Shown here piece by piece: positions 1 through 53,715 of a stretch of 53,715 bases of DNA. The notes under the pieces are model-generated. The model was not told where the DNA came from. It ran no database searches and saw nothing but the letters and a program-made list of their open reading frames with translations. How positions within the stretch are numbered: the first letter of the stretch is position 1; each line of letters begins with the position of its first letter. Made by a program: the position numbers and the translations under genes. Origin of the DNA: Thermoanaerobaculia bacterium (lineage in GTDB: Bacteria; Acidobacteriota; Thermoanaerobaculia; Multivoradales; UBA5704); assembly GCA_036497345.1 (NCBI GenBank), contig DASXJP010000663.1, positions 1-53,715 on the forward strand, given 5' to 3'.

Positions 1-92
1 ACACCCGTTCCCATTCCGAACACGGCAGTTAAGCCCCTCAGCGCCGATGGTACTGCATGCGAAAGTGTGTGGGAGAGTAGGTCGTCGCCGGA
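1..92 (+). rRNA. rrf: 5S rRNA, 3' portion (5' end lies outside the window)
   Basis: CCCGTTCCCATTCCGAACACGG...GCGCCGATGGTACTG...GGGAGAGTAGGTCGTCGCCGG matches the conserved loop C, helix IV/V and closing stem of bacterial 5S rRNA. A hairpin terminator follows. Confidence 0.9.
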
Positions 93-106
93 AAGTAATC
101 TTCACT

Positions 107-140
107 GCCCCTCGGGAAACCGAGGGGCTTCGTTTTGTTG
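107..140 (+). terminator. Rho-independent terminator of the rRNA operon
   Basis: GCCCCTCGG-GAAA-CCGAGGGGC perfect 9-bp stem with a GAAA loop, followed by TTCGTTTTGTTG. Confidence 0.7.
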
Positions 141-174
141 CCCTGGGGCTCCCGGCGGGCTAAGCTTTAGCTCC

Positions 175-1740
175 GTGATCCTCCGCCGTCTCCTCGTCTT
201 TCTGCTCGCGGCCGCGGCCCTCTGTGCGTGCCGGCAGGCGTCGGCGCACGCGGGGCACCGGCCGCCGCTGATCGTCATCGGCATCGACGGGGGCGAGTGG
301 AGAGTGATCCACCGCCTCTGGGGCGAGGGGAAGCTCCTTCATCTCAAGGCGATCGCGGACCGCGGGGCCACCGCGACCCTGTGCACCGCCTACAACTCCT
401 CCCCCGTCATCTGGACGACGATCGCGACCGGCGTCCGGCCGGACGTCCACGGCATCACCGATTTCGTGGTGTCGACGCCGCGCGGGGACGTGCCGGTCTC
501 CTCCGCCGTCCGCAAGGTGCCGGCGCTCTGGAACATGGCGTCACGGACGGGCCGCAAGGTGGCGGTGCTCGGCTGGTGGGCCTCCTGGCCCGCCGAGCCG
601 ATCAACGGCGTGGTGCTGAGCGACCGCGCCCTGCTCGACCTCGAGGCCCGGGTTTCCCCCGCCTCCTACCTGCCGCGGCTCAAGTCGGACCTGCGGGTGG
701 CGGACGCCGATCCCGGGCTGTTCCAGGACGACGGGGTCCAGCGGCAGGACCGGATGATGGCCCGCTCGGCGGCGCATATGGTCCGCGAGGGGTACGACCT
801 CATCCTGCTCTACTTCCGCAGCACCGACCTCGTCAGCCACAACGAGTGGAAGTATTTCGAGCCGGACGGCTTCGATCCTGTCGACCCGAGCGAGATGGCG
901 GCTCACCGGGATCTCGTACCGCGCGTCTACGAGGCGGTCGACCAGGAGATCGGGCGCATCCTCGCCGCCGCCCCCAAGGGCTCCAACGTGCTCGTGATGT
1001 CCGATCACGGCTTCCATTCCACCCACCGGGAGACAATCAAGGCCCTGGTCGACATGGACACCGTGCTCGAGCGGCTCGGGTATCTGGCGCGCGGGGAAGG
1101 TGGGATCGACTTCACGCGCACCCGGGTTTACACCTACGGCTCTTCGGGTTTCGAGCGCGTCAAGATGCTCCGCTTCGCGCTCGCCGGCCGCGAGCCCGGC
1201 GGTCGGGTGCGGCCGGAGGAGCGCGCGGCCCTGCGCCGCCGCCTGGAGTCCGACCTCGCCGCGGTTACCAACGACCGGGGCGAGCCGGTCCTCTTCCTGC
1301 GGGACGTCTATCCGAATCGGGGGGAGGACGGGGATTTCGCTGCCATCGTCCGCCTGCCGCTGGTCACCCCGGTGCTGAAGGTCCGGGGGAGCCCCTTTCC
1401 ACCGGCCCTGCGGAGCCTGGGACGGATCTCCGGGACCCACACCGCGAGCACCCACGGCATCTTCCTGGCCGCCGGGCCGGATATCGATCCCAGGGCGGAT
1501 CTGACGGGTATCCACATCCATGACATGGCCCCGACGATCCTCTACGCCCTGGGGCTGCCGGCGGGGGAGGACTTCGCGGGCCGGGCCCGGACGGAGCTCT
1601 TCACGGAGGGCTTCCGCCGCGGCCGGCCCCTGCGGACGATCAAGAGCTGGGGAACGCGGCAGGAGACCGCGGGCGCCCGCTCCTCCAAGGCCGACGAGAT
1701 CCTCCTCGACGAGCTACGCTCCCTCGGTTACATCCGCTAG
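175..1740 (+). CDS. Alkaline-phosphatase-superfamily type I phosphodiesterase/nucleotide pyrophosphatase, secreted or lipoprotein
   Basis: Frame of track ORF 67..1740. The codon at 67 lies inside the 5S gene, so the first plausible start is GTG 175 after the terminator. Signal-like N-terminus VILRRLLVFLLAAAALCAC. Motifs IGIDGG, NSSPVIWTTIATG..P..HGI and VMSDHGF. Confidence 0.75.
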   Translation: MILRRLLVFLLAAAALCACRQASAHAGHRPPLIVIGIDGGEWRVIHRLWGEGKLLHLKAIADRGATATLCTAYNSSPVIWTTIATGVRPDVHGITDFVVSTPRGDVPVSSAVRKVPALWNMASRTGRKVAVLGWWASWPAEPINGVVLSDRALLDLEARVSPASYLPRLKSDLRVADADPGLFQDDGVQRQDRMMARSAAHMVREGYDLILLYFRSTDLVSHNEWKYFEPDGFDPVDPSEMAAHRDLVPRVYEAVDQEIGRILAAAPKGSNVLVMSDHGFHSTHRETIKALVDMDTVLERLGYLARGEGGIDFTRTRVYTYGSSGFERVKMLRFALAGREPGGRVRPEERAALRRRLESDLAAVTNDRGEPVLFLRDVYPNRGEDGDFAAIVRLPLVTPVLKVRGSPFPPALRSLGRISGTHTASTHGIFLAAGPDIDPRADLTGIHIHDMAPTILYALGLPAGEDFAGRARTELFTEGFRRGRPLRTIKSWGTRQETAGARSSKADEILLDELRSLGYIR

Positions 1741-3071
1741 TCCGTCCAGATCTGCTTCCACCAGGGGTCGTCCTGCGAGGCTCCCTTGGCGCTCGCCGCG
1801 AGGTTCATCCGCTTCCGGATCTTGTTGACGTCCCAGCCGGTGAGCGAGGCGAGGGTCGCCGCCTGGGTCTCGTACCGCTTCGGCAGCTCCCGGCGGTAGC
1901 TCCGCGCCGCCTCGCAGGTCCCGCCGCCCGTCCAGGGGTGGCGCAGGATGAAGCGCCCCTGGAAATTCTCGCGGTCGGCGGTCTCCTGGAACACCAGGTC
2001 CTCGGGGAAGTGCGCGGCGTCGTAGCGCAGGTGGAGCCGGGTGAGGAAGACGTTCTGGGCGCCTGGATAGGAGGAAGCATCCTCCCCGCCGCTCCAGAGG
2101 ACGCCGAGCTGGCGGAGCTCGGCCGCGGAGAGCGGATCGGCCGCGCAGGGGTCGCACCAGGCCATGTCCCAGGCGTATTCGAGGAAGAGCGTCCGCATGT
2201 CCTGCTTTTTGACCTGCTGGCTGAACATCGCCTTGTAGAACGGGCCGAAGTCGTCCTTCACGAACAGGGGGACCTCGGCGTCCGAGGGGAGGCGGACGGT
2301 GCGGTAGTTGGTGGTCTCGACCCGCCCCTTGCGGGTGAGGGCGTAGATGAACAGCTCCTGGGGGCCGGCGGCGTTGACCATGCCGAGGCGGATGGGGAGC
2401 ATGAATTTCGGGCTCTCGTAGGCCACCTGGATCGGCCGCAGGTAGGTGAAGCCGAGCTTCGACTGCTGCTCCAGGTTCACCTTGGCGACGAAGAACCGCA
2501 TCCCCTGCTTGAGATAGCTGCCGAGCACCCGCGAGGCCCCCGGCGGGACGCGGTAGCCGTTCTCGATCAGCCAGGTCTCCAGCCCCTGGCTCTCCTTGGC
2601 GGAGAGGATCAGGATGTCGTACTCGCCCACGGTGTATCTCGCCTCGATCTTCACGCCCAGGCTCTTGGCGCGCTTCTCGAACCGGTCGCTGACGGCGCCC
2701 TCGGCCTTCGGCGCCTGGACCGCCATCGGGTAGACCGGCCGGCAGGGGTCCTCGTCGAAGTACTCGACCAGCCGCGGCGCCGAATAGGCGTCCAGGTGGT
2801 CGAGCAGGGCCTTCTCGGCGACGTGGATCTGCTCCTTCTGCAGGAAGGTGGGGACGGGGATGACGATGGCGAATTCCTTCGGATCCCCCTTGAAGTCGTT
2901 GGCCATGGTGAGGACGGTACGGTCGCCGTCGCGCGCCAGGACGACCTGCGAGGCCTGGTTGAACAGCCTGGTGTCCGCCTTGGCCACGTAGAAGCCGCAG
3001 AAGCCGAGGGCGGTCCGGGCGGCCGCCACGAGCACGGCGGCCGTGAGAGCGGCGGTCAGGAAGCGTCTCAT
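1737..3071 (-). CDS. DUF2330-family secreted protein
   Basis: C-terminal 444 aa of track ORF 1737..4025. ATG at 3071 gives signal peptide MRRFLTAALTAAVLVAAARTALG followed by FCGFYVAKAD, as recalled for DUF2330. The start overlaps the stop of the upstream gene by 4 nt. Confidence 0.75.
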   Translation of the reverse strand: MRRFLTAALTAAVLVAAARTALGFCGFYVAKADTRLFNQASQVVLARDGDRTVLTMANDFKGDPKEFAIVIPVPTFLQKEQIHVAEKALLDHLDAYSAPRLVEYFDEDPCRPVYPMAVQAPKAEGAVSDRFEKRAKSLGVKIEARYTVGEYDILILSAKESQGLETWLIENGYRVPPGASRVLGSYLKQGMRFFVAKVNLEQQSKLGFTYLRPIQVAYESPKFMLPIRLGMVNAAGPQELFIYALTRKGRVETTNYRTVRLPSDAEVPLFVKDDFGPFYKAMFSQQVKKQDMRTLFLEYAWDMAWCDPCAADPLSAAELRQLGVLWSGGEDASSYPGAQNVFLTRLHLRYDAAHFPEDLVFQETADRENFQGRFILRHPWTGGGTCEAARSYRRELPKRYETQAATLASLTGWDVNKIRKRMNLAASAKGASQDDPWWKQIWTD

Positions 3072-3895
3072 GCGAATCTCCTTTCTTCGAGGAGAGTGGG
3101 GGTGGAGACCGGAGGAGCCGCCCGGCGCCAGACATAGCGGGAGCCGGGCAGCAGGCGGTCGATCAGCGGCACCGCCGGCGCCAGGAAGAAGAGCGACAGC
3201 AGCAGGCCGTTGGGCCGGTAGAGCACGAAGTGGACGTACCCCGCGCCGAGGGCCACCAGCAGGGCAAACAGGACACGGCCGGCCCGCGAGTCGGGGGTGG
3301 TGCGGGGGTCGGAGATCATGAAGAAGGTAAAGATCAGGAACGCGCCGCTCTCGACCTGATGGAGGGGGATGGCCATGGGCTGCCCCAGCCAGAGGGCGCG
3401 CCCGCAGAGGACCGCCAGATAGAAGGCCAGGAAGGCGTAGGTGACGTCGCTGCGCGCCGCCCGGTTGACCACCAGGCCGCCCAGGCAGGCGATCAGGAAG
3501 GCGAAGAACGCCGCGCTCCCCCACTGGCCCGGGGAGACCCAGACGCCGCCGGTGGCGAGCATCACCGCCACGATGCCGAAGTTGGTGGGGTTGAAGACGT
3601 GCTTGCCGCGGACCCGGAGGACGAATTTGCCGGCGATGGTGACCACGGCGGCCAGCGCCGCCAGGGCCCAGGAATTGGTGCGCAGCAGCAGGCAGAGGGA
3701 GAGCCCCGAGATCAGGGCGCTCCGCGGGTCGAAGGCCGGCAGCCGCCAGAGTCGGGTACAGGCGTACTGGGTGAGCTGGGCCACCCCCAGCAGGAGGAGG
3801 GCGCGGCCCGCGGGGATCTCCAGGTCCAGGCGGGTCACGCCATAGACCAGCAGCGACGAGAGGATCAGGATCTGGTAGAGGCGGGGGTCTCTCAT
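3068..3895 (-). CDS. RnfD/NqrB-like polytopic membrane protein
   Basis: ATG 3895 preceded by GAGGAGGAGGAG. Multiple TM helices and an HVFNPTNFGIV motif typical of the NqrB/RnfD family. Coupled to the DUF2330 gene. Confidence 0.7.
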   Translation of the reverse strand: MRDPRLYQILILSSLLVYGVTRLDLEIPAGRALLLLGVAQLTQYACTRLWRLPAFDPRSALISGLSLCLLLRTNSWALAALAAVVTIAGKFVLRVRGKHVFNPTNFGIVAVMLATGGVWVSPGQWGSAAFFAFLIACLGGLVVNRAARSDVTYAFLAFYLAVLCGRALWLGQPMAIPLHQVESGAFLIFTFFMISDPRTTPDSRAGRVLFALLVALGAGYVHFVLYRPNGLLLSLFFLAPAVPLIDRLLPGSRYVWRRAAPPVSTPTLLEERRFA

Positions 3896-4024
3896 GGCGG
3901 TCTCCTCCTCCTCTTTGGACACCGCGGGTTTCGACCGGGAAACCGCTCGCCCCCAACGTTTGGGCTGTCTGCTCCGTAGTAAGATAGAGACGTATCGCAG
4001 ACTGGGAATAGAAAGGAAGCTTCA

Positions 4025-5269
4025 ATGCAGAAAGCAGTTGTCCTCTGTGGAGGTGTGCTCGCGCTGGGCCTCTCCGCTGCGGCCTGGGCCGGCCCCACGG
4101 CGCAGGGAGCGCCGTTCCACATCAGCTCTTGCACAACCTGCATCGAGCAGGTCCCGGCCGTGGCCGGCTCGGCGTCCGGCGCCTTCCTGACCATCTGGAA
4201 GGGGACGAGCCCCACCAATTCCAATGGGGTGAGCGGCCGGATGTTCTCCAGCACGGGCACCCCCATGGGCTCGGATTTCCTGGCCAACAAGGACCTGACA
4301 GAGGATCAGTACGACCCGGCGGTGGCCCGCGACGGGCAGGGGAGCTTCATCGTGGTCTGGTCGGAGGTCATCAACGGCAACAGCGAGATCAAGGGCCGGC
4401 GCTACGGACCGACCGGCGCGGCGCTGGGCGCCCCCTTCAAGGTCAACCAGGACCAGGCCGGGACGCCGACCATCCCCGCCGACTTCAACCCCGCGGTGGC
4501 GGTCCTGAAGGACGGCTTCATCGTGACCTGGATGAGCATCCTGCCCGCGGGCAACGGCTTCCCCGGATCCACGCCCCAGGTGCTGGCCCGCAAGCTGGGC
4601 CCGACCGGCACGCCGGTGGGGAATCAGGTCAAGATCAACACCGGCCTGGTCAACGGCGACCGCCCGGACGTCTGCGTGGACACCTCGGGAAAGCCGGTGG
4701 TGGTCTGGACGAGCGTGGACGGCTTCCCTCTTTTCGAGGCCAATCACAAGGGGGTCTCGCTACGCCAGCTCACGCCCGCGGGCGTTCCTGTGGGCACGGC
4801 CGAGACGGTGGTCGCCGCCCCCAAGGCGGGCTCGGTCCATCCGGCGGTCTCCTGCGGCGCCGGCAGCACCTTCGTGGTGGTCTGGCACAGCGACCAGTCG
4901 CCGGCGGTGGACCAGACCGACATCCTCGGGCAACGCTTCAGCCGCCTGGGGCGCGCCGTCGGGGCCACCTTCCGGATCAACACGACGGTGGCGAACCAGG
5001 ACCGCAACCCGTCGATCGCCCATGACGCCAAGGGGAATTTCGTGGTGGTCTGGCAGGCGTACCTCGCGGGCACCAAGGTGAGCATCCTGGGCCGCCGCTT
5101 CAACGGCTCGGCCGCCGCGCTCAGCCCGGAATTCGAAGTGTTCGCCGGCACCGACAACGCGCTGATCCCCGGCAATCCCGACGTCGCCATGACCGGGACC
5201 ACGGGAAATTTCGTGGTCGTCTGGCAGGACGGCTCGCAGAGCATCTCCGGCCGGCGCTTCACTCCGTAG
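4025..5269 (+). CDS. Secreted repeat protein, probable 7-bladed beta-propeller
   Basis: SD AAAGGAAG, then ATG. Signal peptide MQKAVVLCGGVLALGLSAAAWA. About seven repeats of 55-60 aa share the pattern G-x-F-[IV]-V-[VT]-W ... [IL]-x-G-R-[RQ]-[FY] ... G-x-x-F-x-[VI]-N ... P-x-V-A. Confidence 0.75.
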   Translation: MQKAVVLCGGVLALGLSAAAWAGPTAQGAPFHISSCTTCIEQVPAVAGSASGAFLTIWKGTSPTNSNGVSGRMFSSTGTPMGSDFLANKDLTEDQYDPAVARDGQGSFIVVWSEVINGNSEIKGRRYGPTGAALGAPFKVNQDQAGTPTIPADFNPAVAVLKDGFIVTWMSILPAGNGFPGSTPQVLARKLGPTGTPVGNQVKINTGLVNGDRPDVCVDTSGKPVVVWTSVDGFPLFEANHKGVSLRQLTPAGVPVGTAETVVAAPKAGSVHPAVSCGAGSTFVVVWHSDQSPAVDQTDILGQRFSRLGRAVGATFRINTTVANQDRNPSIAHDAKGNFVVVWQAYLAGTKVSILGRRFNGSAAALSPEFEVFAGTDNALIPGNPDVAMTGTTGNFVVVWQDGSQSISGRRFTP

Positions 5270-6068
5270 TCACCTCCCGGCAATCGCCCGGGACCGGCTC
5301 GAGCGGCGTCCGTCCCACCGCCAGGGCGGTGACGGCCGCCGCTCCGGCTTTTTTGAGGGCGGCCGCGGCGGCGTCCAGGGTCGCTCCGGTGGTCGCCACG
5401 TCGTCGACCAGCAGGATGTGAAGGCCGCGGACGCGATCGGGACGGGGGACGCGGAAGGCCTTGCGGAGATTGGCCAGGCGCTCCCCCCGGCCGAGCAGGC
5501 TCTGCGGTGGCGTGGCCCGGCGGCGCGCCAGGGCCTGGACGCAGGGCAGGTCGAGCCGGCCGGCCAGAGGGCGGGCGATCCTCTCCGCCTGGTTGTAGCC
5601 GCGCGCCAGGCGCCGCCGCCAGTGGAGGGGCACGGGGACCACCTGGTCGCAGCCCGCGAGCCCGGGGCCGAGCTCGGCCGCGAGTGCCGCCGCCAGGTGC
5701 CTTCCGAGGTAGTCCAGGCGCCCGAACTTGAGCCCGCGCACCACGGCGTCGAGGGGCGGCCGGTAGCTCCACAGGGCGACCAGCCGGTCGAAGGCGGGCG
5801 GGCTCTGCCGGCAGGCGCCGCACCGGTAGCCCGCCGGGAGGGCGTGGGCGGCGAGCGGCCGGAGGCAGACCGTGCAGGCCGCCCGGGGGACGGGGACGAG
5901 GGACGCCCGGCAGACGGCGCAGAGGCCCAAGGGGGCTCCCGCCGCCGGGAGCGGCCGGCCGCAGCCGAGACAGGGGGCCGGCAGCAGGGCGTGCATCAGC
6001 CGGTCGAGCAGGCGCTCTTCCGAGGACTGGACGCGGAGGGCGCGAGGCTCGTAGAAAGGATCGGGCAT
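5259..6068 (-). CDS. comF: ComF-family phosphoribosyltransferase-like protein
   Basis: N-terminal Cys clusters (CLGCG...CAVC...CTVC...CGAC) and the PRTase motif ILLVDDVATTGATL. Confidence 0.85.
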   Translation of the reverse strand: MPDPFYEPRALRVQSSEERLLDRLMHALLPAPCLGCGRPLPAAGAPLGLCAVCRASLVPVPRAACTVCLRPLAAHALPAGYRCGACRQSPPAFDRLVALWSYRPPLDAVVRGLKFGRLDYLGRHLAAALAAELGPGLAGCDQVVPVPLHWRRRLARGYNQAERIARPLAGRLDLPCVQALARRRATPPQSLLGRGERLANLRKAFRVPRPDRVRGLHILLVDDVATTGATLDAAAAALKKAGAAAVTALAVGRTPLEPVPGDCREVTTE

Positions 6069-6173
6069 GGGGAGGCGGCGCTCGTGGCTGGCGCCGATAT
6101 ACTCTCAGGAACCGGGCGCCGCCGGGAGAGCCGGGCGCCGGAATCGAGCGGATACGCCGCGAAGGAGAGGAAT

Positions 6174-6731
6174 TTGATTGGGAATCATCGCCTGCTCGGC
6201 AGGCTCCTGCTGGCCTTCTCGCTGCTCTTGCTCCCCGCCGCCGCCGGCGCGCAGGAGGAGCTCTACACCTACACCGTGGGCGTCTTCGGCGGCCTCGGCG
6301 GCTCGCTCGACGCCGATCCGGGGGGGAGCGTCACCAACACCGGCTTCCAGCTCAACCTCGGCCTGGTCACCGAGCCGCGCACCCACCTGGTGTTGCGCAC
6401 CGGCCGGCTCGGCCTCGACAAGGACAAGCTCTTCGGCTCGCTGAGCAACGCCGACATGGAGTACGTCACGATCGGCGGCGAGTACCGCTATGGCGAGAAA
6501 TACTATGACTCCGGGGTCTTCGTCGCCTTGGGCGCCTACCGGCTGAACGGCACGGAGCCCTCAGGCCGCGACTCCCGGGAGGACACCTGGGGAGTCTCCG
6601 TGGGGTTCACCGGCGAGCTGCCGGTCCGCCGCTGGCTGGGGGTCCAGGCCGAGATCGCGGGCCACTACGTGGACTTCCACGAGGAGCAGTTCTTCGTCAC
6701 CGGCCACGTAGGCCTGGCCTTCCACTTCTAG
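6174..6731 (+). CDS. Small outer-membrane beta-barrel protein
   Basis: TTG 6174 is 6 nt after GGAG. Signal peptide LLGRLLLAFSLLLLPAAAGAQ, alternating beta-strand pattern and a terminal ...GLAFHF aromatic residue. The upstream part of track ORF 5418..6731 is antisense to comF. Confidence 0.65.
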   Translation: MIGNHRLLGRLLLAFSLLLLPAAAGAQEELYTYTVGVFGGLGGSLDADPGGSVTNTGFQLNLGLVTEPRTHLVLRTGRLGLDKDKLFGSLSNADMEYVTIGGEYRYGEKYYDSGVFVALGAYRLNGTEPSGRDSREDTWGVSVGFTGELPVRRWLGVQAEIAGHYVDFHEEQFFVTGHVGLAFHF

Positions 6732-7339
6732 GGGCGAAGCGCGGCGGTCTTGCTGGCGCCATCCTTCAGGCGCGCGGCGAGATCCGCCCGCAGGGCCTGA
6801 TCGTCCCAATCGGTCATTCCCACCCACTTGCGCACGACCTGCCCCCGGACCACCAGATAGGTCTCCGGGAGCTTGTCCGTGCCGTAGCGGTTGGCCACCT
6901 TCCAGTTGGGATCGAACAGCACCATCTCGGAGCCCGGCCCCAGGAAGGTGCGGACCCGGTCGGAGGAGTCGGCGACGGCCACCATCACCACCGAGAAATC
7001 CTGATTGCCGGAGAAGTCGTGGATCAGCCGCTGGAGCTTCGGCGTCTCCTGGATGCAGGGCGGGCACCAGGTGGCCCAGAAGTGGACCAGCGTGACCGGC
7101 GAGAGGCGCGAGCCGATGGTGGCGGCCCGGCCGGTCGAGTCGTAGAGGAAGCCGCCCGGCTCCTGGACCGCGCTCCGCCCCTTGGGCCAGAAGAGGGCCG
7201 AGAGAGCGCAGACCGCCAGGGCCGCGAGACCCAGCTTGGCGGGCAGGCCGAGGCGGGCTCCGGAGATCGGCGGAGCGGGCGTCGCGTCGGCCGGCGGGGC
7301 GGCGCTCGAGGGTGCTTCCGATTCATTTTGGGAATTCAT
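6728..7339 (-). CDS. TlpA-like thiol:disulfide oxidoreductase (thioredoxin fold), membrane anchored
   Basis: ATG 7339. TM anchor LGLAALAVCALSALFW and redox motif FWATWCPPC. The rest of track ORF 6728..8587 is antisense to hflX. Confidence 0.85.
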   Translation of the reverse strand: MNSQNESEAPSSAAPPADATPAPPISGARLGLPAKLGLAALAVCALSALFWPKGRSAVQEPGGFLYDSTGRAATIGSRLSPVTLVHFWATWCPPCIQETPKLQRLIHDFSGNQDFSVVMVAVADSSDRVRTFLGPGSEMVLFDPNWKVANRYGTDKLPETYLVVRGQVVRKWVGMTDWDDQALRADLAARLKDGASKTAALRP

Positions 7340-7375
7340 AAACTGGCTCCAGCGTTGAACCTCTCGGGATCCGCT

Positions 7376-7405
7376 TTGACCCTGAATCCCGATTTTCCCT
7401 AGAAT
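7376..7405 (+). promoter_or_regulatory. Candidate sigma70 promoter for hflX
   Basis: TTGACC-N18-TAGAAT ending about 22 nt upstream of the TTG start. Confidence 0.35.
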
Positions 7406-7426
7406 ACCCCACAGACTGGAAAAGAT

Positions 7427-8563
7427 TTGCACAACCTTGAAGAAAGCCGTTTCGCGCGTCCCCGGCGGGCGTTCCTGGTAGGCCTCGTCCTGCCGGGACA
7501 GCCGGGCTACGTCGTCGAGGAGCACCTGGACGAGCTGGCGCAGCTCGCCGACACCGCGGGAGCGGTGGTGGTGGGGAGGGCCGTCCAGTCGCGCAAGGCG
7601 CCGGACCCGGCGACCTTCATCGGCAGCGGCAAGGCCGGGGAGATCGGCGACGCCGCCCGCGAGCTGGGGGCCGACCTGCTGCTGTTCGACGACGACCTCT
7701 CGGGGAGCCAGGTCAAGAACCTCGAGGAGGCGACGAAGCTGTCGGTGATGGACCGCAGCGCGCTGATCCTGGACATCTTCGATCTGCGGGCGCAGAGCCG
7801 CGAGGCGCGCACCCAGGTCGAGCTGGCCCGGCTCAAGTACATGCTCCCCCGCCTGACCCGGCAGTGGAGCCACCTCTCGCGCCAGGGGGGCGGCTTCGGC
7901 CAGCGCGGCGGCGAGGGTGAGAAGCAGCTCGAGCAGGACCGCCGGGTCCTGCGCAACCGCATCCGCCGGCTGGAGGAGGACCTCGAGAAGATCGAGCGCA
8001 CCCGCGGCGTCCAGCGGCGCGGGCGGGACGGCGTCCCCGCGGTGGCGCTGACCGGCTACACGAACGCCGGCAAGTCGACCCTGTTCAACCGGCTGACCTC
8101 GGCCGGGACCCTCGCCGAAAACCGCCTCTTCGCCACCCTCGACGCCAAGCTGCGACGGGGGCAGGTGAACGGCGCCCGCTCGGCGGTCTTCGCGGACACG
8201 GTCGGCTTCATCCGCAAGCTGCCGCACCATCTGGTCTCCTCGTTCCGCAGCACGTTGGGGGAGATCACCGCGGCCGACCTCGTGCTCCATGTGGTCGACC
8301 GCAGCCACCCCCGCTGGCAGGAGCAGGCGGAGGTGGCCGAGGCGGTGATGGACGATCTGGGGGTCGATCGCGAGCGGGTGATCCGGGTGTTCAACAAGAG
8401 CGACCTCGTCCCGGCCGAGGAGCCGCGCAACGGCGGCGCGCTCTGGGTCTCGGCGGCCACGGGGGAGGGGATCGCGGAGCTGAAGGCCGAGCTGGCCCGG
8501 CGGCTGGGGCTCGGCGCTCCAGCCCCGAGTGTCTCCTTCGAGGCGGCGCCGGGGCTGGTTTGA
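7427..8563 (+). CDS. hflX: GTPase HflX
   Basis: Motifs G1 GYTNAGKST, G3 DTVGF and G4 NKSD, plus an N-terminal HflX domain (RAFLVGL..., LLLFDDDLSGSQVKNLE). TTG start. Confidence 0.9.
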   Translation: MHNLEESRFARPRRAFLVGLVLPGQPGYVVEEHLDELAQLADTAGAVVVGRAVQSRKAPDPATFIGSGKAGEIGDAARELGADLLLFDDDLSGSQVKNLEEATKLSVMDRSALILDIFDLRAQSREARTQVELARLKYMLPRLTRQWSHLSRQGGGFGQRGGEGEKQLEQDRRVLRNRIRRLEEDLEKIERTRGVQRRGRDGVPAVALTGYTNAGKSTLFNRLTSAGTLAENRLFATLDAKLRRGQVNGARSAVFADTVGFIRKLPHHLVSSFRSTLGEITAADLVLHVVDRSHPRWQEQAEVAEAVMDDLGVDRERVIRVFNKSDLVPAEEPRNGGALWVSAATGEGIAELKAELARRLGLGAPAPSVSFEAAPGLV

Positions 8564-8600
8564 CACCCTCGCCCGCACTCTGTACAATCCGCCGTCCTGT

Positions 8601-8676
<76 letters not shown>

Positions 8677-8706
8677 ACTCCCTCCTCTCCTTCCTGAATC
8701 CCAGGC

Positions 8707-10545
8707 TCATTCGTCCGGCGGGACGATCAGCACCGACACCTCCGAGTCCGCCAGGATCTGCAGCGTGACGTCGTAGCGCAGGGAGCGCTCGCCCGGGCGG
8801 CGGACGTGGCGGCCGAGGACGATGAGGTCATAACCCCCTTCCCGGGCCTCGGCCAGGATGCCCTGCATGGCGGTGCGCGCCGGACGGACGGCGGAGCGGC
8901 TGGGCACCTCCAGCGCCCGCAGGGTGGCGAGGCCGGCGTTCAGGTGGGCGCTGACCCAGGGGGCGGCGGTGGCCCCCTCCCGGAGCACGTGGAGCAGGGT
9001 CACCTCGGCCCCGAGCCGCCGCGCGAGCCACCCTCCCACCCGCACGTCCGCCTTGCCCGGCTCGCCCACGGCCGTGCAGATGAGAATGCGCCGGAAGGTC
9101 TCCGGCCTCCCCTGCGACACCAGAAGGGGCGCCGGCAGGCTCTCCAGCAGGCCCATCAGGATCTCGACGCGCCCGCCTTCCGGGAATTGCAAGAGGGTGA
9201 AGTCGTAGAGGCTCTGCCGCTGCTCGGCGGTGATCTCGGCGGCCGTATCGCCCCGCCGCACCACCGGCTCGGCGTCGGGCACGCCTCCCGCCACGGCCTC
9301 CTCGGTCAGCTTCGCGCGCAGCGGCTCGACGCCGTCCGTGTCGCCGGTCACCCCGAGCAGGCAGACCTTGGCGTTGAGCGGTCCTTCGAGGGCCTGGACG
9401 AGCGGGAAGGGCGCCGGGCTCCCCTCGTCCGGCAGGTCGCAGACCAGGAGCCGCGGCTGGGGCGGCGCCAGGATGTGCCAGCCGCGCAGGCTCACCCAGA
9501 CCTCCGGCCCGTCCAGGTCCACCTCGGCGGGGAGGACGGCGTCGATCAGCAGCCCCTCCTCGCCATAGACCGAGGGGGCCACCTGCCGGGTGCCGGGGAT
9601 CGCAGGCATCCGCACCCGCACCCGCCGCAACGCGCCGAGGAAGCTCTGCTCGACGATCGTCCCCTGGCCCAGCAGACGCACCCCGCGCTCGGGAGGGCCG
9701 GCCGAGAGCTCCACCTGCTCGGGCCGGATCAGCACCCGCACCCGGGCGTCCTCCTCGTGCTCGACCTCGGGAGGGATGGGGAGCGCGAGCGGGCCGATCT
9801 GCGCCGCGCCGTCGCGCGCCCGGCCCACCAGCACGGTGCCGGCGCCCAGGAAGGTGGCGCCGAAGAGGGTGCGCGGCCGGGCGTAGAGAGCCTCGGGCTC
9901 GCCCACCTCCAGCAGCTCGCCGCGCTCCATGAGGCCGATGCGGTCGGCCAGCTCGAAGGCCTCCTCCTGGTCGTGGGTGACCAGGATGGCGGTGACGCCG
10001 AGCTGTTGCTGGATCTCCCGCAGGTTACGCCGGAGCTGCGAGCGGATCTTGACGTCGAGCGCCCCGAACGGCTCGTCGAGCAGCAGCACCGAAGGCTCGT
10101 GGACCAGGGCGCGGGCGAGCGCCACCCGCTGCTGCTGGCCTCCCGAGAGCTGGTGGGCGTAGCGGTTGCCGAAGCCGCCCAGGCCCACGCGGTCGAGCAG
10201 CTCCTCGCGTTTCCGGGCCCGCTCGGCCGGCGGCACCTTGCGGATCTTGAGGGGAAACTCGATGTTCTCTCCCACGCTCATGTGGCGGAAGATCGAGTAG
10301 TTCTGGAAGACGAAGCCGATCCCCCGCTTCTGGGGGGGCAGGCGGGTTACGTCCCGGTCGTGGAGCCAGATGCGTCCCCCGTCGGGCGCCGTGAGCCCGG
10401 CTACCATGCGCAGGATGGTGCTCTTGCCGCTGCCGCTGGCGCCCAGGAGGACGAACAGCTCGCCGTCCCGCACCTCCAGCGAGGTGGGCTTGACCACCGG
10501 CTGGCCGCCGAAGCTCTTCATCAGCCCTTCGAGGCGGATCGACAT
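8707..10545 (-). CDS. cysA: Sulfate/thiosulfate ABC transporter ATPase (CysA-like) fused to two universal-stress-protein (USP) domains
   Basis: Walker [10 protein letters not shown], signature LSGGQQQR, Walker [12 protein letters not shown] and a TOBE-like middle region. The C-terminal ~250 aa has two USP-like units (e.g. [11 protein letters not shown]...TLLHVL...YDLIVLGRH...SVLIVPP). Confidence 0.85.
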
Positions 10546-11361
10546 CTACTTCTTCGGCCCCCCGGAGTAGCGCAGCAGGAAGAAGAAGATGGCGAAGGAG
10601 AGCGCCGCCAGCACCGCCGCCACCGCGTTGGCCTCGGCCACGTGCCCCGCCTCGAACTGGGCGAAGATGTAGAGCGGTGCCGTCTGGGTGCGCAGCCGGA
10701 GGTTGCCGGAGACCATCACCGTGGCCCCGAACTCCCCCAGCGAGTGGGCGAAGGTGAGGAGGGTGCCGCTGAACAGGCCCCCCCGCAGCGCCGGCAGGAT
10801 CACGTAGCGGAAGGTCTGCCACTTGCCGGCGCCCAGCGTATAGGCCGCCTCCTCGTAGGTCACCTCCAGCTCGTCGAGCAGCGGCTTGACCGCCCCCAGC
10901 ATGTAGGGGAAGGTGACGAAGAGGTGGGCCAGGAGCACCCCCACGGGCGTGAACATCGGCTGCAACCCCAGCGGCTCCAGCAGCTTGCCGAAGAGGCCGA
11001 GCGGCCCCCAGAGCAGCAGCAGGGAGGTGCCCACGACCACGGTGGGGATCGCCACCGGCAGGTTGATCGCGATCGTCAGCGGCCGCTCGCCGGGGAAGCG
11101 GTGCTTGGAGAGCACGTAGGCCGCCCAGGTGCCGAGCACGGCGTTGATCGCCGCGGTGAGGAAGGCGATCAGCAGGCTGAAGCGGAGGGCGAACTGGGCG
11201 TCCTCATTGGTGAGCGCCTTCCAGAACGCCGCCGGCCCGCCTTTGAGGGCGAAGACGAAGACGGCCGCGATCGGCATCAGGATCAGCGGCAACAGGACGA
11301 GCACCAGCAGGCCGACCGGGACGCGGGCGCGCGGGCGCTGCCCCGGGGCGTTGCCGGTCAC
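10546..11361 (-). CDS. Sulfate ABC transporter permease (CysT/CysW family)
   Basis: Six-TM permease with EAA-like loop EEAAYTLGAGKWQTFRYVILP and FGATVMVSGN, typical of CysT/W. It abuts cysA. Confidence 0.85.
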   Translation of the reverse strand: MTGNAPGQRPRARVPVGLLVLVLLPLILMPIAAVFVFALKGGPAAFWKALTNEDAQFALRFSLLIAFLTAAINAVLGTWAAYVLSKHRFPGERPLTIAINLPVAIPTVVVGTSLLLLWGPLGLFGKLLEPLGLQPMFTPVGVLLAHLFVTFPYMLGAVKPLLDELEVTYEEAAYTLGAGKWQTFRYVILPALRGGLFSGTLLTFAHSLGEFGATVMVSGNLRLRTQTAPLYIFAQFEAGHVAEANAVAAVLAALSFAIFFFLLRYSGGPKK

Positions 11362-12410
11362 TTGCCGACCTCCCTCATCACCCGGTCCTTCCAGATCCCG
11401 TCCACGATCTCCTTCTTGACCCGGTCCCAGCCGCCGAAATCGCGGACGAGGAACGGGTCGCGGATCGTCCCGAAGTGGGGGTTCGCCCCGTTCAGCCGCT
11501 CGTCCACGCTGCGGAAGCCCCGCTGCACGAACAGCGCCTGCGCCGGCTCGCTCCAGAGGAAGGTGACCAGGGCGTCGATCAGGGGGCGCTCGGAAGGGGC
11601 GACGTTCTTGTCCACCACGACCAGCGTGTGCTCCGAGAGCACGGTGCTGGGAGGATAGACGATCTCCCCCGGTAGAGTGCCCCTCGCCGCGTCGCCGAGG
11701 ACGTCCTGCTCGTAGGTGACCAGCACGTCGCCGAAGCCGTTCTCGAACTGGGTGCGGGCGGCGCGCGCCGAGGCCGCCTGGGCGGCCACGTGGCGCCAGA
11801 CCCCGAGCAGGGCCGCCGTCCCGGCCTCCCGCTCGCGGCCCGGGGACCGCCGGGCGGCCGCGCCGTATTCGGCGAGGATCGCCCAGTTGGCGCCTCCCGA
11901 GGTCAGCGGGTCGGGGTGGACCACCTTCACCCCGGGCCGGGCGAGGTCGGCGAAGTCGTGGATCCCCAGAGGGTTCCCCTTGCGGACCACGAGCACGAAC
12001 GGCGTGCGGTTGACCACGCCGCCGTGCGGGAGCCGCCGCCAGGAGCCCGGGGTGACGACCCCCGCCTTGGCCAGCCGTCCGGCGTCGAGCTCCAGGGCGA
12101 GCAACGCCACCTGGGCCGGCACCCCGAGGGTGATCTGGTTGGTGATCGTGCCCGAGCCGGCGAAGGAGGTGATGAATTCGACGTGCTCGCCGGTCCGCGC
12201 CTGCCAGCGGCGGGCGAATTCGGGGAGCACGTCGCCGTTCATCGCCTCGCCGAGGATGCTGAAACCGTAGAAGACCACCGTGCGGGGGCGCGCCTCCCGC
12301 CCGGGCCTGGGGAGCCAGGGCCAGAGGGCGTAGAGCAGCAGGGCGGCGCCGCCGGCGAGGGCGAGCGCTCCCTGGAGGCGGTCGGCGAGGCGCTCGGGAT
12401 CGCGCGTCAT
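11358..12410 (-). CDS. sbp: Sulfate-binding protein (Sbp/CysP family), N-terminally anchored
   Basis: ATG 12410 gives MTRDPERL...ALALAGGAALLLYALW. Motifs GSGTITNQI, VHPDPLTSGGANWA and VLVTYEQDV. 4-nt overlap with the permease gene. Confidence 0.8.
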   Translation of the reverse strand: MTRDPERLADRLQGALALAGGAALLLYALWPWLPRPGREARPRTVVFYGFSILGEAMNGDVLPEFARRWQARTGEHVEFITSFAGSGTITNQITLGVPAQVALLALELDAGRLAKAGVVTPGSWRRLPHGGVVNRTPFVLVVRKGNPLGIHDFADLARPGVKVVHPDPLTSGGANWAILAEYGAAARRSPGREREAGTAALLGVWRHVAAQAASARAARTQFENGFGDVLVTYEQDVLGDAARGTLPGEIVYPPSTVLSEHTLVVVDKNVAPSERPLIDALVTFLWSEPAQALFVQRGFRSVDERLNGANPHFGTIRDPFLVRDFGGWDRVKKEIVDGIWKDRVMREVGK

Positions 12411-12610
12411 CGCGGGCAAGAGTACCCTGGAGAGCGGGTTTCCTTGAAACGCCAGGGCCCTTTGATTACACTCCCTGCGGGGATTCGAAAGCCAGGGTAG
12501 CGGGGATCCGCCGGAGGCCCGGGATCGGTCGATGGAACGCCTCGCCATCCAGGGCTCACCCGGCGTGTCCCCGATGCGCTAAAATTCGGGGATTCTTCCG
12601 GGAGAGCGCC

Positions 12611-12991
12611 GTGCAGCCAACGAAAGTGCTCGTCGTCGACGACTCGAAGCTGATGCACAAGATGTACGAGGTGATGTTGCGCCAGTACGCGCAGGTCTAC
12701 GCGCTCGACGGCCGTCAGGCTCTCGAGCGGCTGCGGGACCACCCTGACGTCGACCTCGTGCTGCTGGACATCAACATGCCCAACATGAACGGGTTGGAAT
12801 TCCTCGCGGAGATGCGCGCGGCCGGCGCGCGGCCGGACGTGAAGGTGATCATCATCAGCACCGAGGGGCGCGAGGAGGACACCGCCCGCGGCCTGGAGGC
12901 CGGGGCCGACGCTTACATCAAGAAGCCGTTCCACAGCGAGGAGATCCTCGAAGTGATCCAGCGCCTGGAGGCGAAGGGCTCCGCCGCTTGA
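12611..12991 (+). CDS. Single-domain CheY-like response regulator
   Basis: VLVVDDS, phospho-acceptor context LVLLDINMP, IISTEG and KKPF. GTG start. Confidence 0.9.
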   Translation: MQPTKVLVVDDSKLMHKMYEVMLRQYAQVYALDGRQALERLRDHPDVDLVLLDINMPNMNGLEFLAEMRAAGARPDVKVIIISTEGREEDTARGLEAGADAYIKKPFHSEEILEVIQRLEAKGSAA

Positions 12992-13773
12992 ACGAGAGGA
13001 GCGCCACCGACAGCCCGAAGTCGCGGCTGGAGTCGCCGGCCGTGGGGCTCGACCTCGTCAGCGAGCTGCGCGCGACGCTGGAGCGCGCGGGCGAGCTGGT
13101 GCGCGTGGTCGAGACGAATCTGCGTGGCGCCTCCGAGGGGAGCGAGGGGGCGAGCGCGGACGAGCGCATCGCCGAGCTCGAGCGCCGGCTGGCCACCGCC
13201 GAGTCGGACGTCAAGGAGCTGGCCTCCCGGCTGGTCGACTCCGAGCACCAGGGCGGCCGGCTGATGAACCTCTACGTCGCCACCTACCAGCTCCACGCCA
13301 CGCTCGATCCGGCCGAGGTGCAGGCGACGATCGCCGAGATCGCCATCAACCTCCTGGGCGCCCACCAGTTCGTGCTGCTGCTGCGCCGCGACGAGGAGGG
13401 GGAGGGGTACGAGATCGCCCTGTTGGAGGGGATGTACGACGGCGTCCTGCCGCTCTACGACGGCGAGACCTATCGAGGGGGCGACCCGATGGTCGACCAG
13501 ACGCTGAAGGACGGCGTGCTGCGTCTGGGCCCCACGGGGGAGTCGCAGGCGCTCGCGGCGGTGCCGCTGCGGGTGCAGAACGACATCGTGGGCGCGCTGG
13601 TGGTGCTGAAGCTGCTCGACCACAAGCCGATCCTGCGAGCCGAGGACCGCGACCTGCTCGACCTCCTCTCCGCCCACGCCGCCTCGGCCATGTTCGCCGC
13701 GCGGCTCTTCGCCACCAAGGACCGCAAGCTCCGCACGCTGGAGAGCCTGGTCAAGCTGGCGCGCGGAGAGTAG
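12988..13773 (+). CDS. Coiled-coil plus GAF-like domain protein
   Basis: The TTG start overlaps the CheY stop (TTGA). The N-terminal heptad region is followed by a GAF-like core (IAEIAINLLGAHQFVLLL...AVPLRVQNDIVGALVVLKLL...DRDLLDLLSAHAASAM). Confidence 0.65.
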   Translation: MNERSATDSPKSRLESPAVGLDLVSELRATLERAGELVRVVETNLRGASEGSEGASADERIAELERRLATAESDVKELASRLVDSEHQGGRLMNLYVATYQLHATLDPAEVQATIAEIAINLLGAHQFVLLLRRDEEGEGYEIALLEGMYDGVLPLYDGETYRGGDPMVDQTLKDGVLRLGPTGESQALAAVPLRVQNDIVGALVVLKLLDHKPILRAEDRDLLDLLSAHAASAMFAARLFATKDRKLRTLESLVKLARGE

Positions 13774-13774
13774 C

Positions 13775-15328
13775 GTGGGGATCTCCGGCAGCCTCAAGGA
13801 CGTCTCCGTCGCCGACGTGATGCAGTTCATCCACCTCGGCCGGCGGACGGGCACGCTCCTGCTCACCCGCGGCAATCAGAAGGCGATGATCGGCTTCCAC
13901 GGCGGCCGGCTGGTCTCGGCCCAGGCGCCGCGCACCCCCAAGCTGGGCGACCTGCTGATCTCCTCGGGGATGATCGACCGCGGCATCCTCGACAACGCCA
14001 TCCGCGCCCAGAACGAGGAGGTCGAGCGGCGCTCGCTGGGGCAGATCCTGGTCACCTCGGGCTCGATCGACGCCCAGGGGCTGCGCCAGGTGATCGCCGA
14101 GCAGATCGAGCAGGCGGTCTCCGAGGTGATGGTCTGGGACACCGGGACCTTCGAGTTCGCCATCGACGATCTGCGGCCGATCGACGACATCGCGCTCTAC
14201 CCGAGCGACGTGCTGCCGGACGCCGACATCAACACCCAGATGGTGCTGCTGGAGGCGGCGCGGATCTTCGACGAGCGCAACCGCGACGGCGCCGCGCCCG
14301 AGGCGCACCACGGCTCCTCCGAGGACGGGGACTCGACCCATCCGGCGCTGCTCGACACAGGGCCCGTCGCGCGCCCGGTGCTCCCGGCGGCCGAGCCGGA
14401 GCCCGAGGCGATCGCCCCGGCGCACGCGGCCGAGCGCCTGCGGCTGCAGATCGTCTCCGTGGACGTGCCGTTCGCCGAGAGCCTGGCCGACGCCCTGCAG
14501 CACGAGGTGGCGGGGACGGAGCTGGTCTCTCTGGAGGATGCCGGCAATCCCGAGCCCGGCGAGCCGCCGCCGATCGTAGTGATCGACCTGCGGCGGCGCA
14601 GCGTCGACCTGGAGGCGGCGGCGGCGGTGCGGCGCGCCCATTCCCGCGCCTCGTTCGTGGCCCTGGTCGACCCCGGCACGCCGTTCGCCCGCGTCTACGA
14701 GGCGGGGATGCTGGCGGCCCTGCCGGCCGAGGTGGAGGCGGTGGTCGCCTGCGTCGAGAACGTCATCGAGAGCCGGCGCGACCTGGTGCGCGGCGCGCCG
14801 CGGCCGGACATGAGGTCCGGGGTCGCCCGCCTGCGCCGGGTGTTCGGCGACCTGCGCTCGGGGCTGATCTCGGCCACCGTGGCGCTCAACCTGATGCACA
14901 TCATCTCGGAATCGGTGGAGCGGGCGGTGCTCTTCCTCGTCAAGCGCGACCACTTGGTGGCGCTGGGCGCCTTCGGCAGCGATTCCGCCGGCCGGCCGCT
15001 CGCCGAGGTGACGCGCGGCCTCAAGGTCCCGCTCAACCTCGGCAGCAGCCTCGCCCACAGCCTGGACACCGGCGAGGTGCAGAGCGTCGATTTCGACGAG
15101 GCGGAGCTCCCCGAGCCCTTCCGCTCCATGGTCGGTCCCCCGCGCAACGGCCAGGCGGTGATCTTCCCCGTGCTCGGCTCGCAGCGGGTGATCTCCGTCA
15201 TCTACACGGACAACGGCGACAACGAGAAGCCGATCGAGGACATCGACATCCTGGAGCTGGCCACGGCCCAGGTCGGCATGGCCTTCGAGAACGAGCTGCT
15301 GCGCCGTCAGATCTCGCAGGGCAAGTAG
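13775..15328 (+). CDS. DUF4388 (PATAN-like) - degenerate receiver-like - GAF-like protein
   Basis: GTG starts 1 nt after the preceding stop. N-terminus GSLKDVSVADVMQFIHLGRRTGTLLLTRGNQKAMIGFHGGRLVSA is the DUF4388 signature. The middle has IVVIDL. The C-terminal GAF-like block is VERAVLFLVKRDHLVALGAFG...VISVIYTDN. Confidence 0.75.
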   Translation: MGISGSLKDVSVADVMQFIHLGRRTGTLLLTRGNQKAMIGFHGGRLVSAQAPRTPKLGDLLISSGMIDRGILDNAIRAQNEEVERRSLGQILVTSGSIDAQGLRQVIAEQIEQAVSEVMVWDTGTFEFAIDDLRPIDDIALYPSDVLPDADINTQMVLLEAARIFDERNRDGAAPEAHHGSSEDGDSTHPALLDTGPVARPVLPAAEPEPEAIAPAHAAERLRLQIVSVDVPFAESLADALQHEVAGTELVSLEDAGNPEPGEPPPIVVIDLRRRSVDLEAAAAVRRAHSRASFVALVDPGTPFARVYEAGMLAALPAEVEAVVACVENVIESRRDLVRGAPRPDMRSGVARLRRVFGDLRSGLISATVALNLMHIISESVERAVLFLVKRDHLVALGAFGSDSAGRPLAEVTRGLKVPLNLGSSLAHSLDTGEVQSVDFDEAELPEPFRSMVGPPRNGQAVIFPVLGSQRVISVIYTDNGDNEKPIEDIDILELATAQVGMAFENELLRRQISQGK

Positions 15329-15331
15329 GGT

Positions 15332-16018
15332 CTACTGCTGGATTCCGGCGTAGGGCTGGGCCGTATAGCCGGGAGGCGGGTCGTAGGCGCCCGCCGGGGC
15401 GTCCTTGGTCTCGATCCCGACCAGCTCCTCGCGGGTCTTGAAGTGGCTGGTGCCCATGGTGACGTCCGCCTCCTGGAGCACGGGGAACCCTTCGATCTGG
15501 CCGAGCTTCTGGGCCCAGTCCGCCGAGCCCGGCTGGAGGGCGGCGATGCTGGCGGCCAGGCGGGTGAGGGCCTGGTGGGAGGCGACGTCCGGGCTCGCCC
15601 AGACCGTGGTGTCCAGGTGCAGGCCCGCCGGATTGGTGATGTCCACCCTGTATTTGCGGGCGCTCCAGCTCCCGATCTTCTTCGTCTCCCCCGTCGCCGT
15701 CACCTGGGCCTTCACCTGCATCTCCGGCGGAGCGCCGACCTTCCGGGCGTCGACGGGGAGGGGGAGCTCGCTGTAGGTCTTGTCCGCGTGGTTGACCACG
15801 TAGAGCTTGCCGCGGTCGAGCCGGAGGATGTAGCTGGTCTCCCCCTCGTCGCGCCGCAGCCGGTCTCCTTTCTCGCCGCCGATCCAGATACGGATCGGCT
15901 CGCTTTGCGACGGCGCGATCTTGAGCCCCTCGATGGAGCTGCGCACGGTCAGCAGCGTGTCGGCCAGGGCGGGAGCGGCGGTCAGGAGCAGCAAGGCGAA
16001 AACGGCGCGTCTGGGCAT
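15332..16018 (-). CDS. Secreted hypothetical protein
   Basis: ATG 16018. Signal peptide MPRRAVFALLLLTAAPALA and coding-like composition. Same strand as the efflux locus, 35 nt downstream of it. No family assigned. Confidence 0.6.
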   Translation of the reverse strand: MPRRAVFALLLLTAAPALADTLLTVRSSIEGLKIAPSQSEPIRIWIGGEKGDRLRRDEGETSYILRLDRGKLYVVNHADKTYSELPLPVDARKVGAPPEMQVKAQVTATGETKKIGSWSARKYRVDITNPAGLHLDTTVWASPDVASHQALTRLAASIAALQPGSADWAQKLGQIEGFPVLQEADVTMGTSHFKTREELVGIETKDAPAGAYDPPPGYTAQPYAGIQQ

Positions 16019-16053
16019 ACGGCGATCCTCGGAAGCGAATTGAGACAGGTAGC

Positions 16054-16518
16054 TTAGCGGTCGCTCCGCGGCTTCGCAAGGCGCACGTAGAGGAGCTTCT
16101 CGACCTCGGCGATCACCTCGCCGGCGTCGTCCAGGACCTCCACCCTGAAGGTGGGCTCGACCTTCCTCCCCGCGTCCGCGGCGGCGCGGATCTCCTCGAT
16201 CTCGACGAGCGGGATGTGGAAGGTGGCGTGGACGGTCCCCCGGCCGGGGCGGAGGAAGCGGATGGTGGCCGCCTTGTCCCAGACCACGTACCCCCGCCCC
16301 AGCGCGTCGGCCAGGATCAGCATGAAAAAGGGATCGCACATCGAGTAGAGCGAGCCGCCGAACTGGGTGCCCACGTAGTTGCGGGTCCACCGGCGGAGCT
16401 TCATCCGCACCGTGAACGTACGCAGGTCGGGGGAGGCTTTGACGCGGATGCCCGCGCCCAGGTAGGGCGGATAGAGGCTGAGCAGCCGCATCATCCAACG
16501 CCGCCGGGAGGAGGCCAT
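16054..16518 (-). CDS. DUF4442-like hot-dog/thioesterase-fold protein
   Basis: ATG 16518. LYPPYLGAGIRV...NYVGTQFGGSLYSMCDPFFMLIL...YVVWDKAATIRFLRPGRG matches my recollection of DUF4442 (YiiD C-terminal type). It starts 8 nt after the preceding stop. Confidence 0.6.
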   Translation of the reverse strand: MASSRRRWMMRLLSLYPPYLGAGIRVKASPDLRTFTVRMKLRRWTRNYVGTQFGGSLYSMCDPFFMLILADALGRGYVVWDKAATIRFLRPGRGTVHATFHIPLVEIEEIRAAADAGRKVEPTFRVEVLDDAGEVIAEVEKLLYVRLAKPRSDR

Positions 16519-16526
16519 GGGCGGGA

Positions 16527-20377
<3,851 letters not shown>

Positions 20378-20381
<4 letters not shown>

Positions 20382-23332
20382 TGGCGCGCCCGGCGGCTCC
20401 AGCGGTAGAGGACGGGGACGAGCAGCAGCGAGGCGAAGGTCGAGAGGCTCATGCCGCCGATCACCGCGAGCGCCAGGGAGCGCCGCAGCTCCACCCCCTC
20501 GCCGCCCAGGAGGGCCAGGGGGAGCATGCCGGCCACGGTCGCCAGGGTGGTCATCAGGATGGGCCGGTAGCGCTCGGCGCCCGCCTGGCGGACCGCCTCA
20601 TCCACCTTCAGACCTCCGCGGAGGTGATCCTCGATCCGGTGCACCAGCACGATGGCGTTGTTGACCACGATGCCCGCCAGCAGGATGAGCCCCAGGAACG
20701 AGAAGACGTTGAGCGTCTGCCCGGCGAGCGCCAGCAGCCCCAGCGCGCCGCCCAGGGCCACCGGCACCGTGGTCATCACCACCAGGGGCGTGACGAGCGA
20801 CTCGTAGAGGGCCGCCACGGTAAGGAAGACGAGGAGGAGCGAGAGGGAGAGCGCCAGCCGGAGCTGGCCGAAGGCCCGCCGCAGCTCCAGCGCCTGCCCG
20901 CCGGGGGCGACCTGCTCGTCCGCCGCCCGCGCCACGCCGCGCAGGAGCTCCTCCGGATCGCGGTTGCTCAAGGCCCCGTCGAAGGCCAGGCGCACGGCCG
21001 GCTGACCGTCCTCCCGTTCGAGCGCCGGGGGACGGGCTCCGGCTTCGAGCCGGGCCAGGGCGGCCAGAGGAAGCGCGCCCTTATCCGCGGCGGGCACCAC
21101 CGGCAGCAGCGCCGGGTCCTCCTGCACGGTGGGGCGGACCACCACGTCCGGCTCCACGCCGTCGATGCGGACGCGGCCGGCGGTCTGGTCGGCCAGCGCC
21201 TGGCGCACCTGCTCCTCCAGGCGGTCGCGGTCGGCGCCGAGGGCGGCCAGCCGGGGGACGTCCCAGGCGAGGAGGAGGGCGGCGCGGTCCTGATCGCGGC
21301 GGAGGCGGGCCTCGCGCAGCCCGGCCGCGCTCCGCAGCCGCTCCTCGGTCCGGCGGGCCAGGGCCGCGGCCCGCTCCGGCGTGGCGGCCGACGCCACTAC
21401 CTCCAGCCGCCGGCCGGCCTTCTCGATCGATTGCAGGAAGGCGCTGGGCCGGGGCTCCACCCACACCTCGACGCCGGGCAGGCGGGCCAGCTCGCTCCGC
21501 AGCCGCTTCCGCGCTAGGACCGCGTCCGCCGGATCGGCGAAGCGGAGCTCGATTTTCCCGGTTTCCTCCGCCTGCTCATCAGGGGATTGCCAAGCGATCC
21601 GACCGATCGGACGGATCCGACGGATCGATCGGATCACCTCGGCGGCCTTCGCCTCCACCATGGCCCCCAGCCGCCGCGCCGCCTCGGGCGCGAGATCGGG
21701 ATCGAGCCGGTAGCGCACCACCAGGTCCCGCGCCGCGGCGTCCGGCACCAGCTCGCGAGGGAGGACGGCCACCGCCAGCAGCGCCACGGCCGTGGCGGCC
21801 AGGGCTCCCAGCACCGGCAGGGCCGGCCGGGAGAGCGCGCCGTCGAGCAGGCGGAGATAGGCGGCGCGGCCCGGGGTCCACCCCCGCGCCACGCCGGCCC
21901 GCCGGTCGCGGGCGAGCACCGGGGTCACGGTCAGCGAGAAGAGGAGCGAGGCGGCGAGGGAGGCCACGATGGCGAACGCCTGGGCGCCGAAGAAGGCGCG
22001 GGCCAGTCCCTGGAGGTAGACCAAGGGGAGGAAGACCACGGCCGTGGTGAGGAAGCCCGCGATCACCGGCAGGGCGATCTGCCGCGTGCCGGCGATCTCC
22101 GGCTCGGCCTCCCCGCGGGCGCGGGCCGTCTCGATCGCTTCCAGCACCACGATCGAGCTGTCCACCAGCATGCCGGCGGCCAGGGCCAGGCCGGCCAGCG
22201 AGACCACGTCGAGCGGCACGCCGCAGAGGTGGAAGGCGGAGAAGGTGGCGAGCATCGAGGCCGGCACGGCGATCGCCAGCGCCAGCGTGGGGCGCCAGCG
22301 CCCCAGCAGCAGCCGGAGCACGGCGATCCCGAGGACCAGGCCGATCAGCGCCGCCAGCCCCAGCTCGCGCAGGGCCGCCACCACCTCCTGGCTGCGGTCC
22401 ACCGCCACCTGGACGCGCAGACCAGAGGCGGTCCGCCTCCCCAGCTCCGCGGCGCGCTCGCGCACCCGGGCGGCCAGGGCCACCGCGTTCGCCTCCGGAG
22501 CGCGGTAGACGCGCACCAGCGTCCCCTCCCGGCCGTCGAGGCGGAAGAAGGTGCCGTCCCGCACCTCCTCGATCGCCACGTCCGCCACGTCCCCCAGCAC
22601 GCTCTCACCCCCAGGGCCCTGGACGCGGAGGGCGCGCAGGGCGTCGAGCGACGGGGCGTCCTCCCGCACCAGCAGCGGGCGCACCGCCGCTCCCGCCCTG
22701 GCGCGGCCGGCGGCCACGCTCTCGCCCACCGGCTTCAGGCGGGCCACGAGGTCCGCGGGGGTGAGCCCGCGGGCGGCCAGGGCCGCGGCGCGCGGCCGGA
22801 CCACCGGATGGAGGGGCGCCAGCCCCAGCGTCTCGATCTTCCCCGCCCCCTCCAGCCGGGCCAGCTCCGGCACCAGCACCTCGCGGGTGAAGGCGGTCCG
22901 CCGTCCCGATTCACCGCCGAAGACGGCCACCTCGACGATCGGCTCGGAGTCCCCCGCCACCAGCTCCACGGCGAGCGTCACCCCCGGCGCTTCCAGGCCG
23001 GCGAGGCGGCGCTCGGCCTCGATCCGCAGCCGGTCGGGGTCGGTCTGCCACTCGCTCTCGACGCGCACGCGGGCGAAGCCGTCGCCGGTCGAGCTGCGCA
23101 CGGCGGTCACCCCGGGGACGGCCGCCAGCCGCTGCTCCAGCGGCCGGGTGACGCGCTCCAGCAGCTCCTCGCGGGCGCTTCCCGGCGCGGTGGCCGTGAT
23201 CGCCAGGCCGGGGCGCTCCAGGGAGGGGAGGAGCGAGACGGGGAGGCGGAGCAGGGAGAAGACCCCCAGCACCACCACCGTCAGGGCGCCCAGCAGCGTC
23301 GAGACCGGCCGCTCGATGGCGCGGCGGATCAC
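20378..23332 (-). CDS. RND efflux transporter permease (AcrB/CzcA superfamily)
   Basis: 984 aa. N-terminus IERPVSTLLGALTVVVLGVFSLLRLPVSLLP, TM4 GMLVDSSIVVLE, TM10 GIVVNNAIVLV. The GTG start overlaps the adaptor stop (GTGA). Confidence 0.9.
21596..21640. repeat. Five degenerate 9-bp tandem units, each starting with GATC
   Basis: GATCCGACC GATCGGACG GATCCGACG GATCGATCG GATCACCTC. In frame in the RND gene, this encodes EVI-RSI-RRI-RPI-GRI on the minus strand. Confidence 0.7.
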
Positions 23333-24393
23333 CGCTTCTTCTCCTTCTTCACCGAATCGTCGACCGCCTCCACCTTGGCGCCGTCGGTGAGGAGGCCGGC
23401 GCCGCTCACCACCACCTTGTCGCCGGCCGCCAGCCCCGAGACCACCTCGATCCGGCCGTCCGCCCGGCCGCCGGTGGTCACGGCCCGCCGCCGCGCCGTC
23501 CCCCCCTCCACCACGAACAGGGCGCTCCCCCCTTCCGAGATGACGAGCGCCTCCTCGGGCACGGTGATCGCGTCCGGCCGCGCGTCGAGCTCCACGTGCA
23601 CCTCCACCCCCTCGCCCGGCGCCGGCAGGCCGGCTCCCTCCGTCACCTCGGCCACCACCGGCGCGGTGCCTCCCGTCTCCAGCATGGGGGAGATCTCACG
23701 GACCATCCCACGGCCCGCCGCGCCGGGCGTGCCGGGGAGGACGAAGCGCACCCCCAGGCCCGGATGGAGCCGTCCGCGGTCCCCGGCCGCCGCCTTCGCC
23801 TCGACCCGCGGCGGCCCGCCGGCGGCCACGCGGGCGAGCACGGCGCCGGCCTGGACCTCCCCCTCGGGCGGGAGCTGCCGCTCGACGACCAGCCAGCCCG
23901 CCACCGGCGAGCGGAGCTCCAGGGTCCCCTGCTTCTGCCGGGCCGCCTCCAGGCGCTGGGCGGCGAGATCGGCTTCGGCCTTGTAGGTGGCGAGCGTCGC
24001 CGCCGGCACGACCCCGGCGTCGAAGGCCTTCTGATAGCGCGTCAGGTCCGAGGTGGCCGCCGCCAGACGGAGCTTGGCCTCGGCCACGCCCGACTCCGTG
24101 TCGGTATTGATCAGCCGGGCCAGCACCTCACCAGCCCGGACCTGGACGCCGGAGGAGAGCCCGTTGCGGAACCGCTCCGGGTAGCGCAGCCGTCCGGAGG
24201 ACGGCAGCACCACCTCGGCCTCCTTGGCCGGGCGCACCAAGCCGAGCAGCACGAGCGTGGGTTGGAACGGTGCCCGCGCGGCCTTCTCGATCTTCACCGG
24301 CAGGGGCGGTGGATCGTCGGGGATCTCCGCCTCCGGACGGCAGGCGGCGAGGGCGATAAGGAGAAGCGCGAACGCCCCCGCCCGAACCCTCAC
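23329..24393 (-). CDS. Efflux periplasmic adaptor (membrane fusion protein, HlyD/RND-MFP family), lipoprotein
   Basis: GTG 24393 gives MRVRAGAFALLLIALAAC (lipobox LAAC). Lipoyl/coiled-coil/beta-barrel pattern (EVLARL...ATYKAEADLAAQRLEAARQ...LRSPVAGW). The longer track ORF start translates REP DNA. Confidence 0.8.
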   Translation of the reverse strand: MRVRAGAFALLLIALAACRPEAEIPDDPPPLPVKIEKAARAPFQPTLVLLGLVRPAKEAEVVLPSSGRLRYPERFRNGLSSGVQVRAGEVLARLINTDTESGVAEAKLRLAAATSDLTRYQKAFDAGVVPAATLATYKAEADLAAQRLEAARQKQGTLELRSPVAGWLVVERQLPPEGEVQAGAVLARVAAGGPPRVEAKAAAGDRGRLHPGLGVRFVLPGTPGAAGRGMVREISPMLETGGTAPVVAEVTEGAGLPAPGEGVEVHVELDARPDAITVPEEALVISEGGSALFVVEGGTARRRAVTTGGRADGRIEVVSGLAAGDKVVVSGAGLLTDGAKVEAVDDSVKKEKKR

Positions 24394-24444
24394 CCCCCGA
24401 CCCCCTCTCCCGTCCCCTCCCCCCTCCCGCCCCGGGAGAGGGGG
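24388..24444. repeat. REP-like element copy (CCTCACCC box + hairpin)
   Basis: CCTCACCC...CCCCCTCTCCC-N22-GGGAGAGGGGG. Confidence 0.65.
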
Positions 24445-24488
24445 AGAAAACGAGATCGTTTTGTTGATCCACGGTCTCTGGGCGTGTT

Positions 24489-24544
24489 CCCCCTCTCCCG
24501 GTGAGGGACGGCGGGAGGGGACGGGAGAGGGGTAGGGGTGAGGG
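24489..24544. repeat. REP-like element copy, inverted relative to 24388-24444
   Basis: CCCCCTCTCCC-N23-GGGAGAGGGG...GGGTGAGGG. The loop is the reverse complement of the family loop CCCTCCCGCCGTCC. Confidence 0.65.
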
Positions 24545-24566
24545 TTCATACGTCCTCCGTCAGCGA

Positions 24567-25247
24567 TCACGAGAGCATCCGCTCCGGCCGGCGCAGGCGG
24601 CGGCGGGCGTAGAGGTAGAAGAGGGCCGCTCCCACGGCGAGGATGGCCAGGCTGCGCAGCCAGGGGAGCGACTCCTCGGCTCCGGGCAGGAACCGTCCGT
24701 AGTGCGCTGTCAGGCGCTGCGGAATGGGACTGGCGAAAAACCACTGGCTCATCAGGGCCACGGTCACCGCCGAGGCCAGCCACACCGCCCCCGAGGTGTG
24801 CAGGCGGACTGCCCAGAAGAGGGACACGGTCGCCAGGAAGAGGCTGATCACCACGATCTGGATCAGCGGCGCGAGCAGCGGGAACCCGAAATCGCTGAGG
24901 AACCAGCCGAGGATCATCACCAGAGACCCCTGGAGGGCGGTCACGGCGCAGACCGCCCCGGCCCGCCGCACGAAGTAGGCCTCGGCGGCCGGCGCCGAGA
25001 GGGCCAGGTCCAGGCAGCCGGCCCGGCGCTCCAGGTCTACCAGCCCGGCCAGGGCGGGAAGGGCCAAGAGCAGCGAGGGGAGGAGGAAGGCGTAGCGGTA
25101 GATGTCCCCCGCGTCCCCCTCCGATTCGAGGAGCATCTGGAGCAGCAGGTAGCCCACCACCAGCGCGTCGATCACCGCGAACAGGACGAGCCGGCGGCCC
25201 AGGAGCAGGCTCAGCGAGAGGCGCATGGAGCGGAGGAGACGCCTCAT
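24567..25247 (-). CDS. Small polytopic membrane protein, probable ABC-2-type permease partner
   Basis: ATG 25247 overlaps the upstream stop (ATGA). About six hydrophobic helices and no soluble domain. Confidence 0.6.
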   Translation of the reverse strand: MRRLLRSMRLSLSLLLGRRLVLFAVIDALVVGYLLLQMLLESEGDAGDIYRYAFLLPSLLLALPALAGLVDLERRAGCLDLALSAPAAEAYFVRRAGAVCAVTALQGSLVMILGWFLSDFGFPLLAPLIQIVVISLFLATVSLFWAVRLHTSGAVWLASAVTVALMSQWFFASPIPQRLTAHYGRFLPGAEESLPWLRSLAILAVGAALFYLYARRRLRRPERMLS

Positions 25248-27997
25248 TTGCCCCCCTGGAAGAAGACCCGGTCCCCCGGCGCCGCGCTGGGCACCAGCCG
25301 GTGGCACTCCTTGTCCGGATCGAGCAGCACGGCCTGGGGCTTACGGATGGTGTGGAGGTCGAAGGCGCCGTCTTTCTCCGGCTCGGCCCGCACCATCGCC
25401 GACACCGGCCCGAGGTCGGTGGTCAGCACGACCTTGCAGAGCGCCTCGGCGTCTCCCCGGTTGTGCATCCTCCCGGTGGCGTGCCAGCCGTCGGCCGTCT
25501 GGCGGAGCTCCACCCCTTCGAGCACCGGCTCCGCCAGGCCCCCCTTCACGAGGTTCTCCTCGAGGAAGCGGGAGAGGTCCGGGCCGCCGTGGCGGGCGAG
25601 GACGTCCAGGAGCTCCCGGCGGGTACAGGGCCGCGCGCCGCCGCGGGAGAGGAGCTCCTCGACGGCCTGGCGCAGCGCCTCCTCCCCCATGAGATGGCGC
25701 AGACCCGCGAGCAGCGCCGGGAAACGGCTGTGCCAGTAGATGGTGCCGTAGAAGTCCTCCGGCGGCGGTACGCGGACGATGCCCCCCTGTCCGGGCCGGA
25801 GCCCCTCCACCGCGGCGCCGCTCTCCGGGCCCAGGCCGAGCCGCTGGAGCGCGAGGTTGCGGAAGAGGAGCCGGAAGAGCACCGAGTCCTCCGGCGCCAG
25901 CGGCCGGCGGCTGGTGAGCTGCGCGCCGACCATCTCGGCCAGGAAGCTCTCCGGCTTCAAAACCTTGTTCTTCTGGATCAGGTCCCCTTCGCTGAGCAGC
26001 ACCAGGTTCCCCTCGGGCGTGAAGGCGAGGTCGTTCGGGCCGCGCCAGCGGGTCGCCATGGCCACGCCGATGGGGTCGGGGTCGAAGACCCGGTTCCCGG
26101 ACCACTCCAGCACCGCCATCCGCCCCAGGCCTTCCAGCCCGGGCCAGGCCTCCTCGGCCTTGCGGGCGCTGCCGTTGAAGAACCCCAGGTGCAGCTCGCC
26201 GATGCGAGCGTGCGAGGGGTAGACCGCCACCGTCGTGCCGGTCTCCGTGGACGGCAGCGTGACGTAGCGTCCCCCCACCACGGCGAGCTCCGTCAGGGGG
26301 ATCCGGCAATCGCCCGCGAGGTGCCCGGAGCGCGTCGTGTCGCCACAACTGTCGGCCAGCAGCACCCCGGGGGGGCCGGTGAGCGAGACCGAGAGGTCCG
26401 CCTGCGGGGTGAAGGATTCCTGCAGCACGTTGTGCTGGTCGTCGAGCTTCCAGGCCTGGTAGCGGGGGATGGGGGAGAGCTCGGAGGTGACCACGCGGAT
26501 CTGGCGCGCCGAGAGCGCCGGCGCCTCATAGCTGGTGGAGAGGTCGAGCAGATCCCGGAAGAACCGCGGGTGCAGGTGGTCGCCGAAGCGTTTGTAGAAG
26601 GCGGGATACTCGAAGATCTGGGGAGAGATCCGGGCCTCCCTGGGCGCTCCCGCAAGGCGGAACCGGATCTCGCGCCGGCCTCCGGGCGGGATGGGCGGCA
26701 CGAGATCCACCGCGAGGCGGTCCCAGCGGCGGGAGAGCGCCAGTGTCCCCTCGGCGGGCCGGGCCTCCGCGATCCGCAGGGCCGGATTGAGCTCGAACGC
26801 CAGGTGGCTTTGCGGCGACGGGCCGGTGTTCCTCATCTCGGCCGTCACCGTCAGGTCCACCCGCCGGTCCGGACCGAGCGTCCCCGCCACCCGCCAGCGG
26901 CCGGGCGTCAGGTCCCCCGGCGTGGGCGTGGGCCCCTCCGAAGCCTCGGCGTCGAACCGCGCCTTGCCGATCGCCTCGTAGTAGCGCACCCGCCCGAGCG
27001 CCAGGGCCGCGATGCCGGCGGTCAGCAGCAGCAGGGCGGTCAGGGCGAGCAGATCCGCGCGCGCCGGCCGTGGATCGGGCGTGTAGCGCTCCCGCAGGCG
27101 CGCCAGAATAAGGAGGAAGGTCCGCAGGGGGTGATCCGGCCGGATCCGCCAGGGGCGGACGTCCGGCCGGGTCCGCCGCAGGTAGCGCGTGGCGAGGCCG
27201 AGCAGGACGGCGGCCAGGGCCAGCGGCACGACCGCCCGGGCCAGCAGCGGCCCCGCGGCGATCCTCACGTCGAGGGGGAGCTCGCTCACCGCCAGCGGGA
27301 ACGGCAGCGAGAGGAAGGTGTCGTGCGTGGGATCGCTGGCCACCCGGGCGATCGACCGCGGCAGGTACCCCGTGTCGAGCCACTCCAGGGGAGCGCTCAG
27401 GCGGATTCCCAGGCGGCCGAGCAGGGAATTGATCAGCATGGGCACGATCAGGAGAACGAAGGCGGCGAGCAGGAAGGCGTTGATCGCCCCGCCGGCGATC
27501 GTCCCCACGGCGACCGCCAGGGCGGAGAAGGTCAGCGCGACCGGCACCACGTGCAGCAGCCAGGGGACCGCGAAGGCGGAAGGGTGGACCAGGTCCGGGC
27601 CGTTCGCCGCCACCGCCAGCCCGGCCGCCACGGCCACGGGAACGGCCGTCAGGGGGAGCAGGAGCGCCTGGAGGGAGAGCCAGCGCCGCAGCAGATAGCC
27701 CGCGCTGGACATCCCGGTCAGCGACACGGTCGACCAGGCCCCTTCGTCCTGCTCACGGGTGATGGCGTCGAGGGAGAGCAGGAAGGCGGCCACGGCGGTC
27801 AGCACGGGGAGGATCTCGAAGCTCTCGGCCGCGTAGGTGGAGGAGCCGATCACCGACAGGGACTGCTCCCGCCGCACCCAGGTCAGCACAGCGGGGCCCG
27901 CCCCCAGGGCCGCGTAGAGCGCGGCGATCACCCGAAAGCGGAGCGATCTCGCCTGCGTCCGCAGCTCGTGGGCGGTGAAGGCGGCGAGGAGCCTCAC
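25244..27997 (-). CDS. ABC-2-type permease fused to an M1-aminopeptidase-like domain lacking the zinc motif
   Basis: GTG 27997 overlaps the ATPase stop (GTGA). The N-terminal ~330 aa are polytopic. The remainder resembles aminopeptidase-N beta and catalytic domains. No HExxH occurs anywhere in the 917 aa, and the expected site reads FLAEMVGAQL. Confidence 0.7.
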   Translation of the reverse strand: MRLLAAFTAHELRTQARSLRFRVIAALYAALGAGPAVLTWVRREQSLSVIGSSTYAAESFEILPVLTAVAAFLLSLDAITREQDEGAWSTVSLTGMSSAGYLLRRWLSLQALLLPLTAVPVAVAAGLAVAANGPDLVHPSAFAVPWLLHVVPVALTFSALAVAVGTIAGGAINAFLLAAFVLLIVPMLINSLLGRLGIRLSAPLEWLDTGYLPRSIARVASDPTHDTFLSLPFPLAVSELPLDVRIAAGPLLARAVVPLALAAVLLGLATRYLRRTRPDVRPWRIRPDHPLRTFLLILARLRERYTPDPRPARADLLALTALLLLTAGIAALALGRVRYYEAIGKARFDAEASEGPTPTPGDLTPGRWRVAGTLGPDRRVDLTVTAEMRNTGPSPQSHLAFELNPALRIAEARPAEGTLALSRRWDRLAVDLVPPIPPGGRREIRFRLAGAPREARISPQIFEYPAFYKRFGDHLHPRFFRDLLDLSTSYEAPALSARQIRVVTSELSPIPRYQAWKLDDQHNVLQESFTPQADLSVSLTGPPGVLLADSCGDTTRSGHLAGDCRIPLTELAVVGGRYVTLPSTETGTTVAVYPSHARIGELHLGFFNGSARKAEEAWPGLEGLGRMAVLEWSGNRVFDPDPIGVAMATRWRGPNDLAFTPEGNLVLLSEGDLIQKNKVLKPESFLAEMVGAQLTSRRPLAPEDSVLFRLLFRNLALQRLGLGPESGAAVEGLRPGQGGIVRVPPPEDFYGTIYWHSRFPALLAGLRHLMGEEALRQAVEELLSRGGARPCTRRELLDVLARHGGPDLSRFLEENLVKGGLAEPVLEGVELRQTADGWHATGRMHNRGDAEALCKVVLTTDLGPVSAMVRAEPEKDGAFDLHTIRKPQAVLLDPDKECHRLVPSAAPGDRVFFQGGK

Positions 27998-28899
27998 GCG
28001 GCATCCTCCTCGGGCTCGTCCGGCGGCGTCTCGACCCCCTGAACGGCGAGGAAGGCGGCGTAGGACTCCTCCAGCGTCGGCCGCCGGGGCGTGCCGCCGG
28101 GCACCGGAGACTCGCTGTAGACCACCCGCTCGATGCCCCCCTGACGGTCGGTCCGGTGAGTCACCTCCACGGCGCCGGGGATCAGGGGCTCCCCCGCGGG
28201 CACCTGCCAGAGCCGTCCGGCGGCCCGGCGCAGCAGCTCCGTGGGCGCGCCGTCGAAGAGGAGGCGGCCGCCGGCGATCACCCCCAGCCGCGGGCAGGTC
28301 GCCTCCACGTCCTCCACGATGTGGGTGGAGAGCAGCACGGTGGTGCTGGCGGCCACGTCCGTGATCAGGTTGCGGAAGCGGATGCGCTCCTCCGGATCGA
28401 GGCCGGCCGTAGGCTCGTCCACCACCACCAGCCGGGGGGAGTGGACGAGCGCCTGGGCGATCCCCAGCCGCCGCTTCATGCCTCCCGAGTACTCGCCCGC
28501 CCGCCGGTCCGCCGCCCGCTCCAGGCTCACCGCCTCCAGCAGCTCCGCCACCCGGCGGCGCAGCGCGGCGCGGCCGAGCGGCACCTCGCGCAGCCGGGCG
28601 CAGTGGAGCAGGTACTCCCGCCCCGTGAGATGGCCGATCGGATGGAAGTCCTGGGGGAGGAAGCCGATCCGCCGCCGGATCGCCGCCCGCGCCCGCGCCG
28701 ACGAGGCGTCCAGCCTGTCGTAGACCCGCCGTCCCGACGTGGGCTCCAGCCCCAGCACCAGGATCGAGAGGAGCGTCGTCTTGCCCGCTCCGTTGTGGCC
28801 GAGCAGGCCGAACATCCCCTCGTCCAGCCGCAGCGAGACCCCCTTGAGAGCCTCCAGGCCGTCCGCGTAGATCTTGGTGATCCCCTCCAGCTCGATCAT
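27994..28899 (-). CDS. ABC transporter ATP-binding protein (ABC-2/DrrA-like subfamily)
   Basis: GHNGAGKTT, FLPQD, YSGGMKRR, LVVVDEPTAGLD and LSTHIVEDV. SD GGGAGGAG upstream of the ATG. Confidence 0.9.
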   Translation of the reverse strand: MIELEGITKIYADGLEALKGVSLRLDEGMFGLLGHNGAGKTTLLSILVLGLEPTSGRRVYDRLDASSARARAAIRRRIGFLPQDFHPIGHLTGREYLLHCARLREVPLGRAALRRRVAELLEAVSLERAADRRAGEYSGGMKRRLGIAQALVHSPRLVVVDEPTAGLDPEERIRFRNLITDVAASTTVLLSTHIVEDVEATCPRLGVIAGGRLLFDGAPTELLRRAAGRLWQVPAGEPLIPGAVEVTHRTDRQGGIERVVYSESPVPGGTPRRPTLEESYAAFLAVQGVETPPDEPEEDAA

Positions 28900-29072
28900 C
28901 GAGGCAAAGCTCCTCCCAGGGGATGCCGGATGGCGTCCCGCGCTTCAGCGCTCCTGCCGTTGTCTACGGTTAGTGTACTACGAGTGTCACACAGTTGGGG
29001 AGAGATCGCCTGGGATCAATTCCCATAGGATTACACCCATCTTTGCCATTTGGGTCCGCCTGCCCTCCGAAA

Positions 29073-29122
29073 CCTCACCCCTGTCCCCTCTCCCATCGCC
29101 CTCCCGCCGTCCGGGAGAGGGG
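29073..29122. repeat. REP-like element copy (CCTCACCC box + hairpin)
   Basis: CCTCACCC-CTGT-CCCCTCTCCC-ATCGCCCTCCCGCCGTCC-GGGAGAGGGG, upstream of the efflux locus. Confidence 0.65.
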
Positions 29123-29156
29123 AACCTGGCTGGGGCGATGGAGCCTACGGAGACGC

Positions 29157-29522
29157 TCACGGCTGGGTCCGCCTATCCCAGACTCCCTTTCGTTCACGCA
29201 GCCACCGGTTGACCCGGCGCGCGGGGATGTCGAGGATGAGCTGCCAGAACCGGAGCTGCGGCGGCGAGAGCCCGCGCCCCTCGTGCCGCTCGATCCATTG
29301 CCGGATCGCCTCGTCGCCGGCCCGGGTCCGGAGCCATTTCACGGTCTCCCAGGGGCCGGAGGCCAGGATGCGGCCCATGATCTGCTCTTGATCGCGGTCC
29401 CAGCGGAGAGAGCGGGTGGAGGTATCCCAGAAAAGAGCCTTGACGGAAGCCGGAAGAGCGTCCGGCTTCGAGGCCGCTCGCCTGTCTTCCGATTTGCCCG
29501 CGCCCGCCATGAGTGCCTTCAT
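29157..29522 (-). CDS. Small conserved hypothetical protein
   Basis: C-terminal 121 aa of track ORF 29157..31682. ALFWDTS...LRWDRDQEQIMGRILASGPWETVKWL...LSPPQLRFW resembles a widespread uncharacterised small-protein family (possibly DUF6922; uncertain recall). The upstream part of the ORF is antisense to the DUF1800 gene. Confidence 0.5.
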   Translation of the reverse strand: MKALMAGAGKSEDRRAASKPDALPASVKALFWDTSTRSLRWDRDQEQIMGRILASGPWETVKWLRTRAGDEAIRQWIERHEGRGLSPPQLRFWQLILDIPARRVNRWLRERKGVWDRRTQP

Positions 29523-29609
29523 TTTATGCCTTTGAGCCGCAGGAAATCCCCCATCCCCGGGTTTCAGGAGCAGAATGGAGACGCAGACACTCTCACCCGG
29601 AGCCCAGCC

Positions 29610-31673
29610 ATGAAAGCCACTCCCAGAATCGCGATCGCCGCCGTCCTCGTCCTCTGCGCGGCCTGGGCCGGTGCCGCTGCCTATACGCAGACGGAGAAGC
29701 CGCTGACCGTCCATATGCCCTGGAAGCAGGCGGGGCTGACCGAGCGCCAGGCGGCGGCGCACCTGCTCAACCGCTTCGCTTTCGGCCCCCGCCCCGGCGA
29801 GGTGGACGCCGTCGTCAAGATGGGGCTCGACCACTGGCTGGAGCGCCAGCTCGGCGGCAATCTGCCCGACGACAAGGTGCGGGACGACCTCCAGGTCCTG
29901 CCCGCCCTCAACATGACCACCGCGCAGATCCTCCAGACCTATCCGCCCGTGGGCATGGTCCTCCGGCAGGCCAAGGAGGCGGGGATCATCCCCGACGACA
30001 TCAAGCCGGGGGACCTCAAGAACAAGGCGGACGAGGACCAGCGCGAGGCCCTCAAGACCAAGGTGAAGGCCTTCGCCGCCGAGAAGGGGTATCGCCCCGA
30101 GAAGGAGCTGCTCGGCCAGCTGATGACCCAGAAGCTCGTGCGCGCCGTCGAATCCGAGAACCAGCTCGAAGAGGTAATGACCGACTTCTGGTTCAACCAC
30201 TTCAACGTCTCGCTGACCGACAACAAGGCCCGCCCGTTCCTCCTCTCCTACGAGCGGGACGCCATCCGCCCGCACGCGCTGGGCAATTTCCGCGACCTCC
30301 TGGAGGCCACGGCCAAGAGCCCGGCCATGCTCGTCTACCTCGACAACGCCCAGTCCACGGCCGCCGAGAACGAGCCCACGACCATGCAGGACGAGATGGG
30401 CCGCACGCCGCGCCAGCGCGCCCGCTTCGGCGGCCGGGGGCCGGGCCAGCCCGGCGATCCGGCCCTGCGTCCGTTCACCGGCCAGGGGATGCTCGCCGGG
30501 CGCCAGAGCCGCCTCGCGGGGTCCCCGCAGGCGCCGAAGCGCAAGCAGCAGGGGCTCAACGAGAACTACGCCCGCGAGCTGATGGAGCTCCACACCCTCG
30601 GCGTCGACGGCGGCTACACCCAGCAGGACGTGATCGAGGTGGCCCGCGCCTTCACCGGCTGGACGATCCTCCCCGTGCGGCCCAAGGCGCGCGAGGCGGC
30701 GGAGGTGCGGCTCGCCCGCGCCGAGCGGGCCGGCGGCCTCGGCTTCCGGCAGGAGGGGGACTTCCTCTTCCGCGCCGACTCCCACGACGCCGCTTCCAAG
30801 AAGATCCTGGGCGTCCAATTCCCGGCCGGCCGGGGGGTCGAGGACGGCGAGGCCGTGCTCGACCTGCTGGCTGTCCAGAAGGCCACGGCCAAGCACATCT
30901 CCACCAAGCTCGCCGTGCGGTTCGTCTCGGACCATCCGCCGCAGGCCCTGATCGACCGCCTGACGGATGTCTATCTGACGACCCACGGCGACGTCCGCCG
31001 GATGATCGTGGCCATCGCCGAGTCCCCGGAATTCTGGGGCCGCGACGCCGTGGGGTCCAAGATCAAGTCCCCCTTCGAGCTCACCGCCTCGGCCCTGCGG
31101 GTGACCGGCGGCGAGATCATCGAGCCGCGCGCCATCCTCCAGTGGGTCAACCGCATGGGCCAGCCGCTCTACGCCTATCAGGCGCCGACCGGCTACCCCG
31201 ACCGCGCCGAGGCCTGGGTGAATACCGGCTCGCTGCTGAACCGGATGAATTTCGGCCTGCAGCTCGCCGCCAACCGGGTCAAGGGGGTGAGCCTCGACCT
31301 CCCCGCGCTCAACGGCGGGCGCGAGCCCGAATCCCGCGAGGAGGCCCTGAGGACCTACGCCGCCCTGCTGATGCCGGGCCGGGACCTCACCGCCACCCTC
31401 AAGCAGCTCACCCCCATGGTGGCCGATCCCGGCCTCGTCAAGCGGGTGGACCAGGCCGCGCCCAAGGAGGCCGCGAAGGCCGCCAAGAAAGGCGATCCCA
31501 ACGAGGATCTCCTCGACAGCACGCCCGAGATGGCCATGCAGATGCCGCGTTCCGTCAAGGTCCGCGGGATGCTGGGCGACGAGCCCAAGCCGCCGGTCGA
31601 CAAGCGGCCCCCCACCCCGCTGGAGCAGGTGGTGGGGGTGATTCTGGGATCGCCGGAGTTTCAGCGGAGGTAG
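29610..31673 (+). CDS. DUF1800 domain protein
   Basis: ATG 29610. Signal peptide MKATPRIAIAAVLVLCAAWAGAAA. Motifs HLLNRFAFGP, FWFNHFNV and ELHTLGVDGGYTQ. Confidence 0.85.
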   Translation: MKATPRIAIAAVLVLCAAWAGAAAYTQTEKPLTVHMPWKQAGLTERQAAAHLLNRFAFGPRPGEVDAVVKMGLDHWLERQLGGNLPDDKVRDDLQVLPALNMTTAQILQTYPPVGMVLRQAKEAGIIPDDIKPGDLKNKADEDQREALKTKVKAFAAEKGYRPEKELLGQLMTQKLVRAVESENQLEEVMTDFWFNHFNVSLTDNKARPFLLSYERDAIRPHALGNFRDLLEATAKSPAMLVYLDNAQSTAAENEPTTMQDEMGRTPRQRARFGGRGPGQPGDPALRPFTGQGMLAGRQSRLAGSPQAPKRKQQGLNENYARELMELHTLGVDGGYTQQDVIEVARAFTGWTILPVRPKAREAAEVRLARAERAGGLGFRQEGDFLFRADSHDAASKKILGVQFPAGRGVEDGEAVLDLLAVQKATAKHISTKLAVRFVSDHPPQALIDRLTDVYLTTHGDVRRMIVAIAESPEFWGRDAVGSKIKSPFELTASALRVTGGEIIEPRAILQWVNRMGQPLYAYQAPTGYPDRAEAWVNTGSLLNRMNFGLQLAANRVKGVSLDLPALNGGREPESREEALRTYAALLMPGRDLTATLKQLTPMVADPGLVKRVDQAAPKEAAKAAKKGDPNEDLLDSTPEMAMQMPRSVKVRGMLGDEPKPPVDKRPPTPLEQVVGVILGSPEFQRR

Positions 31674-31788
31674 GAAGAACACGGACCCTCAAGGACCTAC
31701 ACGGACGAGCACCTCAGCAGTCCTCCTCTGTCCTTGCAAGTCCGTGTTCGTCGAGAAAGACCAAACTGAAGAGAAGGAAACACCCACC

Positions 31789-33051
31789 ATGCTGACTCGC
31801 AGACTCTTCCTCAGAACCGGGGGCATCGCCCTCTTCACCCTGGGCGTGGGCGGCGGGCCGGGGTTCATCACCCGGGCGGCGCTGGCGGCCCAGGGGACCC
31901 CCTCGACCTCGTCGCGCCGCCGCAAGGTCCTGGTCGCCATCTTCCAGCGCGGCGCCATGGACGGCCTCGCCGCCGTGCCGCCGGTCGACGACTCCACCCT
32001 GAAGGGGCTCCGCCCCCGCCTCGCCATGAGCGGCGCGCGCGCCGCCGGGGACGAGGCGCTGCTCGATCTCGGCACCGGCTTCGGCCTCCATCCCGCCCTG
32101 GCGCCGCTGCTGCCGCTGTGGAAGGACAAGCGGCTGGGCATCGTCCACGCCGTGGGCTCCCCCGACCCCACGCGCTCGCACTTCGACGCCCAGGACTTCC
32201 TAGAGACCGGCACGCCGGGCCTCAAGGGGACCCCCAATGGCTGGCTCAACCGCGCCGTGGGTCTCATGGGCCATGAGGCCTCCCCCTTCCGGGCGGTGGC
32301 CATGACCCCCTCCCTGCCGCGCTCCCTCTACGGCGACCAGCCGGCGCTCGCGGTGACCAACCTCGCCGACTTCAAGGTCCAGCTCCCGGGCGCGGACCGC
32401 ACCGCCGCGGCGGCCGGCCAGGGCTTCGAGGCCCTCTACGAGCAGACCTCCCAGAGTCTGCTGCGCGACACCGGCAGCGAGACCTTCCGGGCGGTCCACA
32501 TGCTTTCCGCGGCCGAGATCCAGAAGTACAAGCCGGCGGACGGGGCCGACTACCCCAAAACGCCGCTCGGCAACGCCCTGCGGCAGATCGCGCTCCTCAT
32601 CAAGTCCGACGTCGGGCTGGAGATCGCCTTCGCCGAGTCCGGCGGCTGGGACACCCACGTCCAGCAGACCGGCACCTTCAACCGCCAGGCGCGCGACCTC
32701 GCGCAGGCCATCCAGGCCTTCTGGACCGACCTCGGCCCCTATCAGGACCAAGTCGTGTTGACCACCATGACCGAGTTCGGCCGCACCGTGCGCGAGAACG
32801 GCTCCGGCGGCACGGACCACGGCCACGGCTCCTGCCTCTTCGTGGTGGGCAACCACGTGGACGGCGGCAAGGTCCACGGCACCTTCCCAGGGCTGGAGCC
32901 GGGGGCTCTCTACGAAGGCCGGGACCTCCCGGTGACCACGGACTTCCGCTCCGTCTTCTGCGAGTTGGCCGGCAAGCACCTCGGGGTCAAGGACGACTCC
33001 AAGCTGTTCCCGGGGTGGACGGGCAAGCGGATTCCGCTGCTGAAAACATAG
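31789..33051 (+). CDS. DUF1501 domain protein (sulfatase-like fold), Tat signal
   Basis: SD GAGAAGGAAA, then ATG 31789. Twin-arginine-like MLTRRLFLRTGG. Motifs GGWDTH, TEFGRT and GTDHGHG. Confidence 0.9.
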   Translation: MLTRRLFLRTGGIALFTLGVGGGPGFITRAALAAQGTPSTSSRRRKVLVAIFQRGAMDGLAAVPPVDDSTLKGLRPRLAMSGARAAGDEALLDLGTGFGLHPALAPLLPLWKDKRLGIVHAVGSPDPTRSHFDAQDFLETGTPGLKGTPNGWLNRAVGLMGHEASPFRAVAMTPSLPRSLYGDQPALAVTNLADFKVQLPGADRTAAAAGQGFEALYEQTSQSLLRDTGSETFRAVHMLSAAEIQKYKPADGADYPKTPLGNALRQIALLIKSDVGLEIAFAESGGWDTHVQQTGTFNRQARDLAQAIQAFWTDLGPYQDQVVLTTMTEFGRTVRENGSGGTDHGHGSCLFVVGNHVDGGKVHGTFPGLEPGALYEGRDLPVTTDFRSVFCELAGKHLGVKDDSKLFPGWTGKRIPLLKT

Positions 33052-33261
33052 TCGCGTCGGATCGGGAGCCTCGTGCCGGAAAGGCTCCCGCCGCCTCCAT
33101 CCAGGCCGGCATGGCCTTGATTCGGGCAGTGACGGCCCAAATGAAGGCGGTGTCGCCCGGCCCAAGGCGGGGAAGGCCCGGGTCCCGGCCGGCTGGGCCC
33201 GGGCAACGCCGGCCTTCCGGGCGCGAGCTACCGAGGCGTTCTCCTTCCCGGATCACGCCCT

Positions 33262-33297
33262 CCCTCTCCACGAAGTGGAGAGGGACCGAGGGTGAGG
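33262..33297. repeat. Variant REP-like copy (short hairpin + GGGTGAGG box)
   Basis: CCCTCTCCAC-GAA-GTGGAGAGGG followed by ACCGAGGGTGAGG. An inverted CCCTCACC box lies at about 33321-33328. Confidence 0.5.
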
Positions 33298-33345
33298 CTT
33301 CGGAGGGCAGGCCGCCCCCGCCCTCACCAGCCCCCTGAATCCTCT

Positions 33346-34449
33346 CTACTTCTTCCCCATCGAGTAATACACCGTCAACACCGCCCGCCGCCCCTCCCCT
33401 CCGGGACCGCTCTCGAAGGGGGCCAGGATTACCGTCCCCTGGGGATTGCGCACCAGGATCGGATCGCCAGGCCAGCGGCCGATGTTGTTCGGGCAGGCCT
33501 GGGCGGTGGGGCAGTCGAGGCTGTCCTTGCCGTCCTGCACCTCATAGCGATAGGCGGTGTAGTGCGCGCCGGCCGGCAGGGCGATGCGCAGGACGTGGCA
33601 GCCCGCCGGCAGATCGGCGGGCACCGTCCCCCCCTTCAGCTTCGCGGCGATGTCCCCGCAGCCGTTGCCGCTTCCGGAAATCACCCACTCTGTGGACAGG
33701 GCGGTCTCTCCGGGCTGGCACTCGACGCAGGTGCGGTCCTTGGCCGTGCGGATGCGGACCGCGTCGACCGGCGGGGCCGCGGGCGGGACGGGCGCCGGAG
33801 TCGGCAGGACGGGCGGCTGGGGCGCCGGCGCCGGCGTGGGGGCCGGAGCCGGATTCGTGGGTGGAATCCTGGGCATCGGATGCGGCGGAATCTTCGGAGC
33901 GCTCGGCTCGGGCGCGGGCGGCTCCTGTTTCGGCGCCGGCGCGGGCTGAGCTTTGGGCTCAGACGCCGGTGGTGTCGCGGGGACCGCGGGGGCCGGACGC
34001 GGAGCCGGGGAGGCCGGCGGCGGGGCGGCGGCCCGCGCCGGAGCCGGACCCGGGGTGCCACGCGAGAGCTTGACCCGCATCAGGCTCGTCCCCCCGCCGG
34101 GCACCCGGAACTGGGTGACCTCCACGACCTCGGGACGACCCCCCGAGCGGACGTTGATCTCCGCGATGTAGGTCATGAACCCGTCGTGGCTGACCTCCAC
34201 GTGCCAGGTCCCCTCGGCCAGGCCCGCCACGTTCGCCCGGCCCCTGGAGTCGGTCTCCACCGCCGGCGGCCCGTCCTTGGGATTGAGCGAGGTGTACTGG
34301 ACCAGGACATGGGCGCCCGCGAGGGCGTGCCCATGGTCATCCTCCGCCCGGACCTCCACCGCGGACGGTCCGCTCCAGAGTTGGGCGTGCGCCACGGCGG
34401 GCGCGATCAGCAACCAAAGCCAGCAGAGCTTCCGCACGTCGAATTGCAC
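33346..34449 (-). CDS. Secreted protein: carboxypeptidase-regulatory-like beta-sandwich, Pro/Ala-rich linker, Cys-rich C-terminal domain
   Basis: GTG 34449 after AAAGGGG. Signal peptide ...LLIAPAVAHA. VRAEDDHGHALAGAHVLV...TDSRGRANVAGLAEGTWHVEVSHDGF, then a ~110-aa P/A-rich tract, then a domain with 6 Cys. Confidence 0.65.
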   Translation of the reverse strand: MQFDVRKLCWLWLLIAPAVAHAQLWSGPSAVEVRAEDDHGHALAGAHVLVQYTSLNPKDGPPAVETDSRGRANVAGLAEGTWHVEVSHDGFMTYIAEINVRSGGRPEVVEVTQFRVPGGGTSLMRVKLSRGTPGPAPARAAAPPPASPAPRPAPAVPATPPASEPKAQPAPAPKQEPPAPEPSAPKIPPHPMPRIPPTNPAPAPTPAPAPQPPVLPTPAPVPPAAPPVDAVRIRTAKDRTCVECQPGETALSTEWVISGSGNGCGDIAAKLKGGTVPADLPAGCHVLRIALPAGAHYTAYRYEVQDGKDSLDCPTAQACPNNIGRWPGDPILVRNPQGTVILAPFESGPGGEGRRAVLTVYYSMGKK

Positions 34450-34557
34450 GATCCGCCCCTTTCTCGAGACGAGACGATCTCCCGCGCCGTTCCCCTGAGG
34501 AGAATAATACCCGGCCGCCCCCCTGAAACCTTCTTCTCAGGTCTCCGTATCACCCTC

Positions 34558-34586
34558 TTGACGTCCAACGACCCAGGTAGTACTAT
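34558..34586 (+). promoter_or_regulatory. sigma70-type promoter of the blaI/blaR1-like operon
   Basis: TTGACG-N17-TACTAT, with the -10 box ending 27 nt upstream of the ATG. Confidence 0.55.
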
Positions 34587-34591
34587 CTGGG
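34572..34591. promoter_or_regulatory. Palindromic operator candidate overlapping the -10 box
   Basis: CCCAGGTAGTACTATCTGGG: CCCAG/CTGGG arms around the perfect palindrome TAGTACTA (18 of 20 positions symmetric). Confidence 0.5.
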
Positions 34592-34613
34592 TAGTTGAAG
34601 CGGAGGACGCGAT

Positions 34614-35009
34614 ATGGAAACAGCGGAGACATCACACCACTTCGGGGATCTTCAGCTCGCCATCATGCGGGTGCTGTGGAACCATGACGAGGCGACGGTG
34701 GCCGAGGTCCACGAGGCGCTCGAGCCGGAACGCGGGCTCGCCCTCACCACCATCGCCACCATGCTGACCAAGATGGAGAAGAAGGGGGTGGTGGAGCACC
34801 GGGCCGAAGGGCGCCGGTTCGTCTACCGCCCGTTGGTGAGCGAGGACCAGGTCCGCCGCTCCATGGTAGCCGATCTGACCTCGCAGCTCTTCCGGGGCGA
34901 CGTGACCGCCCTGGTCAACCATCTGTTGTCCGAGCATGAGATCGACGCGCGGGAGCTCGCCCAGCTCCGGGAGCTGATCGCGTCCAGCGGACGCAAGGAG
35001 GGACACTGA
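34614..35009 (+). CDS. BlaI/MecI/CopY-family transcriptional repressor
   Basis: 131 aa. Winged-helix N-terminus LQLAIMRVLW...ATVAEVHEAL...LTTIATMLTKMEKKGVV. Confidence 0.85.
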   Translation: METAETSHHFGDLQLAIMRVLWNHDEATVAEVHEALEPERGLALTTIATMLTKMEKKGVVEHRAEGRRFVYRPLVSEDQVRRSMVADLTSQLFRGDVTALVNHLLSEHEIDARELAQLRELIASSGRKEGH

Positions 35010-37024
35010 TGCTCACGGGATCCTTCGCCGGCCAGGCGGTCGCCTGGATGCTGACCTACCTCCTGCACAGCACCCTGCTGTTGGGCCTCGCCTGGCTCGC
35101 CTCGAAGCCGCTCTCGCGGTGGTCGGTGGCGGCCGAGGAGATGGTCTGGAAGCTCGCCCTCGTCGGGGCCCTCTTCACCGCCTCGCTGCAGCTCGCCGCC
35201 GGCTGGCAGCCCCTCGCGGGCCAGTGGCGCCTGGCGGATCTGGGCGGCGCGGCTGTAACGATGCCGAGTAAGCCCGTAGGGGCGGGGCTCGTCCCCACCC
35301 GGGTGGAGGCGAGCTCCATCTCTGCTATCCCATCCCATTCCGTGCGCGCAAAATCCGAGGCGCTCCAGGCTCCGCCGGCGGCGCCCACCCGGTCCCTCCC
35401 CTCGATCGCGACCCTGATTCTGGCTGCCTGGGCCCTGGGCGCCCTGGTCCTGCTGGCCGCGTTCGGGCGCTCGTACCTGCGCCTGGGCCGCCGCCTGCGC
35501 AGCCGGCCGCGAGTCGTGGGTGGGGATCTCCACGCCCAGCTCCGCACGCTCGCCGCCCAAGCCGGGCTGGCGGATGCCGTCCGCCTCTCCTGCTCCTGCC
35601 GGGTGCCGGTGCCGCTGGCAATGGGCCTGCGGGAGCCCGAGATCTGCGTGCCGCCGCGCGCGCTCGTCAGCCTCACCGAGGAGCAGCAGGAGGGAATGCT
35701 CGCCCACGAGCTGGCCCACCTCGCGCGGCGCGATCCCTTCTGGCTCGTGCTCGGACAGGGCCTGGCCTGCGCCCTCTTCCTCCAGCCGCTCAACTGGGTG
35801 GCCCGCCGCCGCCTGCGGGAGATCTCCGAGATGCTGAGCGACGAGTGGGCGGTGGCCCGCACGGGCCGGCCGCTCTCGCTCGCCGGCTGTCTGGCCGAGG
35901 TCGCCGGCTGGTCGGTGGGCTCTCCGGCGCTGCCGGTGCCCAGCATGGCGGACCGGCCGTCGAGCCTCGGCCGCCGCATCCGCCGCCTGCTCGACGAGAC
36001 CCGTCTGCCCGAGAGCCCGGCGCGCCGGGCCTGGCTGGCCGCCGCCATGGGGGTCCTGGTGATCGCCGTCGCCGCCATGGCTCCGGCGGTCTCCGCCGCC
36101 CGGCCCGAGCCGCTTCAGCCCAAGAAGCCGGCCGCGCCCCACGTCGAGGTGGACGTCAATGACGCCACCGACGCGCCCACGGCCCGGGCCGCCGCCGAGG
36201 AGGATCGGGACCACGGCCACCACGATCACGCCCAGGCGATGAAGGACCGCGAGGCGGATGACGAGGACGCCGAGCCCATGGTCGACGCGGACGAGATCGG
36301 TGATCAGGTGAGCGAGTCGGTGGATGCAGCGCTGGAAGGGTTGGACGGCGAGCTCCAGGCCCTCTCCGACCAGCACGATCTCACCCAAGAGCAGCAGGAG
36401 AAGCTGTCGCGCGACATGGAGAAGATGAGCCAGGACCTCCAGAAGAACCTCAACCCCCGCCTGGAGAAGCTCACCCGTGAGCTGTCCGAGAAGGCCACCC
36501 ATATGGCGCCCTCCGCCGAGATGCAGCGGCTGGCCCAGGAGATGGCGAAGCTCGGCGAGCAGATGCGCCCCTCCGGGGAGGAGCTCGCCAAGCTGCAGGC
36601 CCTGGTCGACCAGGAGGTGCGGAAGCACGGCTCCGACGGCAAGCTCACCGCCGAGGAGCGCGAGCGCATCCGTCGCCAGGCCCGGGAGATGGCCGAGAAG
36701 ATGAAGCCCACCGAGGAGCAGCGGCGGAAGATGGAGGAGCTCCGCGCCCAGATGGAGGCCGAGAAGGCCAAGATGGGCGAGGACTTCCGCGCCGCGAACC
36801 GGGAGGAGATGGAGAAGCTCCAGAGGGAGATCCACGAGGAGATCGAGCGCGAGATGAAGGGGATGCGCGACGAGCTCCGCCGTGAGATGGACGAGCGGAA
36901 AGCGATCGAGCGCCAGGAGCGCAAGGACCGCCGGGAGCAGCACCACGACGCCAAGCCGGACCACGACCAGAATGACGATAGCGGGTCACCGAAGCCGCCG
37001 GCGAAGCACTCCTCCGGCTGCTGA
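35009..37024 (+). CDS. BlaR1/M56-family membrane metalloprotease sensor with a charged coiled-coil C-terminal region
   Basis: The ATG overlaps the blaI stop by 1 nt (TGATG). TM helices and zinc motif HELAHLARRD. A last TM at about residue 345 is followed by ~300 aa rich in E/K/R/M with LTxxQ-like motifs. Confidence 0.85.
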   Translation: MLTGSFAGQAVAWMLTYLLHSTLLLGLAWLASKPLSRWSVAAEEMVWKLALVGALFTASLQLAAGWQPLAGQWRLADLGGAAVTMPSKPVGAGLVPTRVEASSISAIPSHSVRAKSEALQAPPAAPTRSLPSIATLILAAWALGALVLLAAFGRSYLRLGRRLRSRPRVVGGDLHAQLRTLAAQAGLADAVRLSCSCRVPVPLAMGLREPEICVPPRALVSLTEEQQEGMLAHELAHLARRDPFWLVLGQGLACALFLQPLNWVARRRLREISEMLSDEWAVARTGRPLSLAGCLAEVAGWSVGSPALPVPSMADRPSSLGRRIRRLLDETRLPESPARRAWLAAAMGVLVIAVAAMAPAVSAARPEPLQPKKPAAPHVEVDVNDATDAPTARAAAEEDRDHGHHDHAQAMKDREADDEDAEPMVDADEIGDQVSESVDAALEGLDGELQALSDQHDLTQEQQEKLSRDMEKMSQDLQKNLNPRLEKLTRELSEKATHMAPSAEMQRLAQEMAKLGEQMRPSGEELAKLQALVDQEVRKHGSDGKLTAEERERIRRQAREMAEKMKPTEEQRRKMEELRAQMEAEKAKMGEDFRAANREEMEKLQREIHEEIEREMKGMRDELRREMDERKAIERQERKDRREQHHDAKPDHDQNDDSGSPKPPAKHSSGC

Positions 37025-37035
37025 AACCGGCCTTC

Positions 37036-37130
37036 GTAGGGGCGGCCCTATGTGGCCGCCCTGGTGGGTGGGGGATTCTGTCGGATCAGGATTTCCCCCA
37101 CCCAGGGCGGCCACGTAGGGCCGCCCCTAC
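37036..37130. repeat. 95-bp compound palindrome between convergent genes
   Basis: GTAGGGGCGGCCCTATGTGGCCGCCCTGGTGGGTGGGGGA ... TCCCCCACCCAGGGCGGCCACGTAGGGCCGCCCCTAC. Each arm also contains its own GGGCGGCC/GGCCGCCC hairpin. Confidence 0.75.
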
Positions 37131-37140
37131 AGAACCCCCC

Positions 37141-37830
37141 CTACTTCTTCGCCCGCACGCTCTTGAGCATCGCCACGAACGCGTCCCGCTGCGGACCGAG
37201 CGTGGCGTCCGGGCCGGTGGCCTTGAAGAACCAGGGGCCGCCGGGGCCCTCGACCACCGCGCCGTAGAGCCGCGCGTTCGCCACCGGCGTCTTCGGACCT
37301 GCCCCCATCCCGGTGGGCTCCAGGGTTCCCTTGGCGTTGACCCAGGTGACCTTGTAGCCATTGGTCTCGAAGGTCTCGGGCGTGGGCTTGCCCGCCCCCT
37401 TCACCTGCCCTACCCAGCGCTCGATGTTGGCGTCCACCGGCCCGCCGCCGCCCGGTCCGAAGAAGTACACCGCGAAGTCGCCGGGACCGCCGGGACCGGG
37501 GATGGACGTCTGGACCAGGCGCATGTTCGACGAGACCTGCTGGCTCTGCCACCCCTTGGGGACGTCGAAGTCGATCGACCCCGCGGCCCCCGCCGCCAGT
37601 TGCGAATTGACCGTCGGATCGATCGTGCTGGCATGAGGGGAGGTGGGAGCGGCGCCGGAGCCGCCTGCCGGTTGGCCTGAGGGGGCGGCGGGAGCGGCGG
37701 TGCTGGTCTCCGCCACGCTGGGCGGGGCCGCGCTGGACGACGCCTCGGGCGCCGGCGCGGCGGTCTCCTGTTTGCCGCAGGCACAGAGGCTCAACAGGAG
37801 CAGGGTCAAGGGGATGGCATGGCGGATCAT
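37141..37830 (-). CDS. Lipoprotein of unknown function
   Basis: MIRHAIPLTLLLLSLCAC (lipobox), an A/P/S-rich linker and a globular C-terminal domain. Confidence 0.7.
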   Translation of the reverse strand: MIRHAIPLTLLLLSLCACGKQETAAPAPEASSSAAPPSVAETSTAAPAAPSGQPAGGSGAAPTSPHASTIDPTVNSQLAAGAAGSIDFDVPKGWQSQQVSSNMRLVQTSIPGPGGPGDFAVYFFGPGGGGPVDANIERWVGQVKGAGKPTPETFETNGYKVTWVNAKGTLEPTGMGAGPKTPVANARLYGAVVEGPGGPWFFKATGPDATLGPQRDAFVAMLKSVRAKK

Positions 37831-37910
37831 CGGGGTCTCCTCCTCGGTTTTTGCGCCGTGGAGCCTATCACCGTCCCGGGGGGAGCCCGCATGGTCTAGA
37901 ATCCCCTCCC

Positions 37911-38010
37911 GGAAGCGCTCGGGGGCTGGTGCCTCCTGCGGTCTTCAAAACCGTTGTCCGGCGCCGGTTGCGGCGTCGGGGGTGGGTTCGATTCCCATGC
38001 GCTTCCGCCA
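37911..38010 (+). tRNA. selC: tRNA-Sec (anticodon UCA)
   Basis: 8-bp acceptor GGAAGCGC/GCGCTTCC, 6-bp D stem GGGGGC/GCCTCC with 4-nt loop TGGT, anticodon loop CTTCAAA, long variable arm, T arm GTGGG-TTCGATT-CCCAT, discriminator G and CCA. The ends are identical to E. coli selC (GGAAG...CTTCCGCCA). TAGAAT -10-like box at 37897-37902. Confidence 0.88.
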
Positions 38011-38153
38011 GTTAGCTCAAGGGTTACGACAGCTTCTCGACGCCAGTTTCTTTCCACTTCAGACTTCCTGCTCCTCCCGAGCTGGCGGGAAAGAGTCTCG
38101 CTGAAGCGCTCGCCAGTCGAGCCGCGGCGGTTCTCGACACCACAAGGGGGGAG

Positions 38154-39203
38154 TCAGCGATGGCTGGCGGGGAGCGCTTCCCAGAGCCACTGTCCCACCC
38201 GCCGGGCGGAAACGTAGCTCACCCAGGCGGCCGCACCGAGCAGTTGGGTGTCCGTGGGATACCGGGCGCGATAGGCGGCGACAACGGCGCCGTCCACCCG
38301 GTAGGAGGCGAGCGCGGTGAGAAGGGCGAAGCGGCCCGCGGCCTTCTCTTCTGGGGGAACCCCGGTGAGCGCGGTGTCGAGCTCTTTCGGGTCTAGACCC
38401 CCGAGGCCCGGATCGGTGCCATCCCAGGCTTCGAGCCGTTCCAACACCCGCTCCCGTACCGACTCGTGTAGCGCGTTCTGGACCGCGGCGTCCACTGCTG
38501 CGGCATAACGGGCGAAGGCGCCGGCCACGCTGGGATTCCCCCGCGCCCAGGGGAGGTCGGCCGGCAGATCGGCGGGCTCCAGGAGGGCCAGCGACGCGCC
38601 CGGCACGCGACGGACCGATACGAGCGCCGCAAAACGGCCGGCAGCGAGCTTCCTGATCCACCCCTTGGCCCAATGAGCCACCGAGGGCAGGGGATAGGGC
38701 GATTCAGGCAGGAAGACGTGGGCCATACGGTTGATGTAGTGGAACGCCATCGCGGTACCGATCATCTCGCTGGTATCCGCGGCCGGGAACGGCGGCTGTG
38801 ACAGCGCAGCGGCTCCGGGAGAACGGTGCGCCGCTCCCCAGGCCACGACCTCGCGGAGCCTCTCGTCGCGCAACGCGCCGGGTTTCCTGCCCGCGAGCGC
38901 CTGGGCGGCGTCCCGCTCCCCGGCCGCTTCCAGCATGAGGGTATGGGCGTCAATGCAATAAGGGCAGCGGTTGAGGCGCGAGATCTCCGCCGCAAGGGCC
39001 TCCTTGACCGGTCTCGCGACTTGACCGGTTACGAGTGTCTCCCGCAGCACGCACCAGGCACCGGCTAGCAGCCGCGGCACCGGAGAGTGGAGAGGGATCG
39101 GCGGCAGCAACCCGAACTCCCGCCGCGCCTGGGAGTAGACTTCAGCCACCAGCCCGGTGGCCGCTGCGGGCGAGACCGGCTGGAGGTATCGGATCTCTGG
39201 CAT
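38154..39203 (-). CDS. Carboxymuconolactone decarboxylase (AhpD-like) family protein
   Basis: ATG 39203 (MPEIRYLQPV...). AhpD-like core with LNRCPYCIDAHT. Confidence 0.75.
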   Translation of the reverse strand: MPEIRYLQPVSPAAATGLVAEVYSQARREFGLLPPIPLHSPVPRLLAGAWCVLRETLVTGQVARPVKEALAAEISRLNRCPYCIDAHTLMLEAAGERDAAQALAGRKPGALRDERLREVVAWGAAHRSPGAAALSQPPFPAADTSEMIGTAMAFHYINRMAHVFLPESPYPLPSVAHWAKGWIRKLAAGRFAALVSVRRVPGASLALLEPADLPADLPWARGNPSVAGAFARYAAAVDAAVQNALHESVRERVLERLEAWDGTDPGLGGLDPKELDTALTGVPPEEKAAGRFALLTALASYRVDGAVVAAYRARYPTDTQLLGAAAWVSYVSARRVGQWLWEALPASHR

Positions 39204-39321
39204 GTGGCGGCTGGAAGTATATCTCCGCTTCGGAACTATGTCTCGAACAGGAGTCTCCCCGGAACCTGCCTGCGACATCCATGGCAAGCGCGGGGCGAGA
39301 ATCGGAGCTGCTTAGGGCTCG

Positions 39322-39470
39322 TCATGGGCGAGCCCTCGGATGGTGGCAGAGCTTCTCCACGATCTGGGGTACAGCCTCCAAGCCAACAGCAAGACCTTGG
39401 AAGGAGCCAGCCATCCGGATCGCGACGCCCAATTCGAGCATATCAATCGTCAGGCACAAGCGGCCGTTCA
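39322..39470 (+). pseudogene. Relic of an ISAzo13-family (DDE) transposase gene, about 45 codons
   Basis: VAELLHDLGYSLQANSKTLEGASHPDRDAQFEHIN matches the conserved ...LGYSLQANRKT.EG..HPDR.AQF..IN block I recall for ISAzo13-type transposases. A stop lies immediately upstream and similarity is lost downstream. Confidence 0.5.
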
Positions 39471-39614
39471 GCCGCACGATCGGATCCAATATGGCCAATA
39501 TGCCATAGATCAATTCCTCGACCAGCTCGAATTTGCCTCTCGAAACGCCGTCGCAGGGGGTACCTAAGCTGCGAAAGAAGAGTATATTCATTTCTCTTGC
39601 TAAAGGGAGGTTGC

Positions 39615-40349
39615 ATGAGACTTCTCAAAGACTACGTGAACGAGCCCCTTGACTGGCGTCGTTACCAGGTAGCAATGTACATCTTTGGAATCGTGCTCTT
39701 CTCGCTCGGCGCCAAAGGCTTCATCGATGCGAAGCTCGGCACCGACCCTCTGGACGTGCTCGTCATCGGCATGAACCGGCACTTGGGCGTGGGGCTCGGC
39801 ATCTGCTCCTCGCTCGTCGCCGTCACCTTTCTCGTGTGGTGGATGCTCTGGAACCGCAAGCTTCCACCGCTCACCCCGTTCGTCAGCACGGCGGCCGTCG
39901 GCTTCCTGCTCGACTTCTGGAACGCGATCAGGCTTGAGCAATACACGATCGGCGCGGTGCCCGTTCAAATCGTCCAGATTTTCGGTGCGACGGTCAATCT
40001 CTGGGCCATCGTCCTCGACGTCATCTCGCTCCTCACCTGCGCCTATGCTTCGTCCATCATTATCATGAGCGGTATCGGTATCCGCATCATGGACCTCGTC
40101 GCCATCACCATGATCGAGCGGTGGGGCTGGGCGTTTTTCCGCGCCAAGATGGTCCTTGAGATCAGCCTCTTCATGTCGGGCTGGCTCCTTGGCGGACCGA
40201 TGGGTATTACCACAGTGCTATTTCTCTTCCTGGTCGGCCCGTTCATTCAGCCTTTCATGTGGATGAATGCCACGTACCTCAACCTTCCGAACCACGGCAT
40301 CCACTCGGCTCACCACCGGATCCGTGGTGGCCTGAGGCAGCCCGGCTGA
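39615..40349 (+). CDS. Polytopic membrane protein (YczE/YitT-like, tentative), low-GC gene
   Basis: SD AAAGGGAGG, then ATG 39615. About 6-7 TM helices. GC is about 52% against about 70% in the surroundings. Confidence 0.65.
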   Translation: MRLLKDYVNEPLDWRRYQVAMYIFGIVLFSLGAKGFIDAKLGTDPLDVLVIGMNRHLGVGLGICSSLVAVTFLVWWMLWNRKLPPLTPFVSTAAVGFLLDFWNAIRLEQYTIGAVPVQIVQIFGATVNLWAIVLDVISLLTCAYASSIIIMSGIGIRIMDLVAITMIERWGWAFFRAKMVLEISLFMSGWLLGGPMGITTVLFLFLVGPFIQPFMWMNATYLNLPNHGIHSAHHRIRGGLRQPG

Positions 40350-40377
40350 GCGCGTTGCAACGCTCTTCGTTGGCTTG

Positions 40378-40551
40378 CTAGCCGGTCAACGAGAGCACCT
40401 CGCACGCCCCGCCGACCCCCACCGGCTCCGCCCCCGCCCGCACGCGCACCAGGGCGGTGCCGTGGGCGTAGGCGGCGAGGTCGTGGGAGCCTTTGAAGAA
40501 GTAGGGGGTGACCAGCTCGTTTCCCGCCCTCTTTTCTCTCCGGATCAACTG
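40378..40551 (-). pseudogene. Divergent 3'-terminal fragment of a moeA gene (last ~57 codons plus stop)
   Basis: The minus strand translates to ...LIRREKRAGNELVTPYFFKGSHDLAAYAHGTALVRVRAGAEPVGVGGACEVLSLTG*, compared with the MoeA C-terminus ...AEIEARNGELHVTPYFFKGSHDLAAYAHGTALARVRAGSARTEAGGRCEVLVVAG*. No upstream MoeA domains are present. Confidence 0.75.
40449..40506. repeat. Left copy of a 58-bp perfect direct repeat (att-like)
   Basis: CCAGGGCGGTGCCGTGGGCGTAGGCGGCGAGGTCGTGGGAGCCTTTGAAGAAGTAGGG, identical to 47111-47168. Confidence 0.9.
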
Positions 40552-40620
40552 AAGCGCCGGGACGGCAATGCCCTGTTCAGCTTTGCGGAACCGTTCCGCC
40601 GGCTCATCCTCACCGCCTCC

Positions 40621-41343
40621 TCAATCCATCTTTTCGTACACGGAGACGTGCCGCTGGCTGTTGGGACCGATCTCGGCTCGGTTCCAGTCGGCCCAGCGGT
40701 GCCGGAGCCGGAGGCCGGCGAGGCGCGCCATCAGGTCGAGCTCCGCGGGCCAGGCGTAGCGGACCTCGACCGGGTAGAGACGGATCTCCTGATTCCGGAT
40801 GACCACGTGCTGGCTCTTCAGCCGCTGGCGCACAGGGTCGTGCTCCGACACCTTCAGGCCGATCCGCTCGTCCGTCACCGCGGTGACCTGCAATCCGCCG
40901 GTGAAGTTGGCGCTCTGGGGAACGAAGGCTTCGAGCACGAAGACTCCGTCCGCGGTGAGATGCGCGGCCACGTTCTGGAAACAGCGCACCTGCTCGTCCT
41001 GGGTGGGGAGCGCGAAGAAGGTGTTGTAGGCCACGAAGATCAGGGAGAGCTCGCCCTGCACCGCCACATCGGCGAAGTTGCCCAGGGTGACCGGAATGGC
41101 CTCCCCTCCGGGCTTGACGCGCAAGCGAGCGACCATGGCCGGCGAGAGATCGATACCCTGCAGGTCGATCCCCCGAGCCGCCAGGGGGAGCGCGAGCAGC
41201 CCCGAGCCGATTCCCAGCTCCAGGACCCGGCCGGCCCCGGCCAGCTCCGCCAGGAGATCGACGGCGGCTTCCTCGCAGGAGCCGAACCACTGGTCGTAGA
41301 CCTCGGCGCAGGCCTCGTTGTAGGTCGGATCTTCGGTGTTCAT
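40621..41343 (-). CDS. Class I SAM-dependent methyltransferase
   Basis: ATG 41343. Motif I VLELGIGSGLLALPLA, post-I IDLSPAMV, and LTADGVFVLE. Confidence 0.8.
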   Translation of the reverse strand: MNTEDPTYNEACAEVYDQWFGSCEEAAVDLLAELAGAGRVLELGIGSGLLALPLAARGIDLQGIDLSPAMVARLRVKPGGEAIPVTLGNFADVAVQGELSLIFVAYNTFFALPTQDEQVRCFQNVAAHLTADGVFVLEAFVPQSANFTGGLQVTAVTDERIGLKVSEHDPVRQRLKSQHVVIRNQEIRLYPVEVRYAWPAELDLMARLAGLRLRHRWADWNRAEIGPNSQRHVSVYEKMD

Positions 41344-41369
41344 GGTTGGCGTGCCCTGAATCCGGCCGT

Positions 41370-43445
41370 TCACGCTCCCAGCGGCAGCTCGCCCTCGGCG
41401 CTCAGGCGCTCCAGCCGGGGCGCCGTGCCCGGGGCCCAGCGCTTCGCCTGGTGCGTGACCCGGTAGGCGAGCGGACCGCCGTCGGGGCGGTCGCTGCGTT
41501 CGAGCGGGCGGGGGATGCAGACGAATTCGACTTGCAGATCCTCGGCGCTCGCCCGCACCACGGCATAGCCGTGGCCGCCGAGATCCGTGAACGCGAGGTG
41601 CGGCGCGACCTCCGGGTTGGCGGCGGCCAGCGCCTGTCGGCGGTCTCCCGTCTTCCGCAGGGCGAGGCTGGCGCGGACGCCGTGCCGGAGCGACAGGTTG
41701 ATCGCTGGCTCCGCCGGTCCCCCGGACGCGGGATCGTGAAGGTAGAGGGCGCGCCACGGCTGGTCTTTTTTCAGATTGTGCTGCGCGGCCTCGAACAGGG
41801 TGGGCGCCGAGATCGAGCCGGTGATGAATTCCACGCCGACCGGCTTGTAGGGTTGCGGCGGCAGCGACCGCGAGAGGGCCCCGGCCGCGAAGGCGTGCCG
41901 GTCCCCGGCGATGGTGGCGAAGCCGGCGATCCGCTCGCGCTCGACCAGATCCAGGATCTCCGCGCGCTCCGAGCGATAGCCGCTCCAGTCGTCGCCGCCG
42001 GCCAGCGCGAAGCCGTCCGCCGGCCAGCGCGGTCCGCCCTCGGCGGGCAGGTTCTGGAGGTCGGTCCGCCAGTCGAGCATGCCCACCGAATTCCCCCACA
42101 GCTTCCAGGTCGCGGCCGAGGCGCGCAGCCGCTCCAGAAACCATTTCTTCTGCTCGCCGCCGAGCATCGAGGCGGGCGGCGCGCCGCGGCGGGGATTGGG
42201 CACGTCGGCGCCGTTGAAGCGGATCGCCGCCGGCGGCTTGCCCCCTCCGTACGCGCGCCCGGCGTCCAGGACCTCGACGGCGTCCAGTGGAAAGAAATAC
42301 GGGAACGCCTTGGACTGGAACGCCGCGGCCCCGGGCTGGTCGACCACCGGCTCGGAGCGGAACGAGCGGTTGTCGGTGAGGATCAGCTCGACGTTGCGGC
42401 CCCAGCGCAGGGTGCGGAAGATCTTGAGGCTTTCGATCGCCGCGAGGTTCCCCTTCTCCAGGCCCAGGCCGTGCTCGTCGAGATCGCGGAGCGGCGCGTC
42501 GGCCACGGCGGGAGCCACGAAGCGGTCGCGCCGCGTGGAGCCCGGCTGGGCCACCCGCGCCGGCTGATACTCGAACCAGGCCTGGTTGGCCGCGGTCTTG
42601 CGCGTCTGCGCGGGCCGGACGCCGCCGAAATTCTGCTGGCTCTGCCACCCCTTCCACGAGAACTCGTGGTTGTCCCACACGCAGACGAAAGGCCAGCGCG
42701 CGCGGGCGTCCTGGAGGTCGGGATCCGCGAGATAGCCGCGGTAGAGCACGCGGTAGTCCTCGACCGTCGCCGGCACGTGGAAATCGGTGATCTTCTCGCC
42801 GCGCGGATAGCGGACGACGTCGCGCAGGCGCCGGTCGTACATCCCCTGCGGCCGGTCCTCCGGATACCAGACGACCTCGTAGACGAAGTCCCCGAGGTGG
42901 AGCACGAAGCCCAGGCGCTCGCCTTCGGGCTGCTTCTCGTCCTCGAAGATCATGCGGCGGTAGGCGTTGCAGGCGCCCTGGGTCACGTTCTGGCAGCTCA
43001 CGAAGGCGAAGCGGACGGGGCGGCCGTCGCCCGCGGCGGGAGCTGTGAGCGTGCGGCCGACGCGGCTGCCGAAGCCGTGCTCGTCGGTGAAGCGATACCA
43101 GTAGACGCGGCGCGGCTTGAGGCCGGCCGCGAGCACCCGGCAGGTCCAGTCCGCCTCGGCGGAGAGAGAGACCTCTGCCCGCGCGGCGACGCGATGGAAG
43201 CCCGGGTCCTCCGCGACCTCCACGTGAAGGGTCTGCGCGGCCTGGCCGTCCGGCCCCGGAGGGCGGCGCGTCCAGAGCAGGACGCTGTCCGGCTGCGGAT
43301 CGCCCGAGGCCACGCCCTGGGGATAGAGATCCCGCCGCTCGGTCCAGGAGACCTGCGCGGCGCGAGAGAGGAGCGAGGGCCAGGCGAGCGCGGCGCCGAG
43401 GGCCGCCGCGCTCTGGATCGCTTGCCGCCGGGTGATGGGAGCCAT
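41370..43445 (-). CDS. phoD: PhoD-family alkaline phosphatase/phosphodiesterase, Tat-exported
   Basis: MAPITRRQAIQSAAALGAALA twin-arginine signal. GVASGDP, VLHLGDFVYE and VWDNHEF. Confidence 0.85.
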   Translation of the reverse strand: MAPITRRQAIQSAAALGAALAWPSLLSRAAQVSWTERRDLYPQGVASGDPQPDSVLLWTRRPPGPDGQAAQTLHVEVAEDPGFHRVAARAEVSLSAEADWTCRVLAAGLKPRRVYWYRFTDEHGFGSRVGRTLTAPAAGDGRPVRFAFVSCQNVTQGACNAYRRMIFEDEKQPEGERLGFVLHLGDFVYEVVWYPEDRPQGMYDRRLRDVVRYPRGEKITDFHVPATVEDYRVLYRGYLADPDLQDARARWPFVCVWDNHEFSWKGWQSQQNFGGVRPAQTRKTAANQAWFEYQPARVAQPGSTRRDRFVAPAVADAPLRDLDEHGLGLEKGNLAAIESLKIFRTLRWGRNVELILTDNRSFRSEPVVDQPGAAAFQSKAFPYFFPLDAVEVLDAGRAYGGGKPPAAIRFNGADVPNPRRGAPPASMLGGEQKKWFLERLRASAATWKLWGNSVGMLDWRTDLQNLPAEGGPRWPADGFALAGGDDWSGYRSERAEILDLVERERIAGFATIAGDRHAFAAGALSRSLPPQPYKPVGVEFITGSISAPTLFEAAQHNLKKDQPWRALYLHDPASGGPAEPAINLSLRHGVRASLALRKTGDRRQALAAANPEVAPHLAFTDLGGHGYAVVRASAEDLQVEFVCIPRPLERSDRPDGGPLAYRVTHQAKRWAPGTAPRLERLSAEGELPLGA

Positions 43446-43683
43446 GGCGCCGATTCTACCCGACGCCAGGCGGCGGGAAGCTTTTCAGTCCCCCCGTACA
43501 GGATGTAACGCTTGGCGGGTCCGCCGCGCCTGAGAAGGTATCCGAGCACAGAGGAGAGCTGGATCGAGAAAGAAAACCATGAATCCTCAACCTGTCAGAC
43601 CGCGGGGGCGGTCGACGAACATCCAGAGGCAAGGGAAGCCTGGGCGTCTCCGATGGAGGCCCGCAAATCCCGGGAGGCTTGAG

Positions 43684-45096
43684 ATGGCATCGCATGCCAA
43701 ACCGCGGGAGCGCTCCGCGAACATTTTCATCAACTACCGCCGCGAGGACAGCGCGGGCCACTCAGGGAGGCTGTTCGATGCCCTGAGCAGCCATTTCTCC
43801 GGCCGGCTGTTCATGGACGTCGACACCCTGGAGCCTGGCGTCGATTTCGTCGAGGCGATCGAGCAGGCGGTGGGCTCGTGCGAGGTGTTGCTCGTCGTCA
43901 TCGGGCGCGAGTGGCTGACCATCGAAGACAAGACCGGGCGCCGGCGCCTCGACGATCCCGGAGACTTCGTCCGTCTGGAGGTCGAGTCCGCCCTGGCGCG
44001 CCGGATCCGGGTGATTCCGGTCCTGGTTCAGGACGCGCCCATGCCCGGCGCCGAAGAGCTGCCGGCCTCGCTCGCCCGGCTGGCGCGACGCAACGCCATC
44101 GAGCTCAGCGACGCCCGCTGGGCCTACGACGTTGACCGCCTGGCCCACACGATCCAGGAGATCCTGGCGGAAAGCCCGGCGTTGGAGAAGGCCACGCCGC
44201 CTGCCGCGGTCGCGGCGGGGGTGGAGGCAAAGGCCACGGGGTCGCGGGTGTGGCTGCTCTCTCTTGCCGCTCTCGCGCTGGTGGCGACCGTCGCGCTGGG
44301 GTCTTGGGCATGGATAGGGCGGACCCCGACCCCGAGCGGCAAGGTCGATCCCTCACAGACCCCGGCGGCCAACCTGGGGGCCGTCACGGTCCCCGCGGGC
44401 GGCCTGGCTACCGGGGCTCCCGCGAGCGGCGGGCCCGCCGCGAATCCGGCTGGCGACGTGAGCAGCGGGAGCACCGCCGCCAAGGCTCCCCGCGCCGTCG
44501 AGACCGCGCCCAGGATTGAGCCATCCGCCCCGCGCCGCGCCGCCGACAGGCCCTCCGAGGCTCCGACCCGGGTGCTCCCCGTCTCGGTCCCGATCTCCGA
44601 ACGGGCCACGGTTCCCTCCAGCGACGAGCCCTCCGTGACCTCCAGAGCGGCCGACCCACGGGGCTCGTCGGTCCCCGCATCGAGCTTGCAGCCGGTGCGC
44701 GTCACGATCGTGTCGCCGCAGAACGGGGATACGGTCGGCTCGGACGTCATGGTGCAAGGCTCCGTCTTCGGGCTCGGCGACCGGCAGATCTTCCTGTGCA
44801 TCCGGCAGAGCAACGGCATGATCTATCCCCGGGGGGAGGTGTTCCCGAAAGCCGACGGCCAGTGGTCTATCAAGCTGAGGAGCTCCAGGGAAAAGACCTT
44901 CGAGGTCCTGGTGGTGGCGTCCGCCAGCAAGGAAGCGGATCAGGCCTTGAGGGATCAGCGGAGCCGGGATGAGGGCCTGGCCGCCCTCCCCGCGGGAGCC
45001 TCCATCAGCAGCGGCGTCCTGACGCTGAAAAAGCAGGGGAGGATCGGCAGCCTGTTCAATCCAAAACGGTCGGATTCGATCGACCATCCCAGGTGA
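43684..45096 (+). CDS. TIR-domain protein with a single TM helix and a C-terminal beta-sandwich-like domain
   Basis: SD GGGAGG, then ATG 43684. IFINYRREDSAGHSGRLFDAL...DVDTLEPGVDF...VLLVVIGREW...RLEVESAL...VIPVLV is TIR_2-like. TM helix VWLLSLAALALVATVALGSWAWI, an ~130-aa P/A/S-rich linker and a ~110-aa C-terminal domain (VRVTIVSPQNGDTVGSDVMVQGSV...). Confidence 0.8.
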   Translation: MASHAKPRERSANIFINYRREDSAGHSGRLFDALSSHFSGRLFMDVDTLEPGVDFVEAIEQAVGSCEVLLVVIGREWLTIEDKTGRRRLDDPGDFVRLEVESALARRIRVIPVLVQDAPMPGAEELPASLARLARRNAIELSDARWAYDVDRLAHTIQEILAESPALEKATPPAAVAAGVEAKATGSRVWLLSLAALALVATVALGSWAWIGRTPTPSGKVDPSQTPAANLGAVTVPAGGLATGAPASGGPAANPAGDVSSGSTAAKAPRAVETAPRIEPSAPRRAADRPSEAPTRVLPVSVPISERATVPSSDEPSVTSRAADPRGSSVPASSLQPVRVTIVSPQNGDTVGSDVMVQGSVFGLGDRQIFLCIRQSNGMIYPRGEVFPKADGQWSIKLRSSREKTFEVLVVASASKEADQALRDQRSRDEGLAALPAGASISSGVLTLKKQGRIGSLFNPKRSDSIDHPR

Positions 45097-45211
45097 ATGC
45101 CACGGGCTTCTTCGCCCTCCGGGCTCCTCGAAGCGGGGGGCCCGCACCTTCTTCTTTGAGGAGCCGCCACCGGCGGCGGCTTCCCATGAACCGTCCTCAA
45201 AGGAGACTCGT

Positions 45212-45559
45212 ATGAAGCTGAGATCCATGGTCCTGGTCCTTGCCTTGCTGCTGATCGCCTCCCTGGCGAGCGCCGCCCAGACCCAGACCGCCACGCCGGC
45301 GGACCCGGCGGCCGCGAATCTGGCGGCGATCTTCGCCGCTCCGGCGCCTCCGGATGGGGGGACCGCGAAGCTTCCGTCGTTCGAGCCCACTCCCAGCGAA
45401 AAGGCCCTCACCTGCGGAAGCTGCAGCGACGCGCCCTGTGTGGGAGCGCAGGTCGGGACCGTCTGCAAATTCCAGAACGGCCAGACCTACACGTGCCAGC
45501 ACGCCTACGTCATCTGCACCTTCAGGGACTGCGAGTGCTGGACCGGGCCGCTGCCGTAG
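45212..45559 (+). CDS. Small secreted Cys-rich protein (8 Cys in the last 50 aa)
   Basis: SD AAAGGAG, then ATG. Signal peptide MKLRSMVLVLALLLIASLASA. The C-terminus is CGSCSDAPCVGAQVGTVCKFQNGQTYTCQHAYVICTFRDCECW. Confidence 0.6.
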   Translation: MKLRSMVLVLALLLIASLASAAQTQTATPADPAAANLAAIFAAPAPPDGGTAKLPSFEPTPSEKALTCGSCSDAPCVGAQVGTVCKFQNGQTYTCQHAYVICTFRDCECWTGPLP

Positions 45560-45629
45560 ACCAGGGCTTCGTCCATCCAGAAGTGAGAGACCTCGGAGGG
45601 CCGCGTGCGCTCCGAGGCTCCCGGTCGAA

Positions 45630-47024
45630 TCACCGCTCCTCCGTGAGGCCCAAGACTCGTTTCAATCGGAACCAGAGATTCCTTGCCTTCCAGAAGCGGC
45701 TCGCTTCCATCCCCCGGACGCGGCTCGTGAGCGCGGCAATCTCCTCGGCGCTCTTATTCAGGCGACTCTCGTACGCGCTCTTCTGCCGCTCGAGTTGCTC
45801 GCCGTGGAGCGCTTCTTGCCGGCTCAGTTGTCCGCGCAACATCACGGTGTCCAGTTGAGCGGACCGCAGGCAGGCCCATGCTACAGGTCCCGAATACAGG
45901 CTCAGATCTTCCCCGCGGCACGAAATACCCCATATGGATAAATGAGCTGACTCCGGGTCCGCGGTCTCGGGAAGGTCCACTGTAAGCTGCCAACCGACCA
46001 CTTCCGCGGGATCATCCGTGAAAATTGAGCTCAGAGAGGATCGGGGCTGAAGATCCCGGCACGATGCCGTAAGCTCGCCGTCAATGCTGATCCGTACCTC
46101 CTGTGGAGGCTGGCCGGTCACCCGGTCGGCAATCCAGCCGCTGAGGCGAAGGCTTCTCTTTCCGCCCCAGGAGCAGTGCTCCAGGAATCCGTCGGCGTCA
46201 CGCTTCAGCTGCAGGCCTGAAAAATCTGTAGCCCCCGTCTTGGCAGGCTCCTCCTTGATCACCACGTACAGGTCTTGGAAGCTGGTGAGGCCCCGGGGAA
46301 TCCGCAAGATCGGATACGCACCGATCGCCTCCTCGACCGCGGAGCGCGCGAAGCTTTCCGTGACCCACGCGCTGCCGTAATCACAGGTATCCAGCGAGCT
46401 GCTCTCGCTGATTTCTCGAAAGATGATTCCCTCTTGCGGCTCAGCCGGTTCTTTATACAGGGACATGTCATGCACGCTGAACAGCAAAATACCATCGGCA
46501 TTCAAGAGCGATCCCAAGCGCCGGAGCCATCCGATGAATCTGGATTTGGGCAGGTGTGTAAAAAGAGACGATACCAGAATCGCGTCGAACCGTTGATCGC
46601 AGACGAATTCCTCCGGCTTGACGGTCGACACGATGCCGTGGACGCCGAGCTCGCGTTCCTGGAAGGCGACGCCCTCGGCGTAGATGTCCGACACCCAGAC
46701 CCGATCCTCAGGTATATCCGCGACGATGTGCCGGGTCACCCGGCCGTAACCGCTGGCAAAGTCCAGAATCGGCCCGCCCCAGGACAAGGAGCCAAACCGC
46801 CATGCGAGGATCTGCCGTTGCGTCGTCCAGATCCGGCGTCCTGAATCGAGATACATGGCCACCGCTTGCTCGAGATCGTGGCCTTGCGCATACTGAAAGA
46901 ACCGCAGCATCTCATCGGCCGCGCTGATATTGAAGCTGACGCCGCGCCAGAGGAGATCCCGGCAAAGCGCTTTGACGGTCAGACTGTCGGAGCCGTTGGA
47001 GTAGGCAAGGTTTTCTGTATTCAT
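45630..47024 (-). CDS. SAM-dependent methyltransferase with a C-terminal extension ending in a coiled coil; low-GC gene
   Basis: ILDFASGYGRVTRH (motif I), ILVSSLFTHLP and ADGILLFSVHD. The C-terminal ~230 aa are an extra domain plus heptad region. GC is about 50-55%. It starts 15 nt after the moeA stop. Confidence 0.75.
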   Translation of the reverse strand: MNTENLAYSNGSDSLTVKALCRDLLWRGVSFNISAADEMLRFFQYAQGHDLEQAVAMYLDSGRRIWTTQRQILAWRFGSLSWGGPILDFASGYGRVTRHIVADIPEDRVWVSDIYAEGVAFQERELGVHGIVSTVKPEEFVCDQRFDAILVSSLFTHLPKSRFIGWLRRLGSLLNADGILLFSVHDMSLYKEPAEPQEGIIFREISESSSLDTCDYGSAWVTESFARSAVEEAIGAYPILRIPRGLTSFQDLYVVIKEEPAKTGATDFSGLQLKRDADGFLEHCSWGGKRSLRLSGWIADRVTGQPPQEVRISIDGELTASCRDLQPRSSLSSIFTDDPAEVVGWQLTVDLPETADPESAHLSIWGISCRGEDLSLYSGPVAWACLRSAQLDTVMLRGQLSRQEALHGEQLERQKSAYESRLNKSAEEIAALTSRVRGMEASRFWKARNLWFRLKRVLGLTEER

Positions 47025-47039
47025 CGCGATTGCCGTCTC

Positions 47040-48239
47040 TCAGCCCGCCACCACCAGCACCTCGCACCGCCCCCCCGCCTCCGTCCGCGCCGACCCGGCG
47101 CGGACGCGCGCCAGGGCGGTGCCGTGGGCGTAGGCGGCGAGGTCGTGGGAGCCTTTGAAGAAGTAGGGCGTGACGTGGAGCTCGCCGTTCCGGGCCTCGA
47201 TCTCCGCCGGCAGGAAGCGGTCGCGGGAACCGGCGGCCGGCAGGGGAGAGGCCAGGGTGCCGGTGAGGGCGGGCCCCCACCAGGAATCCTCGAAGCCCAT
47301 CAGGCGGCGCAGGGCGGGGCGGACGAAGAGCCAGAAGCTCACCATCACCGAGGCGGGGTTCCCCGGCAGGCCGAAGACCAGGCCTCCGGGATGGACCGCG
47401 AAGACCACCGGCTTGCCCGGCTGGATCGCCACCGCGTCGAACACCATCTCGCAGCCGGCCGTGGCGAGCACGCCTTCAACCAGATCGAGCTCGCCCATGG
47501 AGACGCCGCCGCAGAGGAGGAGCACGTCGGACCGAAGGCCCCGATGGACGAGCTCGCGGAGGGGCCCCTCCTTGTCGGGCGCGATGCCCAGCGAGGTGAA
47601 GCGCATGCCGAGGGTGGCCCCCGCCGCGAGCAGGAAGTCGGTGTTGGAGTCGCGGAGCTGGCCGGGGGCGGGGACCGCCTCGGGGGGCACCACCTCGTCG
47701 CCGGTCGTCATCACGGCCACGGAGGGCCTGCGGTGGACCAGTGTCTCGCCATAGCCGTGGGTGGCGAGGAGGGCCAGGGCTCCGGGTGTCAGGATCGATC
47801 CCGATGGGAGCATCGGAGCGCCCGTCCTCAGGACCTCCCCCCGGCGGCGGATGTGCTCGCCCGGGGGCACCCCTTTATGGAAGGTCACCCGCTCCCGACC
47901 GCCGTCGGTCAGCTCGACCGGGATCACGCGGTCGGCGGCGGCCGGCACGGGGGCGCCGGTCATGATGCGGGCCACGGCGCCGGGGGGAATCGCGAAGCCG
48001 GGCCGGTCCCCCGCGAAGACGGTGCCGGCCACCGGCCGGGTCTCCTCGGGCTGGATCTCTCCGGCCAGGGCATAGCCGTCCATGGCCGAGACGTCCGCGG
48101 CGGGCACGTCCACGGTCGCGGCCAGGGGACGGGCCAGCACCCGGCCGGCCGCCTCCCGCCGTCCCACCATCTCTCCGTGGAGCGGGCGCACCCGCTCCGC
48201 GATCCGCCGCCAGGCCTCATCCGGGTGAATCAGGGCCAT
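47040..48239 (-). CDS. moeA: Molybdopterin molybdotransferase MoeA
   Basis: SAMDGYA, RRRGE, GGVSMGELD and GLPGNPAS motifs across 399 aa. Confidence 0.9.
   Translation of the reverse strand: MALIHPDEAWRRIAERVRPLHGEMVGRREAAGRVLARPLAATVDVPAADVSAMDGYALAGEIQPEETRPVAGTVFAGDRPGFAIPPGAVARIMTGAPVPAAADRVIPVELTDGGRERVTFHKGVPPGEHIRRRGEVLRTGAPMLPSGSILTPGALALLATHGYGETLVHRRPSVAVMTTGDEVVPPEAVPAPGQLRDSNTDFLLAAGATLGMRFTSLGIAPDKEGPLRELVHRGLRSDVLLLCGGVSMGELDLVEGVLATAGCEMVFDAVAIQPGKPVVFAVHPGGLVFGLPGNPASVMVSFWLFVRPALRRLMGFEDSWWGPALTGTLASPLPAAGSRDRFLPAEIEARNGELHVTPYFFKGSHDLAAYAHGTALARVRAGSARTEAGGRCEVLVVAG
47111..47168. repeat. Right copy of the 58-bp perfect direct repeat, inside the moeA 3' end
   Basis: Identical to 40449-40506. 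The flanks on both sides are similar but diverged. Confidence 0.9.
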
Positions 48240-48332
48240 CGCTCTCCTCCTGGGGCGCCAAACCCCTCCAGATGGTATAGTTGTCCGGCTTTTTCCCAGA
48301 CTGTGAATCTACTCGACGGGAGGAATCTCGCC

Positions 48333-49139
48333 GTGGCCACGGTGGAGAACAGTTTCCAGTACCGGGGCGACCTGTCCCAGACAGCGTTGCCGGAGATCCT
48401 CTATACGATCGACCGTTTCCAGGTTCCCGGGGTCATCGAGGCGAGCCGGGAGGGGGTCATCAAGCAGGTCTACATCAAGGAAGGGAACGTGGTCCACGCC
48501 ACCTCGACGGACCGCGCGGACAGCCTGGGCTCCTACCTGCAACGGGGCGGGATCATCTCGCCCGACCTCTATCTGGAGACGATGCGCGAGCGCGAGCGCA
48601 CCAACAAGCGCTACGGCGTGCTGTTGATCGAGAACGGCATCCTCTCGCCGGCGGACGTCTACCGGGCGATCCGCAAGCAGATCGAGGCGATCGTCTGGAG
48701 CCTCTTCTACTGGCAGGACGGCAGCGTCATCTACAGCATCGGCGAGCTCCCGCAGCTCGACGCGGTGCGCATCCAGATCCCCATGCGGCAGGTGATCCTG
48801 CAGGGGATCAAGCGGGCCCCGGACGCCAAGACCCTGGTCGCGCGGCTCGGCCGGAAAGAGACGGTCCTCGAGCCTTGTTATAAGACGGAGCAGTTGATCG
48901 AGCTCGCCCTCGATGGGGACGAGTACAAGCTCCTGAGCCTGGTCGACGGCCGGCGGACCCTGTTCGACATCTGCACCAAGGGTCCCCACGGCGCCGCCGA
49001 GAACGCCAAGGTGCTGTACGCTTTCCAGGTCCTCCAGCTCATCCGGATCGCCGGGTCCACCCCCCCGCCTCCGGAGGCGCGGGAGACCGGGGCGATCAAG
49101 ATCCGGTTGAAGACCCACGGGGACAAGTTCAGCGTCTGA
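48333..49139 (+). CDS. DUF4388 (PATAN-like) domain protein
   Basis: GTG 48333 lies 8 nt after [52 protein letters not shown] is the DUF4388 signature. The upstream part of track ORF 46866..49139 is antisense to moeA. Confidence 0.7.
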
Positions 49140-49153
49140 TAGGAGCAAGCGCG

Positions 49154-49465
49154 ATGCCGATTTACGAGTATGAATGCCTGAGCTGCGGCAAGAGGACGGA
49201 GGTTCTCCAGAAGATGAACGACGCTCCCCTCGCCGCTTGTCCGAATTGCGGCGGCGAGGTGAAGAAGCTGATCTCGGCGCCGGCCTTTCAGCTCAAGGGG
49301 AGCGGCTGGTATGCCACCGACTACGGCGGCAAGAAGGGAGGCGGAGGGGCGTCGGAGAAGTCGGAGAGCAAGTCGGAGGCGAAGACCGAGAGCAAATCGG
49401 AGAGCAAGCCCGAGAAGGCGGCGGTCAGCGAGTCGAAGGGGTCGGGCGGGGGCGGGTCGGAGTAG
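49154..49465 (+). CDS. FmdB-family zinc-ribbon protein with a low-complexity S/E/K tail
   Basis: [12 protein letters not shown]...CPNCGG.VKKL, followed by (SE/SK)-rich repeats. Confidence 0.8.
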
Positions 49466-49565
49466 CCGGGGCCGGAATTCATCGACAGATCCCAATGTTA
49501 CAATGACATTCCGTCGGGCCGCTCCGCCGGCACACCGAGATCCCGCAGACGTTTCAGGAGGCCTC

Positions 49566-51104
49566 ATGAAGTCGAAGCTCCGCCTCATTCCGCTGCTCGC
49601 CCTACCCTTCCTGCTCCGCCAGCCGGCGGCCGCTACCACCTACATGAGGATGCCCGACAGCGCCCTGGTCGATCAGGCCGCGGCGGTGGTGGACGTCAAG
49701 GTCGTGGACGTGAGCCCGGCGCCGCTCGTCGGCCAGCCGGCCACCGACTACCTGGTCGAGGTCAACCGCGTGCTCAAGGGGAGCCTGTCCGGGAGCACCG
49801 TCGTGGTGCGGGTGCCGGGCGGCGTCGATCCCCAGGGGCTGGGGCTCAAGATCTGGGGCGCTCCCCAGCTTGGCAAGGATGAGGAGGCGCTCCTCTTCCT
49901 CCGTCCCGCCAAGGACGGCACCTACCGCATCCTCCACCTGATGCTCGGCGCCTTCCACCAGCGGACGGTCGACGGCAAGACCGTGGCGTTGCGCGACCTC
50001 TCCGGCGCCCACGACGTGAGCGCCAAGAGCGAGGCCGAGGACGGGGTGGACACGGTGCGCGACTTCAACCGCTTCTCCGACTGGGTGGCGGACCGCGCGG
50101 CGGGGGTGCCGAATCCGGGCGACTACGTGCTCGGCAATGCCGACGCCAAGGCCCTGCTCCAGTCGCTCCCCGAGAAGTACGTCCTCCTGACGGCGGGCGA
50201 CAACAACCCCATCCGCTGGTTCCGCTTCGACAACGGCCAGAGCGTGCAGTGGAAGGTGAATTCCGCGGGGCAGCCGGGCCTCGGGCTCGACGCCACCATC
50301 GCGGCCTTCCAGGTGTCCCTGAGCGCCTGGAATTCCAACCCGGGGACCAACATCGACTACGTCTACAGCGGCACGACCTCGGCCTCCAATGGGCTGGTCC
50401 GCTCGGACAACGTCAACACGATCCTCTTCAACGATCCCAACCAGGAGGTCGACGGGCTCTTCGACTGCAGCACCGGCGGCGTGATCGCCATGGGCGGCCC
50501 CTTCTACTACACCTCGACGCGGAGCTATCGGGGCAAGAGCTACCACGAGGCGGTCGAGGCGGACATCGTGACCAACGACGGCACGTCCTGCTTCTTCCAG
50601 AACAACCCCAGCGTGGCGCAGGAGATCTTCGCCCACGAGCTCGGGCACACCCTGGGGCTCGGCCATTCGAAGGACCCCAACGCCCTGATGTACGCCTTCG
50701 CCCACAACGACGGCCGCGGCGCCAGCCTGACGGCCGACGACCGTGCCGCGGTGTCGGTGCTCTACGGCGACGGCAGCGGCACCGGCTCGGGAGGCTCCGG
50801 AGGCTCCGGCGGCGGCTCGGGCAGCCTGACGGCCCCCACCCGCCTGACGATCCGCGCGACCTCCCGTACCACGGCAGTCCTCACCTGGCGCGACAAGGCC
50901 CAGGGGGAGGAGTCCTACGTGGTCGAGAGGGCGCCCGCGCGCCGCGGTCCCTTCCAGGTCATCGCGACCCTGCCCGCCAGCTCCACTTCGGCCCAGTTGA
51001 CGGGGCTCAACCCCGGGACCGCGTACTTCTTCCGCGTGCGCGCCGTGGCGGGCGACCAGACCTCCCCCTACAGTCCGGTGGTCGGGGTCAGGACGCCGCG
51101 CTGA
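49566..51104 (+). CDS. Secreted matrixin (M10) zinc metalloprotease with a C-terminal fibronectin-III-like domain
   Basis: SD CAGGAGG, then ATG 49566. Signal peptide, HELGHTLGLGHS plus Met-turn ALMYA, a G/S linker and an FN3-like LTIRATSRTTAVLTWRD...YFFRVRAV. Confidence 0.85.
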   Translation: MKSKLRLIPLLALPFLLRQPAAATTYMRMPDSALVDQAAAVVDVKVVDVSPAPLVGQPATDYLVEVNRVLKGSLSGSTVVVRVPGGVDPQGLGLKIWGAPQLGKDEEALLFLRPAKDGTYRILHLMLGAFHQRTVDGKTVALRDLSGAHDVSAKSEAEDGVDTVRDFNRFSDWVADRAAGVPNPGDYVLGNADAKALLQSLPEKYVLLTAGDNNPIRWFRFDNGQSVQWKVNSAGQPGLGLDATIAAFQVSLSAWNSNPGTNIDYVYSGTTSASNGLVRSDNVNTILFNDPNQEVDGLFDCSTGGVIAMGGPFYYTSTRSYRGKSYHEAVEADIVTNDGTSCFFQNNPSVAQEIFAHELGHTLGLGHSKDPNALMYAFAHNDGRGASLTADDRAAVSVLYGDGSGTGSGGSGGSGGGSGSLTAPTRLTIRATSRTTAVLTWRDKAQGEESYVVERAPARRGPFQVIATLPASSTSAQLTGLNPGTAYFFRVRAVAGDQTSPYSPVVGVRTPR

Positions 51105-52491
51105 CGCTCGCGCCGGCGTCTGTGCCTTCGTCGGGGCGGGGCTTGTCCCCGCCCTCTTCGTTTCCGGAGAGGTCCTCTCGCCGGGACTCTCCCCACGCCA
51201 CCAGCGCCACCACCAGGCTCGCCGGGATGACCTGGAATCCCAGCCGCGCGAAGCTCGAGATCACGAAGAGCCGGGGCTCGATCGCCGAGATCGACGTGAA
51301 GTAGGTGTAGAAGTAGAAGAGGATCTCCAGCGTGGCCGCGATCGCGAACGGCCGCGCCCGCCGGTGGACGAGGAGGAGAGGCGGCAGGAACATCGTCCAG
51401 AGCAGGCCGTGCCACGCGGGGGTCCGCAGGGCTTCCAGCGTGGCCGCGAGGATCCCTGGCGCCCGCGAGGGGTCGAACGGGCCAGCCGCGCTCAGGGCCT
51501 GGAAGAGGTGGTCGTGGCTCAACCGGTAGAGCCAGAGGAGGACCACCGCCGCCGCCGGCAGGCCGGCGCGCAGCCCCGCTCCCAGCGCGAGCCGGCGCTC
51601 CCCCCAGGCGCGGCGCCCCCATTGCACGAGCACCAGGAAGGCCGCGAGCGGTACCCCCTCGATCTTCGAGCCGGCGGCGAACGCGGCGGCGACGCCGACC
51701 TGGAAGTCTCCGGCGCGGTCCGGCGGCCGGAGCAGCGGCGGCACGGCGGCGGTGAGCGCCAGGGCGATCAGCCAGTCGGCCCCGCCCGCGATCATGCTGC
51801 CGATTCCATACGCGCCGGCCGCGCAGGCGATCGTCGCCAGCCCCGCCTGTCGGGTGAAGCGGCCGGCTCCTCCCTGGCGCAGCCCCTCCCGCGCCGCGGC
51901 GAGCAGGAGGACGAAGAAGGCGCTCGCCTCCAGCATCATCGCGGAGAGATCGAAGCGCCCCGCCAGCAGGGCGGTCACGGCGTAGATCTCCGGCAGGAGG
52001 TTCGGGTAGTCGGGGTGGATCACCCAGCTCCACCGCCGCGCCAGATAGGTGTAGTCGACCCCGCGGGTAAAGAAGAACCGGCGCCCCTTGAGCCCCCAGT
52101 GGAAGACGAAGTCGGAGAAGGTGATCCAATGGCTGAGCGCCAGCAGCGTGAAGACGGCGAGGACGAGCAGCGCGATCCCATCCCCCCAACCCAGCCCTGA
52201 GGGAAAATTCGTCCGGCCCCCCGTCCGCTCCGGGCCCCGCGGCAGGAAGCGCCAGCCGAGGACGTAGAGCGCGATCCCCAGGACCACGAGGAGGAGCGGA
52301 TGCCAGGGGATGCCGGCGAGGTCGAGCAGCGTGAGGAGGAGGTGGAGGACGACGGCGCCGCCCAGAAAGTAGAGCGTGGCCCGGTAGAGACCACCGTCCC
52401 GCGGGGCCGCGAGCCCGGCCGCCAGCCGGCTGCCGAGCAGGCCGAGGAGCACGGGGACGGCGGCGGCCACCAGCAGCGGCAGGGTGCTCAA
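51088..52491 (-). CDS. Large polytopic membrane protein (function unknown; possibly glycosyltransferase-C-like)
   Basis: The TTG start overlaps the upstream stop (TTGA). More than 10 predicted TM helices. The 3' end overlaps the convergent protease gene by 17 nt. Confidence 0.6.
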   Translation of the reverse strand: MSTLPLLVAAAVPVLLGLLGSRLAAGLAAPRDGGLYRATLYFLGGAVVLHLLLTLLDLAGIPWHPLLLVVLGIALYVLGWRFLPRGPERTGGRTNFPSGLGWGDGIALLVLAVFTLLALSHWITFSDFVFHWGLKGRRFFFTRGVDYTYLARRWSWVIHPDYPNLLPEIYAVTALLAGRFDLSAMMLEASAFFVLLLAAAREGLRQGGAGRFTRQAGLATIACAAGAYGIGSMIAGGADWLIALALTAAVPPLLRPPDRAGDFQVGVAAAFAAGSKIEGVPLAAFLVLVQWGRRAWGERRLALGAGLRAGLPAAAVVLLWLYRLSHDHLFQALSAAGPFDPSRAPGILAATLEALRTPAWHGLLWTMFLPPLLLVHRRARPFAIAATLEILFYFYTYFTSISAIEPRLFVISSFARLGFQVIPASLVVALVAWGESRREDLSGNEEGGDKPRPDEGTDAGASVSAAS

Positions 52492-52910
52492 GGCCGCTTC
52501 ACCCGGTAGAGCCAGCCGTCCGGCAGCCGGAGGATCGGCTCGGCGCGGGGATGGTGGATCTCCGTCTTGTAGGCGATAGCGTACCGGGCCAGATCCCCCA
52601 CCGCGGGATCGTCCACCGGGATCACGTCGTATTCCGGCATCAGGTAGGCCGTCCAGCGCCAGACCTCGAACGCGGCCTGGGGCCGCCCTTCCAGCGCGGT
52701 GAACGCGATCACCGTCCCGGGGGGGATCGCCGGCCGCGCAACGTCGAGCGAGCGGGCGAGGGCGTCCGTCTCAGGGATTTGGAAGCGCCAGGCCCACGCC
52801 CCCATGGGGGTCCCGCGGTCGTCCCAGGCCGTGACCGTATGGTTCAGCTCGATAAGGAACGCGCACGCCGCCCAGGCGGCGAGCCCCCCCAGGATCAGGC
52901 GCTTGCGCAT
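52488..52910 (-). CDS. Small membrane-anchored hypothetical protein
   Basis: ATG 52910. N-terminal anchor LILGGLAAWAACAFLI. Translationally coupled to the downstream membrane protein. Confidence 0.5.
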   Translation of the reverse strand: MRKRLILGGLAAWAACAFLIELNHTVTAWDDRGTPMGAWAWRFQIPETDALARSLDVARPAIPPGTVIAFTALEGRPQAAFEVWRWTAYLMPEYDVIPVDDPAVGDLARYAIAYKTEIHHPRAEPILRLPDGWLYRVKRP

Positions 52911-52977
52911 GGCGCCGATCTTACCCTGTCGAAGACCCTGGTAAAATCGCGCCCCCCGTGAGGAGACCGGTCCCTCT

Positions 52978-53715
52978 ATGCCTCTGGCCTTTCACCCCGA
53001 CGAGACCAGCCCGCTGGTCGCCGCCCTGCTGAGCGATCTCGGGATCGCTCCGGGGACGCTCGATCTCGCTGTCGACGCCCGCGACGAGATGCTCGGCTTC
53101 CTGATCGACTCCTCCGAGGGGGATCGCGACCGGGCCCTCTTCGGCTACTTCCGCTCCGGCGCCAGCATCGCCGACTCCCTGGGCCAGGTGCTGCGCTGGC
53201 GCTTCGGCTCCCTGGAGAGGGTGGGGAAGCTCCTCGACTTCGCCAGCGGCTACGGGCGGGTGACCCGCTTCCTGGTGCGCGACGTGCCCCCCGAGCGCGT
53301 CTGGGTGGCGGACGTCTACGCGGACGGCGTCCGCTTCCAGGAGGAGCGGCTGGGGGTGCACGGGCTCGTCTCGACGATCCGGCCGGAGGATTTCGTCTGC
53401 GCCGAGCGCTTCGACGCCATTCTGGTCACCTCGCTTTTCACCCATCTTCCCGAGGAGCGCTTCGTGGCCTGGCTGCGGGTGCTCCTGGGGCTGCTCGCGC
53501 CGGGCGGGATGCTCGCCTTCAGCGCCCACTCCCCCGAGGTGCTGCCGGCGGGCGTCCCCAGCCCCGAGACGGGGATCCACTTTCAGGAGACCAGCGAGAG
53601 CGGCTCGCTGGCCAAGAGCGACTACGGCTCGACCTGGGTGACGGAGGACTTCGTCCGCTCGAGCCTCGACCGCGCGCTGGGCCCCGGCGCCGCTCTCCAC
53701 CGCATCGAGCGGGGG
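52978..53715 (+). CDS. SAM-dependent methyltransferase, 3'-truncated by the window end; paralogue of 45630-47024
   Basis: Not in the ORF track because no stop is reached. My manual translation from ATG 52978 gives MPLAFHPDETS...LLDFASGYGRVTRFLVRDVPPERVWVADVYADGVRFQEERLGVHGLVSTIRPEDFVCAERFDAILVTSLFTHLP..., about 60% identical by eye to the low-GC methyltransferase. Confidence 0.75.
   Translation, partial: MPLAFHPDETSPLVAALLSDLGIAPGTLDLAVDARDEMLGFLIDSSEGDRDRALFGYFRSGASIADSLGQVLRWRFGSLERVGKLLDFASGYGRVTRFLVRDVPPERVWVADVYADGVRFQEERLGVHGLVSTIRPEDFVCAERFDAILVTSLFTHLPEERFVAWLRVLLGLLAPGGMLAFSAHSPEVLPAGVPSPETGIHFQETSESGSLAKSDYGSTWVTEDFVRSSLDRALGPGAALHRIERG

Follow-up and report, generated by a model that had tools for sequence, protein, structure and literature searches.

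A conserved six-gene cassette of Thermoanaerobaculia suggests an ATP-coupled RND-type export machine

To our knowledge, an RND pump is by definition powered by an ion gradient, and this holds for every case studied, whereas ABC transporters are driven by ATP. A locus in which members of the two classes are covalently joined raises a direct question: does the RND scaffold run on ATP here, and do the adjoining ABC and RND genes build one machine or two? The locus lies in a 53.7-kb window, the whole stretch of DNA that was analyzed, from Thermoanaerobaculia (Acidobacteriota), and all coordinates refer to that window. The hosts are widespread soil and sediment bacteria. The fusion is unusual in that an RND half that has lost its proton-relay residues is carried together with an ABC ATPase, under purifying selection across a class-level lineage. 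Judged from its sequences, the cassette suggests a previously undescribed ATP-coupled RND machine. If true, this would overturn a textbook rule, by which RND proteins count as secondary transporters, and would establish a new class of envelope exporters.

Layout and conservation of the locus

Eight open reading frames (ORFs), all on the minus strand, had been placed at this locus by an initial annotation, and they are borne out at their coordinates, with high third-position GC in those frames. The core order is free ABC ATPase, large permease::M1-fold protein, small permease, adaptor, RND and RND-like::ABC ATPase fusion. Two neighbours outside the conserved core follow, a DUF4442 hot-dog-fold protein (16054-16518; E 6.5e-22) and a secreted DUF4412 protein (15332-16018; E 3e-13) with the signal peptide MPRRAVFALLLLTAAPALA. 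The junctions are as first described: 4-nt overlaps of GTGA, ATGA, GTGA and ATGA, followed by spacings of 8 nt and 35 nt. The first ATGA joins the start of the small permease to the stop of the large permease. Such overlaps, and the translational coupling that goes with them, occur within the ABC-2 half and within the RND half, and are absent at the junction of the small permease and the adaptor. Consensus scans of positions 15000-29300 returned no promoter-like site, and terminator-like sites at chance level; both scans are uninformative on operon structure.

The ABC and RND halves had been held to be more than accidental neighbours, and the comparison of related genomes agrees: the six genes occur in the same order and on the same strand in 47 of the 48 related loci that have enough upstream flank. 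This synteny spans fusion-protein identities from 88% down to 36%, and all related loci with the cassette belong to Thermoanaerobaculia/Acidobacteriota. The small permease always lies between the large permease and the adaptor, the junctions within the cassette are tight or overlapping, and the flanks vary from locus to locus. In distant relatives, the gap between the small permease and the adaptor is 11-30 nt. In the exception, locus L041, the fusion gene is present and the other five genes are absent upstream. The best reading is that the six genes at 16527-28899 form one vertically inherited operon of Thermoanaerobaculia.

The proposed 13.5-kb unit of eight genes is larger than this conserved core. 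DUF4442 is confined to loci in which the fusion reaches about 52% identity, is absent from the distant clade, and is set off from the cassette by 1.6-6.5 kb in five loci (L010, L011, L012, L027 and L062). The distribution of DUF4412, which travels with a divergent DUF4388 gene, is almost that of DUF4442. Both genes accompany the cassette in the closer clade only, so the suggestion of a lipid or acyl-linked substrate, drawn from the thioesterase-fold gene, finds no comparative support.

Coevolution was also examined across seven modules in 25 genomes. Mirror-tree partial correlations were 0.73 for the RND and fusion TMD, 0.66 for the large permease and adaptor, and 0.61 for the free and fused ATPase domains (NBDs). 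They were rejected as evidence of contact, as the high pairs coincide with rate classes and with paralogy.

The fusion protein and its RND partner

The claim of an RND::NBD fusion holds: the fusion protein (16527-20381) is one uninterrupted ORF matching both ACR_tran and ABC_tran. Its RND-like module (17457-20381; aa 1-975) matches ACR_tran at aa 8-293 with 65 bits against a cutoff of 28, and hydropathy gives it 12 TM helices in a 1+5 / 1+5 arrangement and two large loops in the periplasm. It aligns with the partner RND over 904 columns (hhalign probability 100, E 6e-56). In Foldseek, the module matches MtrD, AcrB, AdeB and CusA over ~1000 columns (E 1e-28); the AF2 model (pLDDT 80.7, pTM 0.62) gives no confidence on the placement of the NBD.

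The titratable TM4 and TM10 residues of the RND superfamily (D407, D408 and K940) are absent from this module. In the hhalign alignment, the equivalent of AcrB D407 is P382, within 'LLPLA', and that of K940 is a Pro, within 'ALALPSA'. No conserved mid-helix acidic residue was found in the module, and its conserved charges lie at helix ends and in loops only; R387 and Y903-R904 are conserved on the cytoplasmic TM4-5 and TM10-11 loops. The central acidic residue is essential in all RND proteins studied, and proton coupling requires the titratable residues of TM4 and TM10 (PMC8277102). The fusion TMD is Ala/Leu-rich and about as conserved as the periplasmic part (47.5% and 44.6% identity), whereas in the partner RND the TMD stands at 70.7% and the periplasmic part at 53.9%. 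The fusion TMD has lost the extra conservation that the partner TMD shows, which marks a shift of selection.

A ~25-aa linker, rich in Arg and with a conserved PP.W motif, connects TM12 to the ABC ATPase domain of the fusion (16527-17405; aa ~993-1284 plus the stop codon). ABC_tran is matched at aa 1011-1156 (E 6.5e-34), and lies above cutoff in both NBDs of the operon. The profile of the fused NBD matches the NBDs of ABCA3, ABCA4 and ABCA1 as well as NosF, which is the closest among bacterial solved structures (E 4e-43). Its catalytic motifs, namely Walker A (with K1033), Q-loop, signature, Walker B (with the catalytic Glu, E1153) and H-loop (with its His), show no variation in 54-87 sequences reaching down to 36-39% identity, and at 72.6% identity across the family it is the best-conserved part of the fusion protein.

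The RND-like::NBD architecture occurs in about 105 protein clusters, including chromosome-level records of 7-8.8 Mb. When the RND-like part alone was used as a phmmer query against 1.84 billion representative proteins, 84 matches were found at E<=1e-30. The full-length matches all measure 1230-1434 aa, and the six full- or near-full-length ones that were scanned all carry ABC_tran. One shorter match, P0276 (997 aa), was rejected as an unfused module, as its ORF is cut by a contig end; no other candidate for an unfused RND-like module appeared among these proteins. A frameshift or misassembly origin of the fusion was likewise rejected, given a continuous ORF, uniform codon bias and the roughly 105 clusters. 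A second, differently built RND-NBD fusion (P0106) adjoins an ABC-2-like permease; a single close relative of it, also truncated, was found in metagenome contigs. Full-text literature searches on RND-ABC fusions and on ACR_tran with ABC_tran returned nothing relevant.

The partner RND (20378-23332; 984 aa) had been called canonical. This stands by fold and by Pfam, where ACR_tran covers aa 1-977 (E 5e-155), and the aligned PDB matches are OqxB, MexB, AcrB and MdtB. In the proton relay, the equivalents of AcrB D408 and K940 are missing. Across 49 orthologues, D391 (the D407 equivalent) is kept in all 49, as are R923 and T928, the TM11 Arg and Thr at the positions of AcrB R971 and T978. Position 392, the D408 equivalent, is Ser in 28 and Asn in 21, and the K940 equivalent is N891 in every one, so the TM10 Lys is absent. 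The NCBIfam RND_permease model gives 445 bits, far below its cutoff of 1250. Lacking the TM10 Lys and the second TM4 Asp, the partner is itself uncertain in its coupling to the PMF.

How does this pair compare with known pumps? In fold, topology and adaptor type, the cassette matches AcrAB-TolC and other HAE-1 systems; however, of the D407/D408/K940 triad the partner RND has only a part and the fusion none. MdtABC and MuxABC resemble the cassette in having adaptor, RND and RND paralogue in series (here with overlapping stops and starts), both RND proteins having the full AcrB-type fold. Among HAE-1 pumps, heterotrimers are on record, MdtBC being one (PMC8277102); a heteromer here would be an analogy of gene order. 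Unlike MdtABC and MuxABC, the cassette has a first paralogue without the TM10 Lys and second TM4 Asp, a second paralogue without the TM4 Asp and TM10 Lys but with a 300-aa ABC ATPase, and an ABC-2 transporter within the same conserved operon.

The fusion also recalls MacAB-TolC, in which the membrane protein likewise bears a cytoplasmic ATPase and large periplasmic domains and works with a MacA/RND-type adaptor. In the MacAB concept, ATP drives a periplasmic conformational change and not transport across the inner membrane (PMC8277102). The scaffold differs, being an RND of 12 TM helices with porter-type loops, and the fused NBD is C-terminal and ABC-2/ABCA-like, whereas that of MacB is N-terminal and MacB-type. 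None of the six cassette proteins matched the FtsX/MacB_PCD fold in Pfam or NCBIfam.

The ABC-2 half, the adaptor and the spacer

The free ABC ATPase (27994-28899; 301 aa; ABC_tran E 3e-27) is a DrrA/NodI/GldA/NosF-like protein of the ABC-2 type with a ~70-aa C-terminal extension; its best NCBIfam match, the drrA subfamily, lies below cutoff. Among 36 orthologues, no variation occurs in the Walker A, Q-loop, signature, Walker B D-E or H-loop. The two NBDs had been assigned to one subfamily with similar C-terminal extensions, and they are indeed 44% identical over 288 residues with the extension included. The free NBD is the closest paralogue found for the fused NBD of the same operon.

The large permease (25244-27997) has six TM segments in aa 1-270 and a seventh at aa 316-334, followed by a ~580-aa periplasmic domain. 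Its N-terminus matches ABC2_membrane_2 below threshold (E 1e-3, 18.7 bits against a cutoff of 27.2). The AF2 model (pLDDT 88.3, pTM 0.83) predicts a multi-domain M1 fold at aa ~360-900, and Foldseek matches it to ERAP1, ERAP2, IRAP and APN over ~630 columns (E 1e-14) at ~10% identity. The earlier M1-like assignment is right at this level of fold, and fails at the level of motifs and of Pfam. There is no HEXXH-(18)-E zinc site and no GXMEN motif in the protein, and the partly conserved residues H596 (45/46), H603 (37/46) and E616 (30/46) do not form a zinc motif. Peptidase_M1 was not matched in Pfam even at E<=10, nor in NCBIfam, a profile search of the PDB gave no sequence match, and a profile of 48 sequences, used for a second round of homologue searching, found nothing outside the cassette's own clade. 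An active M1 peptidase was rejected on the absence of the catalytic motifs; by the same motifs, the domain is a predicted pseudo-peptidase, catalytically dead. It differs from M1 aminopeptidases in lacking the zinc site and GXMEN and in being anchored to an ABC-2 permease. Literature searches in full text on Thermoanaerobaculia transporters and on ABC-2/M1 fusions found nothing relevant.

The small ABC-2-like permease (24567-25247; 226 aa) belongs to no Pfam or NCBIfam family and has six TM segments by hydropathy. Its 'ERRAG..L..S.P' stretch after TM2 aligns weakly to 'REQDEG' of the large permease (hhalign probability 6.6%).

Among known systems, this half is closest in kind to NosDFY and to further ABC-2 (type V) transporters that have accessory domains in the periplasm, as the large permease weakly matches the NosY-like family ABC2_membrane_2 and carries a periplasmic domain. 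In NosD, however, the periplasmic part is a beta-helix, whereas here it is an M1 fold fused to the permease. E. coli ybhGFSR also encodes an ABC-2 transporter together with an MFP adaptor, YbhG. The ABC-2 family scores of the cassette lie below curated cutoffs, and we know of no RND partner for the Nos or Ybh systems.

The adaptor lipoprotein (23329-24393; 354 aa) begins with VRVRAGAFALLLIALAAC and has the lipobox L-A-A-C. RND_mfp (TIGR01730) is matched with 144.9 bits against a cutoff of 94.9, HlyD_3 and HlyD_D23 are matched as well, and sequence matches include MexJ (aligned from aa 102, with aa 102-150 and aa 102-347 both given as the extent), a MexC-like adaptor, MacA, ZneB and AcrA. By these matches, it is assigned as an RND/MacA-type MFP. 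It is the single adaptor of the locus, as previously stated. The reported absence of a TolC-like gene is also confirmed, as no TolC/OEP-family outer-membrane factor was found in the large ORFs of the window or beside the cassette in two distant loci. The E. coli acrAB operon likewise lacks a gene for this factor, and that of the present system may be encoded elsewhere.

Between the small permease and the adaptor lies a 173-nt spacer (24394-24566), described earlier as filled by two REP copies. Two ~50-nt hairpin units, inverted relative to each other, stand in it as part of a REP/MITE-like palindromic insertion (24384-24547, assigned to neither strand) bounded by perfect 13-nt terminal inverted repeats, GAACCCTCACCCC and GGGGTGAGGGTTC. 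The left arm overlaps the start codon of the adaptor. As RNA of the transcribed strand, the element folds at -145 kcal/mol (z -7.8). It recurs in related genomes, at the same spacer and elsewhere, which makes the term REP-like reasonable, and it is absent in the distant relatives with short gaps. In this window, the 164-nt element between the halves could decouple their expression.

One machine or two

The reading that we put forward, and to which we give an even chance of being right, is that the six genes build one composite envelope export machine with an ATP-coupled RND-like subunit. In such a machine, the free ATPase and the two permeases would form a NosFY-like ABC-2 module. The RND pair, made of a partner that keeps a TM4 Asp and an RND-fold subunit that has no proton relay and bears a C-terminal ABC ATPase, would share one lipoprotein adaptor, much as MdtABC does. 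The fused NBD would dimerize with its free paralogue, a pairing that had been suggested at first, or with a second fused NBD. ATP binding and hydrolysis would then replace proton flux in driving the RND-like subunit, and the movement would pass through the membrane helices to the periplasmic porter domains, a MacB-style mechanotransmission on an RND scaffold. The dead M1-fold domain would be displayed in the periplasm, probably for binding or hand-over. The substrate would be taken from the periplasm or the inner membrane, and should the adaptor dock an outer-membrane factor, the gene for that factor would lie elsewhere. As the operon is conserved strictly vertically and lies beside housekeeping genes, its substrate is more likely an endogenous envelope component or peptide than a drug. 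A stronger version, in which the fusion is the first ATP-energized RND-fold transporter and part of a dual PMF and ATP complex whose NBD pair joins RND to ABC-2, is offered more tentatively.

Several points count against a composite machine. We know of no coupling helix for an NBD in an RND TMD. RND pumps of this type are trimers and NBDs act as dimers, which leaves the geometry unsolved. The L041 fusion without the other five genes and the hairpin element between the halves also weigh against it. The same junction favours an operon of two separate machines, an ABC-2 transporter and an RND tripartite pump with no shared complex: the overlaps lie within each half and none crosses from small permease to adaptor, and in this window the large hairpin element sits exactly there. 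The ABC-2 half also has everything that a standard ABC-2 transporter needs, and the RND half, with one adaptor and two RND paralogues, resembles MdtABC. The free NBD would then form a homodimer with the two permeases, the fused NBDs of the RND heteromer would dimerize with each other, and co-inheritance would follow from sequential action on one substrate, for example from the cytoplasm or inner leaflet to the periplasm and then outside. Yet the gene order does not change even between deeply diverged loci, and in distant relatives the two halves stand just 11-30 nt apart. There is one adaptor for the two, and the closest paralogue found for the fused NBD is the operon's own free NBD, at 44% with the C-terminal extension. 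Two separate machines are, in our judgment, possible but on the doubtful side.

The fused NBD may also be something other than a driver. The RND-like subunit would then be passive, a structural or substrate-selecting protomer in a PMF-driven heterotrimer, like MdtC in MdtBC, and the NBD would be a regulatory, gating or assembly switch, or a tether to the ABC-2 transporter. A partner RND with its TM4 Asp and strongly conserved TMD could supply all of the energy, and the poorly conserved, Ala/Leu-rich fusion TMD is what would be expected of an anchor. However, every catalytic ATPase motif is invariant, and no part of the protein is better conserved than the NBD. Such purifying selection on hydrolysis is expected of a motor, though it is compatible with an ATP-dependent switch as well, and we regard a non-driving NBD as improbable. 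An ordinary multidrug-efflux neighbourhood, a chance adjacency or a fusion made by frameshift or misassembly has next to no probability left. MAG-derived sequences can be chimeric and in L041 the partners of the fusion gene are missing, but the ORF runs unbroken with an even codon bias, the architecture is found in about 105 clusters and in chromosome-level assemblies, every full-length relative found among 1.84 billion proteins has the NBD, and synteny holds in 47 of 48 loci. This reading is refuted.

To return to the composite machine, if ATP drives the RND scaffold, nature has provided an experiment on the coupling of energy input to movements of the porter domains, and a new blueprint for tripartite export. 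Even if the operon encodes two cooperating pumps, three features are undescribed: the cassette of six genes, the periplasmic pseudo-M1 domain of an ABC-2 permease, and a subfamily of RND proteins without the TM10 Lys. In current annotation, the proteins of the cassette are named only as 'efflux RND permease', 'ABC-2 ATP-binding protein' or 'hypothetical protein'.

Layout and inheritance of the cassette

All eight minus-strand ORFs that the initial annotation placed at 15332-28899 were recovered at those coordinates, with third-position GC as in real genes, in a window of about 70-75% GC. Read from right to left, they encode a free ABC ATPase (27994-28899, recognized by Pfam and NCBIfam), a large permease of 917 aa (25244-27997), whose only match in Pfam or NCBIfam is a sub-threshold, N-terminal ABC2_membrane_2, and a six-TM small permease of 226 aa with no family in either collection (24567-25247). 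These are followed by an RND-type adaptor (23329-24393, TIGR01730 over cutoff), a partner RND (20378-23332, full-length ACR_tran, E 5e-155), and a single 1284-aa ORF carrying both ACR_tran (aa 8-293) and ABC_tran (aa 1011-1156), the RND::NBD fusion (16527-20381). The Pfam/NCBIfam scan also identified a DUF4442 protein (16054-16518) and a DUF4412 protein with a signal peptide (15332-16018). The sequence itself gives the junctions as first described: GTGA, ATGA, GTGA and ATGA overlaps of four nucleotides, and then gaps of 8 and 35 nt. The reported lack of a TolC-like gene in or near the locus also holds, as no OEP/TolC family was found in any large ORF across the 53.7-kb window. DUF4388 lies beyond one end of the locus and divergent DUF1800/DUF1501 genes beyond the other.

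The six genes from the free NBD to the fusion (16527-28899) are inherited together. A one-genome-per-species scan yielded 80 loci, all from Thermoanaerobaculia, Holophagales-labelled or other Acidobacteriota MAGs, and including chromosome-level records of 5.9-8.8 Mb. Window proteins were compared with related loci by tblastn, counting only the 48 loci whose upstream flank was long enough, and free NBD, large permease, small permease, adaptor, RND and RND::NBD follow the same order on one strand in 47 of them, with fusion identity falling from 88% to 36%. This order confirms the ABC and RND halves as a conserved unit. Gene calls for two distant loci show the six overlapping or 3-60 nt apart, flanked by unrelated housekeeping genes and with no OMF beside the cassette. 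The lone exception is L041 (5515-13951), where the fusion gene stands without its five upstream partners; either a rearrangement or a chimera in the MAG contig could account for this. Upstream of it are a histidine kinase (MASE1/PAS) and a DUF885 gene that is truncated, matching only the C-terminal half of the profile.

DUF4442, DUF4412 and the divergent DUF4388 travel with the cassette in the closer clade only, lying 1.6-6.5 kb away from it in several of those loci, and are absent from the distant clade. Since DUF4442 and DUF4412 are so limited, the conserved unit comprises six genes and not the eight originally proposed. The suggestion of a lipid or acyl-linked substrate, drawn from the thioesterase-fold gene, finds no comparative support, as DUF4442 falls outside this unit.

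The RND::NBD fusion and its RND partner

The fusion is genuine and conserved, in keeping with the hybrid RND and NBD character first ascribed to it. About 105 clusters share its PF00873+PF00005 architecture, at identities between 94% and 38%, and those bearing a source name all come from Thermoanaerobaculia or Acidobacteriota MAGs. A phmmer search of 1.84 billion representative proteins, queried with only the RND-like part (aa 1-990), returned 84 matches at E<=1e-30; those along the entire query all measure 1230-1434 aa, the shorter ones being fragments, and ABC_tran was present in all six full-length or near-full-length matches scanned, including the most divergent (29-33% identity). The NBD thus helps to define a separate clade of RNDs. 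Beyond E ~1e-15, the matches are ordinary RNDs of ~1040 aa, aligned to the N-terminal 400 residues only. One 997-aa candidate for an unfused module was rejected, being cut off by a contig end.

The membrane-periplasmic part of the fusion is a complete RND fold. It aligns with the partner RND in profile-profile comparison (probability 100, E 6e-56, 904 columns), and an AF2 model of aa 85-1284 (pLDDT 80.7, pTM 0.62) matches MtrD, AcrB, AdeB, OqxB and CusA at E ~1e-28 over ~1000 columns. In the profile alignment with the partner RND, the positions of AcrB D407 and K940 are both Pro ('LLPLA' and 'ALALPSA'), and conserved charged residues are confined to helix ends and loops. Every RND protein studied has needed its central acidic residue (PMC8277102). 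The proton-relay residues of the fusion are lost. Mean pairwise identity across 25 genomes is 70.7% for the TMD and 53.9% for the periplasmic part of the partner RND, and 47.5%, 44.6% and 72.6% for the TMD, periplasmic part and NBD of the fusion. This pattern indicates that the extra constraint seen in the partner's TMD is relaxed in the fusion, with the NBD as its best-conserved part.

The partner had been called a canonical RND, which is correct for the fold but not for the proton relay. D391 (=D407), R923 (=R971) and T928 (=T978) are kept in 49/49 orthologues, but Ser or Asn stands at the D408 position and Asn, without exception, at the K940 position (window and 48 orthologues). Proton coupling by the partner is plausible, of a type other than the AcrB triad. 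The adaptor, with the N-terminus VRVRAGAFALLLIALAAC and its lipobox, is an RND/MacA-type MFP matching MexJ (over adaptor aa 102-347), a MexC-like adaptor, MacA, ZneB and AcrA in sequence.

A second, differently built RND-ABC fusion was seen in metagenomic loci L081 (1-5144, protein P0106) and L086. Its RND part matches ACR_tran strongly and has the residue pattern of the partner RND subfamily, with Asn for the TM10 Lys ('VNP') and the second TM4 Asp replaced ('LVDNS'). In its NBD, the first strand 'IEARYLSKVYG' precedes an insert of ~210 aa with several hydrophobic segments, and then Walker A. A 240-aa ABC-2-like permease follows and a divergent MacB-type operon adjoins. The N-terminus is missing at the contig end, and a single close relative was found.

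The ABC-2 half and possible modes of action

In the large permease, a seventh TM helix (aa 316-334) lies after the first six, and ~580 periplasmic residues come next, without sequence-level matches in Pfam, NCBIfam or the PDB. The "M1-like" label for this region is upheld at the level of fold: the AF2 model (pLDDT 88.3, pTM 0.83) matches the M1 aminopeptidases ERAP1, ERAP2, IRAP and APN at E 1e-14 over ~630 columns, with ~10% identity. No HEXXH, GXMEN or conserved substitute triad occurs in the protein, and the domain is a catalytically dead pseudo-peptidase. Searches for relatives of the large permease gave homologues in the cassette's own clade only. The small permease, of six TM segments, shares a post-TM2 'ER.G' motif with it, at weak statistical support.

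The two ABC ATPase domains were noted as relatives with alike C-terminal extensions, and they are indeed 44% identical over their full length, extensions included. Every ATPase motif is invariant in the fused NBD and intact in the free NBD; by profile, the fused NBD is nearest to ABCA-type NBDs and NosF, and also to the DrrA/GldA/NodI models. Energy for the RND-like subunit would come from the fused NBD, through mechanotransmission of the kind known from MacB (PMC8277102). The two RND paralogues could form a heteromer, by analogy with MdtBC, and the ABC-2 module would belong to the same machine or pathway. The NBDs might pair as free with fused, as free with free or, within a 2:1 heterotrimer, as fused with fused; an exploratory mirror-tree sorts the cassette proteins by rate class and does not discriminate among these pairings.

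The cassette is a new arrangement of known modules. One adaptor with two RND paralogues is the grammar of MdtABC, the ABC-2 half resembles NosFY and YbhFSR, and the ATP-driven periplasmic movement of MacAB-TolC is the logic proposed here, although the FtsX/MacB fold is missing. Unlike RND pumps, the proton triad is incomplete (partner RND) or absent (fusion); unlike M1 aminopeptidases, the M1-fold domain has no active site; and no OMF is adjacent. The cassette proteins score under cutoff on all curated ABC-2 and RND equivalog models, and in databases they go by no name other than 'efflux RND transporter permease subunit', 'ABC-2 type transport system ATP-binding protein' or 'hypothetical protein'. 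Full-text literature searches turned up no account of this cassette or of any RND-ABC fusion. An ATP-energised or dual-energised RND pump, if true, would be categorically new.

The spacer palindrome and other features of the window

The spacer between small permease and adaptor (24394-24566), said to be filled by REP copies, contains a ~50-nt hairpin unit in two inverted copies, with perfect terminal inverted repeats of 13 nt on either side; the left repeat runs into the GTG start of the adaptor. As transcribed, it forms a single long hairpin (-145 kcal/mol, z -7.8). No further copies occur elsewhere in the window. Related genomes carry the element at the same junction and at other sites, which identifies it as a REP/MITE-like mobile palindrome and bears out the REP assignment; distant relatives without it have junctions of 11-30 nt.

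The palindrome of window 24384-24547 also sits in frame inside the RND::NBD gene of relatives, at L001:11320-11487 and at ~11330-11480 in L004, L005, L008, L017, L023, L028 and L034, so that it is tolerated as coding sequence. The site is the variable cytoplasmic TM6-TM7 loop, translated '...NPHPWPLSRPLPPSLTGRGERTT...PPLPVREGGRGRERGPGGEGSG...'. The window's own fusion gene reads 'PSPHPWPLSRPGRE' at the matching spot (~18990-19050), which may be a footprint or target of the palindrome.

A CysA-like ABC ATPase with a C-terminal Usp domain (8707-10545, minus strand; ABC_tran E 1e-35, Usp E 2e-13) adjoins an SBP_bac_11 binding protein (11358-12578); this is a separate ABC system, unrelated to the cassette. 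Close relatives carry its homologue ~6 kb past the downstream end of the cassette, seen as 33% NBD matches by tblastn. The 3' part of a 5S rRNA opens the window (1-93), and a tRNA-Ala (GGC) lies at 8601-8676. A 520-aa TIR_2-domain protein (43534-45096, plus strand, E 5e-11) possibly serves defence or signalling. A tRNA-Sec gene (37911-38010, 72.7 bits, anticodon TCA) points to selenoprotein synthesis in this acidobacterium, and GC falls to 0.646 in the adjoining 38-40 kb, against ~0.70-0.75 elsewhere.

Follow-up and report, generated by a model that had tools for sequence, protein, structure and literature searches.

The selC-associated islands of Enterobacteria are additive flexible genomic islands located beside tRNA genes, and ICEs found at the 3' ends of fda, guaA or rpsI integrate into these target genes and rebuild them. 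The use of tRNA genes as integration sites is described in a preprint (bioRxiv 10.1101/2020.11.02.365908), and islands with a dusA-specific integrase integrate into a protein-coding gene (PMC4482086). A further system is represented by Rhs and T6SS effector loci, in which orphaned 3' ends remaining after displacement were attributed to homology-facilitated illegitimate recombination, HFIR (Kirchberger et al. 2017, PMC5361080, where Jackson et al. 2009 is cited for Rhs; for HFIR itself, see PMC3240628).

The locus studied here is contained in a window of 53,715 nucleotides (the whole stretch of DNA that was analysed) and bears a 58-bp direct repeat derived from the 3' end of moeA (Table 1). This repeat most likely represents a recombination scar in a gene-swapping hotspot between moeA and tRNA-SeC, rather than both termini of a mobile element. 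As in the C-terminal displacement at Rhs/T6SS effector-immunity loci, the conserved 5' part of the gene would serve as a homologous anchor, a new 3' end with a downstream cassette is added with no integrase, the old 3' end and the downstream genes are shifted with the orphan being kept, and modules are reshuffled among strains. Unlike at those loci, the gene concerned is a housekeeping molybdenum-cofactor gene rather than a polymorphic toxin, and there is a single orphan, with no array and no reuse of orphan ends seen. The likeness to tRNA-adjacent islands consists in the accumulation of variable accessory modules at the tRNA-SeC 3' end, between conserved flanks, and in the partial tRNA 3'-end repeats that border some modules in two relatives (L065 and L083); however, no integrase was seen in any sampled locus, the window is devoid of a tRNA remnant, and the repeat comes from the neighbouring protein gene and not from the tRNA. 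With dusA islands and ICEs the locus shares a partial direct repeat of the target gene, which brackets accessory DNA while the target gene is intact. A cognate integrase beside one att site, movement as a unit, identical junctions in many genomes and an element-derived gene end, which characterize these elements, were each looked for here and not found.

Table 1. Features of the moeA/tRNA-SeC region, with positions in the window.
Feature	Position	Strand	Length	Remarks
tRNA-SeC	37911-38010	+		convergent to moeA; with its 3' end it bounds the variable interval on the side opposite moeA
AhpD/CMD-like gene module	38154-39203	-		adjoins tRNA-SeC
ISAzo13-family transposase fragment	39340-39567	+		profile positions 43-87 of 308
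DUF6198/YczE membrane protein gene	39615-40349	+		convergent with the orphan, 28 nt between them
Orphan 5'-truncated moeA 3' fragment	40378-40529	-		nhmmer alignment 40529-40387, E = 4e-32
58-bp exact repeat, left copy	40449-40506	-	58 bp	within the orphan moeA fragment
Filler	40530-40584		55 nt	between the MT1 module end and the orphan; would hold the illegitimate junction
Perfect palindrome GCGGAACCGTTCCGC	40585-40599			right after the MT1 stop
PhoD-MT1 operon module	40621-43445	-		
MT1 methyltransferase	40621-41373	-		
PhoD	41370-43445	-		Tat-type RR signal; 73% GC
TIR-domain membrane protein	43684-45096	+		with TM segment
Cys-rich secreted peptide (CysPep)	45212-45559	+	115 aa	no Pfam family
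MT2, class I SAM methyltransferase	45630-47024	-	464 aa	60% GC; begins 15 nt after moeA
Intact moeA (molybdopterin molybdotransferase / Glp-like)	47040-48239	-	399 aa	Pfam MoeA_N, MoCF_biosynth, MoeA_C
58-bp exact repeat, right copy	47111-47168	-	58 bp	within intact moeA; codes for PYFFKGSHDLAAYAHGTAL

Comparison with related loci shows that the interval from the moeA 3' end to the tRNA-SeC 3' end is a hypervariable (flexible) genomic island in the Thermoanaerobaculia clade. In its minimal state (L013) both genes are convergent, and 6 nt separate the moeA stop from the 3' end of tRNA-SeC; in L024 the gap measures 37 nt. Among the relatives the modules in the gap, which occur in differing combinations and include MT2, CysPep, TIR, PhoD-MT1, AhpD-like, DUF6198 and many others, add up to between 0 and over 10 kb. 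One 133-kb contig (L080/L081) carries the order moeA-CysPep-TIR-...-PhoD (95% nucleotide identity)-...-AhpD-like-tRNA-SeC-lipoprotein. The genes between the repeats had been read correctly in the earlier note (a methyltransferase, PhoD with an RR motif, a TIR-TM protein, a Cys-rich secreted peptide and a second methyltransferase), as had the low GC content of the methyltransferase abutting moeA, namely MT2. Its view of the 6.6 kb as one unit of cargo was not borne out, as MT2, CysPep, TIR, PhoD-MT1 and the AhpD-like module are found separately at the same locus, with their relative order kept, in relatives devoid of the repeats. The composition of the 40.5-47.0 kb region is likewise a patchwork, from 73% GC in PhoD to 60% GC in MT2, and not a single foreign block.

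An MT2 homologue (44% amino acid identity) is located directly 3' of moeA in L032, and many relatives have MT2 paralogues some 5 kb upstream of moeA. CysPep homologues follow moeA directly in L003, L064 and L080, and in L083 the border of this module bears a tRNA-SeC 3'-end remnant; the TIR module occupies the same interval in L006, L035, L065 and L080, at 77-84% nucleotide identity. PhoD-MT1 recurs at 95% nucleotide identity in L081 (PhoD only), L082 (PhoD-128aa-MT1) and L083 (MT1), the L081 PhoD being on one contig with a moeA locus; on the L082 contig, tRNA-SeC and the gene for the lipoprotein come some 5 kb later. Since homology to L082 stops at the palindrome, the latter marks the end of the PhoD-MT1 module. 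The AhpD-like module is 97.7% identical in nucleotides to that of L065, flanked there by partial tRNA-SeC 3'-end copies, and 92% identical to that of L081. The tRNA-SeC remnants in relatives indicate that site-specific integration operates at the island, on the tRNA side. Only positions 39267-40584 (IS fragment, DUF6198, orphan and filler) are specific to the window in relation to the compared relatives; their part from 39267 to 40377, containing DUF6198, has 58% GC. The closest DUF6198 homologue (84% amino acid and 85% nucleotide identity) is convergent with, and directly 3' of, a full-length moeA in L067, and homologues at 70-80% amino acid identity come from unrelated phyla.

The two identical copies of the repeat reported previously are indeed exact, the 58-mer occurring just twice in the window, where none would be expected by chance, and the right copy is near the end of the intact gene, about 43 codons before the MoeA stop. 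The identical 58-mer occurs also in moeA of L003 and L063, and a version with one or two mismatches in L002, L064 and L065. These 58 bp are the best-conserved part of the moeA 3' region, invariant in several close strains, and their identity would require neither a crossover nor an att site. Because the orphan equals the L063 moeA over 81 nt, the limits of the 58-bp block reflect private SNPs of the intact copy and not an att core, which speaks against the proposal of an attL/attR pair. The tail of the intact gene (..SARTEAGGRCEVLVVAG) is the same as in about 20 close relatives, and the five relatives with the SARTEAGGRCEVLVVAG tail whose downstream DNA was read have no orphan and different neighbours. 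The intact tail is the clade's own, rather than a mimic brought by an element, and the orphan tail has no match among close relatives; the idea of an attP that rebuilds the gene end is not supported.

The left copy does belong to an orphan MoeA C-terminus with its own stop, as previously noted: the ORF that holds it (40378-40548, minus strand, 56 codons) ends at a position homologous to the moeA stop and matches Pfam MoeA_C weakly (E = 0.0017). Its homology to moeA is reliable from about 40512 (GTCACC) as far as the stop codon at 40378-40380. Divergence had been described on both flanks of the block. This holds on the 3' side, where the orphan and the intact moeA are homologous yet diverged (51/71 nt, 72%), and fails upstream of GTCAC[C/G], the 6 nt that directly precede the block, where similarity to moeA is nonsignificant (p = 0.04-0.5, local alignment against shuffles). 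In this upstream part the profile HMM alignment reaches 40529 at most, with low posterior, and in-register matches amount to 9.4/24 against 6.0 +/- 2.2 out of register (p ~0.06), with nothing past -25. As no significant moeA similarity was detected upstream of the block, the orphan is a fragment truncated at its 5' end and about 135-150 nt long. For the filler preceding it, neither moeA nor the sequence following MT1 in L082 gave a significant match.

The orphan is a mosaic. Over its central 81 nt it has exactly the sequence of the L063 moeA allele, and the distal 54 nt show just 57-80% identity to any sampled allele, with the reading frame and family motifs kept; a close-clade core is combined here with the AEPVGVGGACEVLSLTG tail. 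Compared with each close-clade allele, it has 0-2 mismatches in the core and 16-19/48 in the distal part, and of 218 natural allele pairs whose tails diverge to a comparable degree, none has as few as four core mismatches or less. At positions -1, +1, +8, +11 and +14 it bears clade-consensus bases, unlike the present intact copy. A second moeA fragment was found in none of the 50 other moeA loci.

On balance, we find it probable that the locus arose by additive joining of two island versions, with the end of a second moeA allele left as a scar. We infer a genome with both versions in tandem, one (MT2/CysPep/TIR/PhoD-MT1) adjoining the intact moeA, and the other, a short 'moeA then DUF6198' as in L067, adjoining the AhpD-like gene and tRNA-SeC. 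DNA of a related strain, from the same locus, would have been added and not swapped, by homologous recombination in a conserved flank at one end and, at the other, by an illegitimate join close upstream of the orphan (about 40513-40584); such a process would be HFIR, alias 3'-end displacement. Of the second allele, the final 135-150 nt would have been trapped as a non-functional scar. As a consequence, the direct repeats could allow RecA-dependent loss of the 6.6 kb, which would leave a chimeric, in-frame moeA. The second allele would already have been a product of recombination, its core being that of the close clade and its distal tail divergent, as may be expected because the moeA 3' end is a border of cassette exchange; the mosaic nevertheless needs an extra event, either earlier recombination or short-patch gene conversion. 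With the anchor placed in moeA, the orphan would be the displaced resident end, and with the anchor on the tRNA-SeC/AhpD side it would have come along with DUF6198. The orphan could be a displaced moeA 3' end, the gene being kept whole by a second copy of its end. A breakpoint in the intact moeA, expected by one of these directions, is weakly indicated by a faint switch of the nearest relative at about 47430-47500 in a sliding comparison (Fisher p = 0.09). As the search turned up no strain that carries one or the other 'parental' version at near-identity, the event is a reconstruction and not an observation.

It might be argued instead that an integrative element (40507-47110) entered the moeA 3' end site-specifically, its attP mimicking the gene end and its integrase having been lost or acting in trans. 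Such an element would account for accessory genes bracketed by an exact direct repeat, and for an orphan with its own stop followed by DUF6198; the L067 locus, in which DUF6198 directly follows moeA, looks like the empty site that the earlier note proposed to seek. Relatives possess integrase-less modules between tRNA-SeC 3' remnants, hence trans-mobilised or decayed integrative modules do occur at the island, and the window covers only 53.7 kb of the genome, so that a recombinase could be provided in trans. Nonetheless, the reported lack of an integrase or recombinase between the repeats was confirmed and extends further: Pfam searches gave no recombinase family there or elsewhere in the window, and in relatives the homologous interval yielded neither integrase nor resolvase by Pfam (among the 25 commonest families of 67 ORFs) or by phmmer (with approximate queries, run without a positive control). 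An attL/attR pair predicts an element-derived intact tail and a native orphan tail, and as the opposite was observed, this reading is unsupported. Homology to an attP arm is absent upstream of the orphan, and the private SNPs limiting the block, the locus-native modules, the patchwork composition and the lack of the orphan in other loci point in the same direction. Site-specific entry of this kind therefore seems improbable.

RecA-dependent events at the block, which we regard as rather unlikely, could take two forms. A circularised chromosomal fragment might have undergone a Campbell-type single crossover inside the 58-bp identity, or a foreign truncated moeA-DUF6198(-IS) might have come first, via an IS or aberrant excision of a tRNA-SeC islet, and the centre of the fragment would then have been made identical to the resident moeA by short-patch gene conversion. 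The orphan's standing as a statistical outlier would fit such events, as would the ISAzo13 fragment and the low-GC, horizontally spread DUF6198 adjoining it, and the 97.7% identity that the AhpD-like module shares with L065, where the moeA flank reaches only 87-89%, points to recent import on the AhpD side. On the other hand, the clade-consensus bases of the orphan imply that a conversion tract from the present copy must fit exactly inside the 58 bp, the intact gene lacks the foreign tail that crossing over within the block should have given it, and the IS remnant is tiny, with neither a second IS end nor a target duplication found. Chimeric joining of two strains' locus versions at the shared repeat during assembly is conceivable for a metagenome-assembled genome, as strain variants of the island co-exist in soils, but it is very improbable. 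A JGI contig (L001) has the same arrangement, although one SNP and a 13-nt indel at 48252-48269 set it apart from the window, and the occurrence in two differing records makes an artefact unlikely; moreover, the repeat (58-81 bp) is shorter than the k-mer of 141, a size inferred from the 'k141_' names of sister MAG contigs from the project, and a false join at the repeat would exchange one gene end for another instead of yielding two.

As the earlier note had it, a 58-bp perfect direct repeat occurs in two exact copies, the right one within the intact moeA gene and the left one in an orphan moeA fragment with a stop codon of its own; gap-free similarity around the copies extends over 133 nt, with 83% identity (see the table, in which L numbers denote homologous loci or contigs of relatives). 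The best reading of this repeat is that of a scar left by recombination within a flexible island, the interval between the 3′ ends of moeA and tRNA-SeC, and it adds one more example to a known kind of event. Homology-facilitated illegitimate recombination (HFIR) has been proposed as the origin of the orphaned 3′ gene ends seen at Rhs and T6SS effector loci (PMC5361080; PMC3240628), and we propose the same logic for the orphan in the window. Two versions of the island would have been combined additively, with one end of the new DNA entering by homologous recombination in a conserved flank and the other by an illegitimate join at ~40513-40584, which would have trapped the end of a second moeA allele.

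Features of the moeA/tRNA-SeC island in the window and, where indicated, in relatives
Feature	Position	Strand	Remarks
58-mer CCAGGGCGGTGCCGTGGGCGTAGGCGGCGAGGTCGTGGGAGCCTTTGAAGAAGTAGGG	40449-40506; 47111-47168		exactly two copies in the window; 0 expected by chance
Intact moeA	47040-48239	minus	399 aa; Pfam MoeA_N, MoCF_biosynth, MoeA_C; holds right copy
Orphan ORF	40378-40548	minus	56 codons; weak MoeA_C match; stop at homologous position; holds left copy
ISAzo13-family transposase remnant	39340-39567		75 codons; profile positions 43-87 of 308
DUF6198/YczE membrane protein gene	39615-40349		in a 58% GC stretch; window 71% GC
tRNA-SeC	37911-38010	plus	convergent with moeA
AhpD-like gene	38154-39203		97.7% identical in L065; 92% in L080/L081 contig
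PhoD-MT1 module	MT1, 40621-41373		L082, 95% nt; L083, MT1 with PhoD deleted
TIR module			found in L006, L035, L065, L080
CysPep module			directly after moeA in L003, L064, L080
MT2 module	MT2, 45630-47024		directly after moeA in L032
tRNA-SeC 3′ copies in L065	7678-7700; 9428-9457; 9846-9895		true tRNA 11514-11561
tRNA-SeC 3′ copy in L083	2218-2253		

Two features of displacement by HFIR are found here, namely a 3′ fragment retained beyond the cassette together with an intact moeA copy, and a non-homologous junction at one end. The orphan is a 5′-truncated moeA fragment of ~135-150 nt, whose moeA homology ends no more than 24 nt upstream of the repeated block. It is preceded by the hairpin closing the module of the methyltransferase MT1 and then by a 55-nt filler, which matches neither moeA nor the DNA after MT1 in L082. 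The fragment had been described as diverged on both sides of the identical core. This applies to its distal tail (..AEPVGVGGACEVLSLTG), the last 54 nt of which are 57-80% identical to any sampled allele, but not to its upstream side, where no significant similarity to moeA is present 5′ of GTCACC.

Comparison of this Thermoanaerobaculia MAG with more than 50 homologous moeA loci revealed that the block is not specific to one pair of element and target, as the core of an attachment site would be. The 58-mer is identical in moeA of L003 and L063 and has one or two mismatches in L002, L064 and L065; the orphan and L063 moeA share an identical stretch of 81 nt, which extends the block by 6 nt on its upstream side and by 17 nt on its downstream side, and the limits of the block are sites at which the intact copy carries private or minority bases. 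The tail of the intact gene (..SARTEAGGRCEVLVVAG) is common to ~20 close relatives (MoeA proteins P0002-P0020 and loci L002, L003 and L063-L065), and all five close relatives whose downstream DNA was read have a tail of this type, other neighbours and no orphan. The orphan itself is a mosaic, with a close-clade centre and 54 distal nucleotides of a distant type. Among natural allele pairs that diverge to a similar degree in the distal part, 218 in all, none has four or fewer mismatches in the 58-bp block; the orphan has 0-2 there against each of six close-clade alleles. Neutral decay of the orphan tail was considered and rejected, as the block shows no change in 58-81 nt and the tail keeps its reading frame, the motifs of the family (RAG..P..G..CEVL) and a stop at the homologous position; the distal part thus evolved inside a functional gene and is not a decayed sequence.

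No second moeA fragment was present at any of 50 other loci. When the orphan peptide was compared with a collection of 5.8 billion proteins, only the orphan itself and four ~100-aa proteins made up of MoeA_C alone were recovered, and one of the latter (P0122, locus L066) was dismissed as the tail of a split moeA call at a normal locus. A metagenome scan with the same peptide gave at least 10 loci, with identity not exceeding 71% and with neither an orphan-tail allele nor a second orphan among the matches listed. No near-isogenic parental genotype was found among the sampled loci. As a separate observation, the last 2-8 codons of MoeA in P0001-P0060 fall into discrete types (VVAG, VVVR, RLLP, IVRY, VVAPQ and AAAGGGGL) that do not track overall identity, a pattern suggesting that recombination often has its breakpoints at the extreme 3′ end of moeA. 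Inside the gene, the stretch 47650-47950 has 20-30 mismatches per 150 nt against every close relative, several other moeA stretches having far fewer (4-15 per 150 nt).

The interval itself is highly variable. In its minimal state, found in L013 (11198-11306), the moeA stop lies 6 nt (also given as 7 bp) from the tRNA-SeC 3′ end, and in L024 (11194-11333) the gap is 37 nt. At loci with both borders seen the interval reaches 6.3 kb; it is ~9 kb long in the window and exceeds 10 kb in L080/L081. The whole 9-kb interval of the window therefore occupies what is minimally a 6-bp gap. Its gene content differs among loci, with flanks 85-99% identical in the closest relatives, and homology among relatives ends exactly at the tRNA-SeC 3′ end, at 38010.

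Between the repeats lie the genes listed in the earlier note, that is MT1, PhoD (which has an RR signal), a TIR protein that includes a TM segment, a secreted Cys-rich peptide (CysPep) and a second, low-GC methyltransferase, MT2. The view of this cargo as one element did not hold, since the modules recur separately at the same locus, without repeats, and no unit with the same junctions was found. Nor do 40.5-47.0 kb form a single foreign block by composition. The region is a patchwork in which PhoD is host-like (73% GC, GC3 0.91) and MT2 (60% GC) is atypical, as is, beyond the left copy, the 58% GC stretch of the IS fragment and DUF6198. In L080/L081, a single 133-kb contig, moeA is followed by CysPep, TIR, several other genes, PhoD (95% nt identity), several small ORFs, the AhpD-like gene, tRNA-SeC and a lipoprotein gene; the relative order of the modules is that of the window. 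In L083 the start of MT1 follows immediately on the region upstream of PhoD (L083:759-801, compared with 43429-43471 and 41409 in the window), and this loss of the PhoD coding region indicates that deletions occur inside island modules. Direct copies of part of the tRNA-SeC 3′ end lie between modules, three in L065 and one in L083 (length 23-50 nt, identity 86-100%), with no integrase gene near them. These copies resemble leftovers of repeated insertion at the tRNA, a process that has thus probably helped to build the island; module borders in the window carry none.

The only piece specific to the window against all these relatives is 39267-40584, consisting of the ISAzo13 transposase fragment, the DUF6198/YczE gene, the orphan and the filler. 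The transposase remnant sits between the AhpD-like module and DUF6198. The closest homologue of DUF6198 (84% aa and 85% nt identity) was found in L067, a Thermoanaerobaculia-type locus with only ~1.9 kb from moeA to tRNA-SeC, where it is convergent with a full-length moeA and follows it directly. Thus, the succession of a moeA end and DUF6198 in the window would be part of a different, short form of the island. As the empty site that the earlier note had proposed for comparison, L067 serves only in part: the homologue does follow moeA, but this gene is only 74% identical at the nucleotide level and its tail is unlike that of the orphan. No near-isogenic empty site was found among the relatives sampled. 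An L067-like donor of the orphan and DUF6198 as one block was rejected on account of the tail, although the adjacency fits; with only 31 of 54 positions identical to the distal tail of the orphan, L067 is not the donor lineage. Similarity between the DNA following moeA in L003 and that following the orphan was discarded too, being only a GC-rich alignment extension between the end of the CysPep gene in L003 and the end of DUF6198 in the window. DUF6198 is prone to horizontal transfer, and its homologues in Magnetococcales, Riflebacteria, Pirellulaceae and a cyanobacteria-labelled MAG, with 70-80% aa identity, point to a wide spread by this route.

A separate problem is which flank would have served as the homologous anchor. 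What is observed is that the locus varies, that its modules are shared, that the orphan is truncated and mosaic and that the sampled DNA has no recombinase; the route of recombination, the direction it took and how the mosaic arose are inferred, and the comparisons on the two flanks point both ways. An anchor in moeA would fit with L063, which is the nearest relative between 49.4 kb and ~47.45 kb and is not the nearest over the last 400 nt of the gene, in what is a weak test (Fisher p = 0.09). For the tRNA side as the anchor speaks the AhpD-like module (window 38111-39253, L065:10352-11492), which is 97.7% identical to L065 at the nucleotide level, compared with 87-89% in the moeA flank; moreover, the window-specific piece is the low-GC, IS-fragment-associated one. 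The former difference suggests that the AhpD-like module was exchanged recently. The AhpD/CMD-like gene adjoins tRNA-SeC, and its product weakly matches the 'alkylhydroperoxidase-related (seleno)protein' family.

The earlier note took the repeats for attL and attR of an integrative element that rebuilds the end of its target gene on insertion. Such an element appears quite improbable, even though only 53.7 kb of the genome have been seen and relatives carry integrase-less, att-flanked modules on the tRNA side. The two copies are not alone in having the block, which L003 and L063 carry too; the orphan has no upstream arm and is a one-off; and the composition between the repeats is mixed. Furthermore, the polarity of the tails is the reverse of that expected, the gene-proximal tail being that of the clade and not element-derived, and the orphan tail not being a native one, as it matches no sampled allele. 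In agreement with the earlier note, Pfam searches of all genes between the repeats gave methyltransferases, PhoD and TIR only and no integrase or recombinase family; none was found among 10 ORFs of the closest relatives, nor within the 25 commonest families shown for 67 ORFs of the relatives' intervals. No XerD-like or resolvase-like ORF was detected by phmmer among 4497 ORFs of the window and relatives, with hand-entered queries and no positive control. A recombinase within or beside the supposed element was thus not found, and a literature search gave nothing relevant on moeA as a known integration site. We consider it very improbable that the 58-81-bp block is a genuine attachment site at which a recombinase acting in trans, from a gene elsewhere in the genome, mobilises integrase-less cassettes; if this were true, the gap would be a two-sided site of cassette acquisition, using mimics of the moeA 3′ end and copies of the tRNA-SeC 3′ end. 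In a weaker version, the repeat might act as a switch, the 6.6-kb set of modules being reversibly lost by deletion between its copies.

A Campbell-type crossover or short-patch gene conversion within the block would explain the mosaic orphan, but it is unlikely; at five flanking positions the orphan has the consensus bases and not those of the present intact copy. That the repeat is an accident of assembly, which the earlier note had named as a possible refutation, is hardly credible, because the near-identical JGI contig L001 has the same arrangement and yet is distinct from the window in one SNP and a 13-nt indel (48252-48269). These are the only differences over 14.6 kb; they lie in the PatA_N-moeA intergenic region, just 5′ of the moeA start, and may alter the ribosome-binding region of this gene. 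In L064, a close relative, a gene of rve type (IS/retroviral integrase core; L064:8594-9427) lies between PatA_N and moeA; it is an IS insertion with no relation to the repeat.

If the repeat is indeed a recombination scar, it is a footprint of module stacking in Thermoanaerobaculia, an uncultured soil acidobacterial lineage, the stacked modules comprising TIR proteins, methyltransferases, a phosphatase and secreted peptides. Stacking appears to proceed by recombination between strain versions of one hotspot and not by a self-mobile element. No new class of system is opened by this; however, the hotspot is well delimited, from moeA to tRNA-SeC, and its modules are common to many soil metagenomes, so it could be used to study cassette turnover. 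It also calls for caution: if a repeat at the end of a gene falls in the most conserved part of that gene, its exactness and its diverged flanks are insufficient to identify att sites.

Two further observations concern the other side of the moeA block. A paralogue of MT2 (38-44% aa identity) is conserved there in most relatives, ~5 kb upstream of moeA in L004, L008, L013, L014, L064, L066 and L080, and apparently also at the right edge of the window (~52980-53715); L032 carries both MT2 and the paralogue. In L080, positions 1-3583 are homologous to window 33398-36978 and adjoin this paralogue beyond the moeA block, on its far (right) side, which implies that the entire stretch bounded by the lipoprotein gene and the paralogue is inverted relative to the window.

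Follow-up and report, generated by a model that had tools for sequence, protein, structure and literature searches.

A bacterial TIR protein with a predicted receptor-like membrane architecture in a Thermoanaerobaculia genome

To our knowledge, the known bacterial TIR proteins (Thoeris ThsB, the CBASS/Pycsar effectors, SPARTA, Avs) are all cytoplasmic, sensing intracellular events or second messengers. The gene discussed here, which lies in a window of 53.7 kb (the whole stretch of DNA analysed) from a Thermoanaerobaculia bacterium, raises the question of whether a TIR domain can also be wired to a sensor outside the cell. A TIR domain joined to an extracytoplasmic sensor by a single transmembrane (TM) helix would indeed bring outside-in signalling into bacterial TIR biology.

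The gene is complete (43684..45096, plus strand) and encodes 470 residues, with its stop codon at 45094-45096. Its ATG start at 43684 is preceded by a Shine-Dalgarno-like GGGAGG (43671..43676, plus strand, read from the sequence), which ends 7 nt ahead of the start codon, and the aligned orthologues begin at the equivalent Met. A scan for sigma-70 promoters returned no site. Downstream, between this gene and the next ORF, a consensus scan picked out a GC hairpin with a T-rich tail that resembles a terminator (45133..45145, plus strand); the scan gave 4 sites against 1.1 expected, and its evidence is weak. On the other side, phoD (41370-43445, minus strand, PhoD 6.5e-63) diverges from it, as an earlier note on this DNA had described. 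The same note had proposed a cytosolic TIR domain, one TM helix, a spacer and an Ig-like domain, and the four elements are found in this order where it had placed them. A homologue search with the protein gave 1390 matches, about 60 of them full length among the matches listed; the full-length orthologues are 44-74% identical by BLASTP and 48-82% identical in a MAFFT alignment, and those with a named source are all labelled Thermoanaerobaculia. This depth of homologues, together with the confident folds described below, rules out a chance ORF or an annotation artefact. Conservation is very uneven along the chain, the mean pairwise identity between orthologues being 82% for the TIR domain, 19% for the linker and 59% for the Ig-like domain. 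Judged from its sequence, the product is very probably a receptor-like single-pass membrane protein, with the TIR domain inside and the Ig-like domain outside.

The TIR domain and its candidate catalytic glutamate

The predicted cytoplasmic TIR domain covers residues 10-165 (43711..44178, plus strand). Pfam TIR_2 (PF13676) matches residues 14-152 over profile positions 1-120 of 122, scoring 44 bits where the cutoff is 28 (E 3.7e-11), and the AF2 model, with pLDDT mostly above 90, has the flavodoxin-like alpha/beta fold of TIR domains. The closest structure retrieved by Foldseek is the SARM1 TIR domain (9ugj_B, E 9e-9, TMt 0.85, rmsd 2.8), followed by AbTir, PdTIR and BtpA; plant TIRs are matched too, and the TIRs of Toll-like receptors (TLRs) rank below that of SARM1. 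The profile and structure searches that the earlier note had called for thus support both the fold and the TIR_2 assignment. A profile search likewise returned SARM1/TIR-1 as the top PDB sequence match, and the profile alignment displays three motifs in common with SARM1, namely F-I-x-Y-R-R, F-x-D-V-x-x-L-E-x-G-x-x-F and D-[FW]-V-x-x-E-x-x-x-A-L. By these sequence and model comparisons, the domain is of the enzymatic SARM1 type, closer to it than to TLR TIRs. The relationship to SARM1/TIR-1 is limited to this domain: identity is about 21%, the ARM and SAM domains are missing from the protein, and the TIR domain is here N-terminal and predicted to be tethered to a membrane together with an extracytoplasmic domain.

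In the same alignment, Glu99 (codon GAG, 43978..43980, plus strand), within DFVRLEVESAL, falls on Glu642 of SARM1, within DWVHKEIVTAL, which is where TIR NADases have the catalytic Glu of their alphaC region. The Glu in the RLEVESAL motif had been singled out beforehand as the candidate for this position, and it proves invariant in 36 orthologues as well as in 75 cross-phylum relatives (from Acidobacteriota, Actinomycetota, Pseudomonadota, Planctomycetota, Nitrospira and other groups); the nearby Glu101 is not invariant. R19, G52, W77 and D94 are invariant along with E99 across these 75 relatives, and Y18, D45 and F55, invariant in the 36 orthologues, are kept in at least 90% of them. A conserved Glu does not by itself imply NADase activity, since it is also frequent in the TIRs of TLR1/2/6/10, for which no activity has been reported (PMC7075850). 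Enzymatic competence of the present TIR domain as an NADase can be predicted with moderate confidence.

The TIR domain is also 77-86% identical to those of paralogues carrying other C-termini. Such conservation, like the 82% found between orthologues, is atypical of fast-evolving defence genes, and could instead reflect a constrained protein–protein interface.

Membrane topology and exchangeable domains

The single TM helix (residues 187-211; 44242..44316, plus strand) appears as a helix in the AF2 model, and is the sole window outside the TIR core with a Kyte-Doolittle value above 1.6 (maximum 2.15). This only strongly hydrophobic stretch is hydrophobic in all orthologues, and no signal peptide is present at the N-terminus. 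It is followed by a disordered linker of 126 residues (212-337; 44317..44694, plus strand; pLDDT below 50), presumed to span the periplasm, with a composition of 18% A, 17% P and 14% S that agrees with the P/A/S-rich spacer of about 130 residues initially noticed. This linker is hypervariable among orthologues, both in sequence and in length (67-190 residues).

The C-terminal ectodomain (residues 338-452; 44695..45039, plus strand) is modelled as an Ig-like beta-sandwich with a pLDDT of about 95, which bears out the Ig-like domain of about 110 residues suggested at first. Its Foldseek matches in the PDB are generic (Ig V-set, CBM, GlgE-N, TM about 0.5), and Pfam yields a sub-threshold Big_7 alone (E 0.05), so that no specific function of the ectodomain is supported. 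An exhaustive profile search was needed to follow this domain across genomes, a single-sequence word-index search having returned 6 gene fragments only. Among the 100 representatives obtained, the domain lies C-terminal to a TM helix, which is found behind protein kinase domains (Pkinase; P0142, P0167, P0182, P0203), behind AAA_22 ATPases and, in P0215, behind a CAP12/Pycsar-type TIR. The sharing of this ectodomain with Ser/Thr kinases suggests that one common envelope ligand may be read by several signalling outputs.

The TIR half also combines with other domains. TM segments follow the TIR domain in 67 of 76 complete relatives, and the C-termini beyond them include PASTA, TonB_C, PD40, FKBP_C and FGE-sulfatase domains, the first three of which are obligately extracytoplasmic. 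A GTDB scan places these relatives in at least eight phylum-level groups; the architecture reaches well beyond this locus and is in fact widespread. Output and sensor domains are thus each exchangeable on the same TM scaffold, which is a feature of one-component receptors. This two-way modularity argues for a receptor-like design with the N-terminus in and the C-terminus out. The charges flanking the TM helix (+0.8 versus +0.9) leave the positive-inside rule indecisive, and the topology consequently rests on domain logic; from the sequence, the N-in/C-out orientation is strongly suggested.

The comparison with Toll-like receptors made in the earlier note holds in one respect and fails in another. 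A sensor outside and a TIR domain inside are supported by the extracytoplasmic C-termini of the relatives and by the Ig-like domain found behind kinase TM helices. Single-pass TLR and IL-1 receptors indeed combine a binding ectodomain outside with a TIR domain inside, as predicted here, and the IL-1R family uses Ig-like ectodomains. The polarity is nevertheless reversed: with its N-terminal TIR, the present protein is of type II, in contrast to the type I order (ectodomain, TM helix, C-terminal TIR) of TLRs and IL-1Rs. It also differs from TLRs by its single Ig-like domain in place of LRRs and by its SARM1-type TIR, and from both receptor families by the lack of adaptor proteins, with no evidence for common descent of the architecture. 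The resemblance is best described as analogous, in its in/out logic only.

Two bacterial systems offer a comparable geometry. In PknB/PASTA kinases, an N-terminal cytoplasmic catalytic domain is also followed by one TM helix and a C-terminal extracytoplasmic sensor; PASTA domains occur on some TIR-TM relatives, and the present family of Ig-like ectodomains on Pkinase-TM proteins. The output is here a TIR domain and not a kinase, with no phosphorylation chemistry. TonB likewise combines a single TM anchor with a proline-rich linker spanning the periplasm, and a TonB_C domain ends close paralogues (TIR 77-86% identical). The present protein ends instead in an Ig-like domain, no ExbB or ExbD gene is found near its gene, and TonB has no cytoplasmic TIR.

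Full-text literature searches returned no description of bacterial TIR-TM-ectodomain proteins, an absence which is not a proof; these proteins apparently form a widespread bacterial class that is undescribed. The most recent systematic TIR survey, on type VII Thoeris, discarded stand-alone TIR proteins (10.64898/2025.12.03.692087), which leaves the class experimentally unexplored. The class looks large, judging from the 1390 matches to one query and the spread over at least eight phylum-level groups.

A candidate stand-alone sensor–effector and its alternatives

The earlier note had set this locus apart from canonical Thoeris, and this stands. No SIR2 or SIR2-SLOG, Macro or Macro-TM, SLATT, caspase-like or other known Thoeris effector gene is present in the window or in the 6-8 kb surrounding each orthologue examined, and no effector gene of any kind was recognised in the window or the orthologue loci. 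Curated models reach only the first 60 or so residues of the TIR domain, far below their cutoffs: NCBIfam ThcB4 attains 31.5 bits where 220 would be needed, with about 60 residues matched, and PADLOC ThsB covers residues 11-72 only (E 9e-7, below cutoff). Membership in Thoeris or CBASS is rejected on this basis. Across the orthologue loci examined, no partner gene recurs beside the TIR gene except moeA. Random gene neighbourhoods in homologues had been named beforehand as evidence against the TIR reading. The orthologue neighbourhoods are indeed variable, which argues for a stand-alone one-gene unit and does not weaken the TIR assignment.

Starting from the domain identities and their order, the conservation pattern, the two-way modularity and the stand-alone organisation, the following scheme can be proposed. 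The SARM1-type TIR domain would sit on the cytoplasmic face of the inner membrane, connected by the TM helix and the flexible spacer of 126 residues to an Ig-like domain with a binding role in the periplasm or envelope. The trigger would act at this ectodomain, for instance through ligand binding, through clustering, or through a contact with the envelope being made or broken; it would alter the lateral association of the receptors and bring the cytoplasmic TIRs into head-to-tail oligomers, which known TIR enzymes need in order to form their active site. Glu99 would then cleave NAD+, leading to its depletion and/or to a cADPR-type nucleotide, with growth arrest or a downstream response as the outcome. 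This reading, a stand-alone single-pass N-in/C-out inner-membrane sensor–effector in which the ectodomain triggers NAD+ cleavage by Glu99, seems to us to have an even chance of being correct. What triggers it and with what physiological effect can only be weakly surmised, defence or envelope surveillance being the leading candidates.

Extended to the whole class, the proposal becomes more tentative: one-component surface receptors of many phyla, bearing Ig-like, PASTA, TonB_C or beta-propeller ectodomains and activated by clustering, might signal through a cytoplasmic TIR NADase by producing cADPR or depleting NAD+, a generalisation that we find rather doubtful. If it were true, TIR receptors would pick up disturbances of the envelope, adsorbing phages or extracellular ligands outside the cell. 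They would be the functional equivalent, in prokaryotes, of TLR/IL-1R signalling, able to sense a threat before nucleic acid entry, and a testable analogue of its logic built on a SARM1-like enzymatic TIR lineage.

A first alternative to the self-sufficient sensor–effector would make the protein the sensor half of a Thoeris-like system, in which the membrane TIR produces a cADPR-type nucleotide for an unlinked SLATT or other effector instead of depleting NAD+ on its own. A DUF4231/SLATT gene abuts or overlaps the TIR-TM gene in 10 loci of distant relatives (TIRs 47-61% identical), and this two-gene layout, seen in subfamily relatives from Actinomycetota and Acidobacteriaceae, matches type VII Thoeris, where a TIR protein (ThsB) making cADPR is paired with a SLATT protein (ThsH) (10.64898/2025.12.03.692087). 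For the sensor–effector reading as well, this pairing speaks for an enzymatic or signalling role in the subfamily. SARM1, the closest structural relative of the present TIR domain, likewise produces cADPR (same reference). By contrast, no SLATT gene stands beside the gene studied here or beside its orthologues, and in their products a TM helix and an ectodomain follow the TIR domain. Thoeris genes normally form operons, and the absence of any known Thoeris effector from the window and from the surroundings of the orthologues examined makes this alternative unlikely.

The second alternative does without catalysis: the TIR domain would serve as a homotypic module joining paralogous envelope-spanning proteins with TonB_C, TPR or Ig-like C-termini, in the manner of animal TIR adaptors. 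The extreme conservation of the TIR domain, among orthologues and in paralogues with other C-termini, would suit such a scaffold, as would the coexistence of several TIR paralogues in single MAGs (four or more in CAWJGT01, tandem pairs in L019) and the fact that the Glu does not always imply activity (PMC7075850). A scaffold would hardly account for an invariant Glu at the catalytic position and a whole SARM1 active-site motif set kept across distant phyla, nor for relatives in operons with nucleotide-responsive SLATT effectors, and it appears quite unlikely.

The last and least probable alternative, a tethered pro-toxin, would have the anchor keep an auto-active TIR NADase dispersed until linker proteolysis and intramembrane cleavage free it to oligomerise and deplete NAD+; the long, disordered and presumably protease-accessible linker (predicted periplasmic) and the precedent of Dictyostelium TirC, a TM-tethered TIR NADase unleashed as a toxin by removal of its helix (PMC13142454), are outweighed by the absence of a recurrent protease gene beside the orthologues and by a structured ectodomain whose conservation (59% identity) points to a role in binding and not simply to a site of cleavage. 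TirC, similar in holding a TIR NADase (here a predicted one) at the membrane by a single helix (PMC13142454), is eukaryotic; its helix is N-terminal, it has no ectodomain, and its TIR derives from TIR-STING.

The moeA hotspot and the neighbouring peptide

The TIR gene had been described as part of an insertion flanked by moeA sequences, and the repeat is real. The intact moeA gene (47040..48239, minus strand; Pfam MoeA_N, MoCF_biosynth and MoeA_C) has its 3' end (47042-47174, minus strand) duplicated as a remnant copy at 40380..40512 (minus strand, 69% amino acid identity to the MoeA C-terminus). These direct repeats of 133 nt share 83% identity, match perfectly over a core of 58 nt and, with a spacing of 6662, enclose 6.66 kb including the TIR gene. 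No integrase gene lies between them in the ORF list or the Pfam scan. The TIR gene is nevertheless not a cargo specific to this insertion, since it stands beside the moeA 3' end without any duplication in 7 other orthologue loci (L003-L008), each from another genome. The two genes are convergent, separated by gaps of 10-77 bp in L003, L006 and L008 and by inserts of 1.2-4.4 kb in L004, L005 and L007; in L001 and L002, the TIR gene lies elsewhere, away from moeA. The moeA 3' end is thus a variable-gene hotspot of which the TIR gene is a frequent resident. In other genomes, this hotspot holds PADLOC candidate PDC-S01 ATPases, an REase-like protein and an integrase, the latter in L086, a cargo that weakly associates the TIR gene with defence. 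Also within the 6.66 kb lies a methyltransferase ORF (40621-41343, minus strand). A shadow-ORF query from its region gave an 86% match in L008, which reflects DNA-level similarity only.

A secreted peptide of 115 residues with 8 Cys (45212..45559, plus strand) starts 115 nt downstream of the TIR gene, at the position initially reported. Its 68 homologues (58-88% identity), all from Thermoanaerobaculia where the source is named, indicate by sequence that it is a real gene family. The survey of its co-occurrence with the TIR architecture, suggested in the earlier note, found no association: the peptide is absent from all other TIR loci fetched, and three loci (L086, L087, L088) carry it without a TIR gene. 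This lack of co-occurrence in the loci fetched leads us to reject it as a cognate ligand or partner. In L005, an unrelated secreted Cys-rich ORF of 88 residues occupies the same position, which may be a coincidence or another instance of hotspot cargo.

Anatomy and TIR subtype of the protein

The frame in the ORF list spans 505 codons (43579–45096), but the start at 43684, chosen in the earlier note, is the right one: GGGAGG at 43671–43676 precedes it and the equivalent Met begins all orthologues. In the resulting 470-aa product, residues 14–152 match TIR_2 in Pfam (44 bits, above the cutoff of 28; E 3.7e-11), and a Kyte–Doolittle scan detects a single strongly hydrophobic stretch, with its centre at residues 187–211. 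The AlphaFold2 model, with 36 homologues as input, comprises a confident TIR fold (pLDDT mostly >90), a helix at 187–211, a disordered segment at 214–334 (pLDDT <50) and a confident β-sandwich at 339–450 (pLDDT about 95, and 89 when modelled by itself). The anatomy initially read from the sequence, a TIR domain, one TM helix, a linker and an Ig-like β-sandwich, is therefore right in every element.

Searches returned 1390 homologues at E ≤ 1e-3. Among the matches listed, all those with a named source belong to Thermoanaerobaculia (Acidobacteriota), and full-length orthologues share 44–74% BLASTP identity. Mean pairwise identity over 36 orthologues is 82% in the TIR region, 50% in the TM region, 19% in the linker (67–190 aa long) and 59% in the Ig-like domain. 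Paralogues retain the TIR domain (77–86% identical) and the TM helix, with TonB_C or TPR at the C-terminus instead; several copies occur within single MAGs, some of them in tandem.

When compared with PDB sequences, the family profile retrieves only the SARM1/TIR-1 TIR domains, at marginal E values (0.08–0.2) and with an alignment covering the whole domain. The top Foldseek match of the model is also the SARM1 TIR (9ugj_B; E 9e-9, TM 0.85, rmsd 2.8 Å), with SPARTA, AbTir, PdTIR, BtpA, plant TIRs and TLR TIRs ranked below. The Pfam and structure searches both confirm the TIR identity. In the alignment with SARM1, FINYRRED pairs with FISYRRNS, FMDVDTLEPGVDF with FIDVEKLEAG-KF, and DFVRLEVESAL with DWVHKEIVTAL; Glu99 (codon 43978–43980) therefore occupies the position of the catalytic Glu642 of SARM1, as had been anticipated. 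This residue is invariant in 36/36 orthologues and across 75 relatives from many phyla, being one of only eight invariant or nearly invariant (≥90%) columns; the adjacent Glu101 is not invariant. The same Glu is also common in the TIRs of TLR1/2/6/10, which have no reported NADase activity (TIR divergence survey, PMC7075850). A Glu at the catalytic position is needed for activity and is insufficient as evidence of it. NAD+ cleavage by this TIR domain is predicted with moderate confidence.

A modular membrane-anchored TIR class

Querying the GTDB species genomes with the TIR domain gave 80 loci. TIR identity is 74–90% inside Thermoanaerobaculia and 47–61% beyond, in Actinomycetes, Burkholderiales and other Betaproteobacteria, Alphaproteobacteria, Planctomycetota, Acidobacteriaceae, Vicinamibacterales, Gemmatimonadales, Nitrospira and Anaerolineales. 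Hydrophobic TM-like segments follow the N-terminal TIR in 67 of the 76 complete proteins (one segment in 57, several in 10), and TIR_2 is present in all 75 of them that were scanned with Pfam. The C-terminal domains of these 75 proteins include TonB_C (5), PASTA (3), PD40 (2), FGE-sulfatase (2), as well as FKBP_C, 3-keto-disaccharide hydrolase, WD40, Kelch and TPR. The class is more general than the earlier note supposed. PASTA, TonB_C and PD40 are extracytoplasmic domains, and their presence at the relatives' C-termini strongly argues for a topology with the TIR inside and the C-terminus outside. No account of bacterial TIR–TM–ectodomain proteins turned up in the literature searches, an absence there being no proof of absence.

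The Foldseek neighbours of the ectodomain are generic Ig-like/CBM folds only, and its Pfam match, Big_7, is sub-threshold. An exhaustive HMM search with the ectodomain profile gave 100 representative proteins, in which this domain sits C-terminal to a TM helix while the N-terminal parts vary: Ser/Thr protein kinases (for example P0142, with Pkinase at 13–259, TM at about 295 and the domain at 427–540), AAA_22 ATPases, short membrane anchors and secreted aspartyl proteases. Another representative, P0215 (424 aa), has a CAP12/Pycsar-type TIR (PF10137), a TM segment, then the same Ig-like ectodomain family; its TIR family is separate and unrelated, and the same layout was put together independently. 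Because the TIR–TM part and the ectodomain each occur with other partners, both halves are independently swappable across the TM helix, a pattern that marks one-component transmembrane signalling proteins, PASTA kinases among them. Judging from its distribution, the ectodomain appears to be a shared sensor module.

The best-supported reading, to which we give about an even chance, is a stand-alone transmembrane sensor-effector. An event at the ectodomain would alter receptor clustering, leading to assembly of the cytoplasmic TIR domains, which would then cleave NAD+; both the trigger and the outcome for the cell's physiology are matters of speculation. In 10 distant relatives' loci (L026, L032, L045, L048, L049, L051, L052, L056, L069, L085), a same-strand TIR–TM gene abuts or overlaps a 2-TM DUF4231/SLATT gene. 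This pair matches, in a membrane-anchored version, that of type VII Thoeris (TIR plus SLATT), whose TIRs make canonical cADPR upon phage infection (Yirmiya et al., bioRxiv 10.64898/2025.12.03.692087). This configuration speaks in favour of the subfamily acting enzymatically and producing a nucleotide. In contrast to type VII Thoeris, neither the window nor the orthologue loci contain a SLATT gene; stand-alone TIR proteins were dropped from the survey in that preprint (bioRxiv 10.64898/2025.12.03.692087). That the protein generates a signal for an unlinked effector seems rather unlikely. The unusually high TIR conservation would suit a non-enzymatic scaffold, which we consider unlikely enough to rank after the unlinked effector, and a pro-toxin freed by a protease is quite improbable.

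TIR–TM genes stand in tandem, as pairs in L019, L068, L069 and L074 and as a triple in L043. The two products of the L069 and L074 pairs differ in form, one having a single TM-like segment and the other 5–6 TM segments, which suggests hetero-oligomeric TIR partners. Upstream of the full-length orthologue in L005, a divergent 107-aa TIR_2 fragment (1709–2032, −) represents a truncated second TIR gene.

Genomic surroundings: the moeA 3' end and the Cys-rich peptide

The earlier note took random neighbourhoods in homologues to speak against its reading; orthologue surroundings do vary, phoD is not conserved beside them, and moeA is the sole gene in common. This variability favours a gene that forms a unit of its own and does not count against the TIR reading. 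The TIR gene is convergent with the moeA 3' end in L003, L006 and L008 (gaps of 10–77 bp), separated from it by inserts of 1.2–4.4 kb in L007, L004 and L005 and of 1.95 kb in the window, and located elsewhere in L001 and L002. Insert content varies by genome: a Cys-rich peptide and a methyltransferase-like gene in the window, PADLOC candidate PDC-S01 (AAA_14/DUF4143) ATPases in L004 (12483–13649) and L005 (6040–7491). The moeA 3' site of L086, which lacks the TIR gene, carries a tyrosine integrase, an REase-like DUF4365 protein and a Cys-rich peptide; genes of the PDC-S01 ATPase/DUF4365/tyrosine integrase set lie there at 426–1742 and 3162–4253.

In the window, the moeA 3' end is duplicated as a 133-nt direct repeat (40380–40512 and 47042–47174; 83% identical, 58-nt perfect core, 6662 nt apart), confined to this locus among those examined. 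The pair looks like an att-type or Campbell-type duplication, with no integrase between the two copies. In our reading, the moeA 3' end is a recombination/integration hotspot of defence-island character, with the TIR gene as a frequent resident. The moeA-flanked insertion is real as far as the repeat goes; the claim that the TIR gene is cargo of this one insertion does not stand, orthologues adjoining moeA in other loci that lack the repeat.

The left copy forms a remnant ORF of 56 codons, whose product shares 69% identity with the C-terminus of MoeA. Segments 39001–41000 and 45001–47000, which flank the phoD–TIR pair, have a G+C of 0.60–0.645 against about 0.70 in most of the window, consistent with separately acquired DNA on either side.

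The Cys-rich peptides (window 45212–45559, +; L086 6001–6348; L087 922–1269 and 1810–2157; L088 6001–6345) are secreted and 113–118 aa long; a signal peptide is followed by a spacer rich in A and P and, at the C-terminus, by a block of some 45 aa containing 8 Cys. Their 68 homologues, of which the source-named ones are all from Thermoanaerobaculia, make up a genuine family specific to this class. Their genes are in some cases in tandem and three times at the moeA hotspot. The proposed partnership with the TIR gene does not survive the co-occurrence survey, the two never being found together among the other loci examined; a terminator-like hairpin lies between them in the window. The finding of the membrane-anchored TIR protein itself is real; it is the context-specific claims, island cargo and peptide partner, that fail. 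An unrelated 88-aa ORF (L005 4004–4270, +) with a signal peptide and a C-terminus rich in Cys takes up the same position directly 3' of the TIR orthologue in L005, which may be coincidence or a recurring kind of hotspot cargo.

In the 464-aa product of the other insert gene of the window (45630–47024, −), a SAM-methyltransferase domain (Methyltransf_12/23) lies at the N-terminus and the C-terminal half of about 270 aa is without a domain; PADLOC gives a weak mad2 match (E 2.6e-4), and a 51% identical paralogue at 52984–53715 runs past the window end. A tRNA-SeC gene (anticodon TCA; 37911–38010, +) is located to the left of the moeA remnant at a distance of about 2.4 kb, and a tRNA-Ala gene at 8601–8676.
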